A DNA stretch of 59,753 bases from Blastocatellia bacterium. Lineage in GTDB: Bacteria; Acidobacteriota; Blastocatellia; UBA7656. This document shows, piece by piece, positions 1-59,753 of this stretch. The position numbers and the translations under genes are program-made. The stretch covers positions 1 through 59,753 of the forward strand of contig JBBWZK010000221.1 of assembly GCA_039648975.1 (NCBI GenBank). Reading direction: 5' to 3'. The notes under the pieces are model-generated. The model was not told the origin of the DNA, searched no databases, and saw nothing but the letters and a program-made list of their open reading frames with translations. How positions within the stretch are numbered: the first letter of the stretch is position 1; the number at the start of each line of letters is the position of its first letter.

Positions 1-2
1 AC

Positions 3-128
<126 letters not shown>

Positions 129-145
129 GAAGGAGAGATCGAACC

Positions 146-952
146 ATGCGAAAACTATTTGTGTTGTTTATCACATTGGCGCTGCTCTCCTCGGCGAGCG
201 CATCGGCGCAGGTGAGAGCAAAAAAGCAGCGCGGCACAGCCAACTCATCAGCAAGTAATTCTGCTGTGAATACAGTGGAACCGCTGCGCAGCATCGGCGG
301 CGAGTTGAACGGGCGCACGGTGGCGGGCGAGTTCAAAGCCAGCGGGCGCGATGTGCCGTTCACCTTCACCTTCACGCGAGCCGACATCATCGGCGACCGT
401 GTGCAACTGAGCGGCGACTTCCAGATCGGCGCGCGAGTGTCACATAAGCTACAGAGCCGGTTGGTCGGCACGCTGGCGACGGCGGAGAACCCCTGGCCGA
501 GCGCGCGAGATGAGGAGCCACAAGAGAAGCCTAAAGAGAAACCCAAGGCTCAGGCGGCTGAGCAGAAACAGGGACGCGAGGCGAAAAACCCTGAAGCGAC
601 GGCACAGCTCGGCCAGTTGGCGCAATCCACACAGGACACGGCGCGCAAGACGCCCGCCGCGCCCGGCGAACGCAACGAGCAGACGCAATCGCTTTACGCG
701 CAAGCCCAGGAGGGCCTCGGCTGCGGGGCGTTTTATTTCACGATAGAGTTGCCGCCGCAACTGCGCACGGCGATGGGCGCAGGCTCTCAGCCCGTGCAGA
801 TGAACGTCGTGCTGGCGACGATGGACAATCCGCAAGGCGAGCAGATCAGCCGCCTCCTCTGCCGCGTCCACCGCTTCGCCGGCAACAAATCCGCGAGTGA
901 CAATTCGGGCGGACTTGAGAAATTGAACCGCCTGCTCGGCTCGGCGAAATGA
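146..952 (+). CDS. Secreted hypothetical protein
   Basis: AGGAG at 131-135 precedes ATG146. Signal peptide MRKLFVLFITLALLSSASASA, then a charged low-complexity insert. The track start at 23 overlaps the upstream gene. Confidence 0.7.
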   Translation: MRKLFVLFITLALLSSASASAQVRAKKQRGTANSSASNSAVNTVEPLRSIGGELNGRTVAGEFKASGRDVPFTFTFTRADIIGDRVQLSGDFQIGARVSHKLQSRLVGTLATAENPWPSARDEEPQEKPKEKPKAQAAEQKQGREAKNPEATAQLGQLAQSTQDTARKTPAAPGERNEQTQSLYAQAQEGLGCGAFYFTIELPPQLRTAMGAGSQPVQMNVVLATMDNPQGEQISRLLCRVHRFAGNKSASDNSGGLEKLNRLLGSAK

Positions 953-970
953 GCGTGCTGCGCGGGCGAA

Positions 971-1405
971 TTAAGATCCGAAGAACTCTTTACCGGACTG
1001 CACGCGCACGTTGCAGAACTTCTTTATGCGTTTGAAGTCGGCTATATTGTCGGTTATCAGAAGCCCATTCACGCGCCGCACGGTGCGAGCAATGAGCACA
1101 TCTCGGATGATCCTTTGCTTCTCGTCAGGATGAAGCTTGGGCGTTTTACCGCCGCGCTCAGACTTGAGGCCGCGAAGAAGCGAGTTGAGAACTTTGCCAG
1201 CCAGGAACCAATCGTCAGCAGTGGGCACAAGCAATCGGTTTTCTTTCTCATACTCTCTTCTTGCGGCTTCATATTTTTGTACGCCGGCGTTGTCAGGAGC
1301 ACCGGCAACAAGTTCTTGTAAGACGACAACCGACATGAGAAGGCTTTTGGGGAAGGTTTCAGGCTGGTAGGCAATCCAGATGTTGGTATCCAGAACAATG
1401 GCCAC
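971..1405 (-). CDS. PIN-domain (VapC-like) toxin
   Basis: N-terminal IVLDTNIW, central VVLQEL, C-terminal RDVLIA...LITDNIADF: the PIN acidic tetrad pattern. Confidence 0.85.
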   Translation of the reverse strand: MAIVLDTNIWIAYQPETFPKSLLMSVVVLQELVAGAPDNAGVQKYEAARREYEKENRLLVPTADDWFLAGKVLNSLLRGLKSERGGKTPKLHPDEKQRIIRDVLIARTVRRVNGLLITDNIADFKRIKKFCNVRVQSGKEFFGS

Positions 1406-1573
1406 TTATGGTTTCAAGAGCCTTTTGTGGCGAGTCTCATAGGTGTACTTCCACGCTTCCAACATCAGTTCATCAGCCGTCTTTTTAGCCTTCTTTATTT
1501 TGCGAGTTGCGGTCTTTCCTGCTTTGGCGTTCTCGGCTAATTTAGTTTTCTTGACCGTCAATTCTTGAACCAT
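1406..1573 (-). CDS. Small basic putative antitoxin
   Basis: AAGGAGG RBS before ATG1573. Its stop abuts the GTG of the PIN gene. 55 aa, Lys-rich. Confidence 0.65.
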   Translation of the reverse strand: MVQELTVKKTKLAENAKAGKTATRKIKKAKKTADELMLEAWKYTYETRHKRLLKP

Positions 1574-1669
1574 GCTTATCCCTCCTTTCAATGGTCTGAT
1601 TTCATTAAACCAGAATGGCTGCGGATTGCCAATGTATGCAATCTTCTATCGTCATACACAATACTGATC

Positions 1670-3172
1670 TTAATCTTCCACCGCCGCCAAGCCGACGAAG
1701 GTTGGACGCAAGGCCGCATATAAATTCCGATAATGCGGATAGAGCGCTTCGTACTTGCTCACGTCTTCCGTGTTCGGTGCGACGGCGTTCTCAGTCTTGA
1801 TCGTTTGCGCGCAGGCTGTATCCACATCAGGCCACACGCCCGCGCCGACGCCGGCAAGCAATGCCGCGCCGTAAGCCGCGCCTTCCGTTGTGTTCACGGT
1901 CACGAGTTCGACGTTCAACACATCGGCGAGAATCTGCCGCCACAACTGGCTCTTCGCGCCGCCGCCCGAAACCCTCACCTGTTCAATCACGCCAAGTCCT
2001 GCGCTCTGCAATAACGCGAAGCTGTCTTTCAATCCGAACGCGACGCCTTCAAGCACCGCCCGCGTCAGGTGCGCCCGCCGGTGCCTGACGGTCAAGCCGA
2101 CCCACGCGCCGCGCGCCAGCGGGTCGGGGTACGGCGTGCGCTCGCCGGTCAGGTAAGGCAGGAACAACAGGCCGCCGCTGCCCACCGGAGCCTCTGTAGC
2201 TTCGGCCACCAAATCGTCAAACCGCGCCTGTGGCGCAAGCGTGTCGCGATACCATTGCAGGGAGCCTGCGGCGCTCAACACCACGCCCATCATGTGCCAG
2301 CGACCGGGCACCGCATGACAGAACGCATGCAGTCTTCCCTGCCCCTCGATGAGCGGCGCATCGGTCGAAGCGAAGACGACGCCGGACGTGCCGAGCACCA
2401 GCGAGACGACGCCGGCCTTCACCGCGCCGACGCCGACTGCGCCTGCCGCTTGATCGCCGCCGCCGGCCATCACCGGCGTGCCGGCGCTGAGGCCCGTCGC
2501 GGCGGCGGCCTCAGCCGTGACTGCACCAGTCATCTGCGGCCCTTCGTAAGTCGGCGGCATCCAGGCGCGCGGAATCTCTAACGCATCGAGCACCTCGGCA
2601 GACCAGTCGCGCGATTGCAGATCAAACAAGATCGTGCCAGAGCCGTCGGCTTTGTCCATCGCCATCGCGCCGGTCAGTTTATAGCGCACGTAATCTTTCG
2701 GCAGCAGCACATTTCGAGCAAGGTTGAAGATGTCGGGTTCGTGCCTTTGCACCCAGACAAGCTTCGGCGCGGTGAAGCCTGTGAGCGCGTCGTTGCCGGT
2801 GATTTGAATCAATCGCGCGGTGCCGATGCGTTCACGGATCAGGTCGCATTCTGCGCCGCAGCGTTGATCGTTCCAGAGAATCGCCGGGCGCAGCACATCG
2901 CCTTTATCATCGAGCAAGACCAGGCCGTGCATCTGGCCGGTCAAGCCGATGGCGGCAATCTCATCGCCGGTTGTGCCAGCCTCGTCGAGCGCCTGACGAA
3001 TGCTCATGGTGATGGCGTGCCACCAGTCTTCAGGGTTCTGCTCTGACCAGAGCGGGCGCGGCGTTGAAAGCACGAGCGGCGTCGAAGCGCTCGCCACCAC
3101 GCGTCCTGTGTCGTCCGTGAGCAGCGCTTTCGCTCCCGTCGTCGAGATGTCAATTCCAAGAAGCAATGTCAT
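1670..3172 (-). CDS. xylB: Xylulokinase (FGGY family)
   Basis: LGIDISTTGAK, GLTGQMHG, ILWNDQR, GGGDQAAGAVG, LPYLTGERTP, GGGAKS motifs. Confidence 0.93.
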   Translation of the reverse strand: MTLLLGIDISTTGAKALLTDDTGRVVASASTPLVLSTPRPLWSEQNPEDWWHAITMSIRQALDEAGTTGDEIAAIGLTGQMHGLVLLDDKGDVLRPAILWNDQRCGAECDLIRERIGTARLIQITGNDALTGFTAPKLVWVQRHEPDIFNLARNVLLPKDYVRYKLTGAMAMDKADGSGTILFDLQSRDWSAEVLDALEIPRAWMPPTYEGPQMTGAVTAEAAAATGLSAGTPVMAGGGDQAAGAVGVGAVKAGVVSLVLGTSGVVFASTDAPLIEGQGRLHAFCHAVPGRWHMMGVVLSAAGSLQWYRDTLAPQARFDDLVAEATEAPVGSGGLLFLPYLTGERTPYPDPLARGAWVGLTVRHRRAHLTRAVLEGVAFGLKDSFALLQSAGLGVIEQVRVSGGGAKSQLWRQILADVLNVELVTVNTTEGAAYGAALLAGVGAGVWPDVDTACAQTIKTENAVAPNTEDVSKYEALYPHYRNLYAALRPTFVGLAAVED

Positions 3173-3196
3173 AGCCACACTGAATTATCACGCCAC

Positions 3197-3217
3197 GCCG
3201 CAAGCCGCAAGCCGCAA
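3197..3217. repeat. Heptamer tandem repeat (GCCGCAA)x3
   Basis: Read directly, between xylB and the amidohydrolase gene. Confidence 0.8.
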
Positions 3218-3255
3218 AGCATATTCATCAAGGTGTCAGTAGCATGCCGGTCAAA

Positions 3256-4743
3256 TTACTTCTGGCTCGCAGCGGCTTCGACCTTCACGAGCATGGCATC
3301 GAGCGCCTGGCGGTCAAGCCATCGCCCGTTGCTGATGACGGCGCTGATTTTTTGTGTGTTATGAATATCACCGAGCGGGCTGGCGTCGAGCAAGACCAGA
3401 TCGGCGAGTTTGCCCACAACAATCGTGCCGAGTTCTTTGTCTTTGCCGAGAAAGCGCGCCGCATGGATGGTCGCAGCTTGCAGGGCTTCGAGCGGTGTGA
3501 GACCCGCTTCGACCATCAATGCCAGTTCCTGATGCAGACTGAGTCCGGGCACAACGTAACCGTCAAGCGCATCCGTGCCCGCCAGCAGACGAACACCGGC
3601 GCGGTGCATCATGCCAACCAGCGCGAGCGATTTCTCGAACATCTGCCGGCGAAACGCGAAGTCTTCCGGCGCGCTGTTTTTGATGACTGCATTGCGACGG
3701 TTCTCCCAACGCACACGCAGAGAATGCGGCACGCAGGCGAGCGCTTCATCTTTCGGCAAATCATTGGCATCAAGCGGCGCGAACTGCCTGCCGAAGATCA
3801 TCGTCGGCACGGCGACCGTTCCCTGTTTGACAAACAGCGAAAGCAGCGGCGCGCACTTCTGGACATCGGTCGTTGAAATCATCTGCGACTGCAAGGCGCG
3901 ATAACGTTTGCGCAGCGCCTGCTGATCGGCGTTAGGCTGTTCAGCCAATCGCTCGATCTCCAACATCTCTGCGCGCAATTCAGCTTCCTTGCCGGAGCAG
4001 GCCAGCAGCACGCCGGCATCGCCCGGCAGCACAGGCGAAATGTGTTCAATGCTACGCTGCGTCGAGCGCGCGACATCGAAGGCGCTAATGCGTTCGGGGA
4101 TGTGACCGGCAACCGGAATGTTGAGCCGACGGGCTTCATCCAGCACGGCTCGCCAGAGCGTTAGGGTCAGCGCCGCTTGCACTTTGATGAAGTCAACGCC
4201 TTGCGTCTTCAACTGGCGCACCGCCTGGCGCGCTTCTTCTTCATTGCTGACCGGCAGGACGACGTGACTGGCCGCTTGCGGCCCGTCAACGAAAGGCCCC
4301 GGCGTCAGGATACGCGGGCCGATGATTTGCCCGCCGGTGATTTCGCTGCGCAAGGTCTGAAGGCGTTGCCAGTCGCCGCCCATGTCGCGCACGCCTGTGA
4401 TGCCATAGGCAACGAGCAGCGGCGCAATCACGTTGCGAGTGATTTCCTGATCGGGGATGACCGTCAGATGGATGTGCATATCCCACAGGCCGGGAATCAA
4501 AAACTTGCCGGTCGCATCAATGACCTGCGCGCCTTGCGGGATGCGAAGCTTGTTTGTTTTGCCAATCGCCGTGATGTGATTGCCGTTGACGATGACCGTC
4601 ATATCGGACTGCGGCGCGGCAGCGGTCACATCAATGACGGTGACATGAGTGATGGCTAGAGGCTGCGAATCAGCCGGTTGAGCCTGAGCCGATAATCCGC
4701 ACGAAGACAATACGAGCATCAGCAGCGCAATAAAATATCTCAT
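3256..4743 (-). CDS. Secreted amidohydrolase-family metallohydrolase
   Basis: Signal peptide; LIPGLWDMHIH, DFIKV, VAGH, IEH, LAGTD, GKLADLVLLD motifs. Confidence 0.88.
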   Translation of the reverse strand: MRYFIALLMLVLSSCGLSAQAQPADSQPLAITHVTVIDVTAAAPQSDMTVIVNGNHITAIGKTNKLRIPQGAQVIDATGKFLIPGLWDMHIHLTVIPDQEITRNVIAPLLVAYGITGVRDMGGDWQRLQTLRSEITGGQIIGPRILTPGPFVDGPQAASHVVLPVSNEEEARQAVRQLKTQGVDFIKVQAALTLTLWRAVLDEARRLNIPVAGHIPERISAFDVARSTQRSIEHISPVLPGDAGVLLACSGKEAELRAEMLEIERLAEQPNADQQALRKRYRALQSQMISTTDVQKCAPLLSLFVKQGTVAVPTMIFGRQFAPLDANDLPKDEALACVPHSLRVRWENRRNAVIKNSAPEDFAFRRQMFEKSLALVGMMHRAGVRLLAGTDALDGYVVPGLSLHQELALMVEAGLTPLEALQAATIHAARFLGKDKELGTIVVGKLADLVLLDASPLGDIHNTQKISAVISNGRWLDRQALDAMLVKVEAAASQK

Positions 4744-4952
4744 CGCTTTTCTTCACCGAAACAGGAAATGATTTGGGGCGCGTTCGACTTACCAGTGTTG
4801 CCTCTGACCTTAGCCGCCCGGCGCTCGCACGTCAAGGCAGCGGGCGGCACCTATCTGCGGGCAGCATAGCATGATGGCATGGTTGAAATAGCAGGAGTGA
4901 GACAGGTGAAGCAGTTTATGGTTGCCGGAACGTCGCATCTGCGTTTTGGGCC

Positions 4953-5098
4953 AGCCCCGTCGGGGCGAAATGTTTATAGTTATAGCAATCGTAGAGAACC
5001 CAAGCCCCGCAGGGGCGGAATGTCAACATTGCGCTCCTAATGGAGCTTGGGGTTCTTTTTGCTACATGATTCTATAAACATTTCGCCCCTACGGGGCT
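4953..5098. repeat. 146-bp REP/REPIN-like palindromic element, copy 1
   Basis: Terminal inverted repeats AGCCCCGT(C/A)GGGGCGAAATGTTTATAG match at 26/27 nt, with internal GCCCC-GGGGC hairpins. A second copy lies at 19840-19985. Confidence 0.85.
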
Positions 5099-5155
5099 AA
5101 TGATGCCCGTTACGGTTGCCTGCTTATCAGTTCAAATTTGTGGCGTGGATCAAAC

Positions 5156-6658
5156 TTAGCGCACAGACTTGTCCCACGCGGTCTCTTTTCTGAGGACGGG
5201 TTTGAGCATCTTGCCGCCGGGATTGCGCGGCATCGGTTCCTGGCGAATGACGACATACTGCGGCACTTTGAAATCCGCGAGATGCGTTCGGGCGAATGCC
5301 AGCAGGTCGCTTATATCAAGCGCCTGTCCCGGTCGCGGCACGACGACCGCGCCGACCTTTTCGCCCATCATCTCATCGGGCACGCCGATGACCGCGACTT
5401 CAAAGACTGCCGGGTGCGCGGAGAGCGCGTTTTCGACTTCGACGCAGTACACGTTTTCGCCGCCGCGACAGATCATGTCTTTCTTGCGGTCGACAATCTG
5501 CACGAAGCCGTCGGCATCGAGCTTCGCCATGTCGCCGGTGTGCAGCCAGCCGTCAACGAAAGTCTCCGCCGTCGCCTCGGGCTTGTTCCAATAACCTTTG
5601 ACGACGTTCGCGCCGCGAATCAACAGTTCGCCTATACCGCTCTGCGGATCAGGCTCGAACAGATATAGATCAACCACCGGCGCGGCAAAGCCGACGGTTT
5701 CAGGCCGCAGGTGTGCATACTCGTGCGGCAGAAACGTCGCCACCGACGAACATTCGGTTAAACCGAAGCCGTTGCCGACGCGCGCATTCGGGAACGACTC
5801 CAGAATGCGCGCCACCAGATCGGGCGCAATCGGCGCGCCGCCATACAATATCCATTGAATTCGCGACGTGTCGAAGTCTTTGAAGTTCGGCTGACTGATG
5901 GCGAACCAGTAGACCGCCGGCACAGACGTGAGCAAATTGATGCGCTCGTCCTGAATCGCTTTCAAGAAAGCCTGCACTTCAAACATCTGCATGATGACCA
6001 GCGTATCGCCGGTTTCAATCATGGGAATCAACTGGCTGTTGCAACCCGTGACGTGAAACAACGGCACCGAGACGAGATTGCGAATCTGCCCATCGGTCGG
6101 CAGGTTGCAGACGCGGCGGCAGGTTTCGCTATTCGTCAAAAAGTTCTCGTGCGTCGTCATCGCGCCTTTGGGAAAGCCTGTCGTGCCGCTCGTATAAAAG
6201 ATCGCCGCCACGTCCGCCGGCTGCAAATCGTCAACGGCGAACGGCGGGCCATCGGGCAGCGCTTCGCCGGGCAGAAAAACGAATGCCGAGCCGCTGTCTT
6301 TGACAACGTAATCCACTTCGCTTTCGCTGAAGCGTGTATTGACCGGCACGGCGATGCCGCCGGCCATCTCGATGCCGAAAAAGGCCAGCACCCAGTTCAA
6401 GCCATTGGCAAGACGAATCGCCACGCGGTCGCCGCGACCCACCCCCTGCGCCCGCAGACCGCCACTGACACGCGCGGCGCGCTCCCACAACTCGCGATAG
6501 CTGGCGCGCGCGCCGCCGATTTCGACGATAGCTTCGTGATCGGGCGAACGTTCAACGGTGGCGCGCAACATCTCAACGAGCGATGCGGGTCGGTTGTCGT
6601 AATGCGCGATGCCGCGCACGTCGCGAGTAATGCCGGAATAATCGAACGGTCGAATCAT
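5156..6658 (-). CDS. Long-chain acyl-CoA ligase / AMP-binding enzyme
   Basis: YTSGTTGFPKG, YGGAP, GFGLTE, WLHTGD, DRKKDMICRGGENVY, GKMLK motifs. Confidence 0.92.
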   Translation of the reverse strand: MIRPFDYSGITRDVRGIAHYDNRPASLVEMLRATVERSPDHEAIVEIGGARASYRELWERAARVSGGLRAQGVGRGDRVAIRLANGLNWVLAFFGIEMAGGIAVPVNTRFSESEVDYVVKDSGSAFVFLPGEALPDGPPFAVDDLQPADVAAIFYTSGTTGFPKGAMTTHENFLTNSETCRRVCNLPTDGQIRNLVSVPLFHVTGCNSQLIPMIETGDTLVIMQMFEVQAFLKAIQDERINLLTSVPAVYWFAISQPNFKDFDTSRIQWILYGGAPIAPDLVARILESFPNARVGNGFGLTECSSVATFLPHEYAHLRPETVGFAAPVVDLYLFEPDPQSGIGELLIRGANVVKGYWNKPEATAETFVDGWLHTGDMAKLDADGFVQIVDRKKDMICRGGENVYCVEVENALSAHPAVFEVAVIGVPDEMMGEKVGAVVVPRPGQALDISDLLAFARTHLADFKVPQYVVIRQEPMPRNPGGKMLKPVLRKETAWDKSVR

Positions 6659-7635
6659 CAGTACGCGCCCTGCCTTTCAAAAATCCTTCGCGGGTTCTCG
6701 ACTAACATCGTGTGCAGTTGCTCATCGGTGACGCCGCGCGCTTTGAGCGCCGGAATCACGTCGTTGTGGATGTGTAGATAGTGCCAGTTCGGCAAAACCA
6801 CAGGCAATGCCGCTTCGGGCAGCCAGTCGTTGAAGCAGGCCGCATCGTGCGACAACACCATCTTGCCTGCGTGACCGCGCTCGCACATCCGGGCGACGGT
6901 GTTGACGCGATCTTCAAACGGCAGCAGCACGTCGATGCCAAAGCGATCCATGCCGATGGTGGAACCTCTGGCGATCAGTTTTTCCAGGTACTCAATATCG
7001 GTGGTGTCGCCTGAATGACCGATGACGACGCGCGTCAGATCAACGCCTTCTTCCTCGAAGATATGCTGCTGTTCGAGGCCGCGCTCGGTGTGTGCATGGG
7101 TGTGCGTCGAGATAGGCACGCCGGTTTGGCGATGGGCGTGGGCAACGGCGCGCAGCACGCGCTCGACGCCCGGCGTGACGCCCTGCTGATCGGTGGCGCA
7201 TTTCAAAATCGCCGCTTTGACACCCGTGCCGGCGATGCCTTCTGTAATGTCGCGCACAAACATATCGCCCATGAACTCCGGCCCGCCAAGCTCTGTGCCC
7301 GGCCCCTGAAAATGAAAGTACATCGGCACGTCATTGTAGGTGTAGACGCCTGTGGCGACGATGATGTTCAGGTCGATCTCGCGGGCAATGCGCTCAATGC
7401 GCGGGATGTAGCGGCCAAGCCCGATGACCGTGAGGTCGACGATTGAATCGACGCCGCGCGCTTTCAATTCGTTGAGCCGCGCGATGGCCTCGCTGACGCG
7501 CTTCTCCTCATCGCCCCAACCCTCGGGGTAGTTCTGCATGATCTCCGGTGACAGCACGAAGACGTGCTCGTGCATCAGCGTGACACCGAGACTGTCCGTC
7601 GCAATCGGCCCTCGCACGGTATTAATTTGCGGCAT
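6658..7635 (-). CDS. php: Phosphotriesterase-like lactonase (PHP/PLL family)
   Basis: TLMHEH, ILKCATD (carbamylated Lys), STHTH, IGHSGD, GMDRFG, LSHD. From recall it closely resembles M. tuberculosis Php (Rv0230c). Its stop overlaps the ligase ATG. Confidence 0.9.
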   Translation of the reverse strand: MPQINTVRGPIATDSLGVTLMHEHVFVLSPEIMQNYPEGWGDEEKRVSEAIARLNELKARGVDSIVDLTVIGLGRYIPRIERIAREIDLNIIVATGVYTYNDVPMYFHFQGPGTELGGPEFMGDMFVRDITEGIAGTGVKAAILKCATDQQGVTPGVERVLRAVAHAHRQTGVPISTHTHAHTERGLEQQHIFEEEGVDLTRVVIGHSGDTTDIEYLEKLIARGSTIGMDRFGIDVLLPFEDRVNTVARMCERGHAGKMVLSHDAACFNDWLPEAALPVVLPNWHYLHIHNDVIPALKARGVTDEQLHTMLVENPRRIFERQGAY

Positions 7636-7804
7636 ATCCCCTCCACAGGTTCAACATTTCTGATTCGCTATGATGGTCTGTTTGCACAAGCTCTGAGCAG
7701 CGCGATGAGTCTAATATCCGCCGCCGCGCGCGGCAAGCGGAAAGCTCTGATTGAGCATTCATGGCGTGTGGTTTCGTGATAAGATTGGCCTGCGAGGATC
7801 AGCC

Positions 7805-8365
7805 ATGACAACGAAAGTGCAAGCAACTATTGAAGACCTCTACCATATCCCTGAACACGGCAAGGCCGAGCTTGTCAACGGAGAGATTGTCCGTATGTCA
7901 CCAACCGGATTCTGGCCCAGTCGCGCAAGCGGCGAGATTTTCGCGAGCTTGCGTCAACACGAGCGCGCTACTAAATCAGGCTATGCAATCCCTGATAATG
8001 CTGGCTTCATCGTGAACTTGCCGAACCGCAGATCATTCAGTCCTGACGCGGCGTGGCACACCGGCAAGCCGACACGAATGAAGTTTCTCGAAGGTGCGCC
8101 GGTCTTCGCTGTTGAAGTCCGCAGCGAAGAAGATTATGGCGCGCGTGCTGAACGCCGTCTGGCGGCAAAGCGCCAGGATTATTTTGCTGCCGGAACGCTC
8201 TGCGTGTGGGATGTTGACCTGCTCAGTCCTGATGTCATCAAATCCTATCATCACAACGATCCCGAAAATCCTCTCATCTTTCGTCGTGGCGATGTCGCCG
8301 ATGCAGGCGACGCCGTGCCCGGCTGGTCAATGCCGGTTGACGATCTTCTGCCCGAAGACGAATAG
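7805..8365 (+). CDS. Uma2-family (DUF820) endonuclease-like protein
   Basis: KAELVNGEIVRMSP, SPDAAW, AVEVRS, KRQDYFAAG motifs. GAGG precedes ATG7805. Confidence 0.88.
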   Translation: MTTKVQATIEDLYHIPEHGKAELVNGEIVRMSPTGFWPSRASGEIFASLRQHERATKSGYAIPDNAGFIVNLPNRRSFSPDAAWHTGKPTRMKFLEGAPVFAVEVRSEEDYGARAERRLAAKRQDYFAAGTLCVWDVDLLSPDVIKSYHHNDPENPLIFRRGDVADAGDAVPGWSMPVDDLLPEDE

Positions 8366-8451
8366 ACAGTCGCGGCTTTCAGGAGCGCCAGACAGATTGC
8401 TTCACTCGACTCTCTAAATCAGAGGGCAAGGGAAAGGCAGACTCGCTTATA

Positions 8452-8522
8452 TGGAGTGCGCTGACTGGTCACCGCTTGGCCTCCTCGCCAAGCCTAAAAG
8501 CGGCGACAAGTCAAAGCACTCC
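8452..8522. repeat. REP-like inverted repeat (TGGAGTGCG...CGCACTCCA family)
   Basis: Imperfect arms of about 26 nt between convergent genes. A related perfect palindrome lies at 52473-52502. Confidence 0.75.
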
Positions 8523-8557
8523 AAATGCTGCGCCGTCCCATTCTCATGCGGTTTGAT

Positions 8558-11329
8558 TTAGCCGCCTTTTTGCTTCACATTGAAGACCTGTGTGCCGACG
8601 GTGATGCGGCCCTTGCGCACTGTGCTTGTCGGGTTCGGCGCAACGGTGAAATTCACCACGCCGTTGCCGATGCTCGGGCTGCCTGAAGTAATCGTGATCC
8701 AGCTTACATTCGACACCGCCTGCCAGGCGCAGTGTTGGGCGCTGAAGACGCTCAGGCTGCCGCTGCCGCCGCTTGATTGAAACGAGCGGCTCGCCGGCGT
8801 GATCTGATAATCGCAGTCCGCCAGGCCGGCGTCCTGAATCACCGTGCAGGTCTGCCCGGCTATCGTCAAGCTTCCCTGTCGCGGCGCGCCGGTGAAGTTC
8901 TCGCGCACCTCAAACGTGACGACATTGCTGCCCGTGCCGCTGGTCGCAGAGGTCAGCGTAATCCAGTTGGCGCTGTTCACCGCTGCCCACGCACAACCAC
9001 TGGCGCAGGTCAGCGCGACGCGGCCCTCGCCGCCGGCTTCGCTGAAGAAGATGCCCGAAGAGGCCAGTTGGTAGCCGCAGACGCTGCCGACGCGCAGGCC
9101 GTTGCCGAAGCTCGTCACCCAGATTTCCGTCACATTATAGGGATTGAAAAAGATGCGCTCCGGCTGGCGAAACGGATACGAGGCAACTGCCGTGAAGCTG
9201 GGCTGCGCGGCGTTGAGGTTGTTCGTATACCACAGGCCGTTGGTTTCGGTTGTAAGATACATCTCATTCGCGTTGAGCGGGCTGATGGCGCACGAGCCGA
9301 CGCGGTCGAGGCTGTTGATCCGCGTCCACGACTGGCCGCGATTTGTCGTGCGATACAATCCGCCGAGGCTGTTGGGCGGCCCACCCCAACCGCTGTAGAC
9401 GCAGGCATACCAGGTGTTCTGCGCCGCGTCGTTCGGGTCGATCAGAATGTCTTTCGCCCAGTAACGCATGCCCGCATCCGAGCGGTCTAACCAGGTCGCG
9501 CCGCCGTCCGTGCTGAGAAAGACGCCTGAGCTTGCCGTGAATGCGCCCGACGAATTGCGCCGGCCTGAGTAGGTGCAGACAATCGCGCCGTCGTTCAGCA
9601 CCTTCACATTGAAGGCGTGGCCTTCGGTGCGCGGCGGACTGGCGAGCTTCGTCCAGGTTGACGCCGCGCCGTTTTGCAGATTGCTCGAAACAAAGATGCC
9701 GCCCTGCGTCGAGTGAATGACGCTCGCATACATGCGGTTCGTGTTGGTCGGATCAATCGCCAGTCCGATGACCGGATGCGCGAAGTTGTGCAGCCGCAGC
9801 CAGGTCGCGCCTTTGTCTGTCGAATAGAGCACTTCGCCTGTGCCCGCGTCGAGGGTCGAATCCTGCAAGCGCGTGCTCTGGTACATATCATGAACCGACG
9901 AGGTGCCGGCATAGAGCGTGCCGGTCGTCGGGTGCTTCAGCGACTGATACATCGAATTGTAATTATCACCCGTGTAATTGAATGACCACGCCGCGCCGCC
10001 GTCCGTGCTGCGCGTGCCTTTGATGTCCGAGTACGAAGCAAACAGGTTGCTCGCATCGCTCCACGTCAGCCACCAGCAGGTGGTGTCTTCAAGGCCGATG
10101 CTGTGATAATAACGGCCCTTCGGCGTAAGCTGGCCCATAGAATTCTGGTCAGCCGGATCGACGTACATCTGTCGCCACGTCGCGCCGCCGTCGGTGGTGA
10201 GATGCGCAAAGCCTAGATCGGTGTAGACGACTTTGTTGACATCCGTAGGCGCGACCGTAAAGCCGAGCGCGCCAGCGCCGTAGCTCCAGTCGCGGTCGCC
10301 GCCACGCCCAGACCAGCCGGTGAAGATGTTTTGATTATTTGTAGTCAAGAGTACGTTCTGCCAGCTTGTCCCGGCGTTCGTGGTTTTGTAGATGATCGGA
10401 AACTCTGTGGCGTTCTGCTGCCCGGCCACATAAGCCGTCGCGATATTGCCGCGCGACATCGCCACAAAGAACGGGGAGTCACCGGTAACGATGCCCGACG
10501 TTTTCAAAGCCCAGTTCGCCTGTCCCCAGTCGAGCGCGTAGATGCCTGTATAACTCGCATAAGAGCCTTCGGTGAACAATCCCGGATAGACATCGGCGGC
10601 GTTGAGGGTCACGGCAAAGAAGCGCGTCGTCGTGCCTTGCTTTGCGCCGGCGAACGAGACGATGGCCTGCGCTGCGGGGATGCCGCCAACGCTTGCAAGC
10701 ACGAAGGTCGCGCCGCTGTTGGTTGAGATGAGCAGGCCGAGGTTCGTGCCAACGTAGATGTTCGCGCCGTCAAAAAACACGCCGCCCACGAAGCAGCCGT
10801 TGCCGCTCGCGGTGGAAAACTTTTGCGGGAAGGTCGCGCCGCCGTCGCTTGAAAACCAGATGTGCGAGTAATCCGCGACAAGGATGCGGCTGGTCGTGCT
10901 GTCGTCAACAAAGAGCGCATAAGCGCCGCCCCCTGTCGGGTCGTTCGACAACTGATGCCAGGTCGCGCCGCCGTCTGTGCTGCGCGACGGCGTCGTCAGG
11001 TCGTTGGTGTAATCGAGCGCATAGAGGATTGCCGGGTTGCTGGTGAAACGCACCTGCGCTTCGCGGTTGCCCTGAATCTGGCGAAAGTCTGTGACCGCCC
11101 ACGACGCGCCGAGATTGGTTGAATGGAACTGCTCGCTCATATCGCAGGCGAGATAGATTTCACTGGCGTTGTGCGGGCTGAAGCTCGGCGCGAACAACGC
11201 CCCGCCGCCTCCAGGCCCGCGCGGCATCCATTGCGACGGCGGCTGGGCAGGCGTGGCGATGACGAAAATAGAGAGCAGGAGAACCGGAATGGCGATTGAG
11301 CGGTTCAGGCGTAAAACAGATCGTTGCAT
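8558..11329 (-). CDS. Secreted BNR/Asp-box beta-propeller protein (GH74-like) with two C-terminal BACON/Ig-like repeats
   Basis: Signal peptide; many S-T-D-G-G-x-T-W Asp-boxes; GPGGGG...YLACD near the N-terminus; two repeats of the type C-x-W-x-A-x-S-x-x-x-W-I-T-(I/L)-TS...G-x-x-x-V-x-F-x-V...R-x-G-x-x-T-(I/V). Confidence 0.8.
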   Translation of the reverse strand: MQRSVLRLNRSIAIPVLLLSIFVIATPAQPPSQWMPRGPGGGGALFAPSFSPHNASEIYLACDMSEQFHSTNLGASWAVTDFRQIQGNREAQVRFTSNPAILYALDYTNDLTTPSRSTDGGATWHQLSNDPTGGGAYALFVDDSTTSRILVADYSHIWFSSDGGATFPQKFSTASGNGCFVGGVFFDGANIYVGTNLGLLISTNSGATFVLASVGGIPAAQAIVSFAGAKQGTTTRFFAVTLNAADVYPGLFTEGSYASYTGIYALDWGQANWALKTSGIVTGDSPFFVAMSRGNIATAYVAGQQNATEFPIIYKTTNAGTSWQNVLLTTNNQNIFTGWSGRGGDRDWSYGAGALGFTVAPTDVNKVVYTDLGFAHLTTDGGATWRQMYVDPADQNSMGQLTPKGRYYHSIGLEDTTCWWLTWSDASNLFASYSDIKGTRSTDGGAAWSFNYTGDNYNSMYQSLKHPTTGTLYAGTSSVHDMYQSTRLQDSTLDAGTGEVLYSTDKGATWLRLHNFAHPVIGLAIDPTNTNRMYASVIHSTQGGIFVSSNLQNGAASTWTKLASPPRTEGHAFNVKVLNDGAIVCTYSGRRNSSGAFTASSGVFLSTDGGATWLDRSDAGMRYWAKDILIDPNDAAQNTWYACVYSGWGGPPNSLGGLYRTTNRGQSWTRINSLDRVGSCAISPLNANEMYLTTETNGLWYTNNLNAAQPSFTAVASYPFRQPERIFFNPYNVTEIWVTSFGNGLRVGSVCGYQLASSGIFFSEAGGEGRVALTCASGCAWAAVNSANWITLTSATSGTGSNVVTFEVRENFTGAPRQGSLTIAGQTCTVIQDAGLADCDYQITPASRSFQSSGGSGSLSVFSAQHCAWQAVSNVSWITITSGSPSIGNGVVNFTVAPNPTSTVRKGRITVGTQVFNVKQKGG

Positions 11330-11675
11330 AAGCGCATCCACCAGACGGAATTCGATTGATCGGCAAGCTGCGCAAGCTTCGCGCAGACTCAGCCATCAGC
11401 AGACAGAAGCAATGCGCCTGCCACGAATTCAACATTTCCTTTCAGAGAAGTTATACCGTGTGAGGAAGGGCAAACTGACAGGTTTCAGCTTAACAGACGT
11501 GCATTTATGACACAAACTGGCGAGCCTACGAAAATAATCAACCAAGCCACACGAAGTGAGAACGAAATACTATGAACGATTGATAGAGACGCTTGCTAAG
11601 TTTCATTTCTTGGCCTTTGTCCTCTTAAGGCTAAAGCAGGTAGTTACTATCATGGGTCAAAGCTCATAACAAGCT

Positions 11676-12590
11676 CTAGTTCTGCGGTGGTAATATTTCT
11701 ATAGCTTGTCGAATAAAGGAAGCATGAATAACTACAGCCAATGCTATAGATGCCTTTTGCTTCCTTGTGTCGGTTGACGACCCATTGTCCTCATCTACAA
11801 AAATCTGTTTACTTATAATCCCTACGATAGTTTGATAATTCCCCATGCCTATTCCGTTCGGGCCTAATCGGCTAGTTTCCACTAAATAGACAGGCCCTCC
11901 ACTATTACCCTCGAATATATTCAAGTCTAAAAGAAAGGTCTTTACCTTTTCAGTAGGCATTAACGGATAGCTAGCTATTGCACCCTTGCGTAGAATTGGA
12001 AATCCAGCACTGTTTGCCTCGTATGTGTACGGAAATCCCAGACAATATAGGTTATCACCAGGATGAACATGAAAGCTGTCTAGAATCTCATCCGTAGCCA
12101 AAGCGGATGTGGGCAGTAGTGCTACATCAGCCTCTTTAGGGAGATTTACGTACATGACAGCAACATCAACTGAAGGGTGTTTCGTCCAAAGCGGTTTCCC
12201 GCCTCTACGAATTTTTATTGGCCAGCCTCCTTTGAAATATTCATCCTTATCTTTCTTGCGTAATAGCAAGGTCGCATCATCTCCGATCATCTGCTCTAGG
12301 ACATGAGCGGCTGTTACTAAAACAAAGTATAGCTGCTTCTCTATCTTAGGGTCTGGTCGCCCTATTATGAAGACAGTGCCAACGGAGCCTCTACCTATAA
12401 TCTTAAAAGTGCTTCTCATTAATACCGTACTAAGCTCAAACGGTGTAGCATCAGTTGGTGTTTGGTCGGTCGGTTTCTGTTTTGGAGGGTTCTGCAAAAC
12501 TAGCCGTTTGGCAGAATGATAACTTGCACAAGCTATTAAATGAATAGCTAGAATGATGATTATAGAAGCTGCGATTTTAGCTTTCATCAC
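11676..12590 (-). CDS. Exported trypsin-like serine protease (possible lipoprotein)
   Basis: Catalytic triad motifs VTAAHV, DVAV, GNSGGP; N-terminal hydrophobic leader ending in LIAC; AT-rich. Confidence 0.85.
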   Translation of the reverse strand: MMKAKIAASIIIILAIHLIACASYHSAKRLVLQNPPKQKPTDQTPTDATPFELSTVLMRSTFKIIGRGSVGTVFIIGRPDPKIEKQLYFVLVTAAHVLEQMIGDDATLLLRKKDKDEYFKGGWPIKIRRGGKPLWTKHPSVDVAVMYVNLPKEADVALLPTSALATDEILDSFHVHPGDNLYCLGFPYTYEANSAGFPILRKGAIASYPLMPTEKVKTFLLDLNIFEGNSGGPVYLVETSRLGPNGIGMGNYQTIVGIISKQIFVDEDNGSSTDTRKQKASIALAVVIHASFIRQAIEILPPQN

Positions 12591-12708
12591 AAACTCCTTA
12601 AATCTACTGCCAAAAAGGAACTGCAGATTGCGGAAACCACAGCATTAATTATACACTGGGCCCGGCTATTTGTAGGAATGAATGGCAAAGTTGATACCTC
12701 AGCCCGCA

Positions 12709-13116
12709 TTATTCCTGTTTAATAAAGAAGAACGCCAGAACTCCTACTATCAGAAATGAACTCCAAGAGGAAATATCATTCAGATAAGTAGAAAGGTCTA
12801 TAATCGTACCTTTCCCCATGTACCCAAAGAGTACCGAATACCACAAGAGCAACAAGTTCCAGCCAACCGACGAAACAAGGGCCACCCAAAACGAGTACGA
12901 CTCTATTTTCTTCGACTTGCTCTTTTTAGCGAAAAAGCCACCCATGATAACGGCAAAATGAACTGAATATATTTTCAGCACCGTTATCATCAACTCGCGC
13001 ATCTCATCGGCATATATGTGGCCTCTATGATAAGAAATAAAGAATGCCGATGCGTGAATCAGATATGATACAAAGAAGACAAGGAACAAGCAGATACGCG
13101 TTGTACCAAGTGTCAT
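12709..13116 (-). CDS. Small multi-pass membrane protein
   Basis: 135 aa with about 4 hydrophobic segments; ATGA overlap with the upstream gene; AT-rich. Confidence 0.7.
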   Translation of the reverse strand: MTLGTTRICLFLVFFVSYLIHASAFFISYHRGHIYADEMRELMITVLKIYSVHFAVIMGGFFAKKSKSKKIESYSFWVALVSSVGWNLLLLWYSVLFGYMGKGTIIDLSTYLNDISSWSSFLIVGVLAFFFIKQE

Positions 13117-13853
13117 TTATTCTTCTTCCCTTCTTCACTTAATTTTTTTATGAACTCATCGATGAATCTCTCAGAAGAAGTTTGAGTCTCCTGGCTAAGC
13201 TCATATCGCCACCTACCAGATTGAACTCGCTTTTCACGGGCAACGAATTGAATATGGAAAGCAAATTGTCGCGCTTTAACCTCGTAAGGGTGCGAAAAAA
13301 GCACCGCAATTTCTGCTATTAGGTTTTCAGGTAGGTCTCTCAATGAGACGTATGTGGTCTGATAGTAATTGATATTGTTCGCTTCAAAGGCCTTATATCC
13401 AGATGGAAACGACTGGTTGATAACTTTGTTTATTGCTTTTTGAAATGAAGAGGAATACGGCCATAGGCCGCTACGGTAAGTCAAAGTGAATTGCGATTCT
13501 TCTGGGAAGTCTGCCTCTGTAGTGCTCGATGTATTCACCTCAGAGCCCAAAAGAGAAATTACGGTTAAAATGCGGCCTTGCGCAGATTCTTTAAATCTAA
13601 TGTTGGAGTCCTCAGTAAAATATGTAAATCTGCCTTTGGCAGGAACGGAACCGAATCCTTCTATATAAACAGAATCCAGACCCTTAAACTCATAACTATA
13701 GTTCACCTTGTAAATCACTGTTCTATCATGTGTGCGGTGAGTTTGAACTACAGCCTCGATTTTGACTGCGCCTTCCTGGCCATCTATCGTGTAGGGCAAA
13801 GTTAGTACCACGCTTATACACAACAGAGCTACAATAGTTCTGCGAAGCAACAT
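13113..13853 (-). CDS. Secreted hypothetical protein
   Basis: AAGGAG RBS, signal peptide, 246-aa open frame in the AT-rich patch. Confidence 0.7.
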   Translation of the reverse strand: MLLRRTIVALLCISVVLTLPYTIDGQEGAVKIEAVVQTHRTHDRTVIYKVNYSYEFKGLDSVYIEGFGSVPAKGRFTYFTEDSNIRFKESAQGRILTVISLLGSEVNTSSTTEADFPEESQFTLTYRSGLWPYSSSFQKAINKVINQSFPSGYKAFEANNINYYQTTYVSLRDLPENLIAEIAVLFSHPYEVKARQFAFHIQFVAREKRVQSGRWRYELSQETQTSSERFIDEFIKKLSEEGKKNK

Positions 13854-14298
13854 AGTTACTCCTTACCAATAAAGGGACTCAAAAGAAGTTATTATCTCAA
13901 ATGAGACAAGTAGAATAAAAGACTATAATTCTATGGCTCTAAACCATCGAAGGAAGCTTATGGCTCTCAGCATTCCAGGTAGCATTTGAATTTCTCTGTG
14001 ATAAGTCTGTGACAATCTTAAATAGAATAGACCGAAAAGAAGGCCCATGAAGCAAGCCGATGAGGAGTATCGATAAAGCTTCGGCTAGCTTCATCCTCGC
14101 TTTGTGGGCTTCGTGGATTGGAATATGGCGGCAAATATCATTTTCATGAAGCATAGAAAGGAGTGTGCATTCAGGCAGCAACATGATCATGATTATTGCT
14201 GCTGCGCCGGGCGATCAGTACAATGCCTGTGCCGGGTTGCCCTCTTGCTGATTGTTCAACAGTTGATGGAAACGCCAGTGTACAAAATCAATCGCGCA

Positions 14299-16242
14299 AT
14301 GATGAACCGCCTGATTGCCGTCTTCATCATCTGGCTTCTGTTAAGCGCGCCGCTCGTCACGCGCTCGCAAACCGCGCCGCGTCCATCCGCCGGGCGTGCG
14401 CCGCAATCCGCAAGCGTGCGCGCGACGACCGCGCCGAGCGTCAAGACCGACCGCCGCGTTTATGCCGAATCTGCGCCGCCCGCCTTGCCTGAAGCCGGCG
14501 GCACGCTGGTTGATCCTGTATTCGGCACTACGATTCTGCGCGTCACCGATGAACGCGACGGCAAGTCCTCCGAGACGCCTTATTCTTACTGGCCGTCGTT
14601 CAACAAAGACTCGACGCGCCTCTATGTGAAGTCGGATGACCAATCCCTTCTCTTCGGCTTCGACCCGGATAACTTCGCGCTGACGACCCGGCGCAAACTG
14701 TTTCAGCGCACGCTCGCCGACGGCGGCTTTCCGTGGGCCGATGACGTAATCTGGAGCGGCACGGACAGCAATCTGGTCTATTGTCATTCGGGCCTGCGTC
14801 TCTATAGCTACAACGTCGTCTTGAACAACTACGAACTGGTGCATGATTTCGCAGGCCAGGTGCCTGGCGACACGATATGGCAAATGAGCCGCTCGCTCGA
14901 TGACGATACCTTTGGCTTTCACCTTAAGAGTTCACGCAATAATTACAAAGTCGTCGGCTACGCGGCGTGGAAGCGCAGCACGAATGCGCTGTATCTGGTC
15001 AACGACCCGCAGGTCAACGAAGTGCAGGTCGATAAGACAGGCCGTTACCTGGTCGTGACGATGGAGTTGCCCGACCCATTGCCGACGCCGCCCGCCAGCG
15101 GCGTCGAAGTGCGCGTTGTTGATTTGCAGACCAAGCAGATCACCGATCTGAAAGACGGCGGGCCGGACTTTGCGCCGGGCCATCACGACTGCGGGCGCGG
15201 CGTCGTCATTGGCGCAGACAACTGGAACAACACGTTTACGTTTCGGCAGCTTGCCAGCCCGCACAAGCATGTCGCCGTCGTCGGTTTCAACAATGACTGG
15301 AGCCAGGGCAGCCACGTCTCCCTGTTGGCTGATGATGAAAGCTGGGCGCTGGTGAGCACGATTATAGCCAACAAACTGCCGAATTCCGGCGTCTTCAAGA
15401 ATGAATTATTGTTGGTCGCCACCGATGGCTCCGGGCGCGTCCGGCGACTGGCGCATCATCATTCGGTCATGCGCAACTATGCCGATATGCCGCGCGCCAA
15501 TCTGAGCCGCGACGGGCGCTTCGCCGCCTTCACGAGCAACTGGGGATCGTCGTCGCGCCGCGATGTGTTTGTAGTCCGAATTCCATCGCTGACGGGTAAG
15601 GAGAGATACGAAACGACAACCCCTCCGCCGGATGCGCCGGTGAGCCCGACGACTCGCTCAACAACCAGCGATTCAACAACGCGCGCCACCGCGCCGCGAA
15701 CCGTTGTGACAACTCCGCCGCCGTCTCCAACCGCAGCTAAGACGGCAACTCTGGCGGCTCATTTTGGCCCGCCGCAACCCGTCATCTGGACGGGTGTGTT
15801 GCGCTGCACGGTTACTGGCAACAGCCTGCAAAAGACCACCGGCAGCGACAGTCTGGCGGATGCCGAAGCACGTTCTCAGCAGGCCATTCGCGACGGCAAT
15901 GGGTATATCGAGTTCACCGTGACGGAAACCAACAAGACGCGCATGGTGGGGCTGGCGCACGACCCGGCCACCTTGAATTTTGCTAGCGTTGACTTTGCCG
16001 TCAAGCTGACCGCCAGTGGCATTGCCGAAATTCGCGAGAATAATTCTTATGCAGGCGAAACGCCTTATGCCGCAGGCGATGTCTTCCGTATCGTCGTTGA
16101 AAACCATCAGGTGACGTATTATCAAAACGACAAGCTCTTCTTCACCAGCCTGAACGTCGCCGATGACACGCTTTTTGTTAAAGCAGTGCTCGCGCATCTC
16201 GGCGCGCGCATCGGCAATGTGATTATCGCCACGAGCCGGTAG
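14299..16242 (+). CDS. Secreted beta-propeller protein with Pro/Thr linker and C-terminal beta-sandwich (SPRY/ConA-like) module
   Basis: Signal MMNRLIAVFIIWLLLSAP; DPVFGTTILRVTD...PRANLSRDGRF propeller; paralogous to 24185-28678. Confidence 0.8.
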   Translation: MMNRLIAVFIIWLLLSAPLVTRSQTAPRPSAGRAPQSASVRATTAPSVKTDRRVYAESAPPALPEAGGTLVDPVFGTTILRVTDERDGKSSETPYSYWPSFNKDSTRLYVKSDDQSLLFGFDPDNFALTTRRKLFQRTLADGGFPWADDVIWSGTDSNLVYCHSGLRLYSYNVVLNNYELVHDFAGQVPGDTIWQMSRSLDDDTFGFHLKSSRNNYKVVGYAAWKRSTNALYLVNDPQVNEVQVDKTGRYLVVTMELPDPLPTPPASGVEVRVVDLQTKQITDLKDGGPDFAPGHHDCGRGVVIGADNWNNTFTFRQLASPHKHVAVVGFNNDWSQGSHVSLLADDESWALVSTIIANKLPNSGVFKNELLLVATDGSGRVRRLAHHHSVMRNYADMPRANLSRDGRFAAFTSNWGSSSRRDVFVVRIPSLTGKERYETTTPPPDAPVSPTTRSTTSDSTTRATAPRTVVTTPPPSPTAAKTATLAAHFGPPQPVIWTGVLRCTVTGNSLQKTTGSDSLADAEARSQQAIRDGNGYIEFTVTETNKTRMVGLAHDPATLNFASVDFAVKLTASGIAEIRENNSYAGETPYAAGDVFRIVVENHQVTYYQNDKLFFTSLNVADDTLFVKAVLAHLGARIGNVIIATSR

Positions 16243-16276
16243 CCTGCTATTTCAAAATAATCAAACAACGGATTTT

Positions 16277-16480
16277 AAGCCCGCGACAGCGGGCGACAGA
16301 ATATAGCCCAGTGCGTCAGCACTGGGGATGAATAGCGGAAATTATCACCAGCCCGTGAAACGGGCGACAGGTGCGGAGTGCTTAATCTCTGCCGCCTGCT
16401 TCGCAGGCTTGATGCTCGATGGCATTGCACTCCCAGTGCTGGCGCACTGGGCTATACTCTGTCGCCGACTCCGCCGGCTT
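16277..16480. repeat. About 204-bp REPIN/MITE-like element with about 49-nt imperfect terminal inverted repeats
   Basis: The left arm (AAGCCCGCGACAGCGGGCGACAGAATATAGCCCAGTGCGTCAGCACTGGG) matches the reverse complement of 16432-16480. Confidence 0.8.
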
Positions 16481-16665
16481 CTTTCTTCATCACTGCGCAA
16501 GGTGAACACCTAACTTGTTTGCTGCGATGCCCGTAACGGCGAACTCTTCACACTGCTAAATCCCTCCCCGCTTTGCCGCATCTCGCCGCGCTTCGGTGTA
16601 AAATTCTTTGGCGCTCGGATAACGCTCGCCCGCGCGCCGCGTCTTTATAGACGAGCGAGGCGGTA

Positions 16666-17265
16666 ATGAGCGCACTTGAGACGGCAGGCAAAGTATTGAG
16701 TCTGGCGAGTCTAATTCAACCCGCTGCGGCGACCGAAATCATCGCGACTCCTGAAGTCGCGCTGGTTGAAGCTGTGCGCGCCGGCGACCGCGAAGCGTTC
16801 GGCCAGCTTTATGATCTGTATGCGCCGATGGTGCATGGCATACTGCTGGCGCGCGTGCCGTACCGCGATGTCGACGATCTCGTGCAGGACGTTTTTCTGG
16901 TGGCGCTCAAGCGCCTGCACTCGCTGCGCGATACCAGAGCGTTCGGCGGCTGGCTGGCGATGATTACGCGCAATCGCGCGGTTGATTATTATCGCCGGAC
17001 GCGCGAGACCGAAGAGTTGACAGACGATATGCCGTTTGCCAGTCAACGCGATACCGAAGCCGAGCATGAAGCGGCGCGCATGCTCGAAGTCGTGCGCAGT
17101 CTGCCCGAAGCCTATCGCGAGACGCTGGTGATGCGATTGGTCGAAGGCATGACCGGGCCGGAGATTGCGGCGCGCGCCGGGATGACGCCCGCTTCAGTGC
17201 GCGTCAACCTGCATCGCGGCATGAAGATGTTGCGCGAGAAGCTCGGTCTGGAGGAACGAGCATGA
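16666..17265 (+). CDS. ECF RNA polymerase sigma-70 factor
   Basis: AFGQLYDLY, DDLVQDVFL, FGGWLAMITRNRAVDYYR (region 2); LPEAYRETLVMR...EIA...SVRVNLHRG (region 4). Confidence 0.93.
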   Translation: MSALETAGKVLSLASLIQPAAATEIIATPEVALVEAVRAGDREAFGQLYDLYAPMVHGILLARVPYRDVDDLVQDVFLVALKRLHSLRDTRAFGGWLAMITRNRAVDYYRRTRETEELTDDMPFASQRDTEAEHEAARMLEVVRSLPEAYRETLVMRLVEGMTGPEIAARAGMTPASVRVNLHRGMKMLREKLGLEERA

Positions 17266-18095
17266 AAGACGATTATCTCTGGGACGGATCGGGCGAGCCT
17301 GATCCCGACGTTGAACAACTTGAGAAACTGCTCGGCAGCTATCGCTATCAAGCGCAGGCGCTGGATGCGCGCGTTGAGCAACAACTGAGCGCGCGCCGCA
17401 GCTTTTTTTGGCTCAAGTACGCCGCCGCCGCCGCGCTCATCTTGATGGCTTTAGCGGGCGCGTGGTTGCTGTTCGCGCCGGGCAATTTGCCGGAGAGCGA
17501 ATTGCAAGCCATCGCCCGGATGCCGGATTTGCTGCCGCTGCCGGGCGACGGACTGGTTGACGATCTTCCACAGGACATTCCCCAGGTGATACCGCAAGCC
17601 GTCGCGCCGTCAACCAACAAGCTCGTTGTGGCTCCGATTAAATCGAAGAAGCACGCACCGCCGCCTGTGCATAATGTGACCGATCATACGCCGGCGAATG
17701 CCACTCCGGTGGCGAGCGAACTCGCGCTGGCTTCGCCGATCACCAATCCGTTCGTTGACGCAGAGACCGCCAGGCACATCGAACGCGCGCAGGTCTTGCT
17801 GCGCTCATTCCGCAACACCGAAGGCAATACGGAGTTCGATCTCGCTTATGAACGGCAAAGCTCCGAGCGGTTGCTGGCCAAGAATGTGCTGTTGCGCCGC
17901 GATGCCGAAACCAAAGGCAATCTGCCCATGGAGGATTTGCTCGGCAGCCTTGAGCCATTCTTGCTGGACATCGCCAATCTGCCTGATGCGCCGACGCCGG
18001 ACGACGTGCGCGTGATCAAAGCGCGCATGGAGAAGAAAGAGATCATCACGGCATTGCAGGTTTATTCGGCCCCGACCCTCAGCCGGTCGTTTTAA
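17262..18095 (+). CDS. Putative single-TM anti-sigma factor
   Basis: ATGA overlap with the sigma gene; about 50-aa cytoplasmic N-terminus, TM segment (AAAAALILMALAGAWLLF), Pro-rich linker, helical periplasmic domain; no ZAS motif. Confidence 0.7.
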   Translation: MKDDYLWDGSGEPDPDVEQLEKLLGSYRYQAQALDARVEQQLSARRSFFWLKYAAAAALILMALAGAWLLFAPGNLPESELQAIARMPDLLPLPGDGLVDDLPQDIPQVIPQAVAPSTNKLVVAPIKSKKHAPPPVHNVTDHTPANATPVASELALASPITNPFVDAETARHIERAQVLLRSFRNTEGNTEFDLAYERQSSERLLAKNVLLRRDAETKGNLPMEDLLGSLEPFLLDIANLPDAPTPDDVRVIKARMEKKEIITALQVYSAPTLSRSF

Positions 18096-18113
18096 TCTAT
18101 CGAAGGAGAGATT

Positions 18114-19712
18114 ATGTTTCGCAATCATCTGAACAAGATCAGCCGCAGCGGCACACAAACACAGAACGCCGATGACCAGCCAACGCGGCGCTTCGCTGAC
18201 TCGGCCTCGGCCCCTCACAGTCGCCGTCCGAGCTTTGGCGCGCTCCTCATGCTGGCGCTGGCGATCAACGGCCTGGTGACGCTGGTCGGCATCATTCAAC
18301 CGGCGCGCGCTTACAATCAGGATTTGGAAAAGCTCAACCGCTTCGTGCAAACGTCGAACGCGCCGGGCGACGAAGTGGCCATCTTCCGTGAAGGCCGCGA
18401 CCTGATCGCCGATGAAGAGTGGGGGGACGCCGCCAAGAAGTTTGGCGAATACATAGACAAATATCCGAAGGGCAAAGATGTTGACGCGGCACTCTACTGG
18501 ATCAGTTACGCGCTCGTCAAAGAAGAGAAGTTTGACGATGCCAATCGCATGATCGCGCGCCTGTTGTCGCAGTTTCCAAATTCGCGCTGGAAACGCGACG
18601 CCGAAGCCTTGCGATTGCAGAGGCCGACTCGCCAGTCGCCCAACAATATCGATAGCTATGACGACGAGACGAAAGCCATCGTTTTGCAGAGCCTCTTCCA
18701 GGGCAATCCCGAACAGGGCGCGCTCAGAGCCGCAGAAATTCTGCGCAATCCGAATGCGAGCCGCCACCTGAAAGAGACGGCCATCTCATTGCTCGGCCAG
18801 CACAGCGCGGCGCAGAACAAAGACTTGCTGATGGATATCGCGCGCAACAATACAGACGCGCAACTGCGCAAGACGGCGATCTTCTGGCTCAGCCAGACGG
18901 ATGATGAAAGCGTCCTCGACCTGTTGAAACAGTTTGCCACCTCAGCCGACGACGAAGTCAGCAAAGCGGCGGTCTTCGGCATCACGCAGCATCACAGCCC
19001 GCGCGTCGATGCCATACTGGCCGAGATGGCGCGTTCCGGGCCGTCGCGCCGCCAGCGCGAAGAGGCCATCTTCTGGATCAGCCAGCGCGACAGCGCCAGC
19101 AACGACGACCTGTTGATTCAAATCTTCGAGTCCGACAAAGACCCGCAGATTCGCCGGCGCGTCATCTTCGCGCTGACCCAGCGCCACTCGGAGACGGCGC
19201 GCACCAAGCTCTTTGAGATTGCCCGCGCTGCGGCTGACAAAGAATCACGCGAGGAGGCCATCTTCTGGGTCGGCCAGCGCGGCGACGATCAAGCGGCGGA
19301 CGCGCTCATTACCCTTCTCAACATCGAGCGCGACACCGAGGTGCGCAAAAAGATCGTCTTCTCGCTGTCGCAGATGAATAACCCGAAATCGCGAGCCAAG
19401 CTGATGGATGTGGTACGCAGTTCCGACGACGCCGAACTGCGCGGCGAAACCGTCTTCTGGCTGGCGCAGACCGGCGGCGATCAAATCGTCGATTTCCTCA
19501 GCCAGCTTTATGATGCGGAGAAGACCGTGCAGGTGAAGAAGAAGATTATCTTCGCGCTTACACAGGCAAAGGATCATAAAGCAGCCTTGCGCAAACTGAT
19601 GGCCATCGGCAAGTCCGACCCGTCGCCGGAAGCGCGCAAGGAAGCCATCTTCTGGATCGGCCAGAGCCACGACCCGGAAGCTCTCAAGTTCCTCGAAGAA
19701 ATTCTGAAGTAG
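18114..19712 (+). CDS. Exported TPR (BamD/YfiO-like) plus HEAT-repeat protein
   Basis: GGAG RBS; TM/signal; YPKGK...AALYW TPR pair; about 10 repeats of the R-x-x-A-(I/V)-F-(W/x)-(L/I)-x-Q type. Confidence 0.85.
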   Translation: MFRNHLNKISRSGTQTQNADDQPTRRFADSASAPHSRRPSFGALLMLALAINGLVTLVGIIQPARAYNQDLEKLNRFVQTSNAPGDEVAIFREGRDLIADEEWGDAAKKFGEYIDKYPKGKDVDAALYWISYALVKEEKFDDANRMIARLLSQFPNSRWKRDAEALRLQRPTRQSPNNIDSYDDETKAIVLQSLFQGNPEQGALRAAEILRNPNASRHLKETAISLLGQHSAAQNKDLLMDIARNNTDAQLRKTAIFWLSQTDDESVLDLLKQFATSADDEVSKAAVFGITQHHSPRVDAILAEMARSGPSRRQREEAIFWISQRDSASNDDLLIQIFESDKDPQIRRRVIFALTQRHSETARTKLFEIARAAADKESREEAIFWVGQRGDDQAADALITLLNIERDTEVRKKIVFSLSQMNNPKSRAKLMDVVRSSDDAELRGETVFWLAQTGGDQIVDFLSQLYDAEKTVQVKKKIIFALTQAKDHKAALRKLMAIGKSDPSPEARKEAIFWIGQSHDPEALKFLEEILK

Positions 19713-19839
19713 CATTCACTCCGCTGGGCCGCAGCTTGAGCGGCCAATTTAACTCGCATCGCTCATGTAAGCGGACGCCATTGGCGGCGCATCAGTTGGA
19801 GTTTGTCTCCAACCAGAAATTGATCATAGAAACCGCGCA

Positions 19840-19985
19840 AGCCCCGTAGGGGCGCGATGTTTATAGCAGCAGTTGACAAACCAGGCGCAAGCTCCGTCAG
19901 GAGCGAAATGTCGACATTGCGCCCCGACCGGGCTCGCGCATGGTTCGACACTCTGGACTATAAACATTTCGTCCCTAACAGGACT
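19840..19985. repeat. 146-bp REP/REPIN-like palindromic element, copy 2
   Basis: AGCCCCGTAGGGGCGCGATGTTTATAG...CTATAAACATTTCGTCCCT; same length and layout as 4953-5098. Confidence 0.85.
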
Positions 19986-20044
19986 GCGACACACGCGTTC
20001 GTCACTGTGCCCGCGAGACGCTACGCCATCGAAAGGAGATCGTC

Positions 20045-21229
20045 ATGAAAAGAATCCTTTGTACCTTCGCTCTCTTCTGCATCGTCAGCCTGACCGTTGC
20101 CGACCGCATTCACGCGCAGCGCGACAACTTGACGCCGGTTGACGGCACGAGCCTGCGCGGCAAACTCGACAACGCGATCAGCAAAGGCCGCGCGGCGCAA
20201 TCGCGCTTCTGGGCCGGTTATCAATTCGATGTGCGGCCCGGCGTCTGCGTCGATGCGGAATTCACCAACGAGCACGGCGGCAGAACCATCGTCAACGGCA
20301 TCGCCTACCAGAAAGGCCAGCGCATCGAGACGCGCAACCTCGGCGTTTTTCTGCTTTACGATGTTGGCGGCAACGCGCTCGACCGTGTCGAACTCTACAA
20401 CCTCGACCGCCACCACAGCTTCAGCGGCTATCCGGTCTACTGGATGGGCCATGCGACCAACGATGAAAGCCTGACGCTGTTGCGCGGCATCGTTGATACA
20501 AACACAACCACCAAAGTCGCCGAGAACGCCGTCGTCTCCATCGCTATGCACGACGACTCGCGCATTGACGGCATGATTGAAGGCTTCGCGCGCAACTCGA
20601 CGAGTCACAAGGTGCGCCACTCGGCAATCTTCTGGCTCGGCCAGTTGCCCGGCAGCCATCCGTACCTTGGCGAAGTCATCCGCAGCGAACAGGAGGACAC
20701 CGAACTGCGCAAGCAAGCGGCCTTCTCACTCGGCATCAGCAGCGACCCGCAGGCGATGGCGACCTTACAGAACACCTACGGCTCGATCAATAACCGCGAA
20801 GTGAAAAAGCAGATCATCTTCGCGGCCTTCGTCAATAACGATGAAGAGAAGACCGGCGTGACTGGCCGGAGCACCAAAGAGAAGAATTCCGGTAGTGTCG
20901 AGGGCACGAACTTTTTGATTCGCGTCGCCGAAACCGACAGCGACAACGAGTTGAAGAAACAGGCGCTCTTCTGGATTGGTCAGAGAGCCGGCCAGCGTTC
21001 GCTCGAAGTATTAGGCAAGACGGTCGAAAGCGACGACGCCGACACAGAGGTGCAGAAGCAGGCGGTCTTTGCCATCAGCCAGCGACCGAAAGACGAAGCC
21101 GTGCCGCTGCTCATCAAGATCGCCAAGACGCATGCGAAGCCGGAAGTCCGCAAGCAGGCGATGTTCTGGTTAGGCCAGACCGGCGACCCGCGCGCCCTGG
21201 AGTTCTTCAAAGAAGTGCTGTCGAAGTAA
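20045..21229 (+). CDS. Secreted HEAT-repeat protein
   Basis: AAGGAG RBS; signal peptide; repeats VRHSAIFWLGQ, LRKQAAFSLG, LKKQALFWIGQ, VRKQAMFWLGQ. Confidence 0.85.
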   Translation: MKRILCTFALFCIVSLTVADRIHAQRDNLTPVDGTSLRGKLDNAISKGRAAQSRFWAGYQFDVRPGVCVDAEFTNEHGGRTIVNGIAYQKGQRIETRNLGVFLLYDVGGNALDRVELYNLDRHHSFSGYPVYWMGHATNDESLTLLRGIVDTNTTTKVAENAVVSIAMHDDSRIDGMIEGFARNSTSHKVRHSAIFWLGQLPGSHPYLGEVIRSEQEDTELRKQAAFSLGISSDPQAMATLQNTYGSINNREVKKQIIFAAFVNNDEEKTGVTGRSTKEKNSGSVEGTNFLIRVAETDSDNELKKQALFWIGQRAGQRSLEVLGKTVESDDADTEVQKQAVFAISQRPKDEAVPLLIKIAKTHAKPEVRKQAMFWLGQTGDPRALEFFKEVLSK

Positions 21230-21252
21230 GCAAGAACGATCCGCGAATATTG

Positions 21253-21336
21253 CTTAACCACAGAGGCACGGAGACACAGCGATTACACGGAGAACTCTCT
21301 GTGCTGTCTCCGTGTCTCCGTGCCTCTGTGGTTAAG
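21253..21336. repeat. Perfect 25-bp inverted repeat (terminator/REP-like)
   Basis: CTTAACCACAGAGGCACGGAGACAC (21253-21277) and its exact reverse complement (21312-21336). Confidence 0.85.
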
Positions 21337-21445
21337 ATCATCGCAATCCTACAAAACTAAAGGGTCCTGTTATTCATTACGCCAGGCTTCTCGTTTGCTT
21401 GATGTCGCGCGGCGTTTCTGGCATACAAGCAAAGGAGCTTTGGCA

Positions 21446-22339
21446 ATGTACGACGACTTATCCAATTATCACCAGCCGATCACCGATCTCTTCACGCTGC
21501 CGCAGACGCATGAGGCATGGGCGGGCTATCGCTTGAGCGACGAGCAGATCGAATCTTATAAAGCGAACGGTTACGTCGCCGGCATCCGAGTGCTCACGGA
21601 TGAACAGGTTGAGGTTTTGCGCCGTGAGTTGAGCGCGCTGATTGACCCGGCACATCCACAGCATCGCCTGTTTTACGAATTCCACTCGAATGAATCCGAG
21701 GACGCGGCAACGACGCTCTTTCACGCGCTCGGCGCTTGGCGCATCGCGGCAGGCTTTCACGACCTGCTGTGGAACCCGGCATTCACCGTGCCGGCGTCGC
21801 AACTGCTGGGCGGCGCGGTGCGCTTCTGGCACGATCAGTTGTTTTCCAAACCGGCCCGTGACGGCGGCGTGGTCGCCTGGCATCAGGATTATTCTTACTG
21901 GACGCGAACCCAGCCGCTGGCCCACCTGACCTGCTGGATAGGGCTGGACGACGCGACGCGCGACAATGGTTGTCTGCATTACATTCCCGCAAGCCACCTC
22001 TGGCCGGACTTGCCGATCACCGGACTGGCGGGCGACATGGGAGTCATTCAATCGGTGTTGACCGGCGAGCAGCGCGCGCAGTTCAAGCCGGCGGCGATTG
22101 AGTTGAAGAAAGGCGAAGCGGCTTTCCATCATCCGCGAATGATTCACGGCTCGTTCGCCAACACGAGCGACCGACCGCGCCGCGCCACGGTCATCAACGT
22201 CTTTCGTGATGGAGTAAGATCAGCTACAAATGCGCCGCTGCTCGAAGGCGTGCCGGTGATTGCGAGCGGCGACGCGATGGGCGGCCAGTTCTTCCCTCTG
22301 CTGTTCGACCCCGATTCAATCCGGTCTTCATTCGAATAA
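21446..22339 (+). CDS. PhyH-family Fe(II)/2-oxoglutarate dioxygenase
   Basis: AAGGAG RBS; WHQD (HxD), [34 protein letters not shown] motifs. Confidence 0.88.
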
Positions 22340-22441
22340 CAAGCTATGTGCAGCCAGTAGAACGGGTTTCCTTGCTGTTGCGCGAATGCTTCAGACGCGG
22401 CGATTGCTTCTGCTATACTCAGGGCATCAACGAGGTGATTT

Positions 22442-22699
22442 ATGCCAGTAACCGTTTCCTTGCCGGACGACATTCTTGCGAATGATAACGCCGATATTGC
22501 GCGTCAAGTCCTTGAACAGGTGGCCCTCGAGGGCTTCAGAACACGGCAATTGACCGTCGCACAGGTTCGCAGGATTCTCGGATTCAGGTCCAGGCTGCAA
22601 GTTTATGAATTTCTCGCTGCACACGGTGTTGCATGGGTTGATTATGATGAAGAAGAGTTGCAGCGCGAAGTTGAAACGCTCAGGAAATTGGCTCTTTGA
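22442..22699 (+). CDS. UPF0175-family putative antitoxin
   Basis: GAGGTG RBS; MPVTVSLPDD...ALEGF...LTVAQVRRILGF.SRLQVYEFLAAHGV resembles UPF0175. Confidence 0.75.
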   Translation: MPVTVSLPDDILANDNADIARQVLEQVALEGFRTRQLTVAQVRRILGFRSRLQVYEFLAAHGVAWVDYDEEELQREVETLRKLAL

Positions 22700-22805
22700 T
22701 GGGGTAATTCCCGACACTTCCATCCTCTTTTCAGGACTGCCAGTCAATCGCAGAAATTCACTGCTGGTCAGGTGCAAAAGCTGCGCAGCTTTAATTAACG
22801 GGTAG
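22699..22805 (+). pseudogene. Possible remnant of a PIN/DUF3368-type toxin 5' end
   Basis: TGATG coupling, then ATG GGG TAA. Adding one G to the G-run gives MGVIPDTSIL, a PIN-like start, but the similarity ends after about 10 codons. Confidence 0.35.
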
Positions 22806-23930
22806 AACCTTTGGGAAAACATCCCAGGCCCAGCGGCCAACAGGCGCGCCGTGCATATCAAACACCTTTGCTCGATAGCGAAATTGATTGCCGTGCTCAT
22901 CCGTTCGTTTCGATTCTCTGAAATCCAAACTGATTGCCGAGATGCCGAGTTCGGGCAAGGTGTGTAGCTCGCTAGGCTCAGAGATACCGTTATGATTGGT
23001 ATCTTGCCACAATCGTAGTGAGGAGAAGATATCATCTCGGCGATCAATGACGCCATCTCCATTGCCGCCATTGCCGATCAGGTCGTACTCGGCAAGCGCT
23101 TTGAAGCCATTCGTCTCCGGCGATTCCCGTTGCGGCGTGAAATTGCCAAACAACTCCAAGCCACTGTCTATCCGGCCATTGCCGTTACGATCTAAAGCCA
23201 GCCAGGCATTGTCAGAGCCGATTGCGGGCCAGGCAATGCGATAGCGTATCCCATTGCCGGTGGGATCGAAAAGAACGCCGCCTGCGGCATCTGTCAGATC
23301 AAAGCCATTACCGCTCACATCGATCAGAATGGGTGAATAGAAACAGCAACATGGCGGATACGCTATCATCCCACTTGGACAGGTAGCGCCATTCGGTGAA
23401 TAGGAGCAATTCGCGCCGGAAGGGCCGATACAGCCGCCTTGAGCCGTTTGACTTTGGACAGCGATGCTCACGTTGACGGTGGTCGGCATAGTTACGGTAG
23501 CGCCAACCGCACTATCGAGTAAGAACTGGCTGTTGATGATGCCTGTCTTGGTATTCTGGCCATTGGTGGTTATAGTGAAGGAAAAATTCGTCGCGGCTCC
23601 GCCACCAGCGAGCATCTTGGTTTTGGTTCGGCTTGGGGTCACCGTGTAGCCGATTTCACTAAAATTAGAGGCTACAATAAAATCCACCTTAGCACTTGCT
23701 GTTCCGTCCGTCGGCACATCCGCCGAAGTCAATAAACTGATGGTGAACGTGACGGAGTCGTTGGAGGCATAGATGGCAGTCTTACTCTGAGAGGAGTTTC
23801 CCAACTTCACCGTCGCAGCATAAAGGGCCGGCTCAGCGGTGGCCCTCCGGCTTCCTGAGGGAGTCAGCGACAGAGAAAATGGGTTTACCAAGATCAGGCA
23901 ACAAGCGAGGAGAAGAATGCGTGGCAACAT
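22791..23930 (-). CDS. Secreted protein: beta-rich N-domain, 6-Cys mini-domain, FrpC self-processing-module-like Ca2+-binding C-domain (paralog 1)
   Basis: GGAGG RBS; signal peptide; [51 protein letters not shown] align by eye with the FrpC SPM. Confidence 0.85.
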
Positions 23931-24115
23931 ATAGCACCTCCTACCAGCATTTTCCAAGAAGCAAGCAATTATCGAAATGCGGACTCAGAGTTTTGTAAGG
24001 AACGCTTCGCAGGTCAAATTTATACGCCTGAATCAATATGCTGTCAAGGAAAAAATATACAAACCTATACCATGTTTCATTACAAATCTATTTCTATAAC
24101 AATGCCTGTGGATAA

Positions 24116-24151
24116 AAGAGGCAGCGACCCGGTAGCGAGCCGCTGCCCTTT
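24116..24151 (-). terminator. Putative intrinsic terminator of the large modular gene
   Basis: GGCAGCG...CGCTGCC stem just downstream of the 24185 stop; on the minus strand it is followed by TCTTTT. Confidence 0.55.
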
Positions 24152-24184
24152 CATTGCGTCAGTGTTGAGAGCAGCAGACGCAAT

Positions 24185-27100
24185 CTATGAAACAAACGCG
24201 GCGTGCGAAGGGCGCGGCAATGCACTGCGCCGGTGATCGAGAGACGGAATGCGCCAGGCGATGGCGCGGCGTGCCGCCATCGGCATTGCTTCATTCATCG
24301 CCGCACTCAGCACGTCGCTCAAGCAAGCGCGCATCGCACGACACGATGGCGCGAGCCTGTCGGTTGCGCCTGGCTGCACGGCCAGCAACGTTGCGCCGGC
24401 TGACAAGGGCTGCGGCGCGCTGCTCATGGCCAGCGTACCGGTCGTCGCCGCCATCACCGCATTGGCGATGCTGCCGCCCAGAGGAATGAACGACGTGTCG
24501 GCAATCAGCGGATAGCTGACGGCGCGGCTGCTCGTGTAAAAGACCGTGCCGTTCTTGTAATACTTCACGCCGCCGCCTTCGACACTGATGCGGAAAACGT
24601 CGCCGCTGCGGTAAGCCGTCTCGCCCATGTAGACGTTTGCCTCGCGCACTTCGGCGATGCTGTAATCCGTCAGCTTGATCGCGTAATCAATCCCCGCGAA
24701 ATCGGTTCCCACAGGGTTGCGCGCCAGGCCACAGAAGCGCAGCTTGTTGGTCTCCTGCGCGGTAAACTGTAGATAGCCATCGCCCGACGCCAGCGATTGC
24801 TGCGAGCGCGCTCCGGCATCCGCCGAATCGTCGCGCCCGCCGGTCTTCTGCAAAGTGTTGCCGCTGGCGGTGCAGTTGACCACGCTTGTCCAGACCACAT
24901 TCTGAGTCGTGCCGCCGCCACCACCGCCGCCGCCACCACCGCCGCCGCCACTGCCAGCGCCCGGCGTCGTGAACAACATATCGCCCGATATGGTGAGATT
25001 GCCCGCCGCATCGCGCGACCTGACGCGGAAGTGATATGTGATATTCGCCACAAATCCGCTCAAGCTGGCGCTGTGACTTGTCACGCGCGTCGAGTTGAGC
25101 GCCGTGCTGCTGCCGTAACTGGCGGTCGTGCCATAATCGATCTGTGTGTCGCTGGCTTCGTTGGTTGCCCAGTTGATGGTTGCACCCGCCGCTGTGAGAT
25201 TCGCTGCGGCGACCGCGCTGACGACAGGCGGCGTCGTGTCACCCCCACCACCCGAAGGCGGCGGCGGAATCTTGACGATGAAGGCATCGCGGCGCGACGA
25301 CGAACCCCAGTTGCTGGTGAAGACGGCGAACTGGCCGTCGCGGCTGAGGTTGGCGCGCGGCTCGTCCCAGTAGTCGCGAAACACCGAATGGTGATGCGCG
25401 ACGCGGCGAACGCGCTGCGTGCCGTCAGTCGACACCAGAAGCAATTCATTCTTAAACAGGCCAGAGTTGGGCAGCGACGTGGCAACGAACAGGCTCACCA
25501 GCATCCAGCCATCACCATCGTCGAGCAGCGAAACATGACTACCCTGGCTCCAGTCGTTGCCCAGCGACAGGACGTTGAAAAACTGATGCGGGTTGGCAAG
25601 CTGACGCGAGTTGTAGGCGTTGTTCCAGTTGTCGAACCCGATGACCACGCCGTTGCCGCTATCGTGATGCCCCGGCGAAAAGTCCGGCGCACCATCCGTG
25701 ACATTGGCTACAGAACGGGTTTGCAGGTTGATGATCTTGCATTCAATGGCGCTCGCCGTTCCCTGATTGCCGGTCAGGATGGTCAGATACTGGCCGCTCT
25801 TGTCTACCTGCACTTCATCGACTTCGGTCGTCTGCGCGGTGTAGAGATTGTTCTGCGTGCGCTGCCAGCCGAGATAGCCAATGACATTCCAGTTCGCATC
25901 TTTCAGCGTGAAGCCGAAGCCATTGTCGTCAATCGATTTCGACATCTGATATAGGTTTGCGCCGGGCGCCTGGCCTGTGAAGTCCTTAACCAGCGTGTAG
26001 CTGTTCGCGGCGACGTTATAGGAATAAATCTTCATGCCGGAATGGCAGTAGATGATATCCGGGTCATTGCCGCTCCAGGTGACATCATCGTTCCACGGAT
26101 AGCCGCCGCCCGGCAGCACAGCCCTGAACAAGGCGCGCTTGTTCGAGATGCGAAAGTTCACCGGGTCGAAGTCATACAAGGTCGGGTCGCCGTCGCTGAT
26201 GAAAACCATCAGCCGCGTGCTGTTGCGATTGAGGCTCGGCCAGTAGGAATAGCTATTGTAGTTGCTCGTGCCGTCGCGCTCGTCGGTGATGCGCAAAATG
26301 GTAGTCCCGAATACAGGATCAACGATTGTGCCGCCAGCCGCAGGCAAGGCGGGCGGGGCCGGCTCAGCATAGACGTTCTTATCCGTCTTGAGCGGGTCAA
26401 CGCCGCCGCCACCACCGCCGCCACCGCCGCCTGCCGTCGAGGCAGTCATGAAAGTCTGGTCGCCCGACACCAGAAGGTTTCCGGCAGCGTCGCGTGATTT
26501 GACGCGGAAGTGATACATCGCGCCGGCAGCAAGCCCTGCGAGCGTGGCGCTGTGATTGGTCACCATCGACGTTGAAAGTGTCGTGCTGCTGCCGTAGCTG
26601 GCCGACGTGCCGTATTCAAGCTGCGTGTCGCTGCCTTTGTCTGTCGTCCACGTCACGCTTGCGCCGCTGGTCGTCAGGCCGCCGGTCGAAAGCACAGAGA
26701 TGACTGGCTCTGTGCCGCCACCGCCGCCACCGCCACCGCCTGACGCGCCGGTGGCAAAGGTGTAATCGTTCGAGGTGGCGAGATTGCCTGCCGCATCACG
26801 CGACTTGACGCGATAGTGATATGTAGTGCCGGCTACAAGCCCGCTCAGAGCCATGCTGTGGCCTGTCACTCTGGCGCTATTCGCGGCACTCGCGCCATAA
26901 GCGGTCGTCGCGCCATAGTCGACGGTCGAGTCGCTCGCTTCATCAGTCGTCCAGTTTACGGTAGCCGTGCTCGCCGTCACGCCCGAACTGGCGACGGCGC
27001 TGATGACCGGCGGTATCGTATCAGCGCCGGGATTGACAGTGACTGACGCCCTTGCCGTCGCGCGCGGGTCAGCCGCCAGCGTCGCTCTGACCGTATAGGT

Positions 27101-28678
27101 GCCAGCGGTAGCCGGCGCGGTGTAAAGTCCGGTGCTGGTAATCGTGCCGCCGTCTGTCGACCAGTTGATGCCGGCAGCTTTCGCGCCGGTGATGATCGCC
27201 GTAAATTGCAGGCTCTGGCCGGCATTGATCGATGCCTTTACCGGGCTGATGCTGACGATAGCGCTAAAGCCCGCGCCGTAAACCATGACGTTGTTGACGG
27301 CGGCCATCGTGTTGACCAGCGACGCCGTCACCAGCAGCGGGTATACAGGCCGCGCCTGGCTCGTGTAGATCAGTTCGCCATTTTTATAGTAATGGACGGC
27401 TTTTCCCTCGATTGCGATGCGAAAGACGTTGCCGGATTTGTATTTTACCTTACCCTTAACGACGCCGTTCTCGATGAACAATGCCTTGCGGGCGCTGTTG
27501 AGCTTGATGGCAAAGTTGATGTCGTCTGCGGCGGCGTGAATGGCGTTGCTGTTGCTCAAGCCGCAAACCCGCTCTTTGTCTGCATCAATGGCCGTGAACT
27601 CAACATAGGCATCACCTTCGGCGACGGTTTGTAGCGACGTCGCGCTGGCGTCATCCAGATTGTTGTTGCCGGCGGTCTTCTGCACGCTGTTGTCGCGCGC
27701 CGAGCTGTTGATCAGGTTCGTCCATACCAGCGTCGATGCGACCGTCGGCGGCACCGCAGCAATGAAGACATCCTGGCGCGAGCCACCCGCGCCGGCGCTG
27801 TAGAGAGCGAAGCCCCCGTCGCGCGACAGCCTCTCATGCGGCAAGGTGTTTGCCGCTTCACCCGCGACGCTCAACCAATCGCGCGTCGCGCTCTGCGGCG
27901 AAACCTCCGCGTCGGCGGCGGGCGCAAGCTGCACGGCGTCGCTCTGCGACTCGGTCGCAAAGCGCCATGCGCGCGTCGTCGCGCCATTGATGACGAGCGC
28001 CTGACCCGATTGATTAAAGTCGGCATTTGTAAAATTGGCTACACCTGCCGTCGGGTCGTTCAGGTCGAAAGAGTAGACGCTATCGCTCAGGCGATCCCAG
28101 ACGATGACCGCGCGCCACGCACTCGCGCCGGCTTCGCGCCACGCAAAAGCGAAGCGCTGATCGGCAGCCTGTGGCTTGCTCAAGCGGGCGACTTCGCCGC
28201 GCCCTAGATGGCCGGAAAAATCTTTGATCACGTGGCTGCGGCGCGTCACCATATCGTAAGCGGCGAGGCGTATCGCGCCGTCCGCCGTGTCGAGTCCATA
28301 TAGGGTGTCGGCGTCGGCGGCTGACCACTGGAGCGAATCGGCGTCGAGCGATTCGCGGTCAAACAGCGGCCCTTCTTTCAATAGGTTCATGCTCGCCGCA
28401 TCGAAGCGGTAGAGCGTCGCCGCGCCGTCCAGATTGACGACGAAGCGCGTCGCGTCCGCATTAAAACTTGTCGTTGGAATTACATTTGCGGAAAGCGCGT
28501 CACTTTCGTCGGTGACACGCAGAATGCGCCTGTTGTGCAGGGCATCAACATAGATGCTGCCGGCATGCGGCAAGAAGGCGGATGCGGAATCGTCGCGGCG
28601 CGCACGGCTGGCGATAACCGTCTGTTGCACCATCATCAACGCGACGATCATCCAGACGATGAAAGTCTTGAATCTCAT
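24185..28678 (-). CDS. Large secreted modular protein: degenerate propeller, SPRY/ConA-like module, Ig-like, FN3 x2, His-rich propeller, FN3, SPRY/ConA-like module
   Basis: Signal peptide; three DTxPPVIS/VS...WxTDxxSDxxxxYG...YHxRVxSRDAAGN FN3 repeats; poly-Gly linkers; internal duplications and paralogy to 14299-16242. Confidence 0.85.
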   Translation of the reverse strand: MRFKTFIVWMIVALMMVQQTVIASRARRDDSASAFLPHAGSIYVDALHNRRILRVTDESDALSANVIPTTSFNADATRFVVNLDGAATLYRFDAASMNLLKEGPLFDRESLDADSLQWSAADADTLYGLDTADGAIRLAAYDMVTRRSHVIKDFSGHLGRGEVARLSKPQAADQRFAFAWREAGASAWRAVIVWDRLSDSVYSFDLNDPTAGVANFTNADFNQSGQALVINGATTRAWRFATESQSDAVQLAPAADAEVSPQSATRDWLSVAGEAANTLPHERLSRDGGFALYSAGAGGSRQDVFIAAVPPTVASTLVWTNLINSSARDNSVQKTAGNNNLDDASATSLQTVAEGDAYVEFTAIDADKERVCGLSNSNAIHAAADDINFAIKLNSARKALFIENGVVKGKVKYKSGNVFRIAIEGKAVHYYKNGELIYTSQARPVYPLLVTASLVNTMAAVNNVMVYGAGFSAIVSISPVKASINAGQSLQFTAIITGAKAAGINWSTDGGTITSTGLYTAPATAGTYTVRATLAADPRATARASVTVNPGADTIPPVISAVASSGVTASTATVNWTTDEASDSTVDYGATTAYGASAANSARVTGHSMALSGLVAGTTYHYRVKSRDAAGNLATSNDYTFATGASGGGGGGGGGTEPVISVLSTGGLTTSGASVTWTTDKGSDTQLEYGTSASYGSSTTLSTSMVTNHSATLAGLAAGAMYHFRVKSRDAAGNLLVSGDQTFMTASTAGGGGGGGGGGVDPLKTDKNVYAEPAPPALPAAGGTIVDPVFGTTILRITDERDGTSNYNSYSYWPSLNRNSTRLMVFISDGDPTLYDFDPVNFRISNKRALFRAVLPGGGYPWNDDVTWSGNDPDIIYCHSGMKIYSYNVAANSYTLVKDFTGQAPGANLYQMSKSIDDNGFGFTLKDANWNVIGYLGWQRTQNNLYTAQTTEVDEVQVDKSGQYLTILTGNQGTASAIECKIINLQTRSVANVTDGAPDFSPGHHDSGNGVVIGFDNWNNAYNSRQLANPHQFFNVLSLGNDWSQGSHVSLLDDGDGWMLVSLFVATSLPNSGLFKNELLLVSTDGTQRVRRVAHHHSVFRDYWDEPRANLSRDGQFAVFTSNWGSSSRRDAFIVKIPPPPSGGGGDTTPPVVSAVAAANLTAAGATINWATNEASDTQIDYGTTASYGSSTALNSTRVTSHSASLSGFVANITYHFRVRSRDAAGNLTISGDMLFTTPGAGSGGGGGGGGGGGGGTTQNVVWTSVVNCTASGNTLQKTGGRDDSADAGARSQQSLASGDGYLQFTAQETNKLRFCGLARNPVGTDFAGIDYAIKLTDYSIAEVREANVYMGETAYRSGDVFRISVEGGGVKYYKNGTVFYTSSRAVSYPLIADTSFIPLGGSIANAVMAATTGTLAMSSAPQPLSAGATLLAVQPGATDRLAPSCRAMRACLSDVLSAAMNEAMPMAARRAIAWRIPSLDHRRSALPRPSHAAFVS

Positions 28679-29167
28679 GCTTAACCTCACTCTTCACTTG
28701 TGACTGATTGCCGGATTGAGGGCCGCAACAGTGACGCAAATCTGCGTTTCGGTCTCGTGAGGGGCGAGACGGTTGAAGCGCGCCGACCAGTCGCGCCGCT
28801 TGCGCGAGCGCTTGGCCGCTTCTGGCGCAGACCCGTTTATCGCTTCAGGGTTCGCGCCAAGTGTGCGCGAACCGCCGTCGATAGACCTGGTGAAGCCGCT
28901 TGCGGCTTGCTTGAAACGCAGCCTGTCGTGAGGTTCAGTAATGACGGTGAATGTTGTGGAGTCGTTCTGTTGTTCATCTCATGCCTCATCTTGATCGCTT
29001 GCCTGTTGTGGCATGGAGCTGCTTGATGCAGCCTCTCGTTGCCGTCAACGTTGCGATTTGGGATACGCCACGACCACAGTCGTGGCAAAACGCAATCGGG
29101 GACTGCCTGTGAAGATGGAGTGAGATGAGCCACAGGGAGGGTGCATCTCACTTCGGCAGCCAGACAT

Positions 29168-29257
29168 CCTTTGCGATTTTGGATTTTAGAGTTTGGATTA
29201 GAGGGCGCATTGCGCTGATTCTCTTAATCCAAAATCGGCAATCCAAAATCGCAAAGG
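29168..29257. repeat. Inverted repeat built from TTTGGAT-type heptamers
   Basis: Perfect 18-bp arms CCTTTGCGATTTTGGATT (29168-29185) and AATCCAAAATCGCAAAGG (29240-29257). Confidence 0.8.
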
Positions 29258-29829
29258 CCATGGCTTTGCGACCCGGAATCACTTCCGGTGTGCCTTTATC
29301 GGTGAAACGACCGCGCTGCCTCTTACGAGCCGGCGCGGATTTTGGCGGGATTGGTTACAGTTTGGGAAACCGATTGCCATCACGATTCCAAAGTCGAACA
29401 GTGATGCTGATCACAAACTGCGCCAGTCCCACGCCGTCAAAGAACGATAGATTGGTCGCTTATCAACCGTTGCGCGCCTTCACGAAAATTGCGGATGATG
29501 CGGACAAGGTGATACGGGGCCAACCGCGCCGAATAGTGAGCAATCAGCGTTCCACCTGAATGGGGACTCTCGCCTATATAGAGGAATGCGGTGGCGCAAG
29601 TCTTGGCGGCCAGTCTGAATTTTTTTCATAGCGGCCCAGCGCCAGGCGTGTAAATTATGCAGGCTTGGCGGACGGGCTCCTGTAGAACCAGGCGGCCACT
29701 GGCATGACGTTTTTCAAGGCTGCGCCTCTTCTTCACGCCAGCGTAATCTGTTCTAGAAAATACCCGGCATTCGACATTTTCTTACTTTGAATCGTTCTGC
29801 ACGACGCGGTCAGCGGATTCGAGGAGGAG

Positions 29830-31083
29830 ATGAAATCAGCCATCGCCATCGCAACGCACAAAGACAACGCGACTGCGCTGCCCGTGCCCGTCGAAAACGC
29901 CAAGCGCGATACGGCCTGGCCGGTTCTGGCAAGAGACAAGGTTTCGGTTGTCAGCATCAGCGATTTCGCGTTGCTCGATAGCGTTACCGATAAGTGGGAA
30001 GACCTCGCGGCGCAAGCCATCGAGCCGAATCCGTTTTATGAACACTGGATGCTGCGGCCCGCGCTCGCGCATCTCGGCGCGGGCGCTGACCTGCGCGTCG
30101 TGCTGATCTTTGCCCCCAACCGCGCGCGCCCCACCGAGCCGCTGCTGTGCGGCGTTTTTCCGCTTGAGCGCCGCCCTCGGCACAAAGGGATACCGTGCCG
30201 CACGCTCAGCCTGTGGCGGCACAAGTTCTGCCAACTGGCGACGCCGCTCGTTCGCGCCTCGCACGCGCAGGAGACGATGGAAGCCTTCTTCGCATGGCTG
30301 GCCGCCGCCGACCACGGCTGCACCTTGATGGAGTTCAACCGCGTCAGCGGCGAAGGCGCGTTCCATCACCTGTTCGTCGATCATCTTGATCACAACGCCG
30401 TGTTGCATGCCGCCGGCGATTGCTTTGCGCGGGCGATCTTTCGCCCGGCGAGCGACGCTGAGACTTACCTGCGCACGGTGCTATCGACTAAACATCGCAA
30501 AGCGCGGCGGCGGCATGAACAGCAACTTGCCGCAAGCGGCGCGGTCGAATACGTCGCGCTTGAAGCGGGTGGCGATGTGCAGGGCTGGCTCGAAGAATTT
30601 ATCGCCCTCGAAGCGAGCGGCTGGAAGGGGCGCGAGCGTAGCGCGCTGGCGTCGTCAGCCGCCGACCAGCAATTTTTTGTAAGCGCCGCTACAGAAGCAT
30701 TCCGGCGCGACCGCTTCGAGATGCTGGCCTTGCGCCACAATGGGCGAATGATCGCGGCGCGCTGCGGCTTTGCGGCGGCCCCCGGCGCGTACACCTTCAA
30801 GATTGCCTATGACGAAAGTTACGCCCAGTGGTCGCCGGGCGTGCTGCTTGAGATTGAGAACATCCGCCGCCTGCACGGCGATCCGCAGATTCGCTGGATG
30901 GACTCGTTCACCTCGCGCGATAACGCGATGTTCAATCGCTTATGGCGGGATCGCCTGCTGCTGCGCGACGTGACGGTCGGCACGGGCAGCCGTCGCGCTG
31001 ATCTGATCATCTCGCTGCTGCCGTTGTTGCGATGGCTCAAGCGCCGCACGACACGCGCCGCGCATGCGCCGCAGGAATACTGA
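29830..31083 (+). CDS. GNAT/Fem-fold protein, CelD/BcsL (Acetyltransf_6)-like, #1
   Basis: GAGGAG RBS; EPNPFYEHWML, RKARRRHEQQL, EASGWKG, FKIAYDESYAQWSPGVLL. Confidence 0.85.
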   Translation: MKSAIAIATHKDNATALPVPVENAKRDTAWPVLARDKVSVVSISDFALLDSVTDKWEDLAAQAIEPNPFYEHWMLRPALAHLGAGADLRVVLIFAPNRARPTEPLLCGVFPLERRPRHKGIPCRTLSLWRHKFCQLATPLVRASHAQETMEAFFAWLAAADHGCTLMEFNRVSGEGAFHHLFVDHLDHNAVLHAAGDCFARAIFRPASDAETYLRTVLSTKHRKARRRHEQQLAASGAVEYVALEAGGDVQGWLEEFIALEASGWKGRERSALASSAADQQFFVSAATEAFRRDRFEMLALRHNGRMIAARCGFAAAPGAYTFKIAYDESYAQWSPGVLLEIENIRRLHGDPQIRWMDSFTSRDNAMFNRLWRDRLLLRDVTVGTGSRRADLIISLLPLLRWLKRRTTRAAHAPQEY

Positions 31084-31100
31084 TCAATCGTTCGAGTGTT

Positions 31101-32414
31101 ATGATGAATTCCACGCCAACTGTCAAATCAGCCGCTGCGGCAATGCCGGGCCAGCCTCGCATCAACGACGCGATGATTAGCGAACACCATCACACCACCT
31201 CGCAGCCCCGCGTCGTTTTGCCGCATCAGCGCAGGATGTACGCGGTTGCCGTAGAAGACCCGGCGGAGCTTGAACCATATGCGAGCGATTGGGACGCGCT
31301 CGCCGAATCGCTTATCGAGCCGAATCCTTTTTACGAACGCTGGATGCTTGAGCCGGCGCTTGCGCCGTTCGGCAAAGACAGGCGCTTGATCTTCGTCTTC
31401 ATCTTCGCAGCAGACACCTTGGAGCCATCCGCGCGGCCCGTGCTCTGCGGCTTATTTCCGCTCGATGTGAGCAAACGCTATGACGGCATGGGCAAGCCTC
31501 TGCCGCTTAAAACCATCGGCATGTGGAAGCACAAATACTGTTATCTCTGCACGCCGCTGATGCGCGATGAGGGCGCGGCTGAAACTCTCGACGCCTTCTT
31601 CGCGTGGCTTGACGGCTACGGCCACGGCGCGGCGCTGATGGATTTTCGTTATGTTGCCGAAGGGCCGTTTTACCGCGCGCTCGCAGATTATCTAGACCGC
31701 GCGCAGCGTCCGCATTATCTGGCGCAATCGTTCACGCGGGCGCTGCTACGCGGGCGCGACGATGCGCCGGGCTACCTGCGCGAAGCGCTGTCGCGGGAGC
31801 ATCGCAAAGACCTGCGGCGCAAAGAGCGGCGGCTGGCCGAGACCGGTAAGCTTGAATACGCCGCGATGGATGCAGCGAGCGACCCGCGCGCCTGGATTGC
31901 TGAATATACGGAAGTCGAAAAGATCAGTTGGAAAGGCAAGCAGGGCGTCGCGTTGTTGAGCACGCCGGGCGAGCGCGAATTCTTCGAGACCATCGCGCTG
32001 GAAGCCTTCGCGCGTGGTCGCTTGATGATGCTGACTTTGCGCTCGGAAGGCCGCGCCATTGCCTGCAAGTGCAACTTCATCGCCGGGCGCGGCGCGTATG
32101 CTTTCAAGATCGCTTATGACGATGAATATGCGCCGTCATCGCCGGGCATTCTGCTGGAAATAGAAAACATTCGCCGCCTGCATGCGAGCGCGGCACTGGA
32201 TTGGATGGACTCGTGCGCTGATCCGAGCAACGCCATGATCAATCGCCTGTGGCTCGACCGTTTGCCTGTGCAGAGCATCGCCGTCAGCGCTGCTCGGCGC
32301 GGCCAGTTGGCTGTGGCGCTGATGCCTTTGTTGAAGTGGTTCAACCGCCAGGTATTTCGCCGCGACCTGGCGCGCCGCAAACGCGCCGGCGACATTCAGA
32401 TGATCGATAGGTGA
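31101..32414 (+). CDS. GNAT/Fem-fold protein, CelD/BcsL-like, #2 (tandem paralog of #1)
   Basis: EPNPFYERWML, RKDLRRKERRL, EKISWKG, FKIAYDDEYAPSSPGILLEIENIRRLH. Start codon uncertain. Confidence 0.85.
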   Translation: MMNSTPTVKSAAAAMPGQPRINDAMISEHHHTTSQPRVVLPHQRRMYAVAVEDPAELEPYASDWDALAESLIEPNPFYERWMLEPALAPFGKDRRLIFVFIFAADTLEPSARPVLCGLFPLDVSKRYDGMGKPLPLKTIGMWKHKYCYLCTPLMRDEGAAETLDAFFAWLDGYGHGAALMDFRYVAEGPFYRALADYLDRAQRPHYLAQSFTRALLRGRDDAPGYLREALSREHRKDLRRKERRLAETGKLEYAAMDAASDPRAWIAEYTEVEKISWKGKQGVALLSTPGEREFFETIALEAFARGRLMMLTLRSEGRAIACKCNFIAGRGAYAFKIAYDDEYAPSSPGILLEIENIRRLHASAALDWMDSCADPSNAMINRLWLDRLPVQSIAVSAARRGQLAVALMPLLKWFNRQVFRRDLARRKRAGDIQMIDR

Positions 32415-32481
32415 GTGAAGTTTCCATGTAGAGGTGGCCCTGCGGTGGTCGCCCCTATCTGAAAACAGCGGGTTAAGTGTT

Positions 32482-33396
32482 ATGGCATCAAGCAGCGTTT
32501 TACGAATGAATGAATCGCGTTTTGCTGAAGGTTCGAGCAAGCCTTCGCCGCGACGGCTCGAAATCAACTCCGACGAATTTCGCGCCGGCTTCAATCGACA
32601 GCCGTTTCCCATCGGCCATCATCTCGCCGGTCATCCGCTATTCGAGTTGCCGCGCTTGCTTGAGCTGGCGGCGCGTCTGCCCGAAGCGTGCGTCGCCTAC
32701 AACGCCGGCGACATCTCGGTCGCCGAAGGCTTGTATCGTGGGCCGCGCAATGGTCTGTCCGTCGAAGAGACCATCCGCCGCATCGAAGACTGCCAGTCGT
32801 GGATGGTCTTGAAGCATGTCGAAGCCGATGCCGAATACAACGCGCTGCTCGATAGTTGTCTCGACGAAGTGCAAGCCTTATCGGAGCCGTTAGCGCCGGG
32901 CATGCGCAAGCGTGAAGGCTTCATCTTCATCAGCTCGCCGCGTTCGGTGACGCCTTATCATCTGGACCCTGAGTATAATTTTCTCTTGCAGATTCGCGGC
33001 AGCAAGACGGTGCATATTTGGAATCCCCATGATCCTGCGGTGCTCACGGACGAAGAGCTTGAAGATTTCTTCACCTCGGAAGAGCAGAAGAATTTGAAGT
33101 TCAAAGACGACTACGAGCAGAAGGCTTCTGTATACGAGCTGACGCCGGGACGCGGCTTGCATTTTCCGGTGACCTCGCCGCACTGGGTGCAGAACGGCGA
33201 CGGCGTGTCGGTGTCATTCAGCATTACCTTTCAAACGCCGGCGAGCGAACGCCGCGCCGTGGTTTACGGCGTCAACGCGGCCTTGCGCCGTCGCGGCTTT
33301 AAGCCGACGCCGGCTGGCCGTTCGGCCATACTGGATACGATGAAATACAACGCCTGGCGCGTCGCACGTCGCGTGAAACGAGCAATGGGCAGTTAG
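32482..33396 (+). CDS. JmjC/cupin-like Fe(II)/2OG oxygenase
   Basis: TPYHLDPEYNFLLQIRGSK (HxD) and PHWVQN (distal His) form the facial triad. Confidence 0.85.
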   Translation: MASSSVLRMNESRFAEGSSKPSPRRLEINSDEFRAGFNRQPFPIGHHLAGHPLFELPRLLELAARLPEACVAYNAGDISVAEGLYRGPRNGLSVEETIRRIEDCQSWMVLKHVEADAEYNALLDSCLDEVQALSEPLAPGMRKREGFIFISSPRSVTPYHLDPEYNFLLQIRGSKTVHIWNPHDPAVLTDEELEDFFTSEEQKNLKFKDDYEQKASVYELTPGRGLHFPVTSPHWVQNGDGVSVSFSITFQTPASERRAVVYGVNAALRRRGFKPTPAGRSAILDTMKYNAWRVARRVKRAMGS

Positions 33397-33725
33397 AACA
33401 AGGTTAGAATGCCAACCCTCTCATCTTCAGCTAAAGATTGAACAGCCTCATAGTTTGACCGCAATATGAATTCTATATCGCCTGTCGTGCAGTTGCCTCG
33501 CCGTATCCATATCACTTTCGGAGGGAATCCCAACATCACATTTAAATCGCTGAAATCGGCGTCTCTAGTCACAATGATGAATTCATTGTCACGCGCATAC
33601 TGCCAGATCACCGGATCAGTAGAGGTATCCAGTCCGATCAAATAAACGTGGTTTGAGTCTGGATAAAGATCGATAAGGCGACGGATAAGACGTGGCGACA
33701 GATTCTGATCGAATAGTAATTTCAA
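33393..33725 (-). CDS. DUF5615-family PIN-like toxin
   Basis: MKLLFDQNLS...D..IWQYA...IIVTRDADF...PPKVIWIR. Confidence 0.88.
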   Translation of the reverse strand: MKLLFDQNLSPRLIRRLIDLYPDSNHVYLIGLDTSTDPVIWQYARDNEFIIVTRDADFSDLNVMLGFPPKVIWIRRGNCTTGDIEFILRSNYEAVQSLAEDERVGILTLF

Positions 33726-33946
33726 ACCTCAATCACCATCTGTTGATGTTCACGGTCAGCAGCATAGCTGAGGCAGGCAAGAATATCTTCTCTAGTGAGG
33801 TAGGGAAAATCATCAAGAACCTCTTGCTCACTCATGCCAGCAGCAAGATAAGACAGCACGTCATAGACGGTGATTCGCATCCCTCTGATGCAAGGCTTGC
33901 CGCCGCGCTTACCAGGCTCAATCGTGATTCGGTCTTTGTAGCTCAT
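33722..33946 (-). CDS. DUF433-family antitoxin
   Basis: RITIEPGKRGGKPCIRGMRITV...EVLDDFPYLTREDILACLSYAA; ATGA overlap with the toxin gene. Confidence 0.9.
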   Translation of the reverse strand: MSYKDRITIEPGKRGGKPCIRGMRITVYDVLSYLAAGMSEQEVLDDFPYLTREDILACLSYAADREHQQMVIEV

Positions 33947-33990
33947 ACCCGGATATTAGCACAGCGGTATATCGTTGAGCAGTCCAATTC

Positions 33991-35046
33991 TCATTCGCTC
34001 ACGGGCTGCACAAAGACGGTTTCGAGGTCTTGATCGGCTTCCGTCAGGTGCCAGGAACTCGCCGCTCGCAGGGTGCTTGCCTGCGCGTCCCGGTCGGCTA
34101 CGGCGACTTGAAAGCCGCGCTCGTCGCGGGCGATGAAGCCGTGCCTGAGCAGTCGCCGCGCCATCGCGCAGCCTTCCGTCATGCATAGTTCCAATCGCGC
34201 GCAGCCCCAGGCGGTGGCGTATTCGATCACCAGCCGCAACAGCGCGTCAATCAAGCGCGCGTCGTTCGCGCTGAAGATGTCCATGATGGCCGCTTCGTGG
34301 CCAGACTTTTCAAGCGTAATGAATCCTACCAACTCGCCATCGCGCCGCATGGCCAGGGCTTTCTGGTTGCCGCTGCGGTAACGCCACGCCAGATACCGAC
34401 GGTCGCGCACGCCAGCCACCGGATGCGTTGGCGTCGCCGTAGCGAACAAGGCATCGAATTCGTCGCCGAACTCGAAGACTTCGCTGACCGTGAAACCGCG
34501 CGCGTCGCTCTTCGTCAGCCGATCCAAGACCAGAATCGGCAGGCCGGCGAGCCGCGCCTCGAACTTCGTCGGCACACGCGAAAAGGCCGCTTGATACGCG
34601 CCCTGACTGGTCAGCGGGCGCACCCAGCGGCGATAGCTGGTCACCAGATGCGAGCCGGCTTTGACCAGCGCGCCCAGGTTGTTCGGCGTCGGCGGGCCAT
34701 ACATGAACTCGATGCCGGCCTCGCACATGCCTGCGAAACTGGCAACGTGCAGTTGGGTCGCCAAGCCCCTGCGCCGCACACGCGGTTCGATGTAACAATC
34801 ACCGCCGATGCTCCCCAGGCGTTCGCGCCCGCCGACCATCACGCGGCGCGGAAAGATCGATGTGCAGCCGACCGCCTCACCGCTATTGCTTTCAATCGCC
34901 AGCCACGTCAGCGCACCGCCATGCGGGTTGTCGCGATAAAGCCAGTCGTAACGCGCCGCGACATCGCCGGCATAAACGTTTTTCATTAACCGGATGACAT
35001 GCGCCCGGTCATCATAGGTTGCTTTACGAATCTCGAATTCACTCAT
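33991..35046 (-). CDS. Two-domain GNAT-family N-acyltransferase, #3
   Basis: YDWLYRDNP, DCYIEPRVRRRGLA (acyl-CoA motif A), FMYGPP, RYLAWRY. Confidence 0.8.
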   Translation of the reverse strand: MSEFEIRKATYDDRAHVIRLMKNVYAGDVAARYDWLYRDNPHGGALTWLAIESNSGEAVGCTSIFPRRVMVGGRERLGSIGGDCYIEPRVRRRGLATQLHVASFAGMCEAGIEFMYGPPTPNNLGALVKAGSHLVTSYRRWVRPLTSQGAYQAAFSRVPTKFEARLAGLPILVLDRLTKSDARGFTVSEVFEFGDEFDALFATATPTHPVAGVRDRRYLAWRYRSGNQKALAMRRDGELVGFITLEKSGHEAAIMDIFSANDARLIDALLRLVIEYATAWGCARLELCMTEGCAMARRLLRHGFIARDERGFQVAVADRDAQASTLRAASSWHLTEADQDLETVFVQPVSE

Positions 35047-35089
35047 AGCAGTTCACATTTTCCGCGCTCGAAGGCACGGCATTTTTGGG

Positions 35090-36310
35090 TTAGCGGAAGA
35101 AGTGGCGGCGCTGCAATAAACGGTGTCCGGCCATGCGCACCGCCGTCGGCAGAGTCGCCCTGAGCAGCGATTTGCTCAATCGGGTCATGCGATGAATGCC
35201 TGTGTAGGTCAGCCCCCGCACACCGGAGCGCAAACAGGTAAGCGTCGCCATTTCGCGAACGTCTTGCGTCCACGCGTCTTTATACGCATTGTCGCCGCCC
35301 ATAAAATTGAACTCGCGCACGCCGTCATCGGCGACGCAATCTTTAATGCACAGGCCGAGCATCACGCGCCCTATGCTCAAGCGCGCCAGCCTGGGGTCGA
35401 AGCCTGCCTGAAAGTAATGAACAATACCGTTGTCGTAAAAGCCAATGATTGCCGCCGCGACTTCCCCTTTAACCTCTAGTGTCCACATGCGCAGGCGTTG
35501 GTCGCGCAGACTCATGCGCGCCGCGTTTCGCAAGAAGCCTTCAAAGCCGTGGATAGTAAACGAGCCCGGCTCGCCTCTGGCGTTCCAGCGCGCCTGATGC
35601 AGACGAACGAGCGCGTCCATTGCGGTTTCCAGATCATCCGGCGTCTGGACGCGGCGAAACTCGCAAGCATGCGAGTTGAACAAGCGGCGCGTTTCGTAGA
35701 GCAGGTTCTTGCGCATCGAGCGGCTCAGGTTGGCCAGCACACTCTGCCAATTCCCAAGGGTGCTGATGAAGTGCGCGCGGTTCGCCTGCTGGAGGTTGGC
35801 GCGATTGCCGAGTGCCGCGCACAGGTGCGGCAGGACAACGGATGACGCAGGAATTTCGTTGAGGCACAGCCTGTCCCAGGCGCTTGATTGGCTGAGCAAA
35901 CCGGCAACTGCCTCGGCGACCTGAGCTTCATCACCGCGCCGCGCCAGCAGGTCTAGACATTCGCCTGTATGCACATAAACGCCCGTGCCGATAAACATCA
36001 ACTCGCGCACGTGTGGGATGCCTGCCGTGCGACGCGCGCGCAAATAAAGCGGCGCAAGTCCCGCGAGCCGTCCGCTGCCGTCGCGCGCCGTGATGATGAA
36101 TAACTGCGCGCCCGGCGGGCGGAACGTCTCCCACCAGAGGTGATTCCAGCCTGAGCGCAAAAAGTAAACCTGCTGCACGCTCTCGTCGAGCAACTCGTCC
36201 CATTCGCGGGCGAGCCGAGCAAACCCGGCGTCATCGGTTATGACTTCCGTGTGTAGCAGCGATAACCGTGTTGCGACCGCACTACTCATCAACGGGGCAA
36301 TTCCTTTCAT
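35090..36310 (-). CDS. GNAT/Fem-fold protein, CelD/BcsL-like, #4
   Basis: LAREWDELL, LAGLAPLY, MRKNLLYETRRL, LVRLHQARW, YFQAGFDP, FNFMGGDNAYK. Start uncertain (36289-36349). Confidence 0.85.
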   Translation of the reverse strand: MKGIAPLMSSAVATRLSLLHTEVITDDAGFARLAREWDELLDESVQQVYFLRSGWNHLWWETFRPPGAQLFIITARDGSGRLAGLAPLYLRARRTAGIPHVRELMFIGTGVYVHTGECLDLLARRGDEAQVAEAVAGLLSQSSAWDRLCLNEIPASSVVLPHLCAALGNRANLQQANRAHFISTLGNWQSVLANLSRSMRKNLLYETRRLFNSHACEFRRVQTPDDLETAMDALVRLHQARWNARGEPGSFTIHGFEGFLRNAARMSLRDQRLRMWTLEVKGEVAAAIIGFYDNGIVHYFQAGFDPRLARLSIGRVMLGLCIKDCVADDGVREFNFMGGDNAYKDAWTQDVREMATLTCLRSGVRGLTYTGIHRMTRLSKSLLRATLPTAVRMAGHRLLQRRHFFR

Positions 36311-36557
36311 GCCGCGAACTGACTGCCAGCCTTCGCCATACGTCCACACGCGAAGGCTTACTCAAGTGAAATTGCCTGCCGCCGCCAATTTCCACATCGG
36401 GCCGAAGATAATTTGCACAGCGCTTGCCGACAGCGAATTTCGGGGCGCAGTCAACCGATTGCTTTTAGGCAGCGCTTCTACTAGGCTTTTTCAGTTAGGC
36501 TTTTCAGTGGATGGCTAAACGACTCTCCCTTGTCGCTTGATTTATAAGAAGGGCGTA

Positions 36558-38193
36558 GTGAGCACCAGAGTTTTTCAGTTTGCTGCGTTGCTGATATTCG
36601 CAGTCTTATTCTTCGCGTTTCAATCAACCGCCAGGGTTAGCCTTGCGGGCTCGCCAGATCTCCAGTACGTCGGCAATCGCGCCTGTGCAGCTTGTCACCT
36701 GTCCATCTATCAAAGTTATTCCAGGACACCGATGGCATTGACCAGCGGCCCCGCCGGCAACAACCTTGTCGAAGGCTCATTTGAACACAGCCTTTCGGCA
36801 ATGCGTTATCGTGTGTACTCCAAAGACGGCAAAGCATTGCTAAGCTATCAACGCACGGACGGGCCGCCGATTCGCGGTATACAAGAGTTGCAATTTTTCG
36901 TCGGATCGGGGCGCAGGGGTCGCAGTTATCTATTCAGCGCTGATCATTTTCTCTATCAGTCGCCAGCCAGTTACTATGCGCAAAAGAAACGCTGGGATAT
37001 GTCGCCCGGCTACGAATCATCCCGTGAGATGCCCTTCAATCGTGCGATAGAGTCGAGTTGTCTGGCCTGTCATGCCAGTCAGATACGCGCCATCAGCGGC
37101 ACCGAAAATCGCTATGAGGCAGTGCCTTTCGCTCAGGATGGCATTGGCTGCGAACGCTGTCATGGGCAGCGAGCACAACAAAGGCAAGTCGCCGATGATC
37201 AATCCGGCCAAACTCGACGCGGCGCGGCGCGATTCGGTATGTGCGCAATGTCACCTGTCAGGCGAGGCGCGCATTAACCAGCCGGGCAAGAACGCCGGCA
37301 TGTTTCGACCCGGCGAACTGCTCGCCGATTATGTTCTGGATTACATTTATGAAGGCGATTTTAATTATGCCTATAAAGCAATCGGCCACGTCGAAGCGAT
37401 GGCCAGTAGCCGCTGTAAGCTTCAATCCGGCGACCGTATGTCTTGCCTGAGTTGTCACGATCCGCATACCGTCCCGCCCGCCGAAGAGAAGGCGGCTTAT
37501 TTTCGTGAGAAGTGTCTGGCGTGCCATCTGCAACAGAAAGTTTCGGTCGAGCTCAAGCAACATTTCGATAATCGCTATGACTGTCGTAGCTGTCATATGC
37601 CAGCCACGCCCGGCCTGAGCATTGGCCATACGATGCTGACGGATCATCGCATCTTGCGTAAGCCAATCACAGGCGGATCAGGCCAAAAGCCTGCGACCCG
37701 TTTGATACAATTCGGCGCAAAGCTGGCTGATAGACGCGGGCTGGGATTGGCTTATGCCGAACTCGCGGCACGCGACAACCAGCCGTTCTACGCCGCTGAA
37801 GCCCTGCGCCTTTTGACCGAAGCCTTGCCTTCGTGCGCCAAAGACGCCGAGGTGCTGACCCGTTTAGCCTACCTGCACCAGACGAAAGGCGAAACGGAAC
37901 AGGCCGCCGCACTATATGAAAGGGCCTTGCAGAGCGACCCTCATAAAACTGCGGCGCAGGTTAATCTCGGCGTGCTGTATGCACAGCGCGGGCGCGTTGA
38001 TCGCGCCATCGAGCTATGGCGCAACGCCCTGGCCAGCAATCCTGGCTTGAGTGAGGCGAGTATCAATCTTGCCATCGCGCTTACAGCCGAAGACGATAAG
38101 CCGGAAGCGCGCGATGTGCTGGTCAAAGCGTTGCGCTTCGATCCTGATTCAAGCGTTGAACTAAAGTTATTGCACGACCTGGGCGATCAGTGA
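36558..38193 (+). pseudogene. Multiheme cytochrome c (7 CxxCH) with C-terminal TPRs, frameshifted near 37167
   Basis: The first ORF has CAACH, CLACH, CERCH; the second has CAQCH, CLSCH, CLACH, CRSCH and TPR repeats. The frame switches at CATGGGCAGCGAGCAC. Confidence 0.8.
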
Positions 38194-38271
38194 ACCACTG
38201 CTTATGTAGCCAAAACTAACAAAGCGGCCCCGATTGGAGCCGCCTCTTTGTCAGTTAATGATTCAAAGGAA

Positions 38272-39405
38272 CTATTGCGCGACTAAGAAGACATCCCAGG
38301 CCCAGCGGTCAACCTGTGCGTTACGAGAATCAAAGACTCTAGCCCGGTACTTAAACTGATTGCCGTACTGATCTGTACGCCTCGATTCTCGATAATCGAG
38401 ATCAATTGCATAAACGTTTAATGATGGCAGGGTATGTAACTCATTCATCTCTGAAATGCCGTTGTGGTTGGTATCCTGCCATAGCCGCAAGCTGGAGAAG
38501 ATGGAATCACGAGGCCCTATCCTTCCGTCACCATTGCCACCATTTTCGGGTTTGTCATATTCAGCCAGAGCAATAAAGCCATTACGATTTTCAGATTGCG
38601 GTTGTTGGGTAAAGTTGCCAAACAACTCCAGGCCACTATCAATCGTTCCATTACCGTTGCGGTCGAGTGCCAGCCACGCATCATCTGAACTAGCAGTTGT
38701 CCAGGCAACAGAAAATAGAGTGCCTGTGCCTGCCGGATCAAAACGCACCCCCGCAGTTGCATTCGTGAAGCTAAAGCCATCGCCATTGATGTCTATGATA
38801 ATCGGTGAGTAAAAACAACAGCACGGCGGATATGAAATCGTCCCTGAAGGACAAGTGATGCCGTTTGAAGAATAAAAACAGTTGGCCCCGCTTGGCCCAA
38901 AACAGCTCGTACCGCCTCCGCCAATAGGGCAAGTCCCATAAGATGATGCTATCTGGGAACCGCTATTTTGACAAAAATTCCAAGAGGTAACACCAGGGTC
39001 GCAAATAAGAAGGCTAGTAGTTATTTGATAAGTTACTGTTTGTACCCAACTCGTTGAAGTGACTACGGGAGTATTAAACATTGGCCAGCATTTCGTAGTC
39101 GCCGTAGAGTAATCGCTGCACCTAAACGAACAACCAAACTGGCCATCATTCCAATTTCCCAGAGCAACGTCTTCACTCTTATTTGCCCAAGTGATGGTCT
39201 TAACCTCGCTTTTTTCTATAGAACACATACCGCCAAAGGAATGACATGGATCACATAAATCGCAAACCGAAGTTGATAGGACCTCTCCTGGACATCCTGT
39301 CCTATAAACAGTACCGTCAGGATCACAATGACCTGCATGAGCCATCGGAATCTGTGATAGTAATAGGCCTATCAATATCCACAAGCAGAGTAGTTCTTTT
39401 TTCAT
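38272..39405 (-). CDS. Secreted Cys-rich protein with 6-Cys mini-domain and FrpC SPM-like C-domain (paralog 2)
   Basis: Signal peptide; 18 Cys in the mature N-terminal half; [43 protein letters not shown]. Confidence 0.85.
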
Positions 39406-39430
39406 GGTTATTACTCTTTTAGGGATTTTG

Positions 39431-40198
39431 TTATTGAGTACGTTTTAAAGACTTTAGGATTGCCAGATTTTCTTTTTCGTACTTGTTTACAATATATGAT
39501 AGTACTTGACGAGCAACATCCTCTCCCTTTTCCTGTTCAATTTGTTCAAGTTGTTTGAGTTTATCAAGAGCCAATTCTCTTGCATTATGAAGTCCTACAC
39601 GGAACTCCAACGACCTCCCTTCTTCTTCTTCTGGAAGCTGTTCGAGCTTAAGCTTAATCGCTTCTTGTTTTTGCATTAATCTCATATTTTTCGGGGTGAC
39701 TAATGCATCACGAAAGAGGGGCAGAATGCGTGCTATTTGTGCTTGTGTTCCTGCGCGAGTATCAAATATTTGTCTGACGAACTTAGATTCGCCATCCGAT
39801 GTTCCATCTTCATAAACAACTGCTAGAATGGTAATTCCTTTTTCAGGGCTTGTAGGTGACGGTAAACCACATTGTTCTATTCCCGTGGCCCCAGGAGCTA
39901 TTACTTTTTCAGTATCAATCCACTCGGATCTATAGTTAACTTCTGAAGAAGACAAGGAAATTGCTGTTATGGCCTTGTCCGAATCATTCCTTAATAATAG
40001 AAGAACATTATATTTCTGTACTTTCACATCAACGATGGTTAAATTCGGGACTAAGCTTATTACAGGGAAATTAACTTGCTTCTTAGAAGGGCTCGCTTTG
40101 AAGATGCCAAGTTTAGAAGACGACAAGAATATGAATAGACAAACACAAGAAAAAACCAGGAAATAAGGTTTCTGAGCGATTGCTTTGATTTTCTTCAT
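39431..40198 (-). CDS. Membrane-anchored/exported hypothetical protein, upstream partner of paralog 2
   Basis: AGGAG RBS before ATG40198; N-terminal hydrophobic helix; beta-rich then helical domain; 25-bp gap to the downstream gene; AT-rich. Confidence 0.75.
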
Positions 40199-40669
40199 AA
40201 GAACTTCTCCTGAATAACAATACGCGCAGTAGAGTCCCATTCGCAGTATGAGGAAGAGCTGGAACAACGCGTTTATATCACCGTTAAAAACTTGGGGCAA
40301 GAAAATTTGATGTAGCATATAACATTTTTTTGTTAGGTTATTCTCTTATCCGTACATTGCAAGCAGACATGATAAAAGCTTTCCAAAATGAAGGGCTTAT
40401 GTTTTAGTGATATTGCACACCGCATATTGGACAGCTAGACCTACTCTGCCTGGTCTTCTGCCGTATCTGCTGATCGCACTCGTGGCAGGCGCTGGGCTCA
40501 GGCAAGCCTCACAAGCACGTTCAGATAGGATATGGTTTAACAGTAAAGGCATCTTCCTTGACGATGGGGCGCTCGAACTCTAAACTGAAATTCACAGGCA
40601 AAACGTAGTAAAACTGATAACCAGACCGCGCATACAGACGCGCCAACCACACGGATGATTGAAAAAACT

Positions 40670-43549
40670 ATGGCTCATAATCTGTTCAACTCCCATCAGA
40701 CGTTTACTATCGCGAACCATCGCACCGGCGAGTTCTATTCGCTGCCGCAGCTTGAAAAAGAGGGCGTCGGCCCTATCTCGAAATTGCCCGTCAGCATACG
40801 TATCGTGCTCGAATCCGTGCTGCGCAACTATGACGGCAAGCGCATCACCGAAGAGAACATTCGCGGGCTGGCCAACTGGAGGCCGAATGACGAGCGCACA
40901 GACGAGATTCCCTTCATCGTCGCGCGCATTCTGCTGCAAGACTTCACCGGCGTGCCGCTGTTAGTCGATCTCGCGGCGATGCGTTCAGCCGTCGCGCACC
41001 TCAGTAAAGACCCGCAGATCATCGAGCCGCTGGTGCCCGTAGATCTCGTCATAGACCATTCGGTGCAGGTCGATTTTGCCAGTTCGCCGGACGCCTTCAT
41101 CAAGAACATGAAGATGGAGTTCAAGCGCAACCGCGCGCGTTACCAGTTCCTGAAGTGGGGCATGCAGGCATTCAATAGCTTCAGCGTCGTGCCGCCAGGC
41201 ATAGGCATCTGCCATCAGGTCAATCTCGAATATCTCGCCAAAGGCGTGCAGGAGCGCGATGGCGTCTACTTCCCCGACACGCTGGTCGGCACCGATTCGC
41301 ACACGACGATGATTAACGGCCTGGGCGTCGTCGGCTGGGGCGTCGGCGGCATCGAAGCCGAGGCCGGCATGCTCGGCCAGCCGGTCTACTTCCTGACCCC
41401 GGATGTCGTCGGCGTGCATTTGAGCGGCCAGTTGCGCGAAGGCGTGACCGCTACCGATTTAGTGTTGACGATTACAGAAATGCTGCGCAAAGCAAAAGGT
41501 GTCGGCAAATTCGTCGAGTATCATGGCGAAGGCGCGGCACGGCTGACGGCCACAGACCGCGCGACGATTGCCAATATGTCGCCTGAATACGGCGCGACGA
41601 TGGGCTTCTTCCCTGTCGATGAAGAGACCCTCGGTTACTACAAGGCGACGGGCCGCAGCGACGAACAGGTCGAGTTGATCTATAGCTATTTCAAGGCGCA
41701 GGGCATGTTCGGCATACCGCGCAAAGGCGAGGTGGATTACAGTAGCCTGCTTGAGCTTGATCTGTCGACGGTCGAGCCCAGCGTCTCAGGGCCGAAGCGC
41801 CCGCAGGATCGTATCGCGCTGTCGAACCTCAAAGACAAGTTTCGCGAACTGCTCGTCAAGCCCGTGAACGAGAGCGGCTACAACCTCTCGCCCGAAGACC
41901 TGGAGAAGTGCGTCTTCACGCACGTTGGCGTGCGCGACTCGGCATTGATGGACCCCCTAAGCGGCGGCGGCGAGCAGGGGATAAAAACGACGCCCGTCGG
42001 CGCAGCCCTGGTCAGCGACAAGAACACCGCAACGTGGTCGGAAACCGAGATGATCAACAATCGCCCGACGCCCGACCGCGTTGTTGAAATACTCGAAGAA
42101 GAGTTTCCCGTAGGCAAAGCCGAGTTGCGGCACGGCGATGTGGTCATCGCCGCCATCACGTCCTGCACCAACACCTCGAATCCGAGTGTGATGCTGGCCG
42201 CCGGCCTTGTGGCCAAGAAAGCCGTCGAGCTAGGCTTGCGTGTGCGACCTACGGTGAAGACTTCGCTTGCGCCCGGCTCGCGTGTGGTGACGGATTATCT
42301 CGAAAAGGCTGGCTTGCAAACCTACTTAAATCAGATCGGCTTCAACTTGGTGGGCTATGGGTGTACCACCTGTATAGGAAATTCCGGGCCGCTCGATCCG
42401 GGGCTTGAAGAGGCAGTCAACGATAACGACATCATCGCGGCATCGGTGTTGAGCGGCAATCGCAACTTCGAGGCGCGCGTGCATCAGAGCGTCAAGGCAA
42501 ACTTCCTCATGAGTCCGCCGCTGGTCGTCGCCTTCGCGCTCGCCGGGCGCGTCAGCATCAATCTTTCGGAAGAGCCTATCGGCACGGGAGCGGACGGCGG
42601 CCAGGTGTATCTACGCGACATCTGGCCGACGACGGATGAAGTGCGCGACCTGATGCGCTCGGCATTTGACGCCGAAACCTATCATCAGCTTTACAGCAGC
42701 TTCGCCGAGCAGAATCCGATGTGGAACGAGATTCCCGTGACGGTCGGCGCGCTCTACGAATGGGACGCGGAATCCGACTACATACAGGAGCCGCCATACT
42801 TCGAGGGCTTCGGCATGCAAGCGGGCGAGATCAGCGAGATCAACGGCGCGCGGGCGCTAGCCATCTTCGGCGATTCGGTGACCACCGATCACATCAGCCC
42901 TGCGGGGGCGATCAAGCCGACGAGTCCCGCCGGTCTATACCTGCAAGAGCGCGGCGTCACGGTGGCCGACTTTAACAGTTACGGCGCGCGGCGCGGCAAT
43001 GACCGCGTGATGACGCGCGGCACGTTCGCCAACGTGCGCATCAAGAACCTGATGGTGCCAGGCACCGAAGGCGGCGTCACTGTGCATCAGCCCGACGGCG
43101 AACGCATGAGCATCTATGACGCGGCGATGCAGTATCAGCAGGAAGGCACGCCGCTCGTCGTTTTCGCCGGCCAGGAATACGGCACGGGCAGTTCAAGAGA
43201 TTGGGCCGCGAAAGGCACGCGACTGTTAGGCGTGCGCGCCGTGGTGACGCAGAGCTTCGAGCGCATACATCGCAGCAACCTCGTCGGCATGGGCGTGCTG
43301 CCGTGCCAGTTCAAAGAAGGCACCAGCGCACAGACGTTGCAGCTTGACGGCAGCGAGACCTTCGACCTCGTCGGCTTTGCCAGCGGCATCAGGCCGCGTC
43401 AGGATGTCCGGCTAGTGATTCATCGCCAGAACGGCGAGACGCAAGAGGTGTCATTGACGGTGCGCATCGACACGCCGATTGAAGTGGACTATTACCGCCA
43501 CGGCGGCATCCTGCATTACGTGCTGCGGCAGTTGATCGCCCAGGCGTAA
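40670..43549 (+). CDS. acnA: Aconitate hydratase A
   Basis: [67 protein letters not shown]. Confidence 0.98.
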
Positions 43550-43564
43550 GCAATATCACAAAAT

Positions 43565-43605
43565 AAAAACGCCGAACGATGAGTGATGGTCGTTCGGCGT
43601 TTTTT
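43565..43605. terminator. Bidirectional intrinsic terminator (acnA/uvrC)
   Basis: AAAAACGCCGAACGA...TCGTTCGGCGTTTTTT between convergent genes. Confidence 0.85.
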
Positions 43606-43618
43606 CTTGCGCCCTGCT

Positions 43619-45463
<1,845 letters not shown>

Positions 45464-45467
45464 AGAA

Positions 45468-45568
45468 GCTAGAGGCTAGAGGCTAGGGGCTAGGGGCTAG
45501 AGATTAGGAACAGTCAAATTACGCTGCATCCTCTTCTCTAGCCCCTAGCCTCTAATCCCTGATCCCTA
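45468..45568. repeat. Heptamer tandem repeat (GCTAG(A/G)G)x5 followed by inverted degenerate copies
   Basis: Read directly, upstream of the uvrC start. Confidence 0.8.
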
Positions 45569-46330
45569 CATTTTGCTGACGATCCGATATTTGCCTTCTT
45601 GATAGCGGAAGCGGAAGTTGCCCTCGAAGCGCCGTATGTTCGACGCGCCGCTGCCCGAAGCCAGCGTCGGCAAGCGCATCGCGCCTTCAAACTGCGAATA
45701 ATCAATCGTCGCGTTGAAGCTCTTCAGCTTGGCCGCTTCCTTGTCGAGCACTTCAAGATTGTGCAGGCTTTCGATCTTAATCGTCAGGATTTCGCCGGTC
45801 GTCGCATCAAGCATGACGATGCCCGAAGCCAGCGGCACACTGGTCGCCTCGGCTTTCGGGATGAAGCGATACCAATGCTCGTTCTTGCGCTCGGCAACGA
45901 CTTCCTGAAAATTGTAGTACTGGATTTTTTCAGGCAGCAGCGGGAAGAAAGCCAGGTCCCAGAGCGCCCCGAACGACAGCAGTGTGGTATCGTTCTCGTT
46001 GACCTTGCTCTTCGGGTTGCCCTTTTTATCCGTATCCGAAATTACACTGACGCTGACCGGCACCTGGCCGGATTTGTCGGCTCTGGCTGCCGGCTCAATC
46101 TCAACCGTCGTCTCGCGGGTTTCTTCCGGCCTCTCCTGTCCGTCTTTGACCTTGAAGCGCTCGACGCGCAGCCGCTGCTCGTAATGGCAGTGGTCGCGCA
46201 TATAGAGCGAGCGGTCCTGATTGCCCGCCGCCTTGCAGATCAACTCCGGCGCTTTGCAGTCATCGGCAGTCGCCGGCTGCACTGCGCCGAGCGTCAGGGT
46301 CAGTAAGCCAATCCATAGAGTTCTTTTCAA
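45566..46330 (-). CDS. Secreted hypothetical protein
   Basis: GGGGGAG RBS with TTG start; signal peptide; beta-rich fold with a CKAPELIC Cys pair. Confidence 0.7.
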   Translation of the reverse strand: MKRTLWIGLLTLTLGAVQPATADDCKAPELICKAAGNQDRSLYMRDHCHYEQRLRVERFKVKDGQERPEETRETTVEIEPAARADKSGQVPVSVSVISDTDKKGNPKSKVNENDTTLLSFGALWDLAFFPLLPEKIQYYNFQEVVAERKNEHWYRFIPKAEATSVPLASGIVMLDATTGEILTIKIESLHNLEVLDKEAAKLKSFNATIDYSQFEGAMRLPTLASGSGASNIRRFEGNFRFRYQEGKYRIVSKM

Positions 46331-46499
46331 CTTCTTGACTCCCCCATTGTTTTTCGTGTATTTACTCTAGCGTCGCCCGATAAAAGTATAGTTGAGGTAA
46401 GCAAAGCACGGCAAACGTTCACCTCTTCGAGCGCATCGCATTGCCGCCCGCGCCGATGCGCTTTTTTAGTGGCGGGTGAAATCACCTGAGGAGGCCCTT

Positions 46500-47189
46500 A
46501 TGAAACGAAAAGCGATGGCTGTTGCCAGCATCGCACTCGCGGTGCTGCTGTCGAGCGCCTGCGCCACCAAAAAGTATGTCCGCAACCGCGTCAACGAGCG
46601 TGCGACGCCGCTTGAGAATCGCACAGGCGAACTCGAAGAAACCTCGCGCCGCAACACGCAGGACATCAGCCGCATCCGCACAGACGTTGCCGAGGTCGGC
46701 AACCGCACAGACCGCGCCCAGCAAACCGCTGATCGCGCGGCTTCGGCAGCCGAGCAAGCCAACACGCGTGTCACCGGCGTCGAACAATCGGTCACCGACC
46801 TGCGCTCGAACCTCGACAAGTTCACCGTGCAGAAGACCGTCACCATCTGGTTCAAAGTCCGCAAGTCCGACCTTCAGCCTGAAGCGACGGCGGCGCTTGA
46901 TGAACTGGCCAGCCAGATCAAAGATCGCAACGGCTTCCTATTGGAGATCGAAGGCTTTGCTTCTTCCGACGGCGACCCAATGTTGAATGATCGTTTGAGC
47001 GAGGCGCGCTCGGAAGCGGTGCGCCGCTACCTGGCCGAACATCACAACATCCCGTTGTTTCGCATGTCGATTCTGGGATTTGGCGAGAGCCGTCCGGTCG
47101 CCGACAACACGACGCTCGAAGGCCGCCAGCAGAATCGCCGCGTCGAAGTCCGCTTGCTGACAAACAACGCCGTCAGCCAGTCGCACTAA
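46500..47189 (+). CDS. OmpA-family lipoprotein with coiled-coil N-region
   Basis: GAGGAG RBS; lipobox LSSAC; IEGFASSDG, LSEARSEAV, GFGESRPVADN, GRQQNRRVEV. Confidence 0.92.
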   Translation: MKRKAMAVASIALAVLLSSACATKKYVRNRVNERATPLENRTGELEETSRRNTQDISRIRTDVAEVGNRTDRAQQTADRAASAAEQANTRVTGVEQSVTDLRSNLDKFTVQKTVTIWFKVRKSDLQPEATAALDELASQIKDRNGFLLEIEGFASSDGDPMLNDRLSEARSEAVRRYLAEHHNIPLFRMSILGFGESRPVADNTTLEGRQQNRRVEVRLLTNNAVSQSH

Positions 47190-47192
47190 TAA

Positions 47193-47283
47193 TCTAGCGA
47201 GTCTTGAGAGTCCGGAGAGTCCGGAGAGTCTAGCCGTTCGTCAGACTCTCAAGACTGGCTAGACTCGCTAGACTCTATAGACT
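47193..47283. repeat. Short tandem/inverted repeat cluster (GAGAGTCCG and CTAGACT units)
   Basis: CTAGCGAGTCTTGAGAGTCCGGAGAGTCCGGAGAGTCTAG followed by reverse-complement-like AGACTCTCAAGACT...CTAGACTCGCTAGACT. Confidence 0.7.
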
Positions 47284-47289
47284 TTTGGC

Positions 47290-48222
47290 ATGGAATTTGG
47301 AATCACCGTCCCCACCGGCAAGCCGTTTGATGCCGTGGCGCTCGGACTCAACGCCGTCGATCATCTGATCGTCGCGCCGCGCTATCCCGAATTCAATAGT
47401 AAGATTCCCTACAAGTCGCATCAACTGGCGGCGGGCGGCCAGTGCGCGACGGCGATGGTGGCGCTGGCGAGATTGGGTTTGCGCACGCGCTACATCGGCA
47501 AAGTCGGCGACGACGACATCGGGCGCTTTCAAATTAACTCGATTGTTTCGGAAGGCGTGACGGCGGATATACCGGTTGTCGAAGGGGCCGAAACGCAAAC
47601 CGCTTTCATCATCATCGACGAAGCGAGCGGCGAGCGGACGATTCTCTGGAATCGTGATCCGGCGATTGCCACTCGTCCTGAAGACGTGGATCGCACGGCG
47701 GTGACATCCGGGCGCGTGCTGCATCTTGACGGCCACGACGTTGAAGCGTCCATCGTTGCAGCGACCTATGCGCGCGCGGAAGGTGTAGCGACGGTGCTCG
47801 ACATTGACAACATTTATCCGGGCGCAGAGCAGATGCTGCCGCTGATTGACTTCATGATTTCGTCGAGCACCTTCCCGACGCGACTGACTGGCGAAAGCGA
47901 TCTGCGCACAGCCTTAAAGCAGCTTGCAGAGAAGAACGGTTCGTTAGTCACCGGCGCGACGCTCGGCGAGGATGGTGTGCTGATTTACATTCGTGGCCAG
48001 TTCATCCATTCGCCGGCGTTCGCGATTGACTGTCGCGACACGACGGGTGCGGGCGATGCCTTTCACGCCGGGTTCATTTACGGGTTGCTGACCGGCTTGA
48101 TGGTCGAAGAAACGCTGCGCTTCGCCAACGCCGTCGCCGGATTGAAGTGCCTTGCCGTCGGTGCGCGCACAGGGTTGCCAACCCTCAATGAAGCGAAAGC
48201 GTTTCTGACCAGCCACGCTTGA
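47290..48222 (+). CDS. PfkB-family carbohydrate kinase
   Basis: GGQCATAMVALARLG, GKVGDDDIG, ATLGEDG, DTTGAGDAFHAG. Confidence 0.92.
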   Translation: MEFGITVPTGKPFDAVALGLNAVDHLIVAPRYPEFNSKIPYKSHQLAAGGQCATAMVALARLGLRTRYIGKVGDDDIGRFQINSIVSEGVTADIPVVEGAETQTAFIIIDEASGERTILWNRDPAIATRPEDVDRTAVTSGRVLHLDGHDVEASIVAATYARAEGVATVLDIDNIYPGAEQMLPLIDFMISSSTFPTRLTGESDLRTALKQLAEKNGSLVTGATLGEDGVLIYIRGQFIHSPAFAIDCRDTTGAGDAFHAGFIYGLLTGLMVEETLRFANAVAGLKCLAVGARTGLPTLNEAKAFLTSHA

Positions 48223-48371
48223 AGCGCCGTCATGACCGGCAGCGGTTGCGAAGATAGCTGGTCAGCAATACGTCCCTGGCGTTGCGCTTGACGGCCCATG
48301 TGCGGTCGGTTAAGATGCAAATTTGTGGAGAGCAGCCCGTATGCTCGCTTGCAGAATGGAATTATCTTTCA

Positions 48372-48444
48372 GGGCCGTTAGCTCAGTCGGTAGAGCATCT
48401 GGCTTTTAACCAGAGGGTCGCTGGTTCGAGCCCAGCACGGCTCA
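48372..48444 (+). tRNA. tRNA-Lys (anticodon UUU), CCA not encoded
   Basis: Acceptor GGGCCGT/ACGGCTC+A, D-arm TAGCTCAGTCGGTAGAGC, anticodon loop CTTTTAA, T-arm GGTTCGAGCC. Confidence 0.95.
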
Positions 48445-48457
48445 TAAATTAAATCAA

Positions 48458-48492
48458 ACATTTAGAGCCACCTTTAGGGTGGCTCTAAATGT
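48458..48492 (+). terminator. 15-bp perfect hairpin after the tRNA
   Basis: ACATTTAGAGCCACC-TTTAG-GGTGGCTCTAAATGT. Confidence 0.75.
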
Positions 48493-48913
48493 AAGCGGAC
48501 ACCGAATAGCGAATTCTTTTCCGCCGTATTGAATACTTAGCGCCTCGACAATACCTCCGTTCCGCTTCGCCTGGCCAGAACTTTCTTTTGCAAGGAAATC
48601 GGGATTTTCATATGCTTTTCTTCTTGCTCTTGCCTGTATATTCACTTGTTGGCCGGAACTGTCGTGAACACAATTCGGTAATGGAGCCTTCTCTTTCAAG
48701 TAAGCCGAGATTTACCTCGTCCACTTCTTTCACTTCATCAACCAAGCTCTCCTAATGATTTGAGATGGCAGTGATCTTTATGGTTTCTTTATACATTCTT
48801 TATACATTCCTTATACATTTCCTGTTAGCCTCCGGTTGTCAGTCGCTTTAGGACGTTCAAGATTGGCTTGGCAGCTTATGTCTTTGTTTTAGCGGTATCG
48901 GAATAAGGGACTA

Positions 48914-49165
48914 ATGTTGTCGGTCGGACGCGCGCTTTACATCCAGGATCAGCCCGTCATTTGTCTTGAATGTGAAGGAATTGGCGCACAGCTATCCACC
49001 GGCCATCTACAGGCTTGGAAGATGAGGGGTTATGTCTATGCCTACTGTTGTGCGGTCTGCGGCACCTTCGAGGTGAGACGCAAAGCAAAGGTTTTAGCCT
49101 TTCGGCAGTCCGCGAAATCCGAGGGACTGGAAGCGCCGCAGCGATTGACTAGAAACAGCATATAG
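48914..49165 (+). CDS. Small putative zinc-ribbon protein
   Basis: AAGGGA RBS; CLEC...CAVC pairs; 10-bp gap to the transporter gene. Confidence 0.55.
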   Translation: MLSVGRALYIQDQPVICLECEGIGAQLSTGHLQAWKMRGYVYAYCCAVCGTFEVRRKAKVLAFRQSAKSEGLEAPQRLTRNSI

Positions 49166-49175
49166 CAATCAGATT

Positions 49176-51500
49176 ATGTCCGCTTTGAAATCTCCCAATC
49201 GCGTCCGTGTGGTCGTCGCCACCACGGTGATGCTTTCATTCATCTCGTTCTGGCGGGCGGCGGCCATTGTGTTGAACGATCTCGGCTCGTCGGCCTTCTA
49301 CGTCGGCGGCATCTCGGAACAGTTCATCGGCAAAGCCGCGCCATGGTTTGTCCTGGGCGTCATGCTGTTCAGCTACGCCGTGCGCGCCCTCTACATCGAA
49401 TCGTCGACCATGTTCACGCGCGGCGGCGTCTATCGCGTCGTCAAGGAAGCCATGGGCGGCACTATGGCAAAGCTCAGTGTCTCGGCGCTGATCTTTGACT
49501 TCATCCTCACCGGGCCGATTTCGGGCGTCTCTGCCGGCCAGTACATCGTCGGCTTATTTGCGCAGACCATGACCTATTTCGGCCATCCGTGGACGCCCTC
49601 GCTAGAATTAATCAACCTGCTGGCGGCAGGCATCGCCTCGCTGGCAACAATCTATTTCTGGTGGCGCAACATCAAGGGCATTCACGAATCATCAGACGAC
49701 GCCCTGCGCATCATGTATATCACCACCGTCATGGTGGTGATCATGATCGGCTGGAGCATCATCACGTTGATTGAGCGCGGCGGACAGATGCCACCGCTGC
49801 CGTCGGCAGACAATCTGAGTTTTGCGGACTCACCCGAACACGCGCTCGGCTGGCTGGAAGCCTTGCGCTGGTTCGTCCCCGATGGCGACCGTTTTCGCAT
49901 CGCCGATCATGCGCCGTCGCTGATCGGCCTGCTCGGCATCCTCATCGCCTTCGGCCATTCGGTGCTCGCCATGAGCGGCGAAGAGACGCTGGCGCAGGTC
50001 AACCGCGAGCTTGAACATCCCAAGCTCAAGAACCTGAAGCGCGCCGGCTGGGTCATCTTCATTTACTCGCTGCTGTTCACCTCGCTGGTCAGCTTCTTTG
50101 CGGTCGCCATCATCCCGGACGAGACGCGCGGCCAGTACCTCAACAACCTGATTTCTGGCCTCGCCATCAACTTCGTCGGGCCAGGCTATCTGAAGCTGAT
50201 CTTTCAAGCGTTCGTCGTGGTGGTCGGCTTTCTGATGCTATCGGGGGCGGTCAACACAGCCATCATCGGCTCCAACGGCGTCTTGAACCGCGTCTCGGAA
50301 GACGGCGTGCTCACCGATTGGTTTCGTGCCCCGCACCGCAAGTACGGCACCACCTATCGCATCGTCAACCTGATCGCCATCCTGCAACTGGTGACGATTC
50401 TCGGCTCGCGCGGTGACGTCTTCCTGCTCGGCGAGGCTTATGCGTTCGGCGTCATCTGGAGCTTCACATTCAACGCCGTGGCGACGCTAGTGTTGCGTTT
50501 CAAACGCCCGGAAGGCCGCGAATGGAAAGTGCCACTCAATCTGCGCCTCGGCAAGACCGAGATCCCCATAGGCTTGATTCTGACCGCCCTGATATTGCTA
50601 TCCATCGCGCTGACGAATCTCTTGACGAAGAAGATTGCCACGCAGGCAGGCATTGCGTTTACCGCGGCGTTCTTTATTCTCTTCACGATCTCCGAGCGCC
50701 GCAATCGCCGCAAGCAGGATCTGACGCTGGCCAAGCTCGACCGTTTTCAGTTACAGCACAGCGAGACCGTCAGCCAGGAAGCGGTCGGCGCGCGGCCCGG
50801 CAATATGTTGGTGGCGGTGCGCGATTACAACACGCTGACGCATCTCGAATATGCGCTCGATCACACGAATACGGATGAGCAGGATATTGTCGTGATGAGC
50901 GTTCGCGTGGTGACGGGCGAAGGCGGTGATCAGGAGCCGGTGGATGAAAACCTGTTTGCCGAATACGAGCAGCGCTTGTTTACGCGCGTCGTGGCGCTTG
51001 CGGAAAAGCATGGCAAGCCGGTTGATCTGCTGATCGTGCCGGCCACCAACATCTATGACGCGGTGGCGCAGGCGGCGGTGCGCCTGGATTCCGAGCAAAT
51101 CATCGCCGGGCAGTCGGCGAAGATGACGCTACAAGAGCAGGCGCGCGAACTGGGCCGCGCCTGGGAGCGGCTGCCGGAAAAGCCGCGCCGTCAGGTGCTG
51201 TTCCGCGTCATCGAGCCCGGTAATCAAGAACATATCGTCTACCTGGGAGCGCATGCGCCTACCCTGACCAACGAAGATCTCAGTCTGATTCACCAGATCT
51301 GGTTACAGGTCAGCAACGTCCCGGCTCGCCAGCGCGTCCATCACCGAGATGTCGTGCGTGTAGCATTGGAACGGTTGAAGCGTGATCTGAAAGGGCGAGC
51401 GGATGTGATGCTTGATTTTCATAAACTGGAGCGCAAGGCAGATCGTGAAACGAATTCCAAGTTTGAACGGAACGGATCGGAAAGCTCCACTAGAAAGTAA
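49176..51500 (+). CDS. APC-superfamily transporter with cytoplasmic C-terminal domain (KimA/YdaO-like)
   Basis: About 12 TM segments; LNDLGSSAFY and AMSGEETLAQ match the KimA-type TM1/TM6 patterns; hydrophilic alpha/beta C-terminal domain. Confidence 0.8.
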   Translation: MSALKSPNRVRVVVATTVMLSFISFWRAAAIVLNDLGSSAFYVGGISEQFIGKAAPWFVLGVMLFSYAVRALYIESSTMFTRGGVYRVVKEAMGGTMAKLSVSALIFDFILTGPISGVSAGQYIVGLFAQTMTYFGHPWTPSLELINLLAAGIASLATIYFWWRNIKGIHESSDDALRIMYITTVMVVIMIGWSIITLIERGGQMPPLPSADNLSFADSPEHALGWLEALRWFVPDGDRFRIADHAPSLIGLLGILIAFGHSVLAMSGEETLAQVNRELEHPKLKNLKRAGWVIFIYSLLFTSLVSFFAVAIIPDETRGQYLNNLISGLAINFVGPGYLKLIFQAFVVVVGFLMLSGAVNTAIIGSNGVLNRVSEDGVLTDWFRAPHRKYGTTYRIVNLIAILQLVTILGSRGDVFLLGEAYAFGVIWSFTFNAVATLVLRFKRPEGREWKVPLNLRLGKTEIPIGLILTALILLSIALTNLLTKKIATQAGIAFTAAFFILFTISERRNRRKQDLTLAKLDRFQLQHSETVSQEAVGARPGNMLVAVRDYNTLTHLEYALDHTNTDEQDIVVMSVRVVTGEGGDQEPVDENLFAEYEQRLFTRVVALAEKHGKPVDLLIVPATNIYDAVAQAAVRLDSEQIIAGQSAKMTLQEQARELGRAWERLPEKPRRQVLFRVIEPGNQEHIVYLGAHAPTLTNEDLSLIHQIWLQVSNVPARQRVHHRDVVRVALERLKRDLKGRADVMLDFHKLERKADRETNSKFERNGSESSTRK

Positions 51501-51561
51501 CGGCGGAAATCAGAGCGTTGCGGCTTGAAGATCAATGGCATGAAGTTAAGCCAGTCGGCTG

Positions 51562-51636
51562 CCTGGGAGCGCGGGCAGCTTGCCCGCCGGGCTTGCCGAT
51601 GCGAGAGGTGGCGGGCAAGCTGCCCGCGCTCCCAGG
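51562..51636. repeat. REP doublet, perfect 27-bp inverted repeat
   Basis: CCTGGGAGCGCGGGCAGCTTGCCCGCC and its exact reverse complement; each arm holds an internal hairpin. Confidence 0.88.
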
Positions 51637-51871
51637 TCTTAACTTCATGCCATTGGGCTTGAAGGGACTGGAGCATCAGGCTGGGTGATTACAAGCTCAA
51701 GGAAATTTTTGAGTATGCAACGAACATTTGCCGCAATCCTGATCGCCTTATGGCTTTTACTGATCCTCCGGGCAGATGTTCAGTATCAGTGACCGGAACA
51801 TCACCAACAACACCTGCGCGTGCAAGTGAACGATCTAACCGCGACGGTATTTTTAATTATATAGGGGCAGG

Positions 51872-52318
51872 TTACTTGATCGTGAAGGTCAATGTCTTGG
51901 CCGGCGGATCATCTTTCCCAGGCTTGGGATTCAAATAAAGATCGACCTTGTATTCGCCCACCGGCAGACCTTGCGACGGCGTAAAGGTGAAGTCAACAAT
52001 ATTCTTCTCGCCGCCTGCATTATCCACATCCGACTCTACGATTTTAGAGTTTGGCTCCTGGCCCGGAACATTCACAATGCTCCATTTCGCTCTCACCTTC
52101 GTATTGTCAGGCGCGTTAGCAAGTTTCACCACACAATGAATGACAGGAATATGGGGATCAAACGTAGTCGTAGGCCCAACCGCCTCTTTGTCGGCAGTTA
52201 CATCCTTGGCCAGGGTTGCGTCCGCGATTCTGGCGGTTGAGAAGCTGACGTTGCAGGCCAGTTCTATCGCAGTAAAAACAACCAGCAGGAAAAAGACCAA
52301 TCCTTTTTTTCGATTCAC
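51872..52318 (-). CDS. Putative lipoprotein with Ig-like fold
   Basis: GAGGTG RBS before GTG52318; lipobox-like ELAC; C-terminal LPVGEYKVDLYLN...TLTFTIK. Confidence 0.7.
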   Translation of the reverse strand: MNRKKGLVFFLLVVFTAIELACNVSFSTARIADATLAKDVTADKEAVGPTTTFDPHIPVIHCVVKLANAPDNTKVRAKWSIVNVPGQEPNSKIVESDVDNAGGEKNIVDFTFTPSQGLPVGEYKVDLYLNPKPGKDDPPAKTLTFTIK

Positions 52319-52472
52319 AATCACCTCATTCTCATATTCGAAATAGACATTCCCCGCCACTTTAAGGGGCCTGAAATCGCGCCTGAGATAATTGATTATA
52401 GCCGCCGAAATGTCAAGGTCTGAATTTGCAATCTGGTTAAAACGGGTGCGATTAAAAGAGGGACTACGGTTA

Positions 52473-52502
52473 TGGAGTGCGGCGACCAGTCGCCGCACTC
52501 CA
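52473..52502. repeat. Perfect 13-bp-stem palindrome (REP-like)
   Basis: TGGAGTGCGGCGA-CCAG-TCGCCGCACTCCA. Confidence 0.8.
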
Positions 52503-52554
52503 CAGGCTGCCGCCTGCCCTACAGGCTATCGCAAGCCGATCTAACTCCACTTCA

Positions 52555-53607
52555 TTAGCCTGTCGTCAGAGAGGCTTGACGCTCGATCAGAATTGAATCG
52601 CCGAATTCATGCGTCCGGTAGCCGAGTAACTCCATCTCTTCGCTGGCGCGACATAGCGTCGCATCATCCACGAAGGCGCGCAGCAATTGATAATGACTGG
52701 TGCCGGGCTCATGTGTACCCGATAGGATCGCATCAACAACCTGCAATAGAGTCGTTTCGTCGATGCGCTGTGTCGCCAGACCTTCGCCGCTACTCACCTG
52801 ACCGTCGTGCATTGCCGCATGCTCAAGGGCGCGAACGACGGTGGTGCCGACGGCAACGATGCGGCCCCCGCTGGCCCGCGTGCGGCGGATTGCCGCAGCC
52901 GTCATGGCCGGGATGCTATAAGGCTCGTCAAACGGCAATTGGCGGTCGAGCTCATCATCTCCTGTAGATGAAATTCCGGCAGCGTGCGTCAAGGTGGCGA
53001 AGGCGACGCCGCGTTCGCGTATTGCCATCAGCGTCTGCCAGTCCAGCGCGAAGCCGGCTGATGGCGGTTCAAATGCGACGGGCGGGCCAGCTATCGGCGC
53101 CCACACATCCCACAACGCCAGCGGCGACCGTATGTGCGCGTATTGGATCGGTCTGCCGTGATGCGTGAGGCCGGACCATATTTCGTCGGGCGAGCCTTCG
53201 AGACGCAGAGACACCCGGCGCGGGTGATCAATCAATCGCTCAACCGTCGCCGACAGCGGCCCGAGCGCGAGGCGATCACCCTGTGCGAGCGGCGGCGGCG
53301 GCGGGCGATCTTCTGTGCGCGTACAGAAGTCGCCTGCGCCAAACACAATGGCGGAAAAATGGCTAACCTCGTTCGCCGCAAGCGAGTGGCGACCGGCGAG
53401 CCGCACTTCAATCGCTGCCTTGCTTGATATGTGCTGGCCTTGCAAACTCGCGGGCAGCGTCGCCGCGTCGTTAGCAATGAGAAGGTCGCCTGACCGCAGG
53501 AAGTCGACGACCGCCGCACGACGCGCGTGCTTGATCTGCCCGTTCGCGTCGATGACCAGCAGCTTCGCCTGTGGCGGGCGTTGTACGGGTCGGTCGGCGG
53601 CAATCAT
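52555..53607 (-). CDS. Divergent QueA-like protein (SAM:tRNA ribosyltransferase-isomerase fold)
   Basis: LIANDAATLPASL, AVGTTVVRALE, EFGDSILI follow QueA, but the canonical YQTVYA, AAPTAGLHF and TLHVG motifs are replaced. Confidence 0.75.
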   Translation of the reverse strand: MIAADRPVQRPPQAKLLVIDANGQIKHARRAAVVDFLRSGDLLIANDAATLPASLQGQHISSKAAIEVRLAGRHSLAANEVSHFSAIVFGAGDFCTRTEDRPPPPPLAQGDRLALGPLSATVERLIDHPRRVSLRLEGSPDEIWSGLTHHGRPIQYAHIRSPLALWDVWAPIAGPPVAFEPPSAGFALDWQTLMAIRERGVAFATLTHAAGISSTGDDELDRQLPFDEPYSIPAMTAAAIRRTRASGGRIVAVGTTVVRALEHAAMHDGQVSSGEGLATQRIDETTLLQVVDAILSGTHEPGTSHYQLLRAFVDDATLCRASEEMELLGYRTHEFGDSILIERQASLTTG

Positions 53608-54371
53608 CGCATCTCTCCTATATGTTCATCGCCCATCTGCACAGCGCTCTGTGGCTCACGGTTAGAGAGCGCGGCGGCAATGGCATCAGCAAGTTCACGC
53701 GCCGACTCTTCAGGATGCTTCAAGGTTGCAGGGTCTGCGTCAGGCACAGCGAGCGCATGCAGCGGCGTGTCCATATCTCCTGGATCAAGCGATAGAAAAC
53801 GCACGCCATCTGTGACGAGTTCGGCGTCCCAGATGCGGCTCAAATGATGCAAAGCCGCCTTGCTCGCGCCATAGGCTCCCCATTGCGGATAAGCGTTGAT
53901 CGCTGCGTCGCTCGACACGTTTAACACGACCGCACCACGACCTTCGCGCGCCGCAGCGGCCAACGCGCCGAGCAGTGCCTTGGTCAGCCGAAACGGCCCG
54001 ACGAGGTTGGTCGCCAGGGCGCGCTCCAAGTCCTCACAGTCTGTGTCGCCAAGCAGCGCCAGAGGCGTCGGCCCAAGCTCTGATGCGTTATTGATCAACA
54101 CGTCGAGCCCGCCGAGTTCGCCGACGATCTGCATCGCCATCGGGTAAATATCATTCTTCTCCGAGACGTCGCCGACGATCCCATGCGTGCCGGGATGCTC
54201 GCGCCCCACCGCTTCGACGAGTTCGCGACGACGTGCGACGAATGCGACCTGCGCGCCACGGGCGACCAACTCTTTCACGAAAGCCAGTCCGAGCCCGGAG
54301 GTGCCGCCTGTGACCGCCACGCGCAAACCGCTTAACGGATCAGGGAAATCAATCTGTCGTTTGCTTTGCAT
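53604..54371 (-). CDS. SDR-family NAD(P)-dependent oxidoreductase
   Basis: VTGGTSGLG, DVLINNA, NVSS, YGASK; ATGA overlap with the queA-like gene. Confidence 0.92.
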   Translation of the reverse strand: MQSKRQIDFPDPLSGLRVAVTGGTSGLGLAFVKELVARGAQVAFVARRRELVEAVGREHPGTHGIVGDVSEKNDIYPMAMQIVGELGGLDVLINNASELGPTPLALLGDTDCEDLERALATNLVGPFRLTKALLGALAAAAREGRGAVVLNVSSDAAINAYPQWGAYGASKAALHHLSRIWDAELVTDGVRFLSLDPGDMDTPLHALAVPDADPATLKHPEESARELADAIAAALSNREPQSAVQMGDEHIGEMR

Positions 54372-54460
54372 ATTCACTAGCCCTCAAACTTTCTGAACCA
54401 ATTGGCTTGCGCCAATCGTCTTAAATTTTGTTGCCAGGACGCGACAAGCGTCTTATACTT

Positions 54461-54520
54461 TTCCAAGAAACCACTTGGAATATAATTTTTGGATTTGAAT
54501 ATGTCAAGTAAACACTTGGG
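54461..54520. promoter_or_regulatory. Two CAAG-N6-CTTG palindromes flanking a TATAAT box: putative operator/promoter
   Basis: TTCCAAGAAACCACTTGGAA (54461-54480), TATAAT (54481-54486), GTCAAGTAAACACTTGGG (54503-54520). Confidence 0.6.
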
Positions 54521-55205
54521 AAATTCTTCGCGCCTGGCGCGCCCGGCGGCTGAGCGGTTGTTGGTGCTGCTCAAAACTCGTGGGCCGCAGACGACGGCAG
54601 ATCTGGCGGCTGAGGTGGGCATCACAGGCGAGGCGGCCCGGCAGCAACTCGTGCGGCTGGCGGCGGACGGGCTGGTCTCAGCGCTCTCCGAATCACGCGG
54701 AGTCGGGCGGCCTGTGCAGGTGTGGAGCCTGACTGTCACAGGCAACGCACGGTTTCCTGACGGGCACGCCGAACTCACCGCACATCTCATTCAGTCAATT
54801 CGCACGCAGTTGGGTGAGGAGGTGCTCGACCGGTTGATCGACGCGAAGACGGTGGAATCGAAGGCGGCTTACGCGACGGCCTTGCGCGGCGCGGCCAGTC
54901 TGGAAGAGAAGGTCGAGCGGTTGGCTGAGGCGCGCACACGCGAAGGTTATATGGCAGAGTCGTGGAAGGAGGGAAACGATTACGTCCTGGTCGAGAATCA
55001 CTGCCCCATCTGTGTGGCGGCGGCGAGTTGTCAGGGGTTCTGCCGGGCCGAGCTCGACACTTTCAGGGAGGTCTTGGGGCGCAACGCTTCGGTCGAGCGA
55101 GATGAACATATGGTGGCTGGAGACCGGCGTTGCGCCTACCGGATTTCGCTCAAGCGGCGATCTCGTAAAGAACCGACGCCCGCCGCTGCGGCGGCGGCTA
55201 AGTGA
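54501..55205 (+). CDS. SufR-like winged-HTH regulator with Cys-rich C-terminal domain
   Basis: LLVLLKTRGPQTTADLAAEVGITGEAARQQLVRL...GRP HTH; ENHCPIC...C..FCRAE motif. Confidence 0.85.
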   Translation: MSSKHLGNSSRLARPAAERLLVLLKTRGPQTTADLAAEVGITGEAARQQLVRLAADGLVSALSESRGVGRPVQVWSLTVTGNARFPDGHAELTAHLIQSIRTQLGEEVLDRLIDAKTVESKAAYATALRGAASLEEKVERLAEARTREGYMAESWKEGNDYVLVENHCPICVAAASCQGFCRAELDTFREVLGRNASVERDEHMVAGDRRCAYRISLKRRSRKEPTPAAAAAAK

Positions 55206-55291
55206 ATTGCTAAACGCGATGGCAAGTAGGAATCGTTAAAGCCCGACGTTTGGCCTGCGCTGTACTCAGGCTGGCAAAGCGTTTTGGCGAT

Positions 55292-55615
55292 TCACTTCGT
55301 TGCGCGGGTCTTTTTCGCCGCGCCTTTCTTGGCGCTGGATTTTTTCGCAGCCTTTTTCGTCGCGGCTTTCCTGGTTGCGCCTGCCTTCTTCGCGCTGCCC
55401 TTCTTCGTTGCTTTGCCAGCGGTTGATTTCTGCTTGCCGGCCTTGCCACTGACGGCTTCAGCGACCTTTGAGCCGATGAAGTGCGCGGCTCCCCCTACGA
55501 CGCCGATGGCCGTGCCGACAATCGTTACCGCATCGCCGACCAGATCAACATCTTTAGCGTTCTTGCCCGTCGTTTTTTTTCTTGCTTCGTTCTTTCGTTT
55601 GTTTGTCTTTGCCAT
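55292..55615 (-). CDS. Lys/Ala-rich basic protein (histone H1-like tail)
   Basis: GGGAGAGG RBS; AKKA/ATKK repeats; central Gly-rich hydrophobic segment. Confidence 0.65.
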   Translation of the reverse strand: MAKTNKRKNEARKKTTGKNAKDVDLVGDAVTIVGTAIGVVGGAAHFIGSKVAEAVSGKAGKQKSTAGKATKKGSAKKAGATRKAATKKAAKKSSAKKGAAKKTRATK

Positions 55616-55814
55616 TCCCTCTCCCTCCTGTTGCTTGTTCTCTGCGGAAGCACACTCATATCACAAGGTCGCAGAGTCATTGTCAAGGCGATAACCGGCG
55701 AGCGCCGCTTGCCATGAGATCGGCGCGGCTTCTTGCAATTTTTCAAGGACAACTGGAATCCGCGTGTCATCAACCTTGCGAATGCGCTACGCGTTGGCGA
55801 TCATTTGCTTCAGC

Positions 55815-55847
55815 GATGTAGCGCAAGCTAACCGCTTGCGCTACATC
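55815..55847. repeat. 14-bp-stem hairpin (REP-like)
   Basis: GATGTAGCGCAAGC-TAACC-GCTTGCGCTACATC, just upstream of the GH63 RBS. Confidence 0.7.
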
Positions 55848-55865
55848 CTGTGAAAGGAATGAACT

Positions 55866-58517
<2,652 letters not shown>

Positions 58518-58548
58518 TGCAATTTACAATCTAAAAAATACCTGCCGT

Positions 58549-59223
58549 TTAATCTACAGACGTGACCGGCTTGATGCAGTCGGGAGCGTTTGCCGCCGGC
58601 GAATTCACGCGTTTCGATACTGGATAGGCTTCCATCTCTGCCGCCGGATAGGGATGCAACAGTTCCCGCAGAACAGGAGTATCCTGCACTTGCGGATCAA
58701 GCCACAGGTCTTCGTTGTCCTTCGCAATGATGACCGGCATGCGCTCATGAATTGGCCGCATCAGTTCGTTGGCTTCTGTCGTGATGATCGCGCAAGTCAT
58801 CAACTCTTCGCCTTCCGGCGAGTGCCACACTTCGTAGAGTCCTGCCATGCCGAACGGCTTGCCGGATTTCAGCCGTATGTAAACCGGCCTTTTGCCATCA
58901 CCGATCTTCTGCCATTCGTAAAAGCCATCGGCAACCACCAGGCAGCGCCGTTTCTTGAAGGCATTTCTGAAGCTCGCCTTCTCGGTGATGGTTTCCGCCC
59001 GCGCGTTGATCATCTTGTTGCCGACCGCAGGGTCTTTCGCCCACGATGGCACAAGGCCCCAGCGCACCTCGATCAATCGTTTCTTGCCGTCGCTGATGAT
59101 GACGGCCACCGATTGCGTCGGCGCGATATTATAGCTGGCTTTCAGGTCGCTAGAGATTTCGTCAACGCCAAAGGCTTCGGCAACGCCTGCCGCGCTGATT
59201 GCGCGAGTGAATCGTCCGCACAT
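58549..59223 (-). CDS. SOS response-associated peptidase (SRAP/YedK/HMCES)
   Basis: MCGRF N-terminus (catalytic Cys2), YNIAPTQ, WGLVPSW, INARAET, GFYEW, IHERMPVI. Confidence 0.95.
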   Translation of the reverse strand: MCGRFTRAISAAGVAEAFGVDEISSDLKASYNIAPTQSVAVIISDGKKRLIEVRWGLVPSWAKDPAVGNKMINARAETITEKASFRNAFKKRRCLVVADGFYEWQKIGDGKRPVYIRLKSGKPFGMAGLYEVWHSPEGEELMTCAIITTEANELMRPIHERMPVIIAKDNEDLWLDPQVQDTPVLRELLHPYPAAEMEAYPVSKRVNSPAANAPDCIKPVTSVD

Positions 59224-59461
59224 GGTTTCAAGCCCTCCAATCATCGGTTGCGCACGGCGCGATTATGAGCACCTCATTCGTCGCTATGCATCAACATTAT
59301 AGCTCGCTTACGAGACCATCGAATACCTGCAATCGAAGCGAGCGCGATTTTCGTCAAGATGTCCTGCTTAGATGATTCGATAATGAAGTACAACAGGCGG
59401 TGAGGCGACAGCTTGATTTGCGGTGGGTTCGTCTACAGCAGATGCTGGCCATGAAACTTGC

Positions 59462-59507
59462 GCAGCGTGATCAAGAAGACCTGATTCGGCCTTCTTGATC
59501 ACGCTGC
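59462..59507. terminator. 17-bp-stem hairpin downstream of the pilC-like gene
   Basis: GCAGCGTGATCAAGAAG...CTTCTTGATCACGCTGC. Confidence 0.7.
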
Positions 59508-59543
59508 ATCAATGGATTCACCGGGTAACGTGCTTGCCGCTTC

Positions 59544-59753
59544 TTAGTGGCCGCCGGCGAGTTTGCCGATCAGCGAGAACAGTGGCAGGTACATAGCAAT
59601 GACGATGGTGCCGATGGTCACGCCGAGAAACATAATCATCGCCGGCTCCATCAGGCTCAACAGGCTAGCAATCGCCGCGTCGACTTCCTGTTCGTAGAAG
59701 TCGGCGATCTTCGACAGCATCGCATCCAGCGCGCCGGTCTGCTCGCCGACGCC
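59544..59753 (-). CDS. pilC: Type II secretion F / type IV pilus platform protein, C-terminal fragment
   Basis: Manual translation: GVGEQTGALDAMLSKIADFYEQEVDAAIASLLSLMEPAMIMFLGVTIGTIVIAMYLPLFSLIGKLAGGH*. Confidence 0.92.
   Translation of the reverse strand, partial: GVGEQTGALDAMLSKIADFYEQEVDAAIASLLSLMEPAMIMFLGVTIGTIVIAMYLPLFSLIGKLAGGH

Follow-up and report, generated by a model that had tools for sequence, protein, structure and literature searches.

Does a self-processing module (SPM) of the FrpC type still process itself when the aspartate of its Asp-Pro junction is replaced by serine? The question is raised by two genes, P0001 and P0002, in a 59,753-nt stretch of DNA from a Blastocatellia bacterium (hereafter the window), whose products end in such a domain. 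The literature assigns the SPM a novel fold, describes it as exclusive to RTX proteins and regards it as a device that works through Asp-Pro and is restricted to the large RTX proteins of Gram-negative pathogens (PMC7078468). It is among the very few protein modules able to convert ordinary amino acids to a reactive electrophile once Ca2+ is supplied, and is already in use as a protein-ligation tool, NeissLock (PMC7846742, PMC12538545). In FrpC, the D414A substitution abolishes cleavage (PMC7846742) and the P415A precursor still folds, its structure having been solved (PDB 6SJX; PMC7078468); Asp414 and Pro415 therefore matter only for cleavage. In the literature searched, including recent clip-and-link work, we found no SPM with Ser, Thr or Cys before the proline and no D414S test. 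The most likely answer, argued below, is that self-processing persists with a hydroxyl or thiol as the nucleophile (probability roughly 0.55).

Both genes lie on the minus strand, a correction to the preliminary description, whose coordinates for the two open reading frames otherwise stood (Table 1). The frame of P0001 reaches further, to a TTG at 23957; its ATG start is matched by the orthologues P0004 and P0007. BLASTP aligned residues 176-381 of P0001 with residues 168-373 of P0002 (145 of 206 identical, 70%; no gaps; E 6e-109). The C-terminal region reported earlier as shared was thus recovered, with its length revised from about 180 aa to a block of 206 aa that includes a six-Cys mini-domain, and the N-termini proved as unrelated as had been claimed, no alignment falling outside this block. 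The mini-domain (C-x7-C-x8-C-x9-CCC), found again in many homologues, opens the block and ends in PPCCCFYS directly before the proline, so that the junction serine is its last residue in P0001. The other features attributed to the N-termini also held: the P0001 cargo is a predicted beta-sandwich lacking cysteine (residues 31-166, numbered from the ATG and reaching from the signal peptide to the mini-domain, contain no Cys), 12 Cys were counted in that of P0002, and both proteins begin with what by eye look like Sec-type signal peptides. Outside the SPM part, P0001 gave no significant PDB fold match in Foldseek, and its cargo had no Pfam match; Pfam revealed no toxin domain in either window cargo. 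The P0002 cargo is related to those of paralogues on contigs C12 and C170.

Table 1. Positions of the two genes, their parts and the neighbouring partner gene in the window
Feature	Coordinates	Strand	Remarks
Gene 1 (P0001)	22791..23930	minus	379 aa from ATG; ORF and translation, AF2 model
Gene 1, order of parts			signal peptide, Cys-free beta-sandwich cargo, six-Cys mini-domain, C-terminal SPM domain
Gene 1 SPM-fold domain	22794..23333	minus	residues 209-388; HMMER, AF2, Foldseek
Gene 1 junction Ser208-Pro209	23331..23336	minus	equivalent to FrpC Asp414-Pro415; HMMER alignment to 6sjw_A starts at P209 = Pro1
Gene 1 six-Cys mini-domain	23334..23432	minus	C-x7-C-x8-C-x9-CCC-F-Y-S, within the block common to gene 2; pLDDT 83-93
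Gene 1 cargo	23433..23822	minus	predicted beta-sandwich without Cys; AF2 strands in residues 56-168, pLDDT 60-79
Gene 2 (P0002)	38272..39405	minus	377 aa; signal peptide, 12-Cys cargo, six-Cys mini-domain, C-terminal SPM domain
Gene 2 SPM-fold domain	38275..38805	minus	residues 201-377; phmmer, 70% identity to gene 1
Gene 2 junction Ser200-Pro201	38803..38808	minus	HMMER alignment to 6sjw_A starts at P201
Gene 2 cargo	38905..39333	minus	12 Cys, no Pfam match
Gene 2 partner	39431..40198	minus	255 aa, 25 nt upstream on same strand; GC 0.39

Homology to the FrpC SPM, a domain of about 177 aa, is established both by sequence and by fold. The two window proteins matched 6sjw_A in phmmer with E-values of 2.1e-25 and 6.3e-25, and the family profile matched the 6sjw chain over its residues 1-149 (E 7.5e-34). 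For P0001, whose C-domain was modelled by AF2 with a pLDDT above 90, Foldseek of the model, a check that the preliminary description had proposed for its suspected relationship, agreed with both sequence methods (E 2.3e-12, probability 1.0, TM 0.77 over 184 columns) and returned no PDB fold other than 6sjw below 1e-3. The proteins carry the precomputed Pfam tag PF26745 "SPM"; searching both against Pfam-A and NCBIfam gave only a sub-threshold EF-hand_5, the Pfam copy used predating PF26745, and Pfam gave no RTX/HemolysinCabind match in either.

Our comparison with FrpC draws on the matches returned by the PDB tools (6sjw). The domain shares about 35% sequence identity and the fold with the FrpC module and likewise opens with an invariant proline. 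Judged at the level of sequence, all four predicted EF-hand-like Ca2+ loops are conserved, as is the stacked Trp pair W243/W317 (FrpC W451/W519). Among 111 sequences, D213, D256-x-N-x-N-G...E268, D292...D308, D319-x-N-x-N-G...E330, W243 and W317 vary little or not at all, and the same holds for the rest of the junction apparatus, L269, G271 and D379. The last of these lies in the final strand within an invariant WAWDVF and is probably the equivalent of FrpC D579; the HMMER alignments end before it. The differences lie elsewhere: the catalytic Asp414 is replaced by Ser here and by Thr or Cys in relatives, Asn takes the place of FrpC D478 (position 272; 107 of the 111 sequences), and loop 3 carries a 5-residue insertion. 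The context differs as well. FrpC, an RTX protein over 1,000 aa long and exported by type I secretion, has the SPM as an internal domain, whereas here it forms the very C-terminus of proteins 300-700 aa long that begin with signal peptides and lack RTX repeats; they make up a multi-copy family with swappable cargos, for which self-cleavage is a prediction.

The assignment of Ser to the FrpC Asp position in both copies, previously made by eye, was supported by HMMER, in which Pro1 of 6sjw (P415) aligned with P209 and P201; the Ser-Pro codons fall exactly where they had been placed (Table 1). All 11 paralogues of this genome have Ser-Pro. In 381 SPM domains drawn from two Acidobacteriota neighbourhoods, the residue before the proline was Ser in 269, Thr in 60, Cys in 22, Asp in 20 and Glu in 10, with no others, and the proline itself was retained in 380. 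Of these domains 6% have Cys, a share that rises to 16% in the Thermoanaerobaculia set. A separate set of 71 genome loci gave 55 Ser and 16 Thr. Two residues before the proline, all 20 amino acids occur, a freedom that FrpC shares by experiment (PMC7846742). The domain tree implies at least 66 state changes of the pre-Pro residue, every one of them within S/T/C/D/E. Serine at the junction is encoded by TCN in 57 cases and by AGY in 22, and proline by all four of its codons; switching between TCN and AGY entails passage through Thr or Cys.

This survey favours a nucleophilic role for the residue before the proline, and the presence of Cys argues against a role purely as a Ca2+ ligand or turn-former. 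The pattern is suggestive and not proof, because Ser, Thr, Asp and Glu may also act as oxygen ligands or form turns. A serious rival to self-processing is a non-cleaving derivative of the SPM that remains joined to its cargo and acts in a Ca2+-dependent manner as a folding switch, stabiliser or anchor to surface or matrix, the pre-Pro residue being retained only to give an oxygen to Ca2+ or to cap an Asx/ST-type turn; we give it a substantial chance, though clearly less than even. It would fit the loss of Asp414, required in FrpC (PMC7846742), the retention of the four Ca2+ loops and the Trp pair, and a degree of conservation over the whole domain that is unusual and could reflect binding, anchoring or sorting instead of chemistry. 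It is less at ease with Cys, a poor Ca2+ ligand, in 22 of 381 members, and with the absence from these 381 relatives of Asn and Gln, which are good ligands (Asn being the classic Asx-turn residue), and of Ala and Gly, which never appear across the 66 or more changes. Nor does it account readily for a proline kept in all members but one, though dispensable for FrpC folding (6SJX).

Position 272 bears on the same choice. FrpC Asp478 is proposed to form, together with Asp579 and Asp414, a transient fifth Ca2+ site that puts a twist on the scissile amide; Asn at this position alters the site, a point in favour of a module that no longer cleaves. By raw counts that ignore shared ancestry, Asn occupies position 272 in 270 of 328 Ser/Thr members vs 2 of 30 Asp/Glu members. 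A strict pairing of Asp before the proline with an acidic residue at 272, suggested by the Asp-Pro member P0195 (ELFSE), was rejected, as at that position the Asp/Glu members from Thermoanaerobaculia carry mainly Ile or Val; all that survives is a looser pairing, in which Asn at 272 accompanies a Ser/Thr junction. P0195 is itself nested among Ser/Thr-Pro sequences about 66% identical to it, and Asp/Glu-Pro and Ser/Thr/Cys-Pro members are alike in architecture, being small proteins with a C-terminal SPM. The former would be expected to be capable of cleavage, and that they share this architecture speaks against a purely non-cleaving domain.

Under self-processing, the module would, after export to a Ca2+-containing compartment, fold round its Ca2+ sites and thereby strain the X-Pro junction, as in FrpC. 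The pre-Pro side chain would then serve as the nucleophile (a hydroxyl here, a thiol or carboxylate in relatives), and the module would remove itself from its Sec-exported cargo. With Ser, Thr or Cys before the proline, the intermediate cannot be the aspartic anhydride of FrpC. If the residue attacked its own carbonyl, a beta-(thio)lactone would result; if the preceding bond underwent an N-to-O/S acyl shift, an ester or thioester would. The cargo would then be either simply freed or passed to a nearby nucleophile. Both routes also count against the reading, as a four-membered lactone is chemically demanding and an N-to-O shift would hit a bond other than the one strained in FrpC.

Cis-autoproteolysis at Ser, Thr or Cys by N-to-O/S acyl shift is known from inteins, Hedgehog, SEA and GPS domains and the precursors of Ntn-hydrolases and pyruvoyl enzymes. 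The nucleophiles of these modules belong to the set seen here and likewise sit at a peptide bond under strain, the flanking residue on its other side being free to vary. They have no sequence or fold relationship to the SPM, however, and they cut the bond before the nucleophile, while the bond strained in the SPM is the one that follows it; triggering by Ca2+ is specific to the SPM. A bolder version of self-processing, which we regard as rather unlikely, would make the Ser/Thr/Cys-Pro SPMs a second, undescribed Ca2+-triggered class, in which folding outside the cytoplasm strains the junction and the hydroxyl or thiol then gives the cargo a reactive C-terminal acyl group, as a (thio)ester or beta-(thio)lactone, through which the module is shed and a covalent bond is made between the cargo and its matched partner, an envelope molecule or a target molecule. 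If true, this would be a natural clip-and-link system without aspartic anhydride, spread across thousands of Acidobacteriota proteins.

The cargos, proposed earlier to be swappable, are indeed diverse. The 11 paralogues of this genome each carry their own cargo, paralogues elsewhere number thousands with unrelated N-termini, and a single conserved N-terminus, the finding named beforehand as speaking against the idea, was not seen. Nine paralogue cargo domains matched no Pfam family; some relatives' cargos have HExxH protease motifs, lectins or beta-propellers. Across such unrelated cargos, domain identity stays at 65-70%. The family is very large and multi-copy in Acidobacteriota, densest in Blastocatellia and Pyrinomonadaceae. 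Very small cargos were considered as evidence of a leader-like role and set aside, the shortest members looking like truncated gene calls without signal peptides.

The strictly C-terminal position (median 178 aa from the proline to the protein end), the many unrelated cargos on one highly conserved multi-copy domain and the patchy spread typical of an accessory system (31 of 251 genomes of the phylum) would also suit a sorting or recognition domain like the type IX secretion CTD or sortase/exosortase signals, at which a dedicated enzyme or outer-membrane machine cuts Ser/Thr/Cys-Pro and possibly attaches the cargo to the envelope. We consider this improbable. An all-against-all comparison of neighbours sought a dedicated processing or secretion gene at the 11 own-genome loci and found no conserved protease, transporter or sortase-like gene, only a variable partner, AraC-type HTH and TPR genes recurring. 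Moreover, the domain is the homologue of a module that is autocatalytic and enzyme-free in FrpC, and sites of signal-type peptidases usually tolerate the Ala and Gly that are absent here.

These results change the published picture of the SPM: its fold is far commoner at the C-terminal end of small proteins that soil Acidobacteriota export by the Sec route, its "catalytic" position accepting exactly the side chains capable of acting as nucleophiles (S, T, C, D, E) and the module being packaged in swappable cassettes of cargo plus partner. If active, these modules would offer a new self-processing chemistry and new inducible ligation tags. They would also provide a way for a large, unstudied group of proteins secreted by an abundant soil phylum to mature or become attached. 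If inactive, they would represent a self-cleaving module domesticated into a Ca2+-dependent folding domain.

The matched gene upstream is an addition to the earlier reading. At 57 of 77 loci an upstream ORF lies on the same strand (median gap 29 nt, median length 256 aa), and the partners comprise many families, one of them unrelated to the others. Partner similarity follows cargo similarity, with an odds ratio of 19 in a pair-based count that ignores shared ancestry. The P0002 partner, a conserved neighbour at 4 of the 11 own-genome loci with 26 homologues, is predicted by AF2 (pLDDT 86) to consist of a TM helix, an Ig-like beta-sandwich and a helical bundle; it gave no Pfam match and no significant PDB match in Foldseek. 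P0001 and its orthologues have no partner gene; this counts against the self-processing reading, as the matched partners elsewhere count for it. For partner families A and B and the recurring neighbours, Pfam identified only TPR and AraC-type genes nearby. The membrane-anchored partner may be the cognate binder of the cargo, acting as an anchor, chaperone or immunity protein.

In the frpDC operon, the upstream gene encodes the lipoprotein FrpD, which binds the part of FrpC that lies N-terminal to its SPM (PMC5233953). Here too the gene immediately upstream of that for the SPM protein codes for a small protein anchored in the envelope, and the partner type co-varies with the cargo N-terminal to the module, the binding of partner to cargo being putative. 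In its modelled architecture, a TM anchor with Ig-like and helical-bundle parts, the partner differs from FrpD; there are many partner families, and P0001 lacks one altogether. A partner homologous to FrpD was rejected, the best Foldseek match being FlaF, an Ig-like protein (E 4e-3), with FrpD absent from the top 50. Polymorphic toxin/immunity cassettes, which join a conserved module to highly variable domains beside a matched small gene, resemble this family in multiple copies, AT-rich islets, patchy distribution and recombination scars, but here the conserved module is C-terminal, the variable part N-terminal and the partner upstream. Such scars were seen, for example in the C310 fragment.

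Of the AT-richer patches ascribed to both genes, only that of P0002 was confirmed: with its upstream partner (38272-40318) it has a GC content of 0.39-0.46, clearly below the window mean of 0.57 (SD 0.05), while P0001, at 0.528, lies less than 1 SD under that mean. The two genes share 65% nucleotide identity and use different codons at 84 of the 145 conserved residues, and they are therefore old paralogues, not recent duplicates.

[quoted passage not shown] Both ORFs reported in the preliminary description are real at the coordinates it assigned to them and lie on the minus strand; the start Met of gene 1 is common to its orthologues P0004 and P0007. BLASTP aligned 206 residues of the two proteins without gaps (70% identity, E 6e-109) and nothing outside this block; the common C-terminal domain that had been described is present but somewhat longer than was thought. 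The block opens with a six-Cys mini-domain (C-x7-C-x8-C-x9-CCC-F-Y-S) adjoining the Pro of the large domain. The nucleotide identity of the genes is 65%, codons differ at 84 of 145 conserved residues, and the copies are old. Their variable N-terminal domains (cargos) differ as claimed, with a Cys-free predicted beta-sandwich in gene 1 and a 12-Cys domain in gene 2, neither of which matched a Pfam family. The AT-richer patches in which both genes had been placed were found for gene 2 and its upstream neighbour (GC 0.39-0.46 versus 0.57) but only mildly for gene 1 (0.528).

Coordinates of the two SPM genes, the gene 2 partner and the genes of a second AT-rich islet
Feature	Position in window	Strand	Description
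Gene 1 (P0001)	22791-23930, from ATG	minus	ORF, 379 aa
Gene 2 (P0002)	38272-39405	minus	ORF, 377 aa
Gene 2 partner ORF	39431-40198	minus (same as gene 2)	255 aa, GC 0.39, 25 nt upstream
Serine protease, trypsin-like	within 11676-13853	minus	304 aa, GNSGGPVY motif
Multi-TM protein	within 11676-13853	minus	135 aa
Protein with signal-peptide-like N-terminus	within 11676-13853	minus	246 aa

Against all PDB chains, phmmer returned the FrpC SPM entries 6sjw and 6sjx as the sole matches (E 2e-25 for gene 1 and 6e-25 for gene 2), and a profile from 21 family members reached the FrpC SPM with E 7.5e-34. An AlphaFold2 model of the C-domain, based on a 111-sequence alignment (pLDDT >90), matched 6sjw in Foldseek over 184 columns (E 2.3e-12, probability 1.0, TM 0.77), and no other PDB fold matched it below E 1e-3. 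The homology to the FrpC SPM that had been proposed by eye is thus significant in both sequence and fold. In the HMMER alignment, Pro1 of 6sjw (FrpC Pro415) pairs with P209 of gene 1 and P201 of gene 2, which puts Ser at the position of Asp414 in each copy, exactly where the preliminary description had located it. The key residues mapped here are those highlighted by Kuban et al. (PMC7078468). Four EF-hand-like loops are conserved, the W451/W519 pair of FrpC corresponds to the invariant W243 and W317, and the equivalent of FrpC D478 is Asn (ELFGN) in 107 of the 111 sequences. The invariant Asp held by the terminal WAWDVF strand is probably the counterpart of FrpC D579.

The homology itself is already catalogued, because the Pfam SPM family covers these proteins, which bear the PF26745 "SPM" tag in a public protein collection. 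The context of the module is new: it occupies the C-terminus of proteins with a Sec-type N-terminus and no RTX repeats. According to Kuban et al., the SPM is exclusive to RTX proteins (PMC7078468), and neither an SPM lacking Asp-Pro nor one outside RTX proteins turned up in our literature search.

The residue before the Pro at this junction was Ser in 189, Thr in 41, Cys in 3 and Asp in 1 of 234 close homologues; 71 independent genome loci had Ser (55) or Thr (16). In a set of 119 proteins centred on a divergent member from Thermoanaerobaculia, Ser was found 57 times, Cys and Asp 19 times each, Thr 14 times and Glu 10 times. Combining the close homologues with the Thermoanaerobaculia-centred set gave 381 domains (S 269, T 60, C 22, D 20, E 10) with no other residue at the junction. 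Pro was kept in 380 of them, the exception being P0012, the sole close homologue with Ser-Leu. Two positions before the Pro, all 20 amino acids occur, which agrees with experiments showing that FrpC tolerates variation there (PMC7846742). A tree of the domain from which the junction residue had been excluded requires no fewer than 66 state changes at that site, every one inside S/T/C/D/E. Codons of two classes, TCN (57) and AGY (22), specify the junction Ser, and all four Pro codons occur at the next position. Neither Ala nor Gly was seen at the junction, although a single mutation separates them from Ser/Thr codons. The set accepted at the junction coincides with the side chains that offer an oxygen or sulphur nucleophile.

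In FrpC, D414A abolishes cleavage (PMC7846742) and the P415A precursor still folded sufficiently to yield a structure (PMC7078468); Asp414 and Pro415 are therefore the two positions of FrpC with a known role in cleavage and not in folding. Both are under tight constraint in the present family. The members with Asp/Glu-Pro have the same small architecture with a C-terminal SPM, one of them clearly with a signal peptide, and the Asp-Pro protein P0195 (CBM/ricin cargo) is nested among ~66% identical Ser/Thr-Pro sequences. At position 272, the D478 equivalent, Asn was found in 270 of 328 Ser/Thr members versus 2 of 30 Asp/Glu members, a count that ignores phylogeny, and this position co-varies with the junction residue.

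An aspartic anhydride is ruled out as the chemistry of the Ser-type module. Because the pattern is nucleophile-only, the Pro is essentially invariant and Asp/Glu interchange with the other residues on one scaffold, we put the probability that the Ser-type module still self-processes at roughly 0.55. Processing could proceed by an N-to-O/S acyl shift at the preceding bond or through a beta-(thio)lactone formed via attack on the junction residue's own carbonyl. The main rival, which we consider possible but somewhat less likely, is a non-cleaving domain for Ca2+-dependent folding or anchoring; it draws support from the loss of Asp414 and Asp478 and from the very high conservation of the domain. 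A role of the junction residue as Ca2+ ligand or in an Asx/ST-turn predicts Asn (and Gln), both absent there, and does not predict Cys, which is present. A role of the module as a sorting tag that another enzyme cleaves is improbable; near the SPM loci, neither a protease nor a transporter was conserved.

The family is huge and its cargo swappable. The genome containing the window (6.9 Mb, 486 contigs, 85% complete) encodes 11 full paralogues and one fragment. All 11 full paralogues have Ser-Pro and unrelated, mostly Cys-rich cargos; one paralogue in this genome has a HETGH metalloprotease motif. A search of 1.84 billion representative proteins gave 22,324 matches at E ≤1e-3 and 3,564 at E ≤1e-30. 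In the top 150, the module is C-terminal in nearly all, with 63-72% identity and differing N-termini, apart from an 88% orthologue and a 44% two-module protein. Measured from the Pro, a median of 178 aa remains to the protein end. Of at least 593 genome loci, the best 80 were almost all from Blastocatellia, Pyrinomonadaceae or unclassified Acidobacteriota MAGs, with one contig labelled Saccharimonadales. The module was present in 31 of 251 Acidobacteriota genomes spread across the phylum, with up to 13 copies in some Blastocatellia and divergent single copies in other classes.

Several irregular copies were also observed. On contig C310 of the window's genome (22258-22404), a 121-aa AraC-type HTH ORF has the final ~26-49 residues of an SPM domain at its end; this resembles a recombination scar in which a regulator gene was joined to the conserved 3' end of a cassette. 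The paralogue at C451:27538-29242 consists of two overlapping ORFs (27538-28431 and 28325-29242), a split due to a frameshift or an assembly error; in P0046 and P0055, homologues that carry the same N-terminal sandwich module, the ORF is single and intact. The homologue P0213 has two tandem SPM modules, the first with Ser-Pro and the second with Ser-Leu-Ala at that site and ELFGD kept.

A matched partner gene often precedes the SPM gene. ORFs related to the gene 2 partner lie upstream of three other paralogues, and those of a second family lie upstream of two more. A same-strand upstream ORF was found at 57 of 77 loci (median gap 29 nt, median length 256 aa), and across the 77 loci partner similarity tracked cargo similarity with an odds ratio of 19, the pairs being non-independent. 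The model of the gene 2 partner (pLDDT 86) combines a TM helix with an Ig-like sandwich and a helical bundle; neither a Pfam family nor a significant PDB match was obtained for it, and FrpD was not among the 50 best Foldseek matches. Among the four largest partner clusters, three are remotely homologous (hhalign probability 95-97%) and the fourth is unrelated to them. Within the window's genome and loci L013-L092, the sandwich module of the partners (motif ...N.S.K.I... / F.DGT..G) is a separate upstream gene in some loci and, elsewhere, an N-terminal domain within the SPM protein (e.g. contig C244 and proteins P0035 and P0095); the two forms link partner and cargo by gene fusion.

No such partner gene was found at gene 1 and its orthologues, whose neighbours are AraC-type HTH and TIR-domain genes. 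On two unrelated metagenome contigs, TIR-domain genes adjoin gene 1 orthologues (L114:6789-7607 and L115:3648-4742), one of them fused to pentapeptide repeats; L114 also has an HTH-only AraC-type gene directly upstream.

Elsewhere in the window, a second AT-rich islet (GC ~0.41 versus 0.57) contains three genes in the same orientation. Two overlapping ORFs with multihaem cytochrome c motifs, the second also with TPR repeats, lie directly downstream of gene 2 at 36537-38193 on the opposite (plus) strand and could be one frameshifted gene.

Follow-up and report, generated by a model that had tools for sequence, protein, structure and literature searches.

Two proteins encoded in a 59,753-nt stretch of DNA from a Blastocatellia bacterium (contig JBBWZK010000221.1, which we call the window) carry a short block with six cysteines directly in front of a domain that resembles the Ca2+-triggered self-processing module (SPM) of FrpC from N. 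meningitidis. The question that this locus raises is what the block is for: it could be a small peptide that is cut free, it could supply thiols for processing, or it could be a part of the domain that follows it. The published view is that SPMs are confined to RTX proteins (PMC7078468). In the literature the FrpC SPM is described as having a strict requirement for Asp-Pro, and protein engineers already use it as a tool (NeissLock).

Two old paralogs share the block

The preliminary description had noticed the block in both proteins. Both copies are real and were correctly placed (Table 1), and their coding strand is the minus strand; on the plus strand the translation of the block coordinates is ridden with stops, so we rejected that reading. 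In paralog 1 the block covers residues 176-209 of P0001, which are residues 167-200 of the ATG-started 379-aa P0003. The listed ORF of this gene runs to 23957, from a TTG upstream of the ATG. Both paralogs share the pattern C-x7-C-x8-C-x9-CCC-xx-S-P, and in both it adjoins the SPM-like domain.

Table 1. Features of the two paralogs and of the gene next to paralog 2, in positions of the window.
Feature	Position	Strand	Remarks
Paralog 1 gene	22791-23930	-	379 aa from ATG at 23930 (P0003)
Six-Cys block, paralog 1	23331-23432	-	C-x7-C-x8-C-x9-CCC-F-Y-S-P, including junction Ser-Pro
Junction Ser199-Pro200 (P0003 numbering)	23331-23336	-	In the place of FrpC Asp414-Pro415
SPM-like Ca2+-binding domain, paralog 1	22794-23333	-	Pro200 to C-terminus
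Paralog 2 gene	38272-39405	-	377 aa
Six-Cys block, paralog 2	38803-38904	-	Including junction Ser-Pro; from translation and BLASTP
Membrane-anchored partner gene	39431-40198	-	No Pfam family; 25 bp upstream of paralog 2

Paralog 1 consists of a Sec signal peptide, a Cys-free Ig-like β-sandwich, a GG linker, the block, Ser-Pro and the SPM-like domain. Its AF2 model has a mean pLDDT of 88.4, and with Foldseek the N-terminal domain matches pilin/adhesin/Calx-β-like sandwiches. Paralog 2 has a signal peptide (...AHA/G), a cargo domain with 12 Cys, a GGGGTS linker and then the block, Ser-Pro and the SPM-like domain. Scans of both paralogs against Pfam and NCBIfam found no family. All six Cys in the mature part of paralog 1 lie in the block, while paralog 2 has 12 in the cargo and 6 in the block.

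In a BLASTP comparison the two proteins are homologous from the very first Cys of the block onwards: 206 aa align without a gap, as far as the C-terminus, with 70% identity. Their N-terminal halves show no relation to each other. Nucleotide identity between the paralogs is 67%, and by the Nei-Gojobori method the 34 codons of the block have pS=0.97 and pN=0.14, against pS=0.83 and pN=0.21 for the next 172 codons. Saturated pS together with low pN indicates old paralogs under purifying selection, which agrees with the earlier argument from identical Cys spacing and synonymous divergence that selection acts on the protein. Because dS is saturated, we give pS and pN instead of a numeric dN/dS. The block is under at least as much constraint as the domain that follows. 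When 49 proteins with this type of block are aligned, none deviates at the six Cys, at G14 or at the junction Pro, and Pro12, Gly29 and Ser41 hardly vary.

An SPM-like domain with Ser in place of the catalytic Asp

The "SPM-like junction" of the preliminary description was an apt term. Pro209 of P0001 falls on residue 1 of the FrpC SPM structure (6sjw), and residues 209-364 match that structure's sequence at E=2.1e-25 (phmmer). The AF2 model matches 6sjw/6sjx with a Foldseek E=1.5e-11 and a TM of 0.77 on the target. Across 103 sequences we found the junction Pro to be invariant, along with W234 (FrpC W451), E-L-F-G (E474-G477), W308-Q-D (W519/D521) and the Asp of WAWDVF. In FrpC, W451, E474-G477 and W519/D521 belong to the port and Trp-pair machinery (PMC7078468). 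The homologs nearly always have Asn where FrpC has D478, and FrpC D478N keeps its activity. The Tyr at position -2 (F-Y-S-P) corresponds to the native Tyr413 of FrpC, which is among the most efficient residues at -2 in FrpC (PMC7846742). EF-hand-like loops, with conserved Ca2+-loop residues, complete the likeness of the homologous domains, and FrpC also has a variable N-terminal passenger ahead of the constant module.

The difference lies at position -1. Where FrpC has its catalytic Asp, the 246 sequences that we counted have Ser (195), Thr (44), Cys (6) or Asp (1), so 245 of them are Ser/Thr/Cys, and both copies in the window are Ser. By the definition of a FrpC-type SPM, homology to residues 415-591 is there and the scissile Asp-Pro is absent, with the Pro invariant and Ser/Thr/Cys before it. 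The residue at -1 switches about 37 times on the tree described below, yet it stays within Ser/Thr/Cys. More distant homologs in the phylum (33-56% identity) also have mostly Ser/Thr/Cys at -1, plus three Asp and one Glu. An invariant Pro behind a position limited to these three residues argues that the junction is functional. An N-to-O or N-to-S acyl shift would fit this pattern, with the cut then falling between Tyr and Ser, and so would some other chemistry of a twisted Ser-Pro amide. To our knowledge, cleavage of a Ser/Thr/Cys-Pro SPM has never been demonstrated for any member. In FrpC itself, D414A does not cleave (PMC7846742).

The context differs from FrpC as well. We looked in both paralogs for the setting of a T1SS RTX protein and found no RTX repeats; the SPM-like domain is C-terminal, the signal peptides are of the Sec type, and processing of these exported, non-RTX proteins is putative.

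The block is inherited with the module and not with the cargo

We built a tree from the 176 residues behind the junction in 248 sequences and mapped the block type on it afterwards, so that the block itself had no part in the tree. All 35 exact blocks fell into one clade of 38 tips with a support of 99, and the other three tips are near variants. The block label needs 3 state changes on this tree, compared with a mean of 33.2 and a minimum of 30 in 200 shuffles. Within the clade, the positions of the block other than Cys have a mean pairwise identity of 75%.

The cargo in the same clade is of at least five unrelated kinds, including the Cys-free Ig-like sandwich of paralog 1, several Cys-rich domains (as in paralog 2), HExxH metalloprotease-like domains and longer multidomain proteins. 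A short linker rich in G/S/T/P always precedes the block (QGG, GTS, GGGG, GGGGGGGGG, PPPPTSGG, PPPPPPPTSGG, TPTPTPGG and TPTPTPTPGGGGS are examples). Since the cargo varies and the linker always comes before the block, the recombination boundary lies upstream of the block. Judging by the tree and the linkers, then, the block belongs to a C-terminal module that is transferred between proteins, and forms its constant N-terminal part. As we delimit it from the alignments, this module is made up of the G/S/T/P linker, the Cys block, Tyr-(Ser/Thr/Cys)-Pro and a predicted Ca2+-binding fold of the FrpC SPM type, and it is joined to many unrelated Sec-exported cargo domains in Pyrinomonadaceae/Blastocatellia.

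Searching with the block by itself gave the same picture: 14 of the 14 matched proteins carry the SPM family. We also looked for precursors made of only a signal peptide, the block and the SPM. Five short candidates came up, all without a signal peptide, and we rejected them as truncated gene calls, fragments of longer relatives. In complete proteins the cargo ahead of the block is no shorter than 100 aa, and the block is never the sole cargo.

A Cys-rich cap in most of the family

The exact pattern C-x7-C-x8-C-x9-CCC-xx-[STC]-P occurs in 4 of the 11 paralogs of this genome, in 36 of 116 close homologs and in none of 129 additional cluster representatives; its absence from the last group means that it marks a small subfamily. 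The preliminary description had made its reading depend on whether most homologs share this spacing. The exact spacing is indeed missing from the 129 representatives, but richness in Cys is not: 128 of them have at least three Cys (3-9) in the 40 residues before the junction Pro. The SPM-like domain, for its part, has a Cys content of 0.04% across homologs.

The position of these Cys is also regular. Their frequency peaks at -4, -5 and -6 (0.53, 0.57 and 0.54), and there are smaller maxima at -16 and -25. Of 244 sequences, 90% carry one or more Cys at -4 to -6 (88% outside the exact-block clade), and for the wider stretch from -3 to -8 the share is 98%. By these counts the block is one clade's form of a general Cys-rich cap that other clades space differently. 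Among the distant homologs in the phylum, the number of flanking Cys falls to 0-6, with one exception that has 9. We considered a strict tie between the cap and Ser/Thr/Cys at -1 and rejected it, as three distant Asp-Pro/Glu-Pro homologs have 2-4 flanking Cys, one Asp-Pro homolog has none and the distant Ser/Thr-Pro homologs have 1-6.

Predicted fold and disulfides

In the AF2 model of the whole protein the block forms three strands, C175-Y177, M188-Y191 and C194-F197 (CCCF), with pLDDT of 82-91. A two-residue kink of Tyr-Ser follows and leads into strand β1 of the SPM, P200-D204 (PILID). Modelled alone, the block gives the same three strands with a core pLDDT of 79-84, and it looks like an autonomous β-sheet mini-domain in these predictions. 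That the unit is compact and self-contained, as the preliminary description had proposed, thus agrees both with the models (core pLDDT 79-91 overall) and with the lack of any other Cys in mature paralog 1.

The resemblance to knottins and defensins that had been suggested at the same time found no support. A Foldseek search of the isolated model against the PDB found no neighbour (best E=8.2), and searches of the block sequence against Pfam, NCBIfam and the PDB gave nothing meaningful. There was one PDB sequence match, to the designed protein 8pjy (E=0.0024), which we took to be compositional and spurious.

Next we turn to the state of the cysteines. We counted Cys in the mature N-terminal parts of the 156 members that have a recognisable signal peptide. 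The count is even in 127 of these (81%, binomial p=8e-16). Our cleavage-site heuristic is crude, so the true even share may be higher, and the odd counts in the other 19% may partly reflect errors of this heuristic. Complete pairing in disulfides would give just such even counts, and even parity favours disulfides over a free catalytic thiol. Four DsbA-like genes are present in the genome (6.9 Mb, 85% complete), and one of them lies 132 bp upstream of one of the other paralogs (L010) on the same strand. We detected no DsbB or VKOR in this 85% complete assembly. With six invariant Cys, the even parity, Sec signal peptides and DsbA-like genes, the block is most likely held by three disulfides.

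What the cap may do at the junction

The reading that we slightly favour is that the block is a disulfide-stapled β-cap, the constant front of a transferable SPM module, and that it anchors or clamps the Tyr-Ser-Pro junction. After export, DsbA-type oxidation would staple the cap. The last cap strand (CCCF), with each of its Cys bonded to an upstream Cys, would pass through the Tyr-Ser kink into β1 (PILID). Once Ca2+ folds the SPM-like domain, the junction would be pinned by a rigid element on either side, at the entrance of the conserved "port", and the cap may thereby set or strain the geometry of its bond. Should cleavage occur, the cap would remain on the cargo as a compact, protease-resistant C-terminal end. 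The main support comes from the position of the Cys: with a Cys 4-6 residues from the Pro in nearly all members, the last disulfide anchor would sit right at the junction, and the dipeptide would therefore be held between a stapled strand and a Ca2+-dependent β1. We infer both the clamp role of the cap and cleavage at or next to Ser-Pro.

Two observations sit poorly with a precise clamp. FrpC-type SPMs cut more slowly when a folded partner sits directly at the junction, and they benefit from a flexible linker (PMC7846742), so a rigid cap three residues from the junction is not obviously favourable. In addition, the spacing of the cap is highly variable and the most distant homologs have only 0-4 Cys, which means that precise clamp geometry can be no universal requirement. 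A bolder version, which we consider unlikely, is that the cap is required by a second and undescribed Ca2+-triggered self-processing chemistry, in which strain from the stapled strand, which ends three residues before the junction, or a transient thiol of one of its Cys would give an ester, thioester or thiolactone. If true, the cargo would leave this intermediate either free or joined to a surface acceptor, and tens of thousands of soil-bacterial proteins would share such a Sec-dependent "clip-and-link".

The strongest competitor of the clamp is that there is no processing at all, and that the SPM-like domain only folds, anchors or binds in a Ca2+-dependent manner with the block as a rigid disulfide stalk. 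The catalytic Asp is absent, FrpC D414A is inactive (PMC7846742), Ser is unable to form the five-membered anhydride, and a rigid neighbour should impede cleavage of the FrpC type. Furthermore, the recurrent membrane-anchored partner encoded upstream could bind the module as FrpD binds FrpC (PMC5233953). On the other hand, a position with only a structural role should tolerate Ala, Gly or Asn, while -1 has kept to Ser/Thr/Cys in 245 of 246 sequences through some 37 changes, the Pro next to it is invariant and so are the port and Trp-pair residues. We regard this explanation as a minority view that deserves to be taken seriously, a little ahead of the bolder chemistry above. A direct role of thiols, which the preliminary description had raised for the CCC run, seems to us improbable. 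A reduced Cys at -4 to -6 would attack the activated Ser-Pro or Tyr-Ser carbonyl and leave a thioester or a macrocyclic thiolactone at the C-terminus of the cargo. The enrichment at exactly these positions (0.53-0.57 each, at least one in 90% of 244) is the part of that idea that stood, and it is joined by the six of 246 sequences that have Cys at -1 itself and by the thiol sensitivity of the FrpC anhydride chemistry (PMC7078468). However, even parity in 127 of 156 members disfavours free thiols, and the Cys of mature paralog 1 number exactly six. The family as a whole keeps none of its Cys positions fixed, export takes the proteins to an oxidising compartment with DsbA-like enzymes, and distant Ser/Thr-Pro homologs have as few as 1-2 Cys nearby.

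Less probable again, and by a good deal, is the proposal that the block is the released bioactive product, a peptide of the defensin or knottin kind that is excised and acts as an antimicrobial or a signal. Such a peptide could well be a compact six-Cys unit that is predicted to fold alone and is under strong purifying selection, and a large, patchy and locally expanded family is typical of competition factors. Yet nothing in the PDB, knottins and defensins included, is similar to it; upstream we find only G/S/T/P linkers and no second cleavage site that is conserved; and enzyme-like and adhesin-like cargos of large size lie ahead of the block. It co-evolves with the module and shows no weapon-like diversification, and all 14 matched proteins combine it with the SPM-like domain, with which, rather than with the cargo, it is inherited. 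Our analysis gives no support to this claim of the preliminary description. We give just as little credence to a metal cluster (Zn, Cu or Fe-S) bound by the six Cys in place of disulfides. The CCC run and the CPxG turn do recall metal-binding knuckles, and the adjoining domain binds Ca2+. Against this, the proteins are exported by Sec, the Cys spacing varies in the family, even parity fits disulfides, and the block has no CxxC pair, no His partner and no match to a metal-binding family.

Comparison with known systems

Relative to FrpC, the Cys-rich cap before the junction is a further difference, in that constructs of the FrpC type work best with a flexible, unstructured N-terminal flank (PMC7846742). 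A second comparison is with acyl-shift domains. Inteins and Hedgehog Hint domains, SEA, GPS/GAIN, Nup98 and Ntn hydrolases all use Ser/Thr/Cys for autoproteolysis through an N-to-O or N-to-S acyl shift. By analogy, the Ser/Thr/Cys junction, a short strained turn flanked by rigid β structure, may resemble theirs, and the passenger could likewise pass through a (thio)ester on its way to release or transfer. Neither the sequence nor the fold of these domains is related to the SPM-like domain. The nucleophile of an acyl shift is C-terminal to the scissile bond, so if the analogy holds, the cut here would be between Tyr and Ser and not between Ser and Pro.

With knottins, β-defensins and the six-Cys frameworks of conotoxins, the block has in common its length of about 30 residues, its six Cys, a mostly β structure and probably three disulfides. 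The β-defensin framework is C-C-C-C-CC and that of knottins is C-C-CC-C-C, and the C-C-C-CCC of the block fits neither. It also differs from knottins and defensins in that it has no Foldseek or HMM similarity to them and occurs only in fusion with an SPM-like domain, never free-standing.

Size and spread of the family

A word-indexed search gave more than 7,900 matches, all of them with the precomputed Pfam annotation PF26745. We also searched 1.84 billion cluster representatives exhaustively (clusters at 50% identity) and obtained 22,203 matches at E≤1e-3, of which 3,596 were at E≤1e-30. The named genomic matches are almost all from Blastocatellia/Pyrinomonadaceae MAGs. In the phylum the family is patchy, as 32 of 301 genomes carry it, and it is locally expanded: the five richest genomes carry 11, 11, 6, 5 and 5 copies. 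Our literature search found no paper that links clip-and-link modules with Acidobacteria and none that names PF26745.

The Ser/Thr/Cys-Pro branch is a very large and unstudied class of possible self-processing proteins in soil Acidobacteriota. In this branch, of 22,203 clusters at 50% identity, a Cys-rich cap before the junction is almost obligatory and is inherited with the module. This settles where the mobile module truly begins, a point of importance for annotation and for attempts at reuse, and it removes a misleading annotation as a "defensin-like peptide". The cap also provides a testable handle on whether and how Ser/Thr/Cys-Pro modules process.

Gene neighbourhood

The genome encodes 11 full paralogs and one fragment. 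Paralog 2 has a GC content of 46% and the partner gene upstream of it has 38%, compared with 57% for the window. Four of the 11 paralogs (paralog 2 and three others) have this partner gene or a homolog of it directly upstream, and a second type of partner is found upstream of two more. Farther upstream of the paralogs, a TPR protein (4 loci), a 168-aa protein (3) and a stand-alone AraC-type HTH (3) recur.

Genes upstream of the SPM-like paralogs

Four of the genome's 11 full-length SPM-like paralogs (homologs of the FrpC self-processing module) have a gene for a membrane-anchored protein of about 250–295 aa immediately upstream on the same strand, and the copy in the window has a GC content of only 38%. 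A second, unrelated type of partner takes the same upstream position at two loci. Neither partner type had a match in Pfam.

Further upstream, several paralogs are preceded by a recurring gene set: a TPR protein of roughly 350–400 aa (four loci), a 168-aa protein (three loci) and a stand-alone AraC-type HTH protein of 117 aa that carries no ligand domain (PF12833, E=4e-25; three loci). At locus L012, a single open frame of 121 aa runs from an AraC-type HTH straight into the final ~26 residues encoded by an SPM-like gene, and the HTH portion reads …MAEITALVGLARSRV…LEKARVLL…. This looks like a deletion remnant in which the cassette's regulator gene has been fused to the tail of the SPM-protein gene.

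The Cys-rich paralog L010 (651 aa) lies 132 bp downstream of a same-strand gene for an exported DsbA-like protein of 362 aa, which may be a dedicated oxidative-folding helper.

Coordinates of genes associated with SPM-like paralogs
Feature	Location	Strand	Remarks
Membrane-anchored partner	window:39431-40198	-	adjoins SPM-like paralog upstream
Membrane-anchored partner	L013:9332-10159	-	adjoins SPM-like paralog upstream
Membrane-anchored partner	L016:8095-8838	-	adjoins SPM-like paralog upstream
Membrane-anchored partner	L019:5638-6408	+	adjoins SPM-like paralog upstream
Second partner type	L013:8462-9232		upstream position at SPM-like paralog
Second partner type	L015:6276-7061		upstream position at SPM-like paralog
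Recurring gene set	L013:10202-12414	-	equivalents in L015, L017, L019, L020
DsbA-like gene near L010	G000:C437:7157-8245 = L020:4658-5746	+	Thioredoxin_4
L012 fused frame	G000:C310:22327-22404 and upstream		AraC-type HTH + SPM-like tail

Cargo domains, module position and taxonomic outliers

An HExxH motif is present in some of the cargos that precede the module (L007 on G000:C17 and family proteins P0024, P0022 and P0018), with sequences such as HETGHTMSLGD and HEIGHTFGLGD, and P0024 has a precomputed match to Reprolysin_5. The module is thus joined to probable secreted zinc metalloproteases, besides adhesin-like Ig domains.

In a few representatives (P0240, 632 aa; P0224, 391 aa; P0146/P0148/P0191) the S/T-Pro module is not C-terminal: either the junction is at residue 80 or 26 with 350–550 residues after it, or ~45 extra residues lie behind the module. 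P0240 and P0248 each have two matched stretches.

The contigs of three close homologs (L032, L034, L057) are labelled as Clostridia or Saccharimonadales MAGs, while those of all other close homologs are Blastocatellia/Pyrinomonadaceae; we consider mis-binning a more likely source of these labels than true transfer.

Follow-up and report, generated by a model that had tools for sequence, protein, structure and literature searches.

The sequence data point to a tight two-gene operon in a soil acidobacterium, in which a gene for a membrane-anchored protein (the partner) is followed by one for an exported Cys-rich protein (the cargo) with a calcium-binding, FrpC-type self-processing module (SPM) at its C-terminus. 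We consider that there is an even chance that this cassette is an allele of a Sec-exported polymorphic effector and its cognate, periplasm-facing protective (immunity-like) partner. Within the window (the whole stretch of 59,753 nucleotides that was analysed) both ORFs lie on the minus strand, where the earlier note had placed them, and the spacing between them is exactly 25 bp, as it had said. The features of the locus are as follows.

40199..40654, no strand: intergenic region common to the cassette and the divergent acnA; presumed site of the cassette promoter
39431..40198, minus strand: partner gene, 255 aa; AF2 mean pLDDT 86; no Pfam, NCBIfam or PDB relative
39406..39430, minus strand: 25 bp intergenic gap between partner and cargo, without a terminator
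38272..39405, minus strand: cargo gene, 377 aa plus stop; AF2 mean pLDDT 84.7
38221..38246, minus strand: terminator-like hairpin of 11 pairs, 7 of them G-C, 26 nt past the cargo stop; a consensus match only

The 25 bp gap does not contain a terminator, implying that partner and cargo are co-transcribed. The partner-cargo gaps in 20 related cassettes, taken from ORF coordinates, range from a 4 nt overlap up to 117 nt. There is no strong sigma-70 consensus on the minus strand of the region from 40199 to 40654 and the cassette promoter is therefore a presumed one. The supported start of the partner is the ATG at 40198, which has AGGAG 8 nt upstream and is where every homologue begins; a longer ORF reaching up to 40318 was rejected on both counts. 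No dedicated secretion genes were found near the cassette.

The description of the cassette as AT-rich holds: the GC content is 38.4% in the partner gene and 46.3% in the cargo gene, in comparison with 60.1% in acnA, 58% in the 1.5-10 kb flanks and 57% in the window. This AT-richness is seen in every related cassette. Recent horizontal transfer was considered as its sole cause and rejected, because a relative has a syntenic locus beside acnA (identity 89.5% for AcnA, 67% for the partner and 51% for the N-domain of the cargo).

The cargo protein can be divided into the following parts.

39334..39405, minus strand: residues 1-24, Sec-type signal peptide (MKKE, hydrophobic core, AHA/G), read from the sequence
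38926..39333, minus strand: residues 25-160, 'type-A' N-domain, all-beta and disulfide-rich (alignments; AF2 pLDDT about 90)
38809..38925, minus strand: residues 161-199, a linker rich in Gly and a Cys-rich cap (C168, C176, C185 and C195-197), before the junction
38803..38808, minus strand: junction Ser200-Pro201, at the position of FrpC Asp414-Pro415 in the alignment to 6sjw
38275..38805, minus strand: residues 201-377, SPM domain (Pfam PF26745), reaching the last residue (phmmer, profile, Foldseek and precomputed annotation)

The cargo tail had been called 'SPM-like', and it is a true homologue of the FrpC SPM (phmmer E=6.3e-25; profile E=1.9e-33 to 6sjw_A). The homology of these 177 residues extends to the fold, as the AF2 model of the cargo matches 6sjw and 6sjx (Foldseek E=2.8e-12, target TM 0.77, 181 columns), and the precomputed PF26745:SPM annotation is present on the cargo and its relatives. 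A residue alignment to 6sjw shows that four EF-hand-like Ca2+ sites are kept (D205/N207/D209/G210 with D242; D248-E260; N289-D300; D311-E322), as is the T-shaped Trp pair (W235 and W309, equivalent to FrpC W451 and W519). Most of these residues are invariant in 43 homologues. As in FrpC, an invariant Pro is the first residue of the module and a Tyr precedes the junction residue. In contrast with FrpC, the junction is Ser-Pro rather than Asp-Pro, and the residue equivalent to FrpC D478 is an Asn. The whole branch has Ser, Thr or Cys before the Pro and never Asp: the counts among 232 homologues are S 200, T 27, C 4, R 1 and D 0 (S/T/C in 231/232), and [S/T/C]-Pro is found in 43/43 aligned homologues. 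The D414A substitution abolishes cleavage in FrpC (PMC7846742) and, the junction residue here being Ser, Asp-anhydride chemistry is excluded in the cargo. The conservation of Ser, Thr or Cys before the Pro suggests that self-cleavage, if it occurs, may instead proceed by a nucleophile-based N-to-O or N-to-S acyl shift.

The setting of the module also differs from that in FrpC. The cargo has a Sec signal peptide at its N-terminus (hydrophobic 19-mer at residues 5-23; AF2 helix 2-17) and lacks RTX repeats and a type I secretion signal; a Pfam scan with a set lacking PF26745 gave no RTX or other match. The SPM is the end of the protein rather than an internal module, and it is preceded by the Cys-rich cap. 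A search for SPM homologues returned 20,352 cluster representatives at E<=1e-3 (clusters at 50% identity) and, in nearly all of the 150 matches listed, the SPM occupies the very C-terminus and the parts that precede it vary widely in length. We found no literature on the SPM in Acidobacteria or on PF26745.

The cargo contains 19 Cys (18 after the signal peptide) and not 12 as previously counted, and all of them are N-terminal to the SPM. AF2 pLDDT falls below 50 at residues 162-172. Alignments of homologues show that the type-A N-domain has the conserved motifs K..W.I.W, G.G.C, CWPxFxxP and W.Q and that it has no conserved catalytic-type residues. There is no Pfam or NCBIfam match to this domain, nor a structural match in PDB or BFVD (Foldseek of the cargo found the SPM only).

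The earlier note drew attention to three Cys-Asp-Pro motifs in the cargo, which are present at residues 27-29, 51-53 and 135-137 (a fourth Asp-Pro is inside the SPM at residues 223-224), and raised the idea that these are alternative sites at which the SPM cuts the cargo into several fragments. The FrpC SPM does cleave an Asp-Pro bond (PMC7078468) and this one cargo protein does hold three such motifs. However, few of 43 homologues keep the motifs (2, 6 and at most 1, respectively), 19/43 do not have any Asp-Pro upstream of the junction, and the closest paralog (C12) retains one of the three Asp-Pro dipeptides and no Cys-Asp-Pro. Additionally, the scissile bond in FrpC is at the first residue of the folded module itself, a Pro held against the module's own beta-strands (PMC7078468), whereas the Cys-Asp-Pro motifs are 65-175 residues away within a domain that AF2 folds separately. 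Because they are not conserved, the motifs are unlikely to be cleavage sites, and we regard this idea as very improbable.

The partner protein has three parts.

40115..40174, minus strand: residues 9-28, N-terminal hydrophobic helix (signal anchor); AF2 helix, no lipobox
39791..40063, minus strand: residues 46-136, Ig-like beta-sandwich (AF2; Foldseek)
39446..39787, minus strand: residues 138-251, four long helices, basic (AF2; pI 9.4)

The prediction that the partner is membrane-anchored is supported by a single strongly hydrophobic N-terminal segment, which coincides with the AF2 helix; the most hydrophobic 19-mer is at residues 14-32 (Kyte-Doolittle 2.03). No lipobox was found in the N-terminus. 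By prediction the protein sits in the inner membrane rather than at the cell surface, and its Ig-like and helical domains would face the periplasm. The Ig-like domain carries the conserved motif LRNDSxKxITA and a second conserved motif of 13 letters. The helical part is basic whereas the N-domain of the cargo is acidic (pI 4.5). A PDB sequence search with the partner gave no match at E<=10, and Foldseek gave generic Ig-like matches only (E>=1.5e-3), with FrpD absent from the list. Scans with Pfam and NCBIfam, which took in the cargo, the partner, nine further N-domains or partners from paralogs and the neighbouring genes, gave only weak TPR matches. Taken together, neither the N-domain of the cargo nor the partner can be recognised as a member of a toxin, enzyme or immunity family by Pfam, NCBIfam, PDB sequence or Foldseek searches against PDB and BFVD.

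It had been proposed that the neighbourhoods of partner homologues be compared, with a lack of linkage to SPM genes in other genomes counting against a functional pair. A profile search of 22 whole related genomes (E<=1e-15) gave 31 strong matches to the partner, and an SPM gene is directly downstream of 26 of these, when 0.04 would be expected by chance. In the 26 linked cases the SPM domain is on the strand of the partner and starts 540-2,290 nt further downstream, within 1,430 nt in 25 of them. The adjacency of partner and cargo spans at least 14 genera, and the order of partner then cargo is kept in all eight close cassettes from metagenomes and genomes. A partner-profile search of genome contigs had given only six loci, the distant ones (L003-L007) without SPM linkage within the available flanks; the weak linkage that this suggested was overturned by the search of whole genomes. 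Some proteins of about 400 aa that are related to the partner module lack linkage to SPM genes.

The pairing is with the N-domain rather than with the SPM. An A1-type partner precedes 27/28 copies of the type-A N-domain, and at two of these loci (L032 and L033) the N-domain bears a non-SPM tail, so the partner tracks the N-domain. The earlier interpretation, an effector paired with a chaperone or immunity protein, thus stands as to cognate pairing and is sharpened as to which part of the cargo is concerned. Consistent with this, it is these two parts that diverge fast: in 16 intact cassettes the partners share a mean of 24% identity and the N-domains 23%, as against 64% for the SPM. The divergence of the partner is correlated with that of the N-domain in these cassettes (Mantel r=0.58, p=2e-4), also when the SPM is controlled for (partial r=0.54).

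The cassettes also show signs of decay. About 11 of 31 cassettes have a broken cargo gene and 1 has a broken partner gene (P about 0.02 given gene lengths), and some of the cargo breaks may be assembly errors in metagenome contigs. There are orphan partners at L035-L037, including one in a genome without any SPM gene (G019), and recombination remnants at C310 and L002. Between 3 and 7 divergent cassettes are found per genome.

The SPM in the genome studied here is common to 11 paralogs that have unrelated N-domains, with SPM sequences 59-74% identical to that of the cargo. Paralog 1 (22791-23957) had been described as lacking such a partner directly upstream, and there is indeed a gene for a 1501-aa secreted protein there instead. 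The further description of it as an orphan module holds for this type of partner only, as 10/11 paralogs have an exported or anchored gene upstream or fused. Other types of N-domain have other anchored genes upstream: there is a type-2 partner at C457 and C328, and a 291-aa gene precedes a metalloprotease-SPM gene at both C17 and L002. Paralog C437 has a gene for a DsbA-like oxidoreductase upstream instead, and some SPM proteins have HExxH metalloprotease N-domains. Comparison of the partner types by hhalign gave E=1e-3 for type 2 and no match for type 3, which makes it at best suggestive that all partner types share an ancestor.

If the cassette encodes an effector and a protective partner, the cargo would be translocated by Sec and would be oxidised and folded in the periplasm, with the SPM folding on Ca2+. 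The membrane-tethered partner would bind the N-domain and neutralise it in the producer, like an immunity protein or inhibitor, and the N-domain, once released, would act on other cells or on an extracytoplasmic target. The cassettes resemble the polymorphic toxin-immunity systems (CDI CdiA-CT/CdiI, Rhs and colicin M/Cmi) in having a variable domain fused to a conserved module and a small, adjacent, cognate gene that co-varies with it. Further traits in common are fast co-diversification, the presence of several divergent copies in one genome, orphan partners, broken cargos, recombination remnants and atypical composition. The arrangement is a mirror image, however, in that the variable domain is N-terminal, the constant module is C-terminal and the partner is upstream; the cargo is exported by Sec rather than through a dedicated secretion system; no known toxin or immunity fold is present; and toxicity is putative. 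Several observations count against the protective reading, namely the missing toxin, enzyme or immunity family and catalytic-type residues, the missing secretion genes nearby, the modest size of the disruption bias and the relatives of the partner module that are unlinked to the SPM. Immunity genes are, moreover, usually downstream of toxins and not upstream. Finally, a private foldase would show the same linkage and co-variation.

That foldase is the main rival, and we consider it possible but rather unlikely. The partner, tethered to the membrane, would then serve its cargo of 18 Cys as a private periplasmic foldase, holdase or export adaptor, helping it to fold or to remain competent for secretion. 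The lipase-specific Lif foldases and the AprI/Inh inhibitors of secreted proteases are likewise membrane-tethered or periplasmic proteins, each of which has its gene in an operon with that of a single cognate exported protein and acts on this protein before its secretion, and the partner matches the architecture of Lif in its N-terminal anchor, its periplasmic domain and its place in an operon. The very disulfide-rich cargo, the DsbA-like gene at C437 and the lack of a toxin signature are all in favour of a foldase, and the HExxH metalloprotease N-domains could belong to ordinary exoenzymes. The cargo itself would in that case be secreted and non-toxic, for instance a binding protein, an adhesin or a nutrient-acquisition factor. 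However, the partner has no Pfam or PDB match to the lipase chaperone family, nor similarity to AprI/Inh or to other chaperone families, and it diverges much faster than these proteins do; about 24% identity within one bacterial family, with parallel divergence of the two proteins, is unusual for a chaperone and its client. Partners also remain intact beside broken cargos and as orphans, even where the genome has no SPM gene.

The gene order invites comparison with frpD-frpC, where frpD is directly upstream and the outer-membrane lipoprotein FrpD docks the N-terminal part of FrpC (PMC5233953). By analogy the partner could be a surface or membrane docking receptor that holds the N-domain, after its release, at the producer cell and so serves adhesion or kin recognition. 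The partner gene is likewise upstream of and co-oriented with the gene for an SPM protein, its product should recognise the region ahead of the SPM, and fast co-diversification of ligand and receptor is also typical of self-recognition systems. Unlike FrpD, the partner carries a signal anchor instead of a lipoprotein signal, is without similarity to FrpD in sequence or fold, and is predicted to be in the inner membrane and not at the surface. Ser-Pro cannot yield the Asp anhydride, so there would be no covalent link; the pairing follows the N-domain even where there is no SPM; and decay of the cargo with retention of the partner is left unexplained. We think a docking receptor improbable. It is hardly credible that the two genes are adjacent without being functionally related, in an AT-rich patch that is a horizontally acquired islet. 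The functions of both proteins and their interaction are putative, but adjacency in 26/31 and 27/28 cases across at least 14 genera, gaps as tight as those of operons and the correlated divergence of both genes argue against coincidence.

The protective reading can be extended, more speculatively and at a probability well below that for the single cassette, to SPM proteins with a Ser/Thr/Cys-Pro junction and their upstream anchored partners as a whole. Together they might constitute a huge class, so far undescribed, of polymorphic effector-immunity systems that Acidobacteriota export by Sec. As a mirror image of CDI and Rhs, such systems would have the variable toxin at the N-terminus, the gene for the cognate immunity protein 5' of it and, at the C-terminus, a conserved Ca2+-triggered module that releases or activates the effector outside the cytoplasm through an N-to-O or N-to-S acyl shift, a nucleophile-based variant of FrpC chemistry. 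On this view both the type-A N-domain, as a non-enzymatic toxin, and the Ig-plus-helical partner, as an immunity protein, would have new folds.

To our knowledge, work on the SPM has so far been confined to its place as an internal module in the RTX proteins of a small number of pathogens and to its use in protein engineering as NeissLock. In the present case it forms the constant tail, at the C-terminus, of a vast Sec-exported protein family of soil bacteria (>20,000 clusters at 50% identity), in which the essential Asp is replaced and the N-domains are swappable, and at least one type of cargo has a dedicated, co-evolving, membrane-anchored partner. A family of hypothetical proteins becomes in this way a two-component system that can be tested, either effector and immunity protein or client and foldase. 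If the protective reading is true, these genes would represent a new arsenal for interbacterial competition in the Acidobacteriota, a dominant but poorly understood soil phylum, and would provide two new protein folds with defined binding partners as well as natural variants of the SPM with a chemistry that could extend the tools for protein ligation.

The cassette consists of two ORFs on the minus strand, separated by a 25 bp gap and flanked by a multihaem cytochrome/TPR gene on one side and by the divergent acnA on the other. Its features are as follows.

39431-40198, minus strand: partner gene, 255 aa ORF
Partner residues 9-28: hydrophobic N-terminal helix, followed by a flexible linker (AF2)
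Partner residues 46-136: Ig-like sandwich (AF2)
Partner residues 138-251: four long helices (AF2)
38272-39405, minus strand: cargo gene, 377 aa ORF
Cargo residues 1-24: Sec-type signal peptide
Cargo residues 25-160: type-A N-domain, all-beta and disulfide-rich (AF2 pLDDT about 90)
Cargo residues 201-377: SPM domain, homologous to the self-processing module of FrpC

The partner gene has a GC content of 38.4% and the cargo gene one of 46.3%, both lower than in acnA (60.1%) and in the flanks (58%), which agrees with the earlier description of an AT-rich two-gene unit with 25 bp spacing. All cassettes in this draft genome (6.9 Mb, 57.7% GC; the window is its contig C237) are AT-rich relative to their own flanks. 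A longer partner ORF from 40318 was rejected because an AGGAG lies 8 nt 5' of the ATG at 40198 and all homologues share this start. There is a terminator-like hairpin 3' of the cargo gene. On the plus strand, the overlapping ORFs 36537-37277 and 37072-38193 (together 36537-38193) are in different frames and each carry CxxCH haem-binding motifs, with TPR-like repeats at the end of the second; from their sequences they look like a single multihaem cytochrome gene, frameshifted or misassembled.

Partner homologues are linked to SPM genes elsewhere, a linkage that the earlier note had proposed to check. In all eight close cassettes, from metagenomes or genomes, the partner is immediately followed by a type-A/SPM gene, and one of these adjoins acnA as in the window. 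The partner profile is patchily distributed, with matches in 22 of 61 related genomes and in only one of the four others from the same genus. An SPM domain lies downstream on the same strand in 26 of 31 partner matches (E<=1e-15), compared with 0.04 expected by chance; the distance from partner to SPM domain start is 540-2,290 nt in these 26 cases and <=1,430 nt in 25. Many of the comparison loci are from MAGs or metagenome contigs. The type-A N-domain profile matches directly 3' of an A1-type partner in 27 of 28 cases. Additionally, two genomes (L032, L033) have the partner ahead of a type-A N-domain whose Cys-rich tail is of another, non-SPM kind, and in L005 and L006 the partner precedes a truncated type-A domain without SPM. 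Because of this adjacency and these pairs lacking an SPM, gene order indicates that the partner belongs with the N-domain and not with the SPM. Among 101 SPM genes in related genomes, about a quarter (27) have an A1-type partner upstream.

The AF2 model of the partner has a pLDDT of 86. Sequence and fold searches of the PDB with the partner gave nothing significant, FrpD included, and none of its 25 close homologues is annotated. The Ig-like plus helical module (motif VVF.DGSYEGD) is also present in exported proteins of ~400-430 aa (L038:1149-2348, minus; L039:626-1834, plus; L040:345-1625, plus), which have an additional N-terminal domain ahead of it and no Pfam match. Matches of that size occur in about 10 of 22 related genomes, none adjoining an SPM gene, and this family may be a housekeeping ancestor of the partner.

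The hallmarks of the type-A N-domain are K..W.I.W, G.G.C, CWPxFxxP and W.Q; no structural or sequence relative was found in PDB, BFVD, Pfam or NCBIfam. The cargo has 19 Cys, all before residue 198, rather than the 12 counted previously. The three Cys-Asp-Pro motifs are present as described, but the speculation that they are alternative SPM cleavage sites is not supported: of 43 homologues, only 2, 6 and at most 1 conserve the respective motifs, and 19 lack any Asp-Pro upstream of the junction. The junction is Ser/Thr/Cys-Pro in 43/43.

The label 'SPM-like' is borne out by comparison with PDB 6sjw (phmmer E=6e-25, profile E=2e-33, Foldseek E=3e-12, TM 0.77) and by a precomputed assignment to Pfam PF26745 'SPM'. 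The four EF-hand-like Ca2+ sites and Trp pair of FrpC (PMC7078468) are kept in the alignment to 6sjw. The cargo has Asn in place of FrpC D478, which is a ligand at the transient fifth Ca2+ site; FrpC tolerates D478N. Whereas the scissile bond of FrpC is Asp414-Pro415, the cargo has Ser200-Pro201 at the same position. D414A abolishes cleavage in FrpC (PMC7846742), so the alignment identifies a true SPM homologue for which Asp-anhydride chemistry is impossible. Ser-Pro is found in all 11 SPM paralogs of the genome, and among 232 relatives the residue before the junction Pro is Ser in 200, Thr in 27, Cys in 4, Arg in 1 and Asp in none. This near-exclusive Ser/Thr/Cys suggests a predicted chemistry with a side-chain nucleophile. 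The junction Ser is preceded by Tyr (FYS/P; residues 199-200, 38806-38811), and by Ser, Thr, Pro or Ile in other paralogs; Tyr also stands before Asp-Pro in native FrpC, where it is among the fastest-cleaving choices (PMC7846742). The SPM family comprises 20,352 clusters at 50% identity (E<=1e-3); in nearly all of the 150 cluster representatives listed, the SPM forms the very C-terminal end and the part ahead of it varies greatly.

Other SPM paralogs of the genome have different exported or anchored genes upstream.

C457 and C328: type-2 partner upstream of SPM paralog
C451: type-3 partner upstream of SPM paralog; in C244, fused to the cargo
C17: 291-aa anchored protein before a metalloprotease-SPM gene, with a conserved counterpart ahead of this cargo type in L002
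C424: 230-aa anchored protein upstream of SPM paralog
C437:7157-8245, plus strand: DsbA-like thioredoxin-fold gene (FSDFQCPYCKQ) with a SurA-like N-terminal part

The DsbA-like gene is directly 5' of a 651-aa Cys-rich SPM protein, so that certain SPM cargos may come with a disulfide oxidoreductase of their own. Paralog 1 (22791-23957) has no such partner upstream, as had been noticed; directly 5' on the same strand is a 1501-aa secreted protein (24185-28690, minus) with fibronectin-III-like repeats and poly-Gly linkers. Several SPM loci (C12:6733-7749, C457:23201-25413, C328:13989-16344 and C17:37494-38687) share a conserved upstream set of a TPR-like protein of ~340-400 aa, a ~170-aa family-less protein and a small HTH protein of the AraC type. 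The set, which may be a dedicated regulatory module, is absent at the window cassette.

Across 16 intact cassettes, partners share on average 24% pairwise identity and N-domains 23%, compared with 64% among the SPMs. The distances of partner and N-domain are correlated (r=0.58, Mantel p=2e-4; partial r=0.54 controlling for SPM). At the acnA-syntenic locus, identities are 89.5% (AcnA), 67% (partner), 51% (N-domain) and 66% (SPM). The cargo is broken by frameshift, stop, insertion or rearrangement in about 11 of 31 cassettes (L001, L002, L008, L009, L012, L013, L015, L017, L019, L023, G008:C41 and possibly L011) versus one interrupted partner, a bias with P about 0.02 given gene lengths, although some breaks are possibly assembly errors. 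Orphan partners (L035-L037) are found as well, also in a genome lacking any SPM gene. Recombination remnants are found at two loci.

G000 C310:22054-22419, plus strand: 121-aa fusion of an AraC-type HTH and the SPM 3' end, ending in [28 protein letters not shown]
L002:6789-12005: scrambled multi-cassette locus in a Blastocatellia MAG (G020:C2, around 2.24 Mb)

The C310 ORF terminates in the final ~26 SPM residues and its HTH part resembles regulators near the C457 and C328 SPM loci; it has the look of a scar left by deletion or recombination, in which a cassette regulator was joined to the 3' end of an SPM. At L002 an intact A1 partner comes first, followed by a type-A cargo that breaks off after ~69 homologous residues and by an exported protein of 251 aa. 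Next are a type-3-like partner, an isolated C-terminal SPM fragment of 130 aa and an anchored protein of 265 aa; last in order is a metalloprotease-SPM gene, which is intact. This arrangement suggests module shuffling via recombination in conserved SPM DNA.

Taken together, the linked and specific pairing, the rapid divergence in parallel, the arsenal of several copies, the orphan partners and the asymmetry of decay point, at about even odds, to a predicted cognate pair of effector and protective partner (immunity or inhibitor). The partner is predicted to be tethered to the inner membrane and to face the periplasm, where it would neutralise a Sec-exported effector. The earlier proposal of an effector with a chaperone or immunity protein holds as to conserved pairing (26/31, 27/28), with the immunity-like half favoured. 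The main rival, in which the partner is a Lif-like private foldase, or an export adaptor, serving a client with 18 Cys, would account for linkage and co-variation, but it leaves partners that outlive their cargo unexplained and we consider it rather unlikely. An FrpD-like docking receptor is improbable: frpD-frpC is the closest known analogue in gene order, but the partner has neither homology to FrpD nor a lipobox, and the anhydride is impossible.

No description of a Ser/Thr/Cys-Pro, Sec-dependent, non-RTX SPM branch or of its partner genes was found in the searchable literature. Both the SPM domain and polymorphic effector-partner cassettes were known before, and the cassette, with its predicted function, would be a variation on both.

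Follow-up and report, generated by a model that had tools for sequence, protein, structure and literature searches.

To our knowledge, QueA (EC 2.4.99.17), whose acceptor is preQ1-tRNA, stands alone among known enzymes in donating the ribose of S-adenosylmethionine (SAM); its canonical gene lies in a queA-tgt-yajC context. Among redox-related regulators, non-enteric SoxR directly drives a few oxidoreductase, monooxygenase and efflux genes upon exposure to redox-cycling compounds. Another group is constituted by the [4Fe-4S] repressors of COG2345, i.e., SufR of Synechocystis, M. tuberculosis (Rv1460) and S. avermitilis, and ArnR of C. glutamicum, whose targets are suf or nar genes. In this family a central GRP AT-hook follows the winged helix-turn-helix (wHTH) domain, and the cluster ligands of M. 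tuberculosis SufR are C179, C192, E195 and C220 (preprint).

In this work, we characterized a locus from a Blastocatellia bacterium in which positions 52555-55205 of the window, i.e., the whole stretch of 59,753 nucleotides that was analysed, hold a QueA-fold gene, the gene of a classical short-chain dehydrogenase/reductase (SDR) upstream of it, and the gene of a SufR-like (COG2345) regulator divergent to both (Table 1). The host is a soil bacterium. The open reading frames match exactly the positions given in a first-pass annotation of this DNA, which had also described a divergent regulator and an ATGA overlap between the SDR and queA-like genes; both are borne out by the sequence, the regulator being encoded on the plus strand and the enzyme pair on the minus strand, with the stop codon TGA of the SDR and the start codon ATG of the QueA-like gene occupying four common nucleotides. 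An identical 4-nt overlap is present in the gene calls of loci L036, L037, L039, L044, L045, L047, L049, L051 and L055. Further, an SDR homologue immediately precedes the QueA paralogue in every locus with enough flanking sequence (26/26, several phyla), where the junction is usually a 4-nt overlap.

Table 1. Coordinates of the genes and regulatory sites of the locus, numbered along the window.
Feature	Position	Strand	Remarks
QueA-fold paralogue	52555..53607	-	350 aa, second operon gene
ATGA stop/start overlap of SDR and QueA paralogue	53604..53607	-	...GAG ATG CGA TGA TTG...
Classical SDR	53604..54377	-	257 aa, first operon gene
Promoter-like site of regulator, TTGCCA-17-TATACT	54431..54459	+	10/12 consensus matches
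Putative operator site A, TTCCAAG-N6-CTTGGAA	54461..54480		perfect palindrome, A/T-rich flanking runs
Promoter-like site of SDR operon, TTGACA-17-TATATT	54479..54507	-	11/12 consensus matches
SufR-like (COG2345) regulator	54489..55205	+	likely start ATG 54501
Possible operator site B, TCAAG-N6-CTTGG	54504..54519		1 mismatch

Judged by its sequence, the QueA-like protein is a diverged paralogue and not the housekeeping QueA. It resembles QueA in its two-domain fold, Pfam family, similar length and 19 core residues; however, it is only 27-29% identical to canonical sequences, reaching 146-147 bits against PF02547 versus 427 bits for the canonical QueA of the same genome, and it falls far under the equivalog cut-offs (113.2 bits for NF001140, cut-off 324; 85.2 bits for TIGR00113, cut-off 267). 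In a phylogenetic tree, the paralogue clade (115 members) was split by a branch with an SH-aLRT of 100 from five canonical QueAs, a small sample from a single class. The non-canonical nature assigned to this gene by the first-pass annotation thus agrees with its scores and with its own fully supported clade of conserved motifs. That annotation had named, as evidence against its proposal, a gene that restores queuosine in delta-queA and is the only QueA of its genome; canonical queA (427 bits) and tgt (510 bits) were found on other contigs, so the paralogue is not the sole QueA. The same duality was observed among the carrier genomes, with L044 and L037 outside the whole-genome searches: Pfam scores were bimodal in every carrier tested, with both copies present (canonical, 410-442 bits; paralogue, 131-166 bits).

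The AF2 model of the paralogue (pLDDT 90) had QueA structures (1VKY, 1YY3 and 1WDI) as its only significant fold matches in the PDB, and its barrel domain carries an insertion of roughly 12 residues. Alignment with canonical QueAs confirmed the four motif replacements that had been read from the sequence: WDVWAPIA stands where canonical QueA has YQTVYA, FEPPSAGFAL where it has AAPTAGLHF, LTHAAGISSTGD where it has TLHVGxGTF, and SGTHEPGTSH where it has TNFHLPxS, none of the four canonical signatures (YQTVYA, AAPTAGLHF, LHVGxGTF and TNFHLP) being kept. These replacements are conserved across 114 paralogues and are therefore not the product of random decay; the motifs that set the clade apart from QueA are NDAATLPASL, GRPIQY, ExPSAG, LTHxAGxSSTGD, GTHEPxxSHY and THEFGD. 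In the 114-paralogue alignment, the 19 core residues common to at least 90% of paralogues and to all canonical QueAs include N46, E67, R130, E228, the AxGTxxxRAxE block, H299 and G336-D337, and a further 16 positions, H208, H305, H333, E180 and D221 included, distinguish the paralogues. According to a review, the QueA structures are apo forms in which the binding mode of SAM and tRNA is not visible, so that labelling the shared residues as SAM-binding and the changed ones as acceptor-binding is a guess.

The upstream partner scored 134 bits against adh_short. Its start is the GTG at 54377 or, more likely, the ATG at 54371, which is preceded by GAGGG. The features that define classical SDRs (TGxxxGxG, NNAG/S and the catalytic N-S-Y-K) are all present in the translation, as T23-G-x3-G-x-G30 (T23GGTSGLG30), N96-N-A-S99, N124, S155 and Y169-x3-K173 (Y169GASK173), together with a PGxxxT at 199-204. 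The residues R49 and R50, which follow strand 2, suggest NADP(H) as its cofactor.

The regulator is related to SufR but is not SufR proper, since its match to TIGR02702 (SufR_cyano; 103.8 bits, E = 1e-29) lies below the equivalog cut-off of 178.8 and its neighbours are the SDR and QueA-paralogue genes, not sufBCDS. The most likely start is ATG 54501: M5 does not vary among homologues, and the form beginning there aligns over 100% of its length, at 90% identity, with a homologue of 234 aa. Matches to HTH domains cover residues 23-74, followed by the GRP AT-hook G73-R74-P75, invariant in five homologues, an arrangement shared with SufR and ArnR. Five cysteines (C172, C175, C181, C185 and C215) and E188 are invariant in the homologues; the protein probably holds a [4Fe-4S] cluster on C172, C185, E188 and C215, as these residues reproduce the Cys-X12-Cys-X2-Glu...Cys pattern with predicted ligand spacings of +13, +3 and +30 (+28 in M. 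tuberculosis). The first-pass annotation's description of a SufR-like, Cys-rich regulator is therefore upheld by the TIGR02702 match, the invariant cysteines and a full set of SufR-type ligands. Unlike SufR and ArnR, it has two additional invariant cysteines, C175 and C181, and its putative target is the SDR/QueA-paralogue operon rather than suf or nar.

As in the SufR and ArnR systems, a palindrome with A/T-rich flanks lies over a promoter, next to a divergent and probably autoregulated regulator gene; its sequence differs from that of SufR, being CAAG-N6-CTTG instead of CAAC-N6-GTTG. Site A coincides with the start points predicted for the two divergent promoters, which were called by consensus match only, and since the predicted start of the regulator promoter falls inside site A, autorepression would be possible. 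The 18-bp sequence TCCAAG-N6-CTTGGA occurs with no mismatches once in the 6.9-Mb assembly. In L039, L037 and the Fimbriiglobus ruber locus L055, the arms of site A are conserved and the spacer varies, and the promoter of the SDR operon is kept in place (TTGACA, a 16-17 nt spacer and a TAT-rich -10). Site B overlaps both the -35 element of the SDR-operon promoter and regulator codons 2-6; F. ruber has it at ATG+3, as do L039 and L037, and its conservation is inseparable from the coding constraint on the N-terminus MSSxxL. The locus represents a clean case of a COG2345 SufR-like regulator with a putative non-suf target and a recognisable operator, a useful example because DNA recognition by this family has been described only recently.

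Clustering at 50% identity gives about 480 clusters for the paralogue clade (E <= 1e-30). The regulator, operator and enzyme pair occur together in an acidobacterium, in metagenomic contigs and in the cultured planctomycete F. ruber, and at least 19 of the best 120 regulator homologues are apparently on contigs with homologues of the QueA paralogue. Orthologous pairs are found under a true SoxR (CIGCGCLSxDRC motif) with a SoxR box, both in the planctomycete-like contig L036 (73% identity) and in Rhizobium etli p42f (58% identity). In these, the pair is a divergent SoxR target with the SoxR box in a long-spacer promoter, and, as in non-enteric SoxR regulons, the regulon is small and local, with detoxification-type neighbours; genes near family loci include a redoxin, GST and RND efflux components. 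The sensor described here differs from SoxR in being of an unrelated, putative Fe-S type and probably a repressor, not a MerR-type activator. The commonest regulator of the cassette family, on more distant copies and also in relatives of this organism, is a divergent XRE-cupin protein of 186-200 aa with conserved cupin His/Glu/His residues, of a kind that we take to be PuuR-type XRE-HTH plus cupin repressors; its signal need not be redox, and the present window differs from most other family members in having no such regulator. Regulators have therefore been swapped among SufR-like, SoxR and XRE-cupin types, and their link to close copies provides a physiological handle, namely redox or Fe-S stress. 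The ligand set, the dedicated and conserved operator and the SoxR-wired orthologous cassettes together support the redox- or Fe-S-responsive character attributed to the locus by the first-pass annotation. Literature searches on QueA paralogues or homologues, SoxR together with QueA, atu5152 and R. etli SoxR retrieved no description of the pair and no SoxR regulon listing a QueA-like gene.

The cassette is absent from all four same-genus genomes, its paralogue nests in the tree with planctomycete and Rhizobium copies and not with the XRE-cupin-linked copies of relatives, and its GC content is 61.5% versus 57.7 +/- 2.9% for the genome, all of which points to a foreign origin. Synteny with the same-genus genomes is confined to a 774-aa gene at 48951-51514, so the borders of the insertion cannot be drawn. 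Furthermore, 32 Rhizobium records carry the cassette on a plasmid. The SDR, QueA paralogue and regulator are best read as a self-contained, horizontally mobile stress cassette; in contrast to canonical QueA, the paralogue is always SDR-coupled, additional to the canonical gene, patchily distributed, plasmid-borne and placed under stress regulators.

With the integration of these findings, we are somewhat inclined to view the locus as a mobile two-enzyme module, derepressed by redox or Fe-S stress, that would apply QueA-type SAM chemistry to a non-tRNA substrate. Whatever sequence can address in the reading of the first-pass annotation was upheld, and the SAM-ribosyl transfer plus reduction on a substrate other than preQ1-tRNA that it proposed is a putative chemistry. 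For this module we infer Fe-S binding, repression, use of SAM, the kind of substrate and which of the two reactions comes first as follows. The wHTH and GRP AT-hook of the regulator would bind CAAG-N6-CTTG palindromes and their A/T-rich flanks, so that the regulator promoter and the divergent SDR/QueA-paralogue operon alike would be repressed; once the cluster is damaged or lost through oxidants, NO, redox-cycling compounds or Fe-S shortage, the DNA would be freed and the two enzymes would be switched on in equal amounts. The invariant QueA core presumably represents the SAM-binding and catalytic part, and the paralogue would most likely still activate SAM in the QueA manner; the carbon skeleton derived from the ribose would then be handed not to preQ1-tRNA but to another acceptor, probably a small metabolite that is redox-active or damaged, and the NAD(P)H-dependent SDR would perform a redox step before or after this reaction. 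Conservation of the QueA core, change in the remainder and the constant company of a dehydrogenase throughout the clade point to an undescribed SAM reaction, one that this widespread enzyme pair probably carries out during redox stress. A more specific version, which is possible though doubtful, is that the pair would perform a second known SAM "ribosyl" transfer plus an SDR step, as a new stress-defence chemistry distributed over many phyla and switched on by several Fe-S sensors (SufR-like and SoxR). There, a sulfonium ylide would form, the SAM ribose would be opened and depurinated and then carbocyclised onto a small-molecule nucleophile or water, and the SDR would oxidise or reduce the resulting cyclopentane diol-epoxide, so that either a redox-cycling toxin in its reduced form would be trapped covalently or a carbocyclic, reductone-like antioxidant would be made.

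The retention of the whole QueA fold may also be understood differently, the paralogue still acting on tRNA and providing, with the SDR, a stress-specific route to queuosine or a variant of it, e.g., a bypass of QueG, a cobalamin/[4Fe-4S] enzyme, that needs no Fe-S cluster and is switched on when such clusters fail. The paralogue has not lost the barrel domain, and paralogues and canonical enzymes were not separated by net charge or pI, examined as a sign of lost RNA binding, so an RNA substrate is conceivable; control by SufR-like or SoxR regulators is what would be expected of Fe-S-independent back-up enzymes; and the tested carrier genomes all have tgt and canonical queA, and mostly queG, and thus make queuosine precursors. 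Neither queG nor queH was seen in this assembly, which would suit such a bypass, but the MAG is 85% complete and queG is present in 4/4 same-genus genomes and 59/60 relatives, so the lack of queG is probably an assembly gap. Against a role on tRNA also stand the replacement of most family signature motifs, the plasmid location in Rhizobium, and a context in which neither que genes near the locus nor a riboswitch in the leader were found. Moreover, as indirect evidence, a Nonomuraea chromosome (an 11.85-Mb record) carries a basal, distant, SDR-linked member of the paralogue family (31% identity), and there canonical QueA was undetected in ranked tblastn lists and no Tgt was present among the best 60 of 71 matches. 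Taken together, we consider this route rather improbable. The view of the cassette as a substitute for QueG or QueH was rejected, since 13 of the 14 paralogue carriers among relatives keep queG and there is no replacement pattern.

Somewhat less improbable, yet still unlikely, is that the QueA-fold protein makes no use of SAM as a ribosyl donor, being instead, for example, an isomerase, lyase or hydrolase that depends on a metal and acts on a different nucleoside, sugar or xenobiotic, or else a non-catalytic partner of the SDR. The newly invariant H208, H305, H333, E180 and D221 resemble a new metal or acid-base site, the protein has given up many canonical motifs, and there is no SAM-bound QueA structure to show that the cofactor site is kept; however, the conservation of the 19 core residues across so many diverged paralogues argues for a retained common catalytic or cofactor function, and strong purifying selection and the strict 1:1 coupling to the SDR speak against a mere scaffold. 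As for the regulator, its membership in the SufR family could mean that it controls Fe-S biogenesis genes elsewhere and that the SDR/QueA pair is a constitutively expressed, coincidental neighbour. Such a coincidence is hardly credible, considering that the perfect operator is confined in the assembly to this intergenic region and overlaps both promoters, that an acidobacterium, metagenomic contigs and a cultured planctomycete all have the regulator, the operator and the enzyme pair as a set, and that a second SufR-like gene of the genome adjoins the Fe-S carrier gene apbC/mrp and is the likelier housekeeping regulator.

The module favoured here, with its proposed QueA-type chemistry on a non-tRNA substrate, is accessible in two cultured, non-pathogenic organisms, Fimbriiglobus ruber and Rhizobium etli CFN42; in the latter, the pair on plasmid p42f comprises RHE_RS29350 (SDR) and RHE_RS29345 (QueA paralogue). 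Natural SDR::QueA fusions were also considered among the family members and dropped, as the long representatives hold mere fragments of both domains and resemble gene calls in which a frameshift bridges the 4-nt overlap.

The QueA-like gene, the SDR gene and the divergent regulator gene were all found as open reading frames where the first-pass annotation had placed them (table below), and the ATGA overlap it described, in which the stop codon of the SDR gene runs into the start codon of the QueA-like gene, is seen at 53604-53607. Homologues indicate that the regulator begins at ATG 54501; for the SDR, ATG 54371, which is preceded by GAGGG, is a possible start. The downstream neighbour (51872-52498) has promoter-like sites of its own and lacks conservation across related loci; therefore, the cassette is taken to comprise three genes. 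Convergent with the regulator, 55292-55615 (-) encodes a 107-aa Lys/Ala-rich protein resembling a histone H1 tail, for which the family search gave only a weak low-complexity match.

Genes, candidate operator sites and promoter-like sites of the cassette
Feature	Position	Strand or direction	Description
QueA-like gene	52555-53607	-	350 aa; ORF translation
SDR gene	53604-54377	-	257 aa; ORF translation
Divergent regulator gene	54489-55205	+	ORF translation
Site A	54461-54480		perfect palindrome TTCCAAG-N6-CTTGGAA, A/T-rich runs either side
Site B	54504-54519		second palindromic site, one mismatch
Promoter-like site		toward SDR	TTGACA-17-TATATT; 11/12 consensus matches
Promoter-like site		toward regulator	TTGCCA-17-TATACT; 10/12 consensus matches

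The QueA-like protein matches Pfam PF02547 at 146 bits and falls below the cut-offs of NF001140 (113 vs. 324 bits) and TIGR00113 (85 vs. 267 bits), and in the source assembly contig C74 carries a canonical queA (427 bits) and contig C31 a tgt (510 bits). On these profile scores the protein is a paralogue, with the canonical queA elsewhere in the genome, and alignment with canonical QueAs bears out the non-canonical motifs of the first-pass annotation, as each canonical motif it quoted is replaced. An AlphaFold model built from 21 sequences (pLDDT 90, pTM 0.90) has the three QueA structures as its only PDB matches. Comparison of 114 paralogues with 5 canonical sequences shows 19 residues shared by the two groups (N46, P52, E67, L70, R130, G151, P182, A184, G211, E228, A252, G254, T255, R259, A260, E262, H299, G336 and D337), and 16 positions at which the paralogues are fixed for a state unlike the canonical consensus, including E180, H208, D221, H305 and H333 (each at least 90% conserved) and an insertion near residues 90-98. 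Such conservation points to selection for a changed function, not to decay, and the five named residues could make up a novel metal or acid-base centre. The canonical QueA of the source assembly (C74, locus L001 1495-2733 (-), 412 aa) carries, behind the AVGTTxxRALE block, a charged low-complexity insert of ~55 residues (RWSDAETRGHGD...RPRVAP) absent from the QueAs of its relatives.

When 1.84 billion representatives clustered at 50% identity were searched exhaustively with HMMER, 478 clusters reached E <= 1e-30 and 5098 clusters E <= 0.001; a word-indexed search listed 8000 matches, the best 120 at 71-93% identity. In a maximum-likelihood tree of 120 sequences, 115 paralogues are divided from 5 canonical QueAs by a branch with SH-aLRT 100; a phylogeny against bona fide QueA was a check proposed in the earlier annotation. 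The paralogue clade has at its base a Nonomuraea sequence and one variant found in a relative. The window's copy groups with sequences of metagenomic, planctomycete-like and Rhizobium origin in a subclade of 26 members (support 98), distant from the copies present in 14 of the 60 closest relatives. The paralogue is absent from the four genomes of the same genus, and the GC content of the cassette (61.5%, vs. 57.7 +/- 2.9% for the genome) ranks within the highest 4% of 2.65-kb windows. These features are most simply read as acquisition by transfer; comparison with the same-genus genomes revealed no clean empty site, since synteny covers only the gene at 48951-51514. One SDR/paralogue pair (L044, a 5.1-kb contig of GCA_054390455.1) comes from a MAG labelled Candidatus Kariarchaeaceae (Asgard archaea), so that either the pair has been transferred into archaea or the contig was wrongly binned.

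Wherever the flank is long enough, the gene directly upstream of the paralogue is a homologue of the window's SDR, namely in two acidobacterial MAGs (L004, L005), 14 relatives (L007-L020), L036, L037, L039, L044, L045, L049, L051, the P0170 contig, Rhizobium etli p42f (L047), Nonomuraea (L048) and Fimbriiglobus ruber (L055), nine of them with a 4-nt overlap also in the gene calls. Judged by this gene order, the SDR is an obligate partner of the paralogue. It displays the full set of classical SDR motifs and is conserved more than the paralogue (84% vs. 71% in L037; 69% vs. 58% in R. etli). Apparent SDR::QueA fusions among the representatives contain domain fragments only and are probably frameshift artefacts.

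The regulator matches TIGR02702 (SufR_cyano) at E = 1e-29, under the equivalog cut-off. The defining features of the COG2345 family are a wHTH, a GRP AT-hook in the central part and a [4Fe-4S] cluster, whose ligands in Mycobacterium tuberculosis SufR are C179, C192, E195 and C220 (10.64898/2025.12.26.696629). In an alignment with five homologues (45-83% identical), G73-R74-P75, C172, C185, E188 and C215 are invariant, with spacings of +13, +3 and +30 compared with +13, +3 and +28 in M. tuberculosis, as are two further cysteines (C175, C181); the description of a SufR-like, Cys-rich regulator holds. A second SufR-like gene, scoring 80 bits on TIGR02702 (contig C287 33401-33988; locus L042 6336-7061, -), immediately precedes a gene for an apbC/mrp-type Fe-S carrier ATPase, and is likely the better candidate for Fe-S homeostasis; an AhpC/TSA peroxiredoxin gene follows ~0.5 kb further downstream.

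Within the 130-bp intergenic region, the -35 element of the SDR promoter lies under site B, and both predicted start points fall inside site A, a geometry suggesting repression and autoregulation by the regulator. The palindrome with A/T flanks of site A resembles the SufR site as described (10.64898/2025.12.26.696629), and TCCAAG-N6-CTTGGA occurs without mismatch once in the 6.9-Mb assembly. The consensus scan found 4 promoter-like sites in 3.1 kb vs. 0.8 expected. L039, L037 and F. ruber, a cultured planctomycete, have the promoter and both sites at the corresponding positions, the arms being kept and the spacers differing. Among the 120 best regulator homologues, at least 19 are on a contig of the same length (all >6 kb) as one with a QueA-paralogue homologue. 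The predicted SDR-operon leader (~100 nt) contains a 21-nt direct repeat (GCGCCAATCGTCTTAAATTTT / GCGACAAGCGTCTTATACTTT, 32 nt apart, 54409-54461), whose conservation in L039 is not obvious.

Within the 26-member subclade, the enzyme pair is found under three kinds of regulator. The planctomycete-like contig L036, whose paralogue and SDR are 73% and 78% identical to those of the window, carries a MerR-family gene in divergent orientation, whose product shows the SoxR motif CIGCGCLSLDRC, together with a promoter resembling a SoxR box. In R. etli CFN42 p42f, soxR (RHE_RS29355), SDR (RHE_RS29350), QueA-like (RHE_RS29345) and redoxin genes follow one another, with the 16-bp palindrome TTCAAGTTAACTTGAA within a 19-bp-spacer promoter; the pair occurs in 32 Rhizobium plasmid records. 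Furthermore, a divergent XRE-HTH + cupin regulator with conserved His/Glu/His is found in L049 (same subclade), the marine L045, L051, the P0170 contig and 9 of 10 relatives' loci. That two unrelated Fe-S redox sensors, SoxR and SufR-like, stand over near-identical pairs is the strongest argument for a redox or Fe-S stress role, and agrees with the redox- or Fe-S-responsive control proposed at first pass; the variable neighbours of the pair (redoxin, GST, RND efflux parts, MBL-fold protein) fit such a role. The half-sites CAAG(T)...(A)CTTG (window 54461-54520) resemble the SoxR box of the orthologous R. etli operon (TTCAAGTTAACTTGAA, L047 5225-5245) with different spacing; the likeness may be fortuitous, or a remnant in the promoter of an exchange of regulators.

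We tentatively assign the shared core to SAM chemistry and the changed residues to a new acceptor. We lean slightly towards a joint reading in which the paralogue would keep QueA-type SAM activation and act on an acceptor other than tRNA, the SDR would perform a coupled redox step, and loss of the Fe-S cluster from the regulator would derepress the whole cassette. That the enzyme has the QueA fold and has departed from SAM chemistry altogether is unlikely, the fixed non-canonical positions being compatible with it and the 19 common residues speaking for a retained core. A coincidental neighbourhood is highly improbable. The literature search found no paper describing the paralogue family, which we regard as a genuine variant, so far uncharacterised, within a known enzyme family and under a coherent regulatory logic, and not as an artefact.

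A stress-specific tRNA function of the pair is more doubtful than the loss of SAM chemistry. Every testable carrier has tgt and canonical queA, and 13 of 14 have queG, a co-occurrence that is equally compatible with a tRNA role and with its absence; the surroundings of the cassette contain no riboswitch and no que gene. Neither queG (TIGR00276) nor queH (PF02677) was detected in the source assembly; queG is present in the four same-genus genomes and in 59 of the 60 relatives, and queH in none. Since the assembly is only 85% complete and nearly all relatives have queG, its absence is most likely due to a gap in the assembly. Independence from queuosine is hinted at only by the Nonomuraea gerenzanensis record (11.85 Mb), with a single QueA-family locus, SDR-linked and 31% identical; no canonical QueA was seen there at a sensitivity that found canonical QueAs in other chromosome-sized records, and no Tgt from it was among the best 60 of 71 matches, although Tgts of other actinomycetes were detected. 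Klebsiella/Enterobacter resistance plasmids (H87-H93) encode a diverged Tgt, 34% identical to that of the source assembly, in a match that also overlaps the annotated 16S rRNA methylase gene rmtG.
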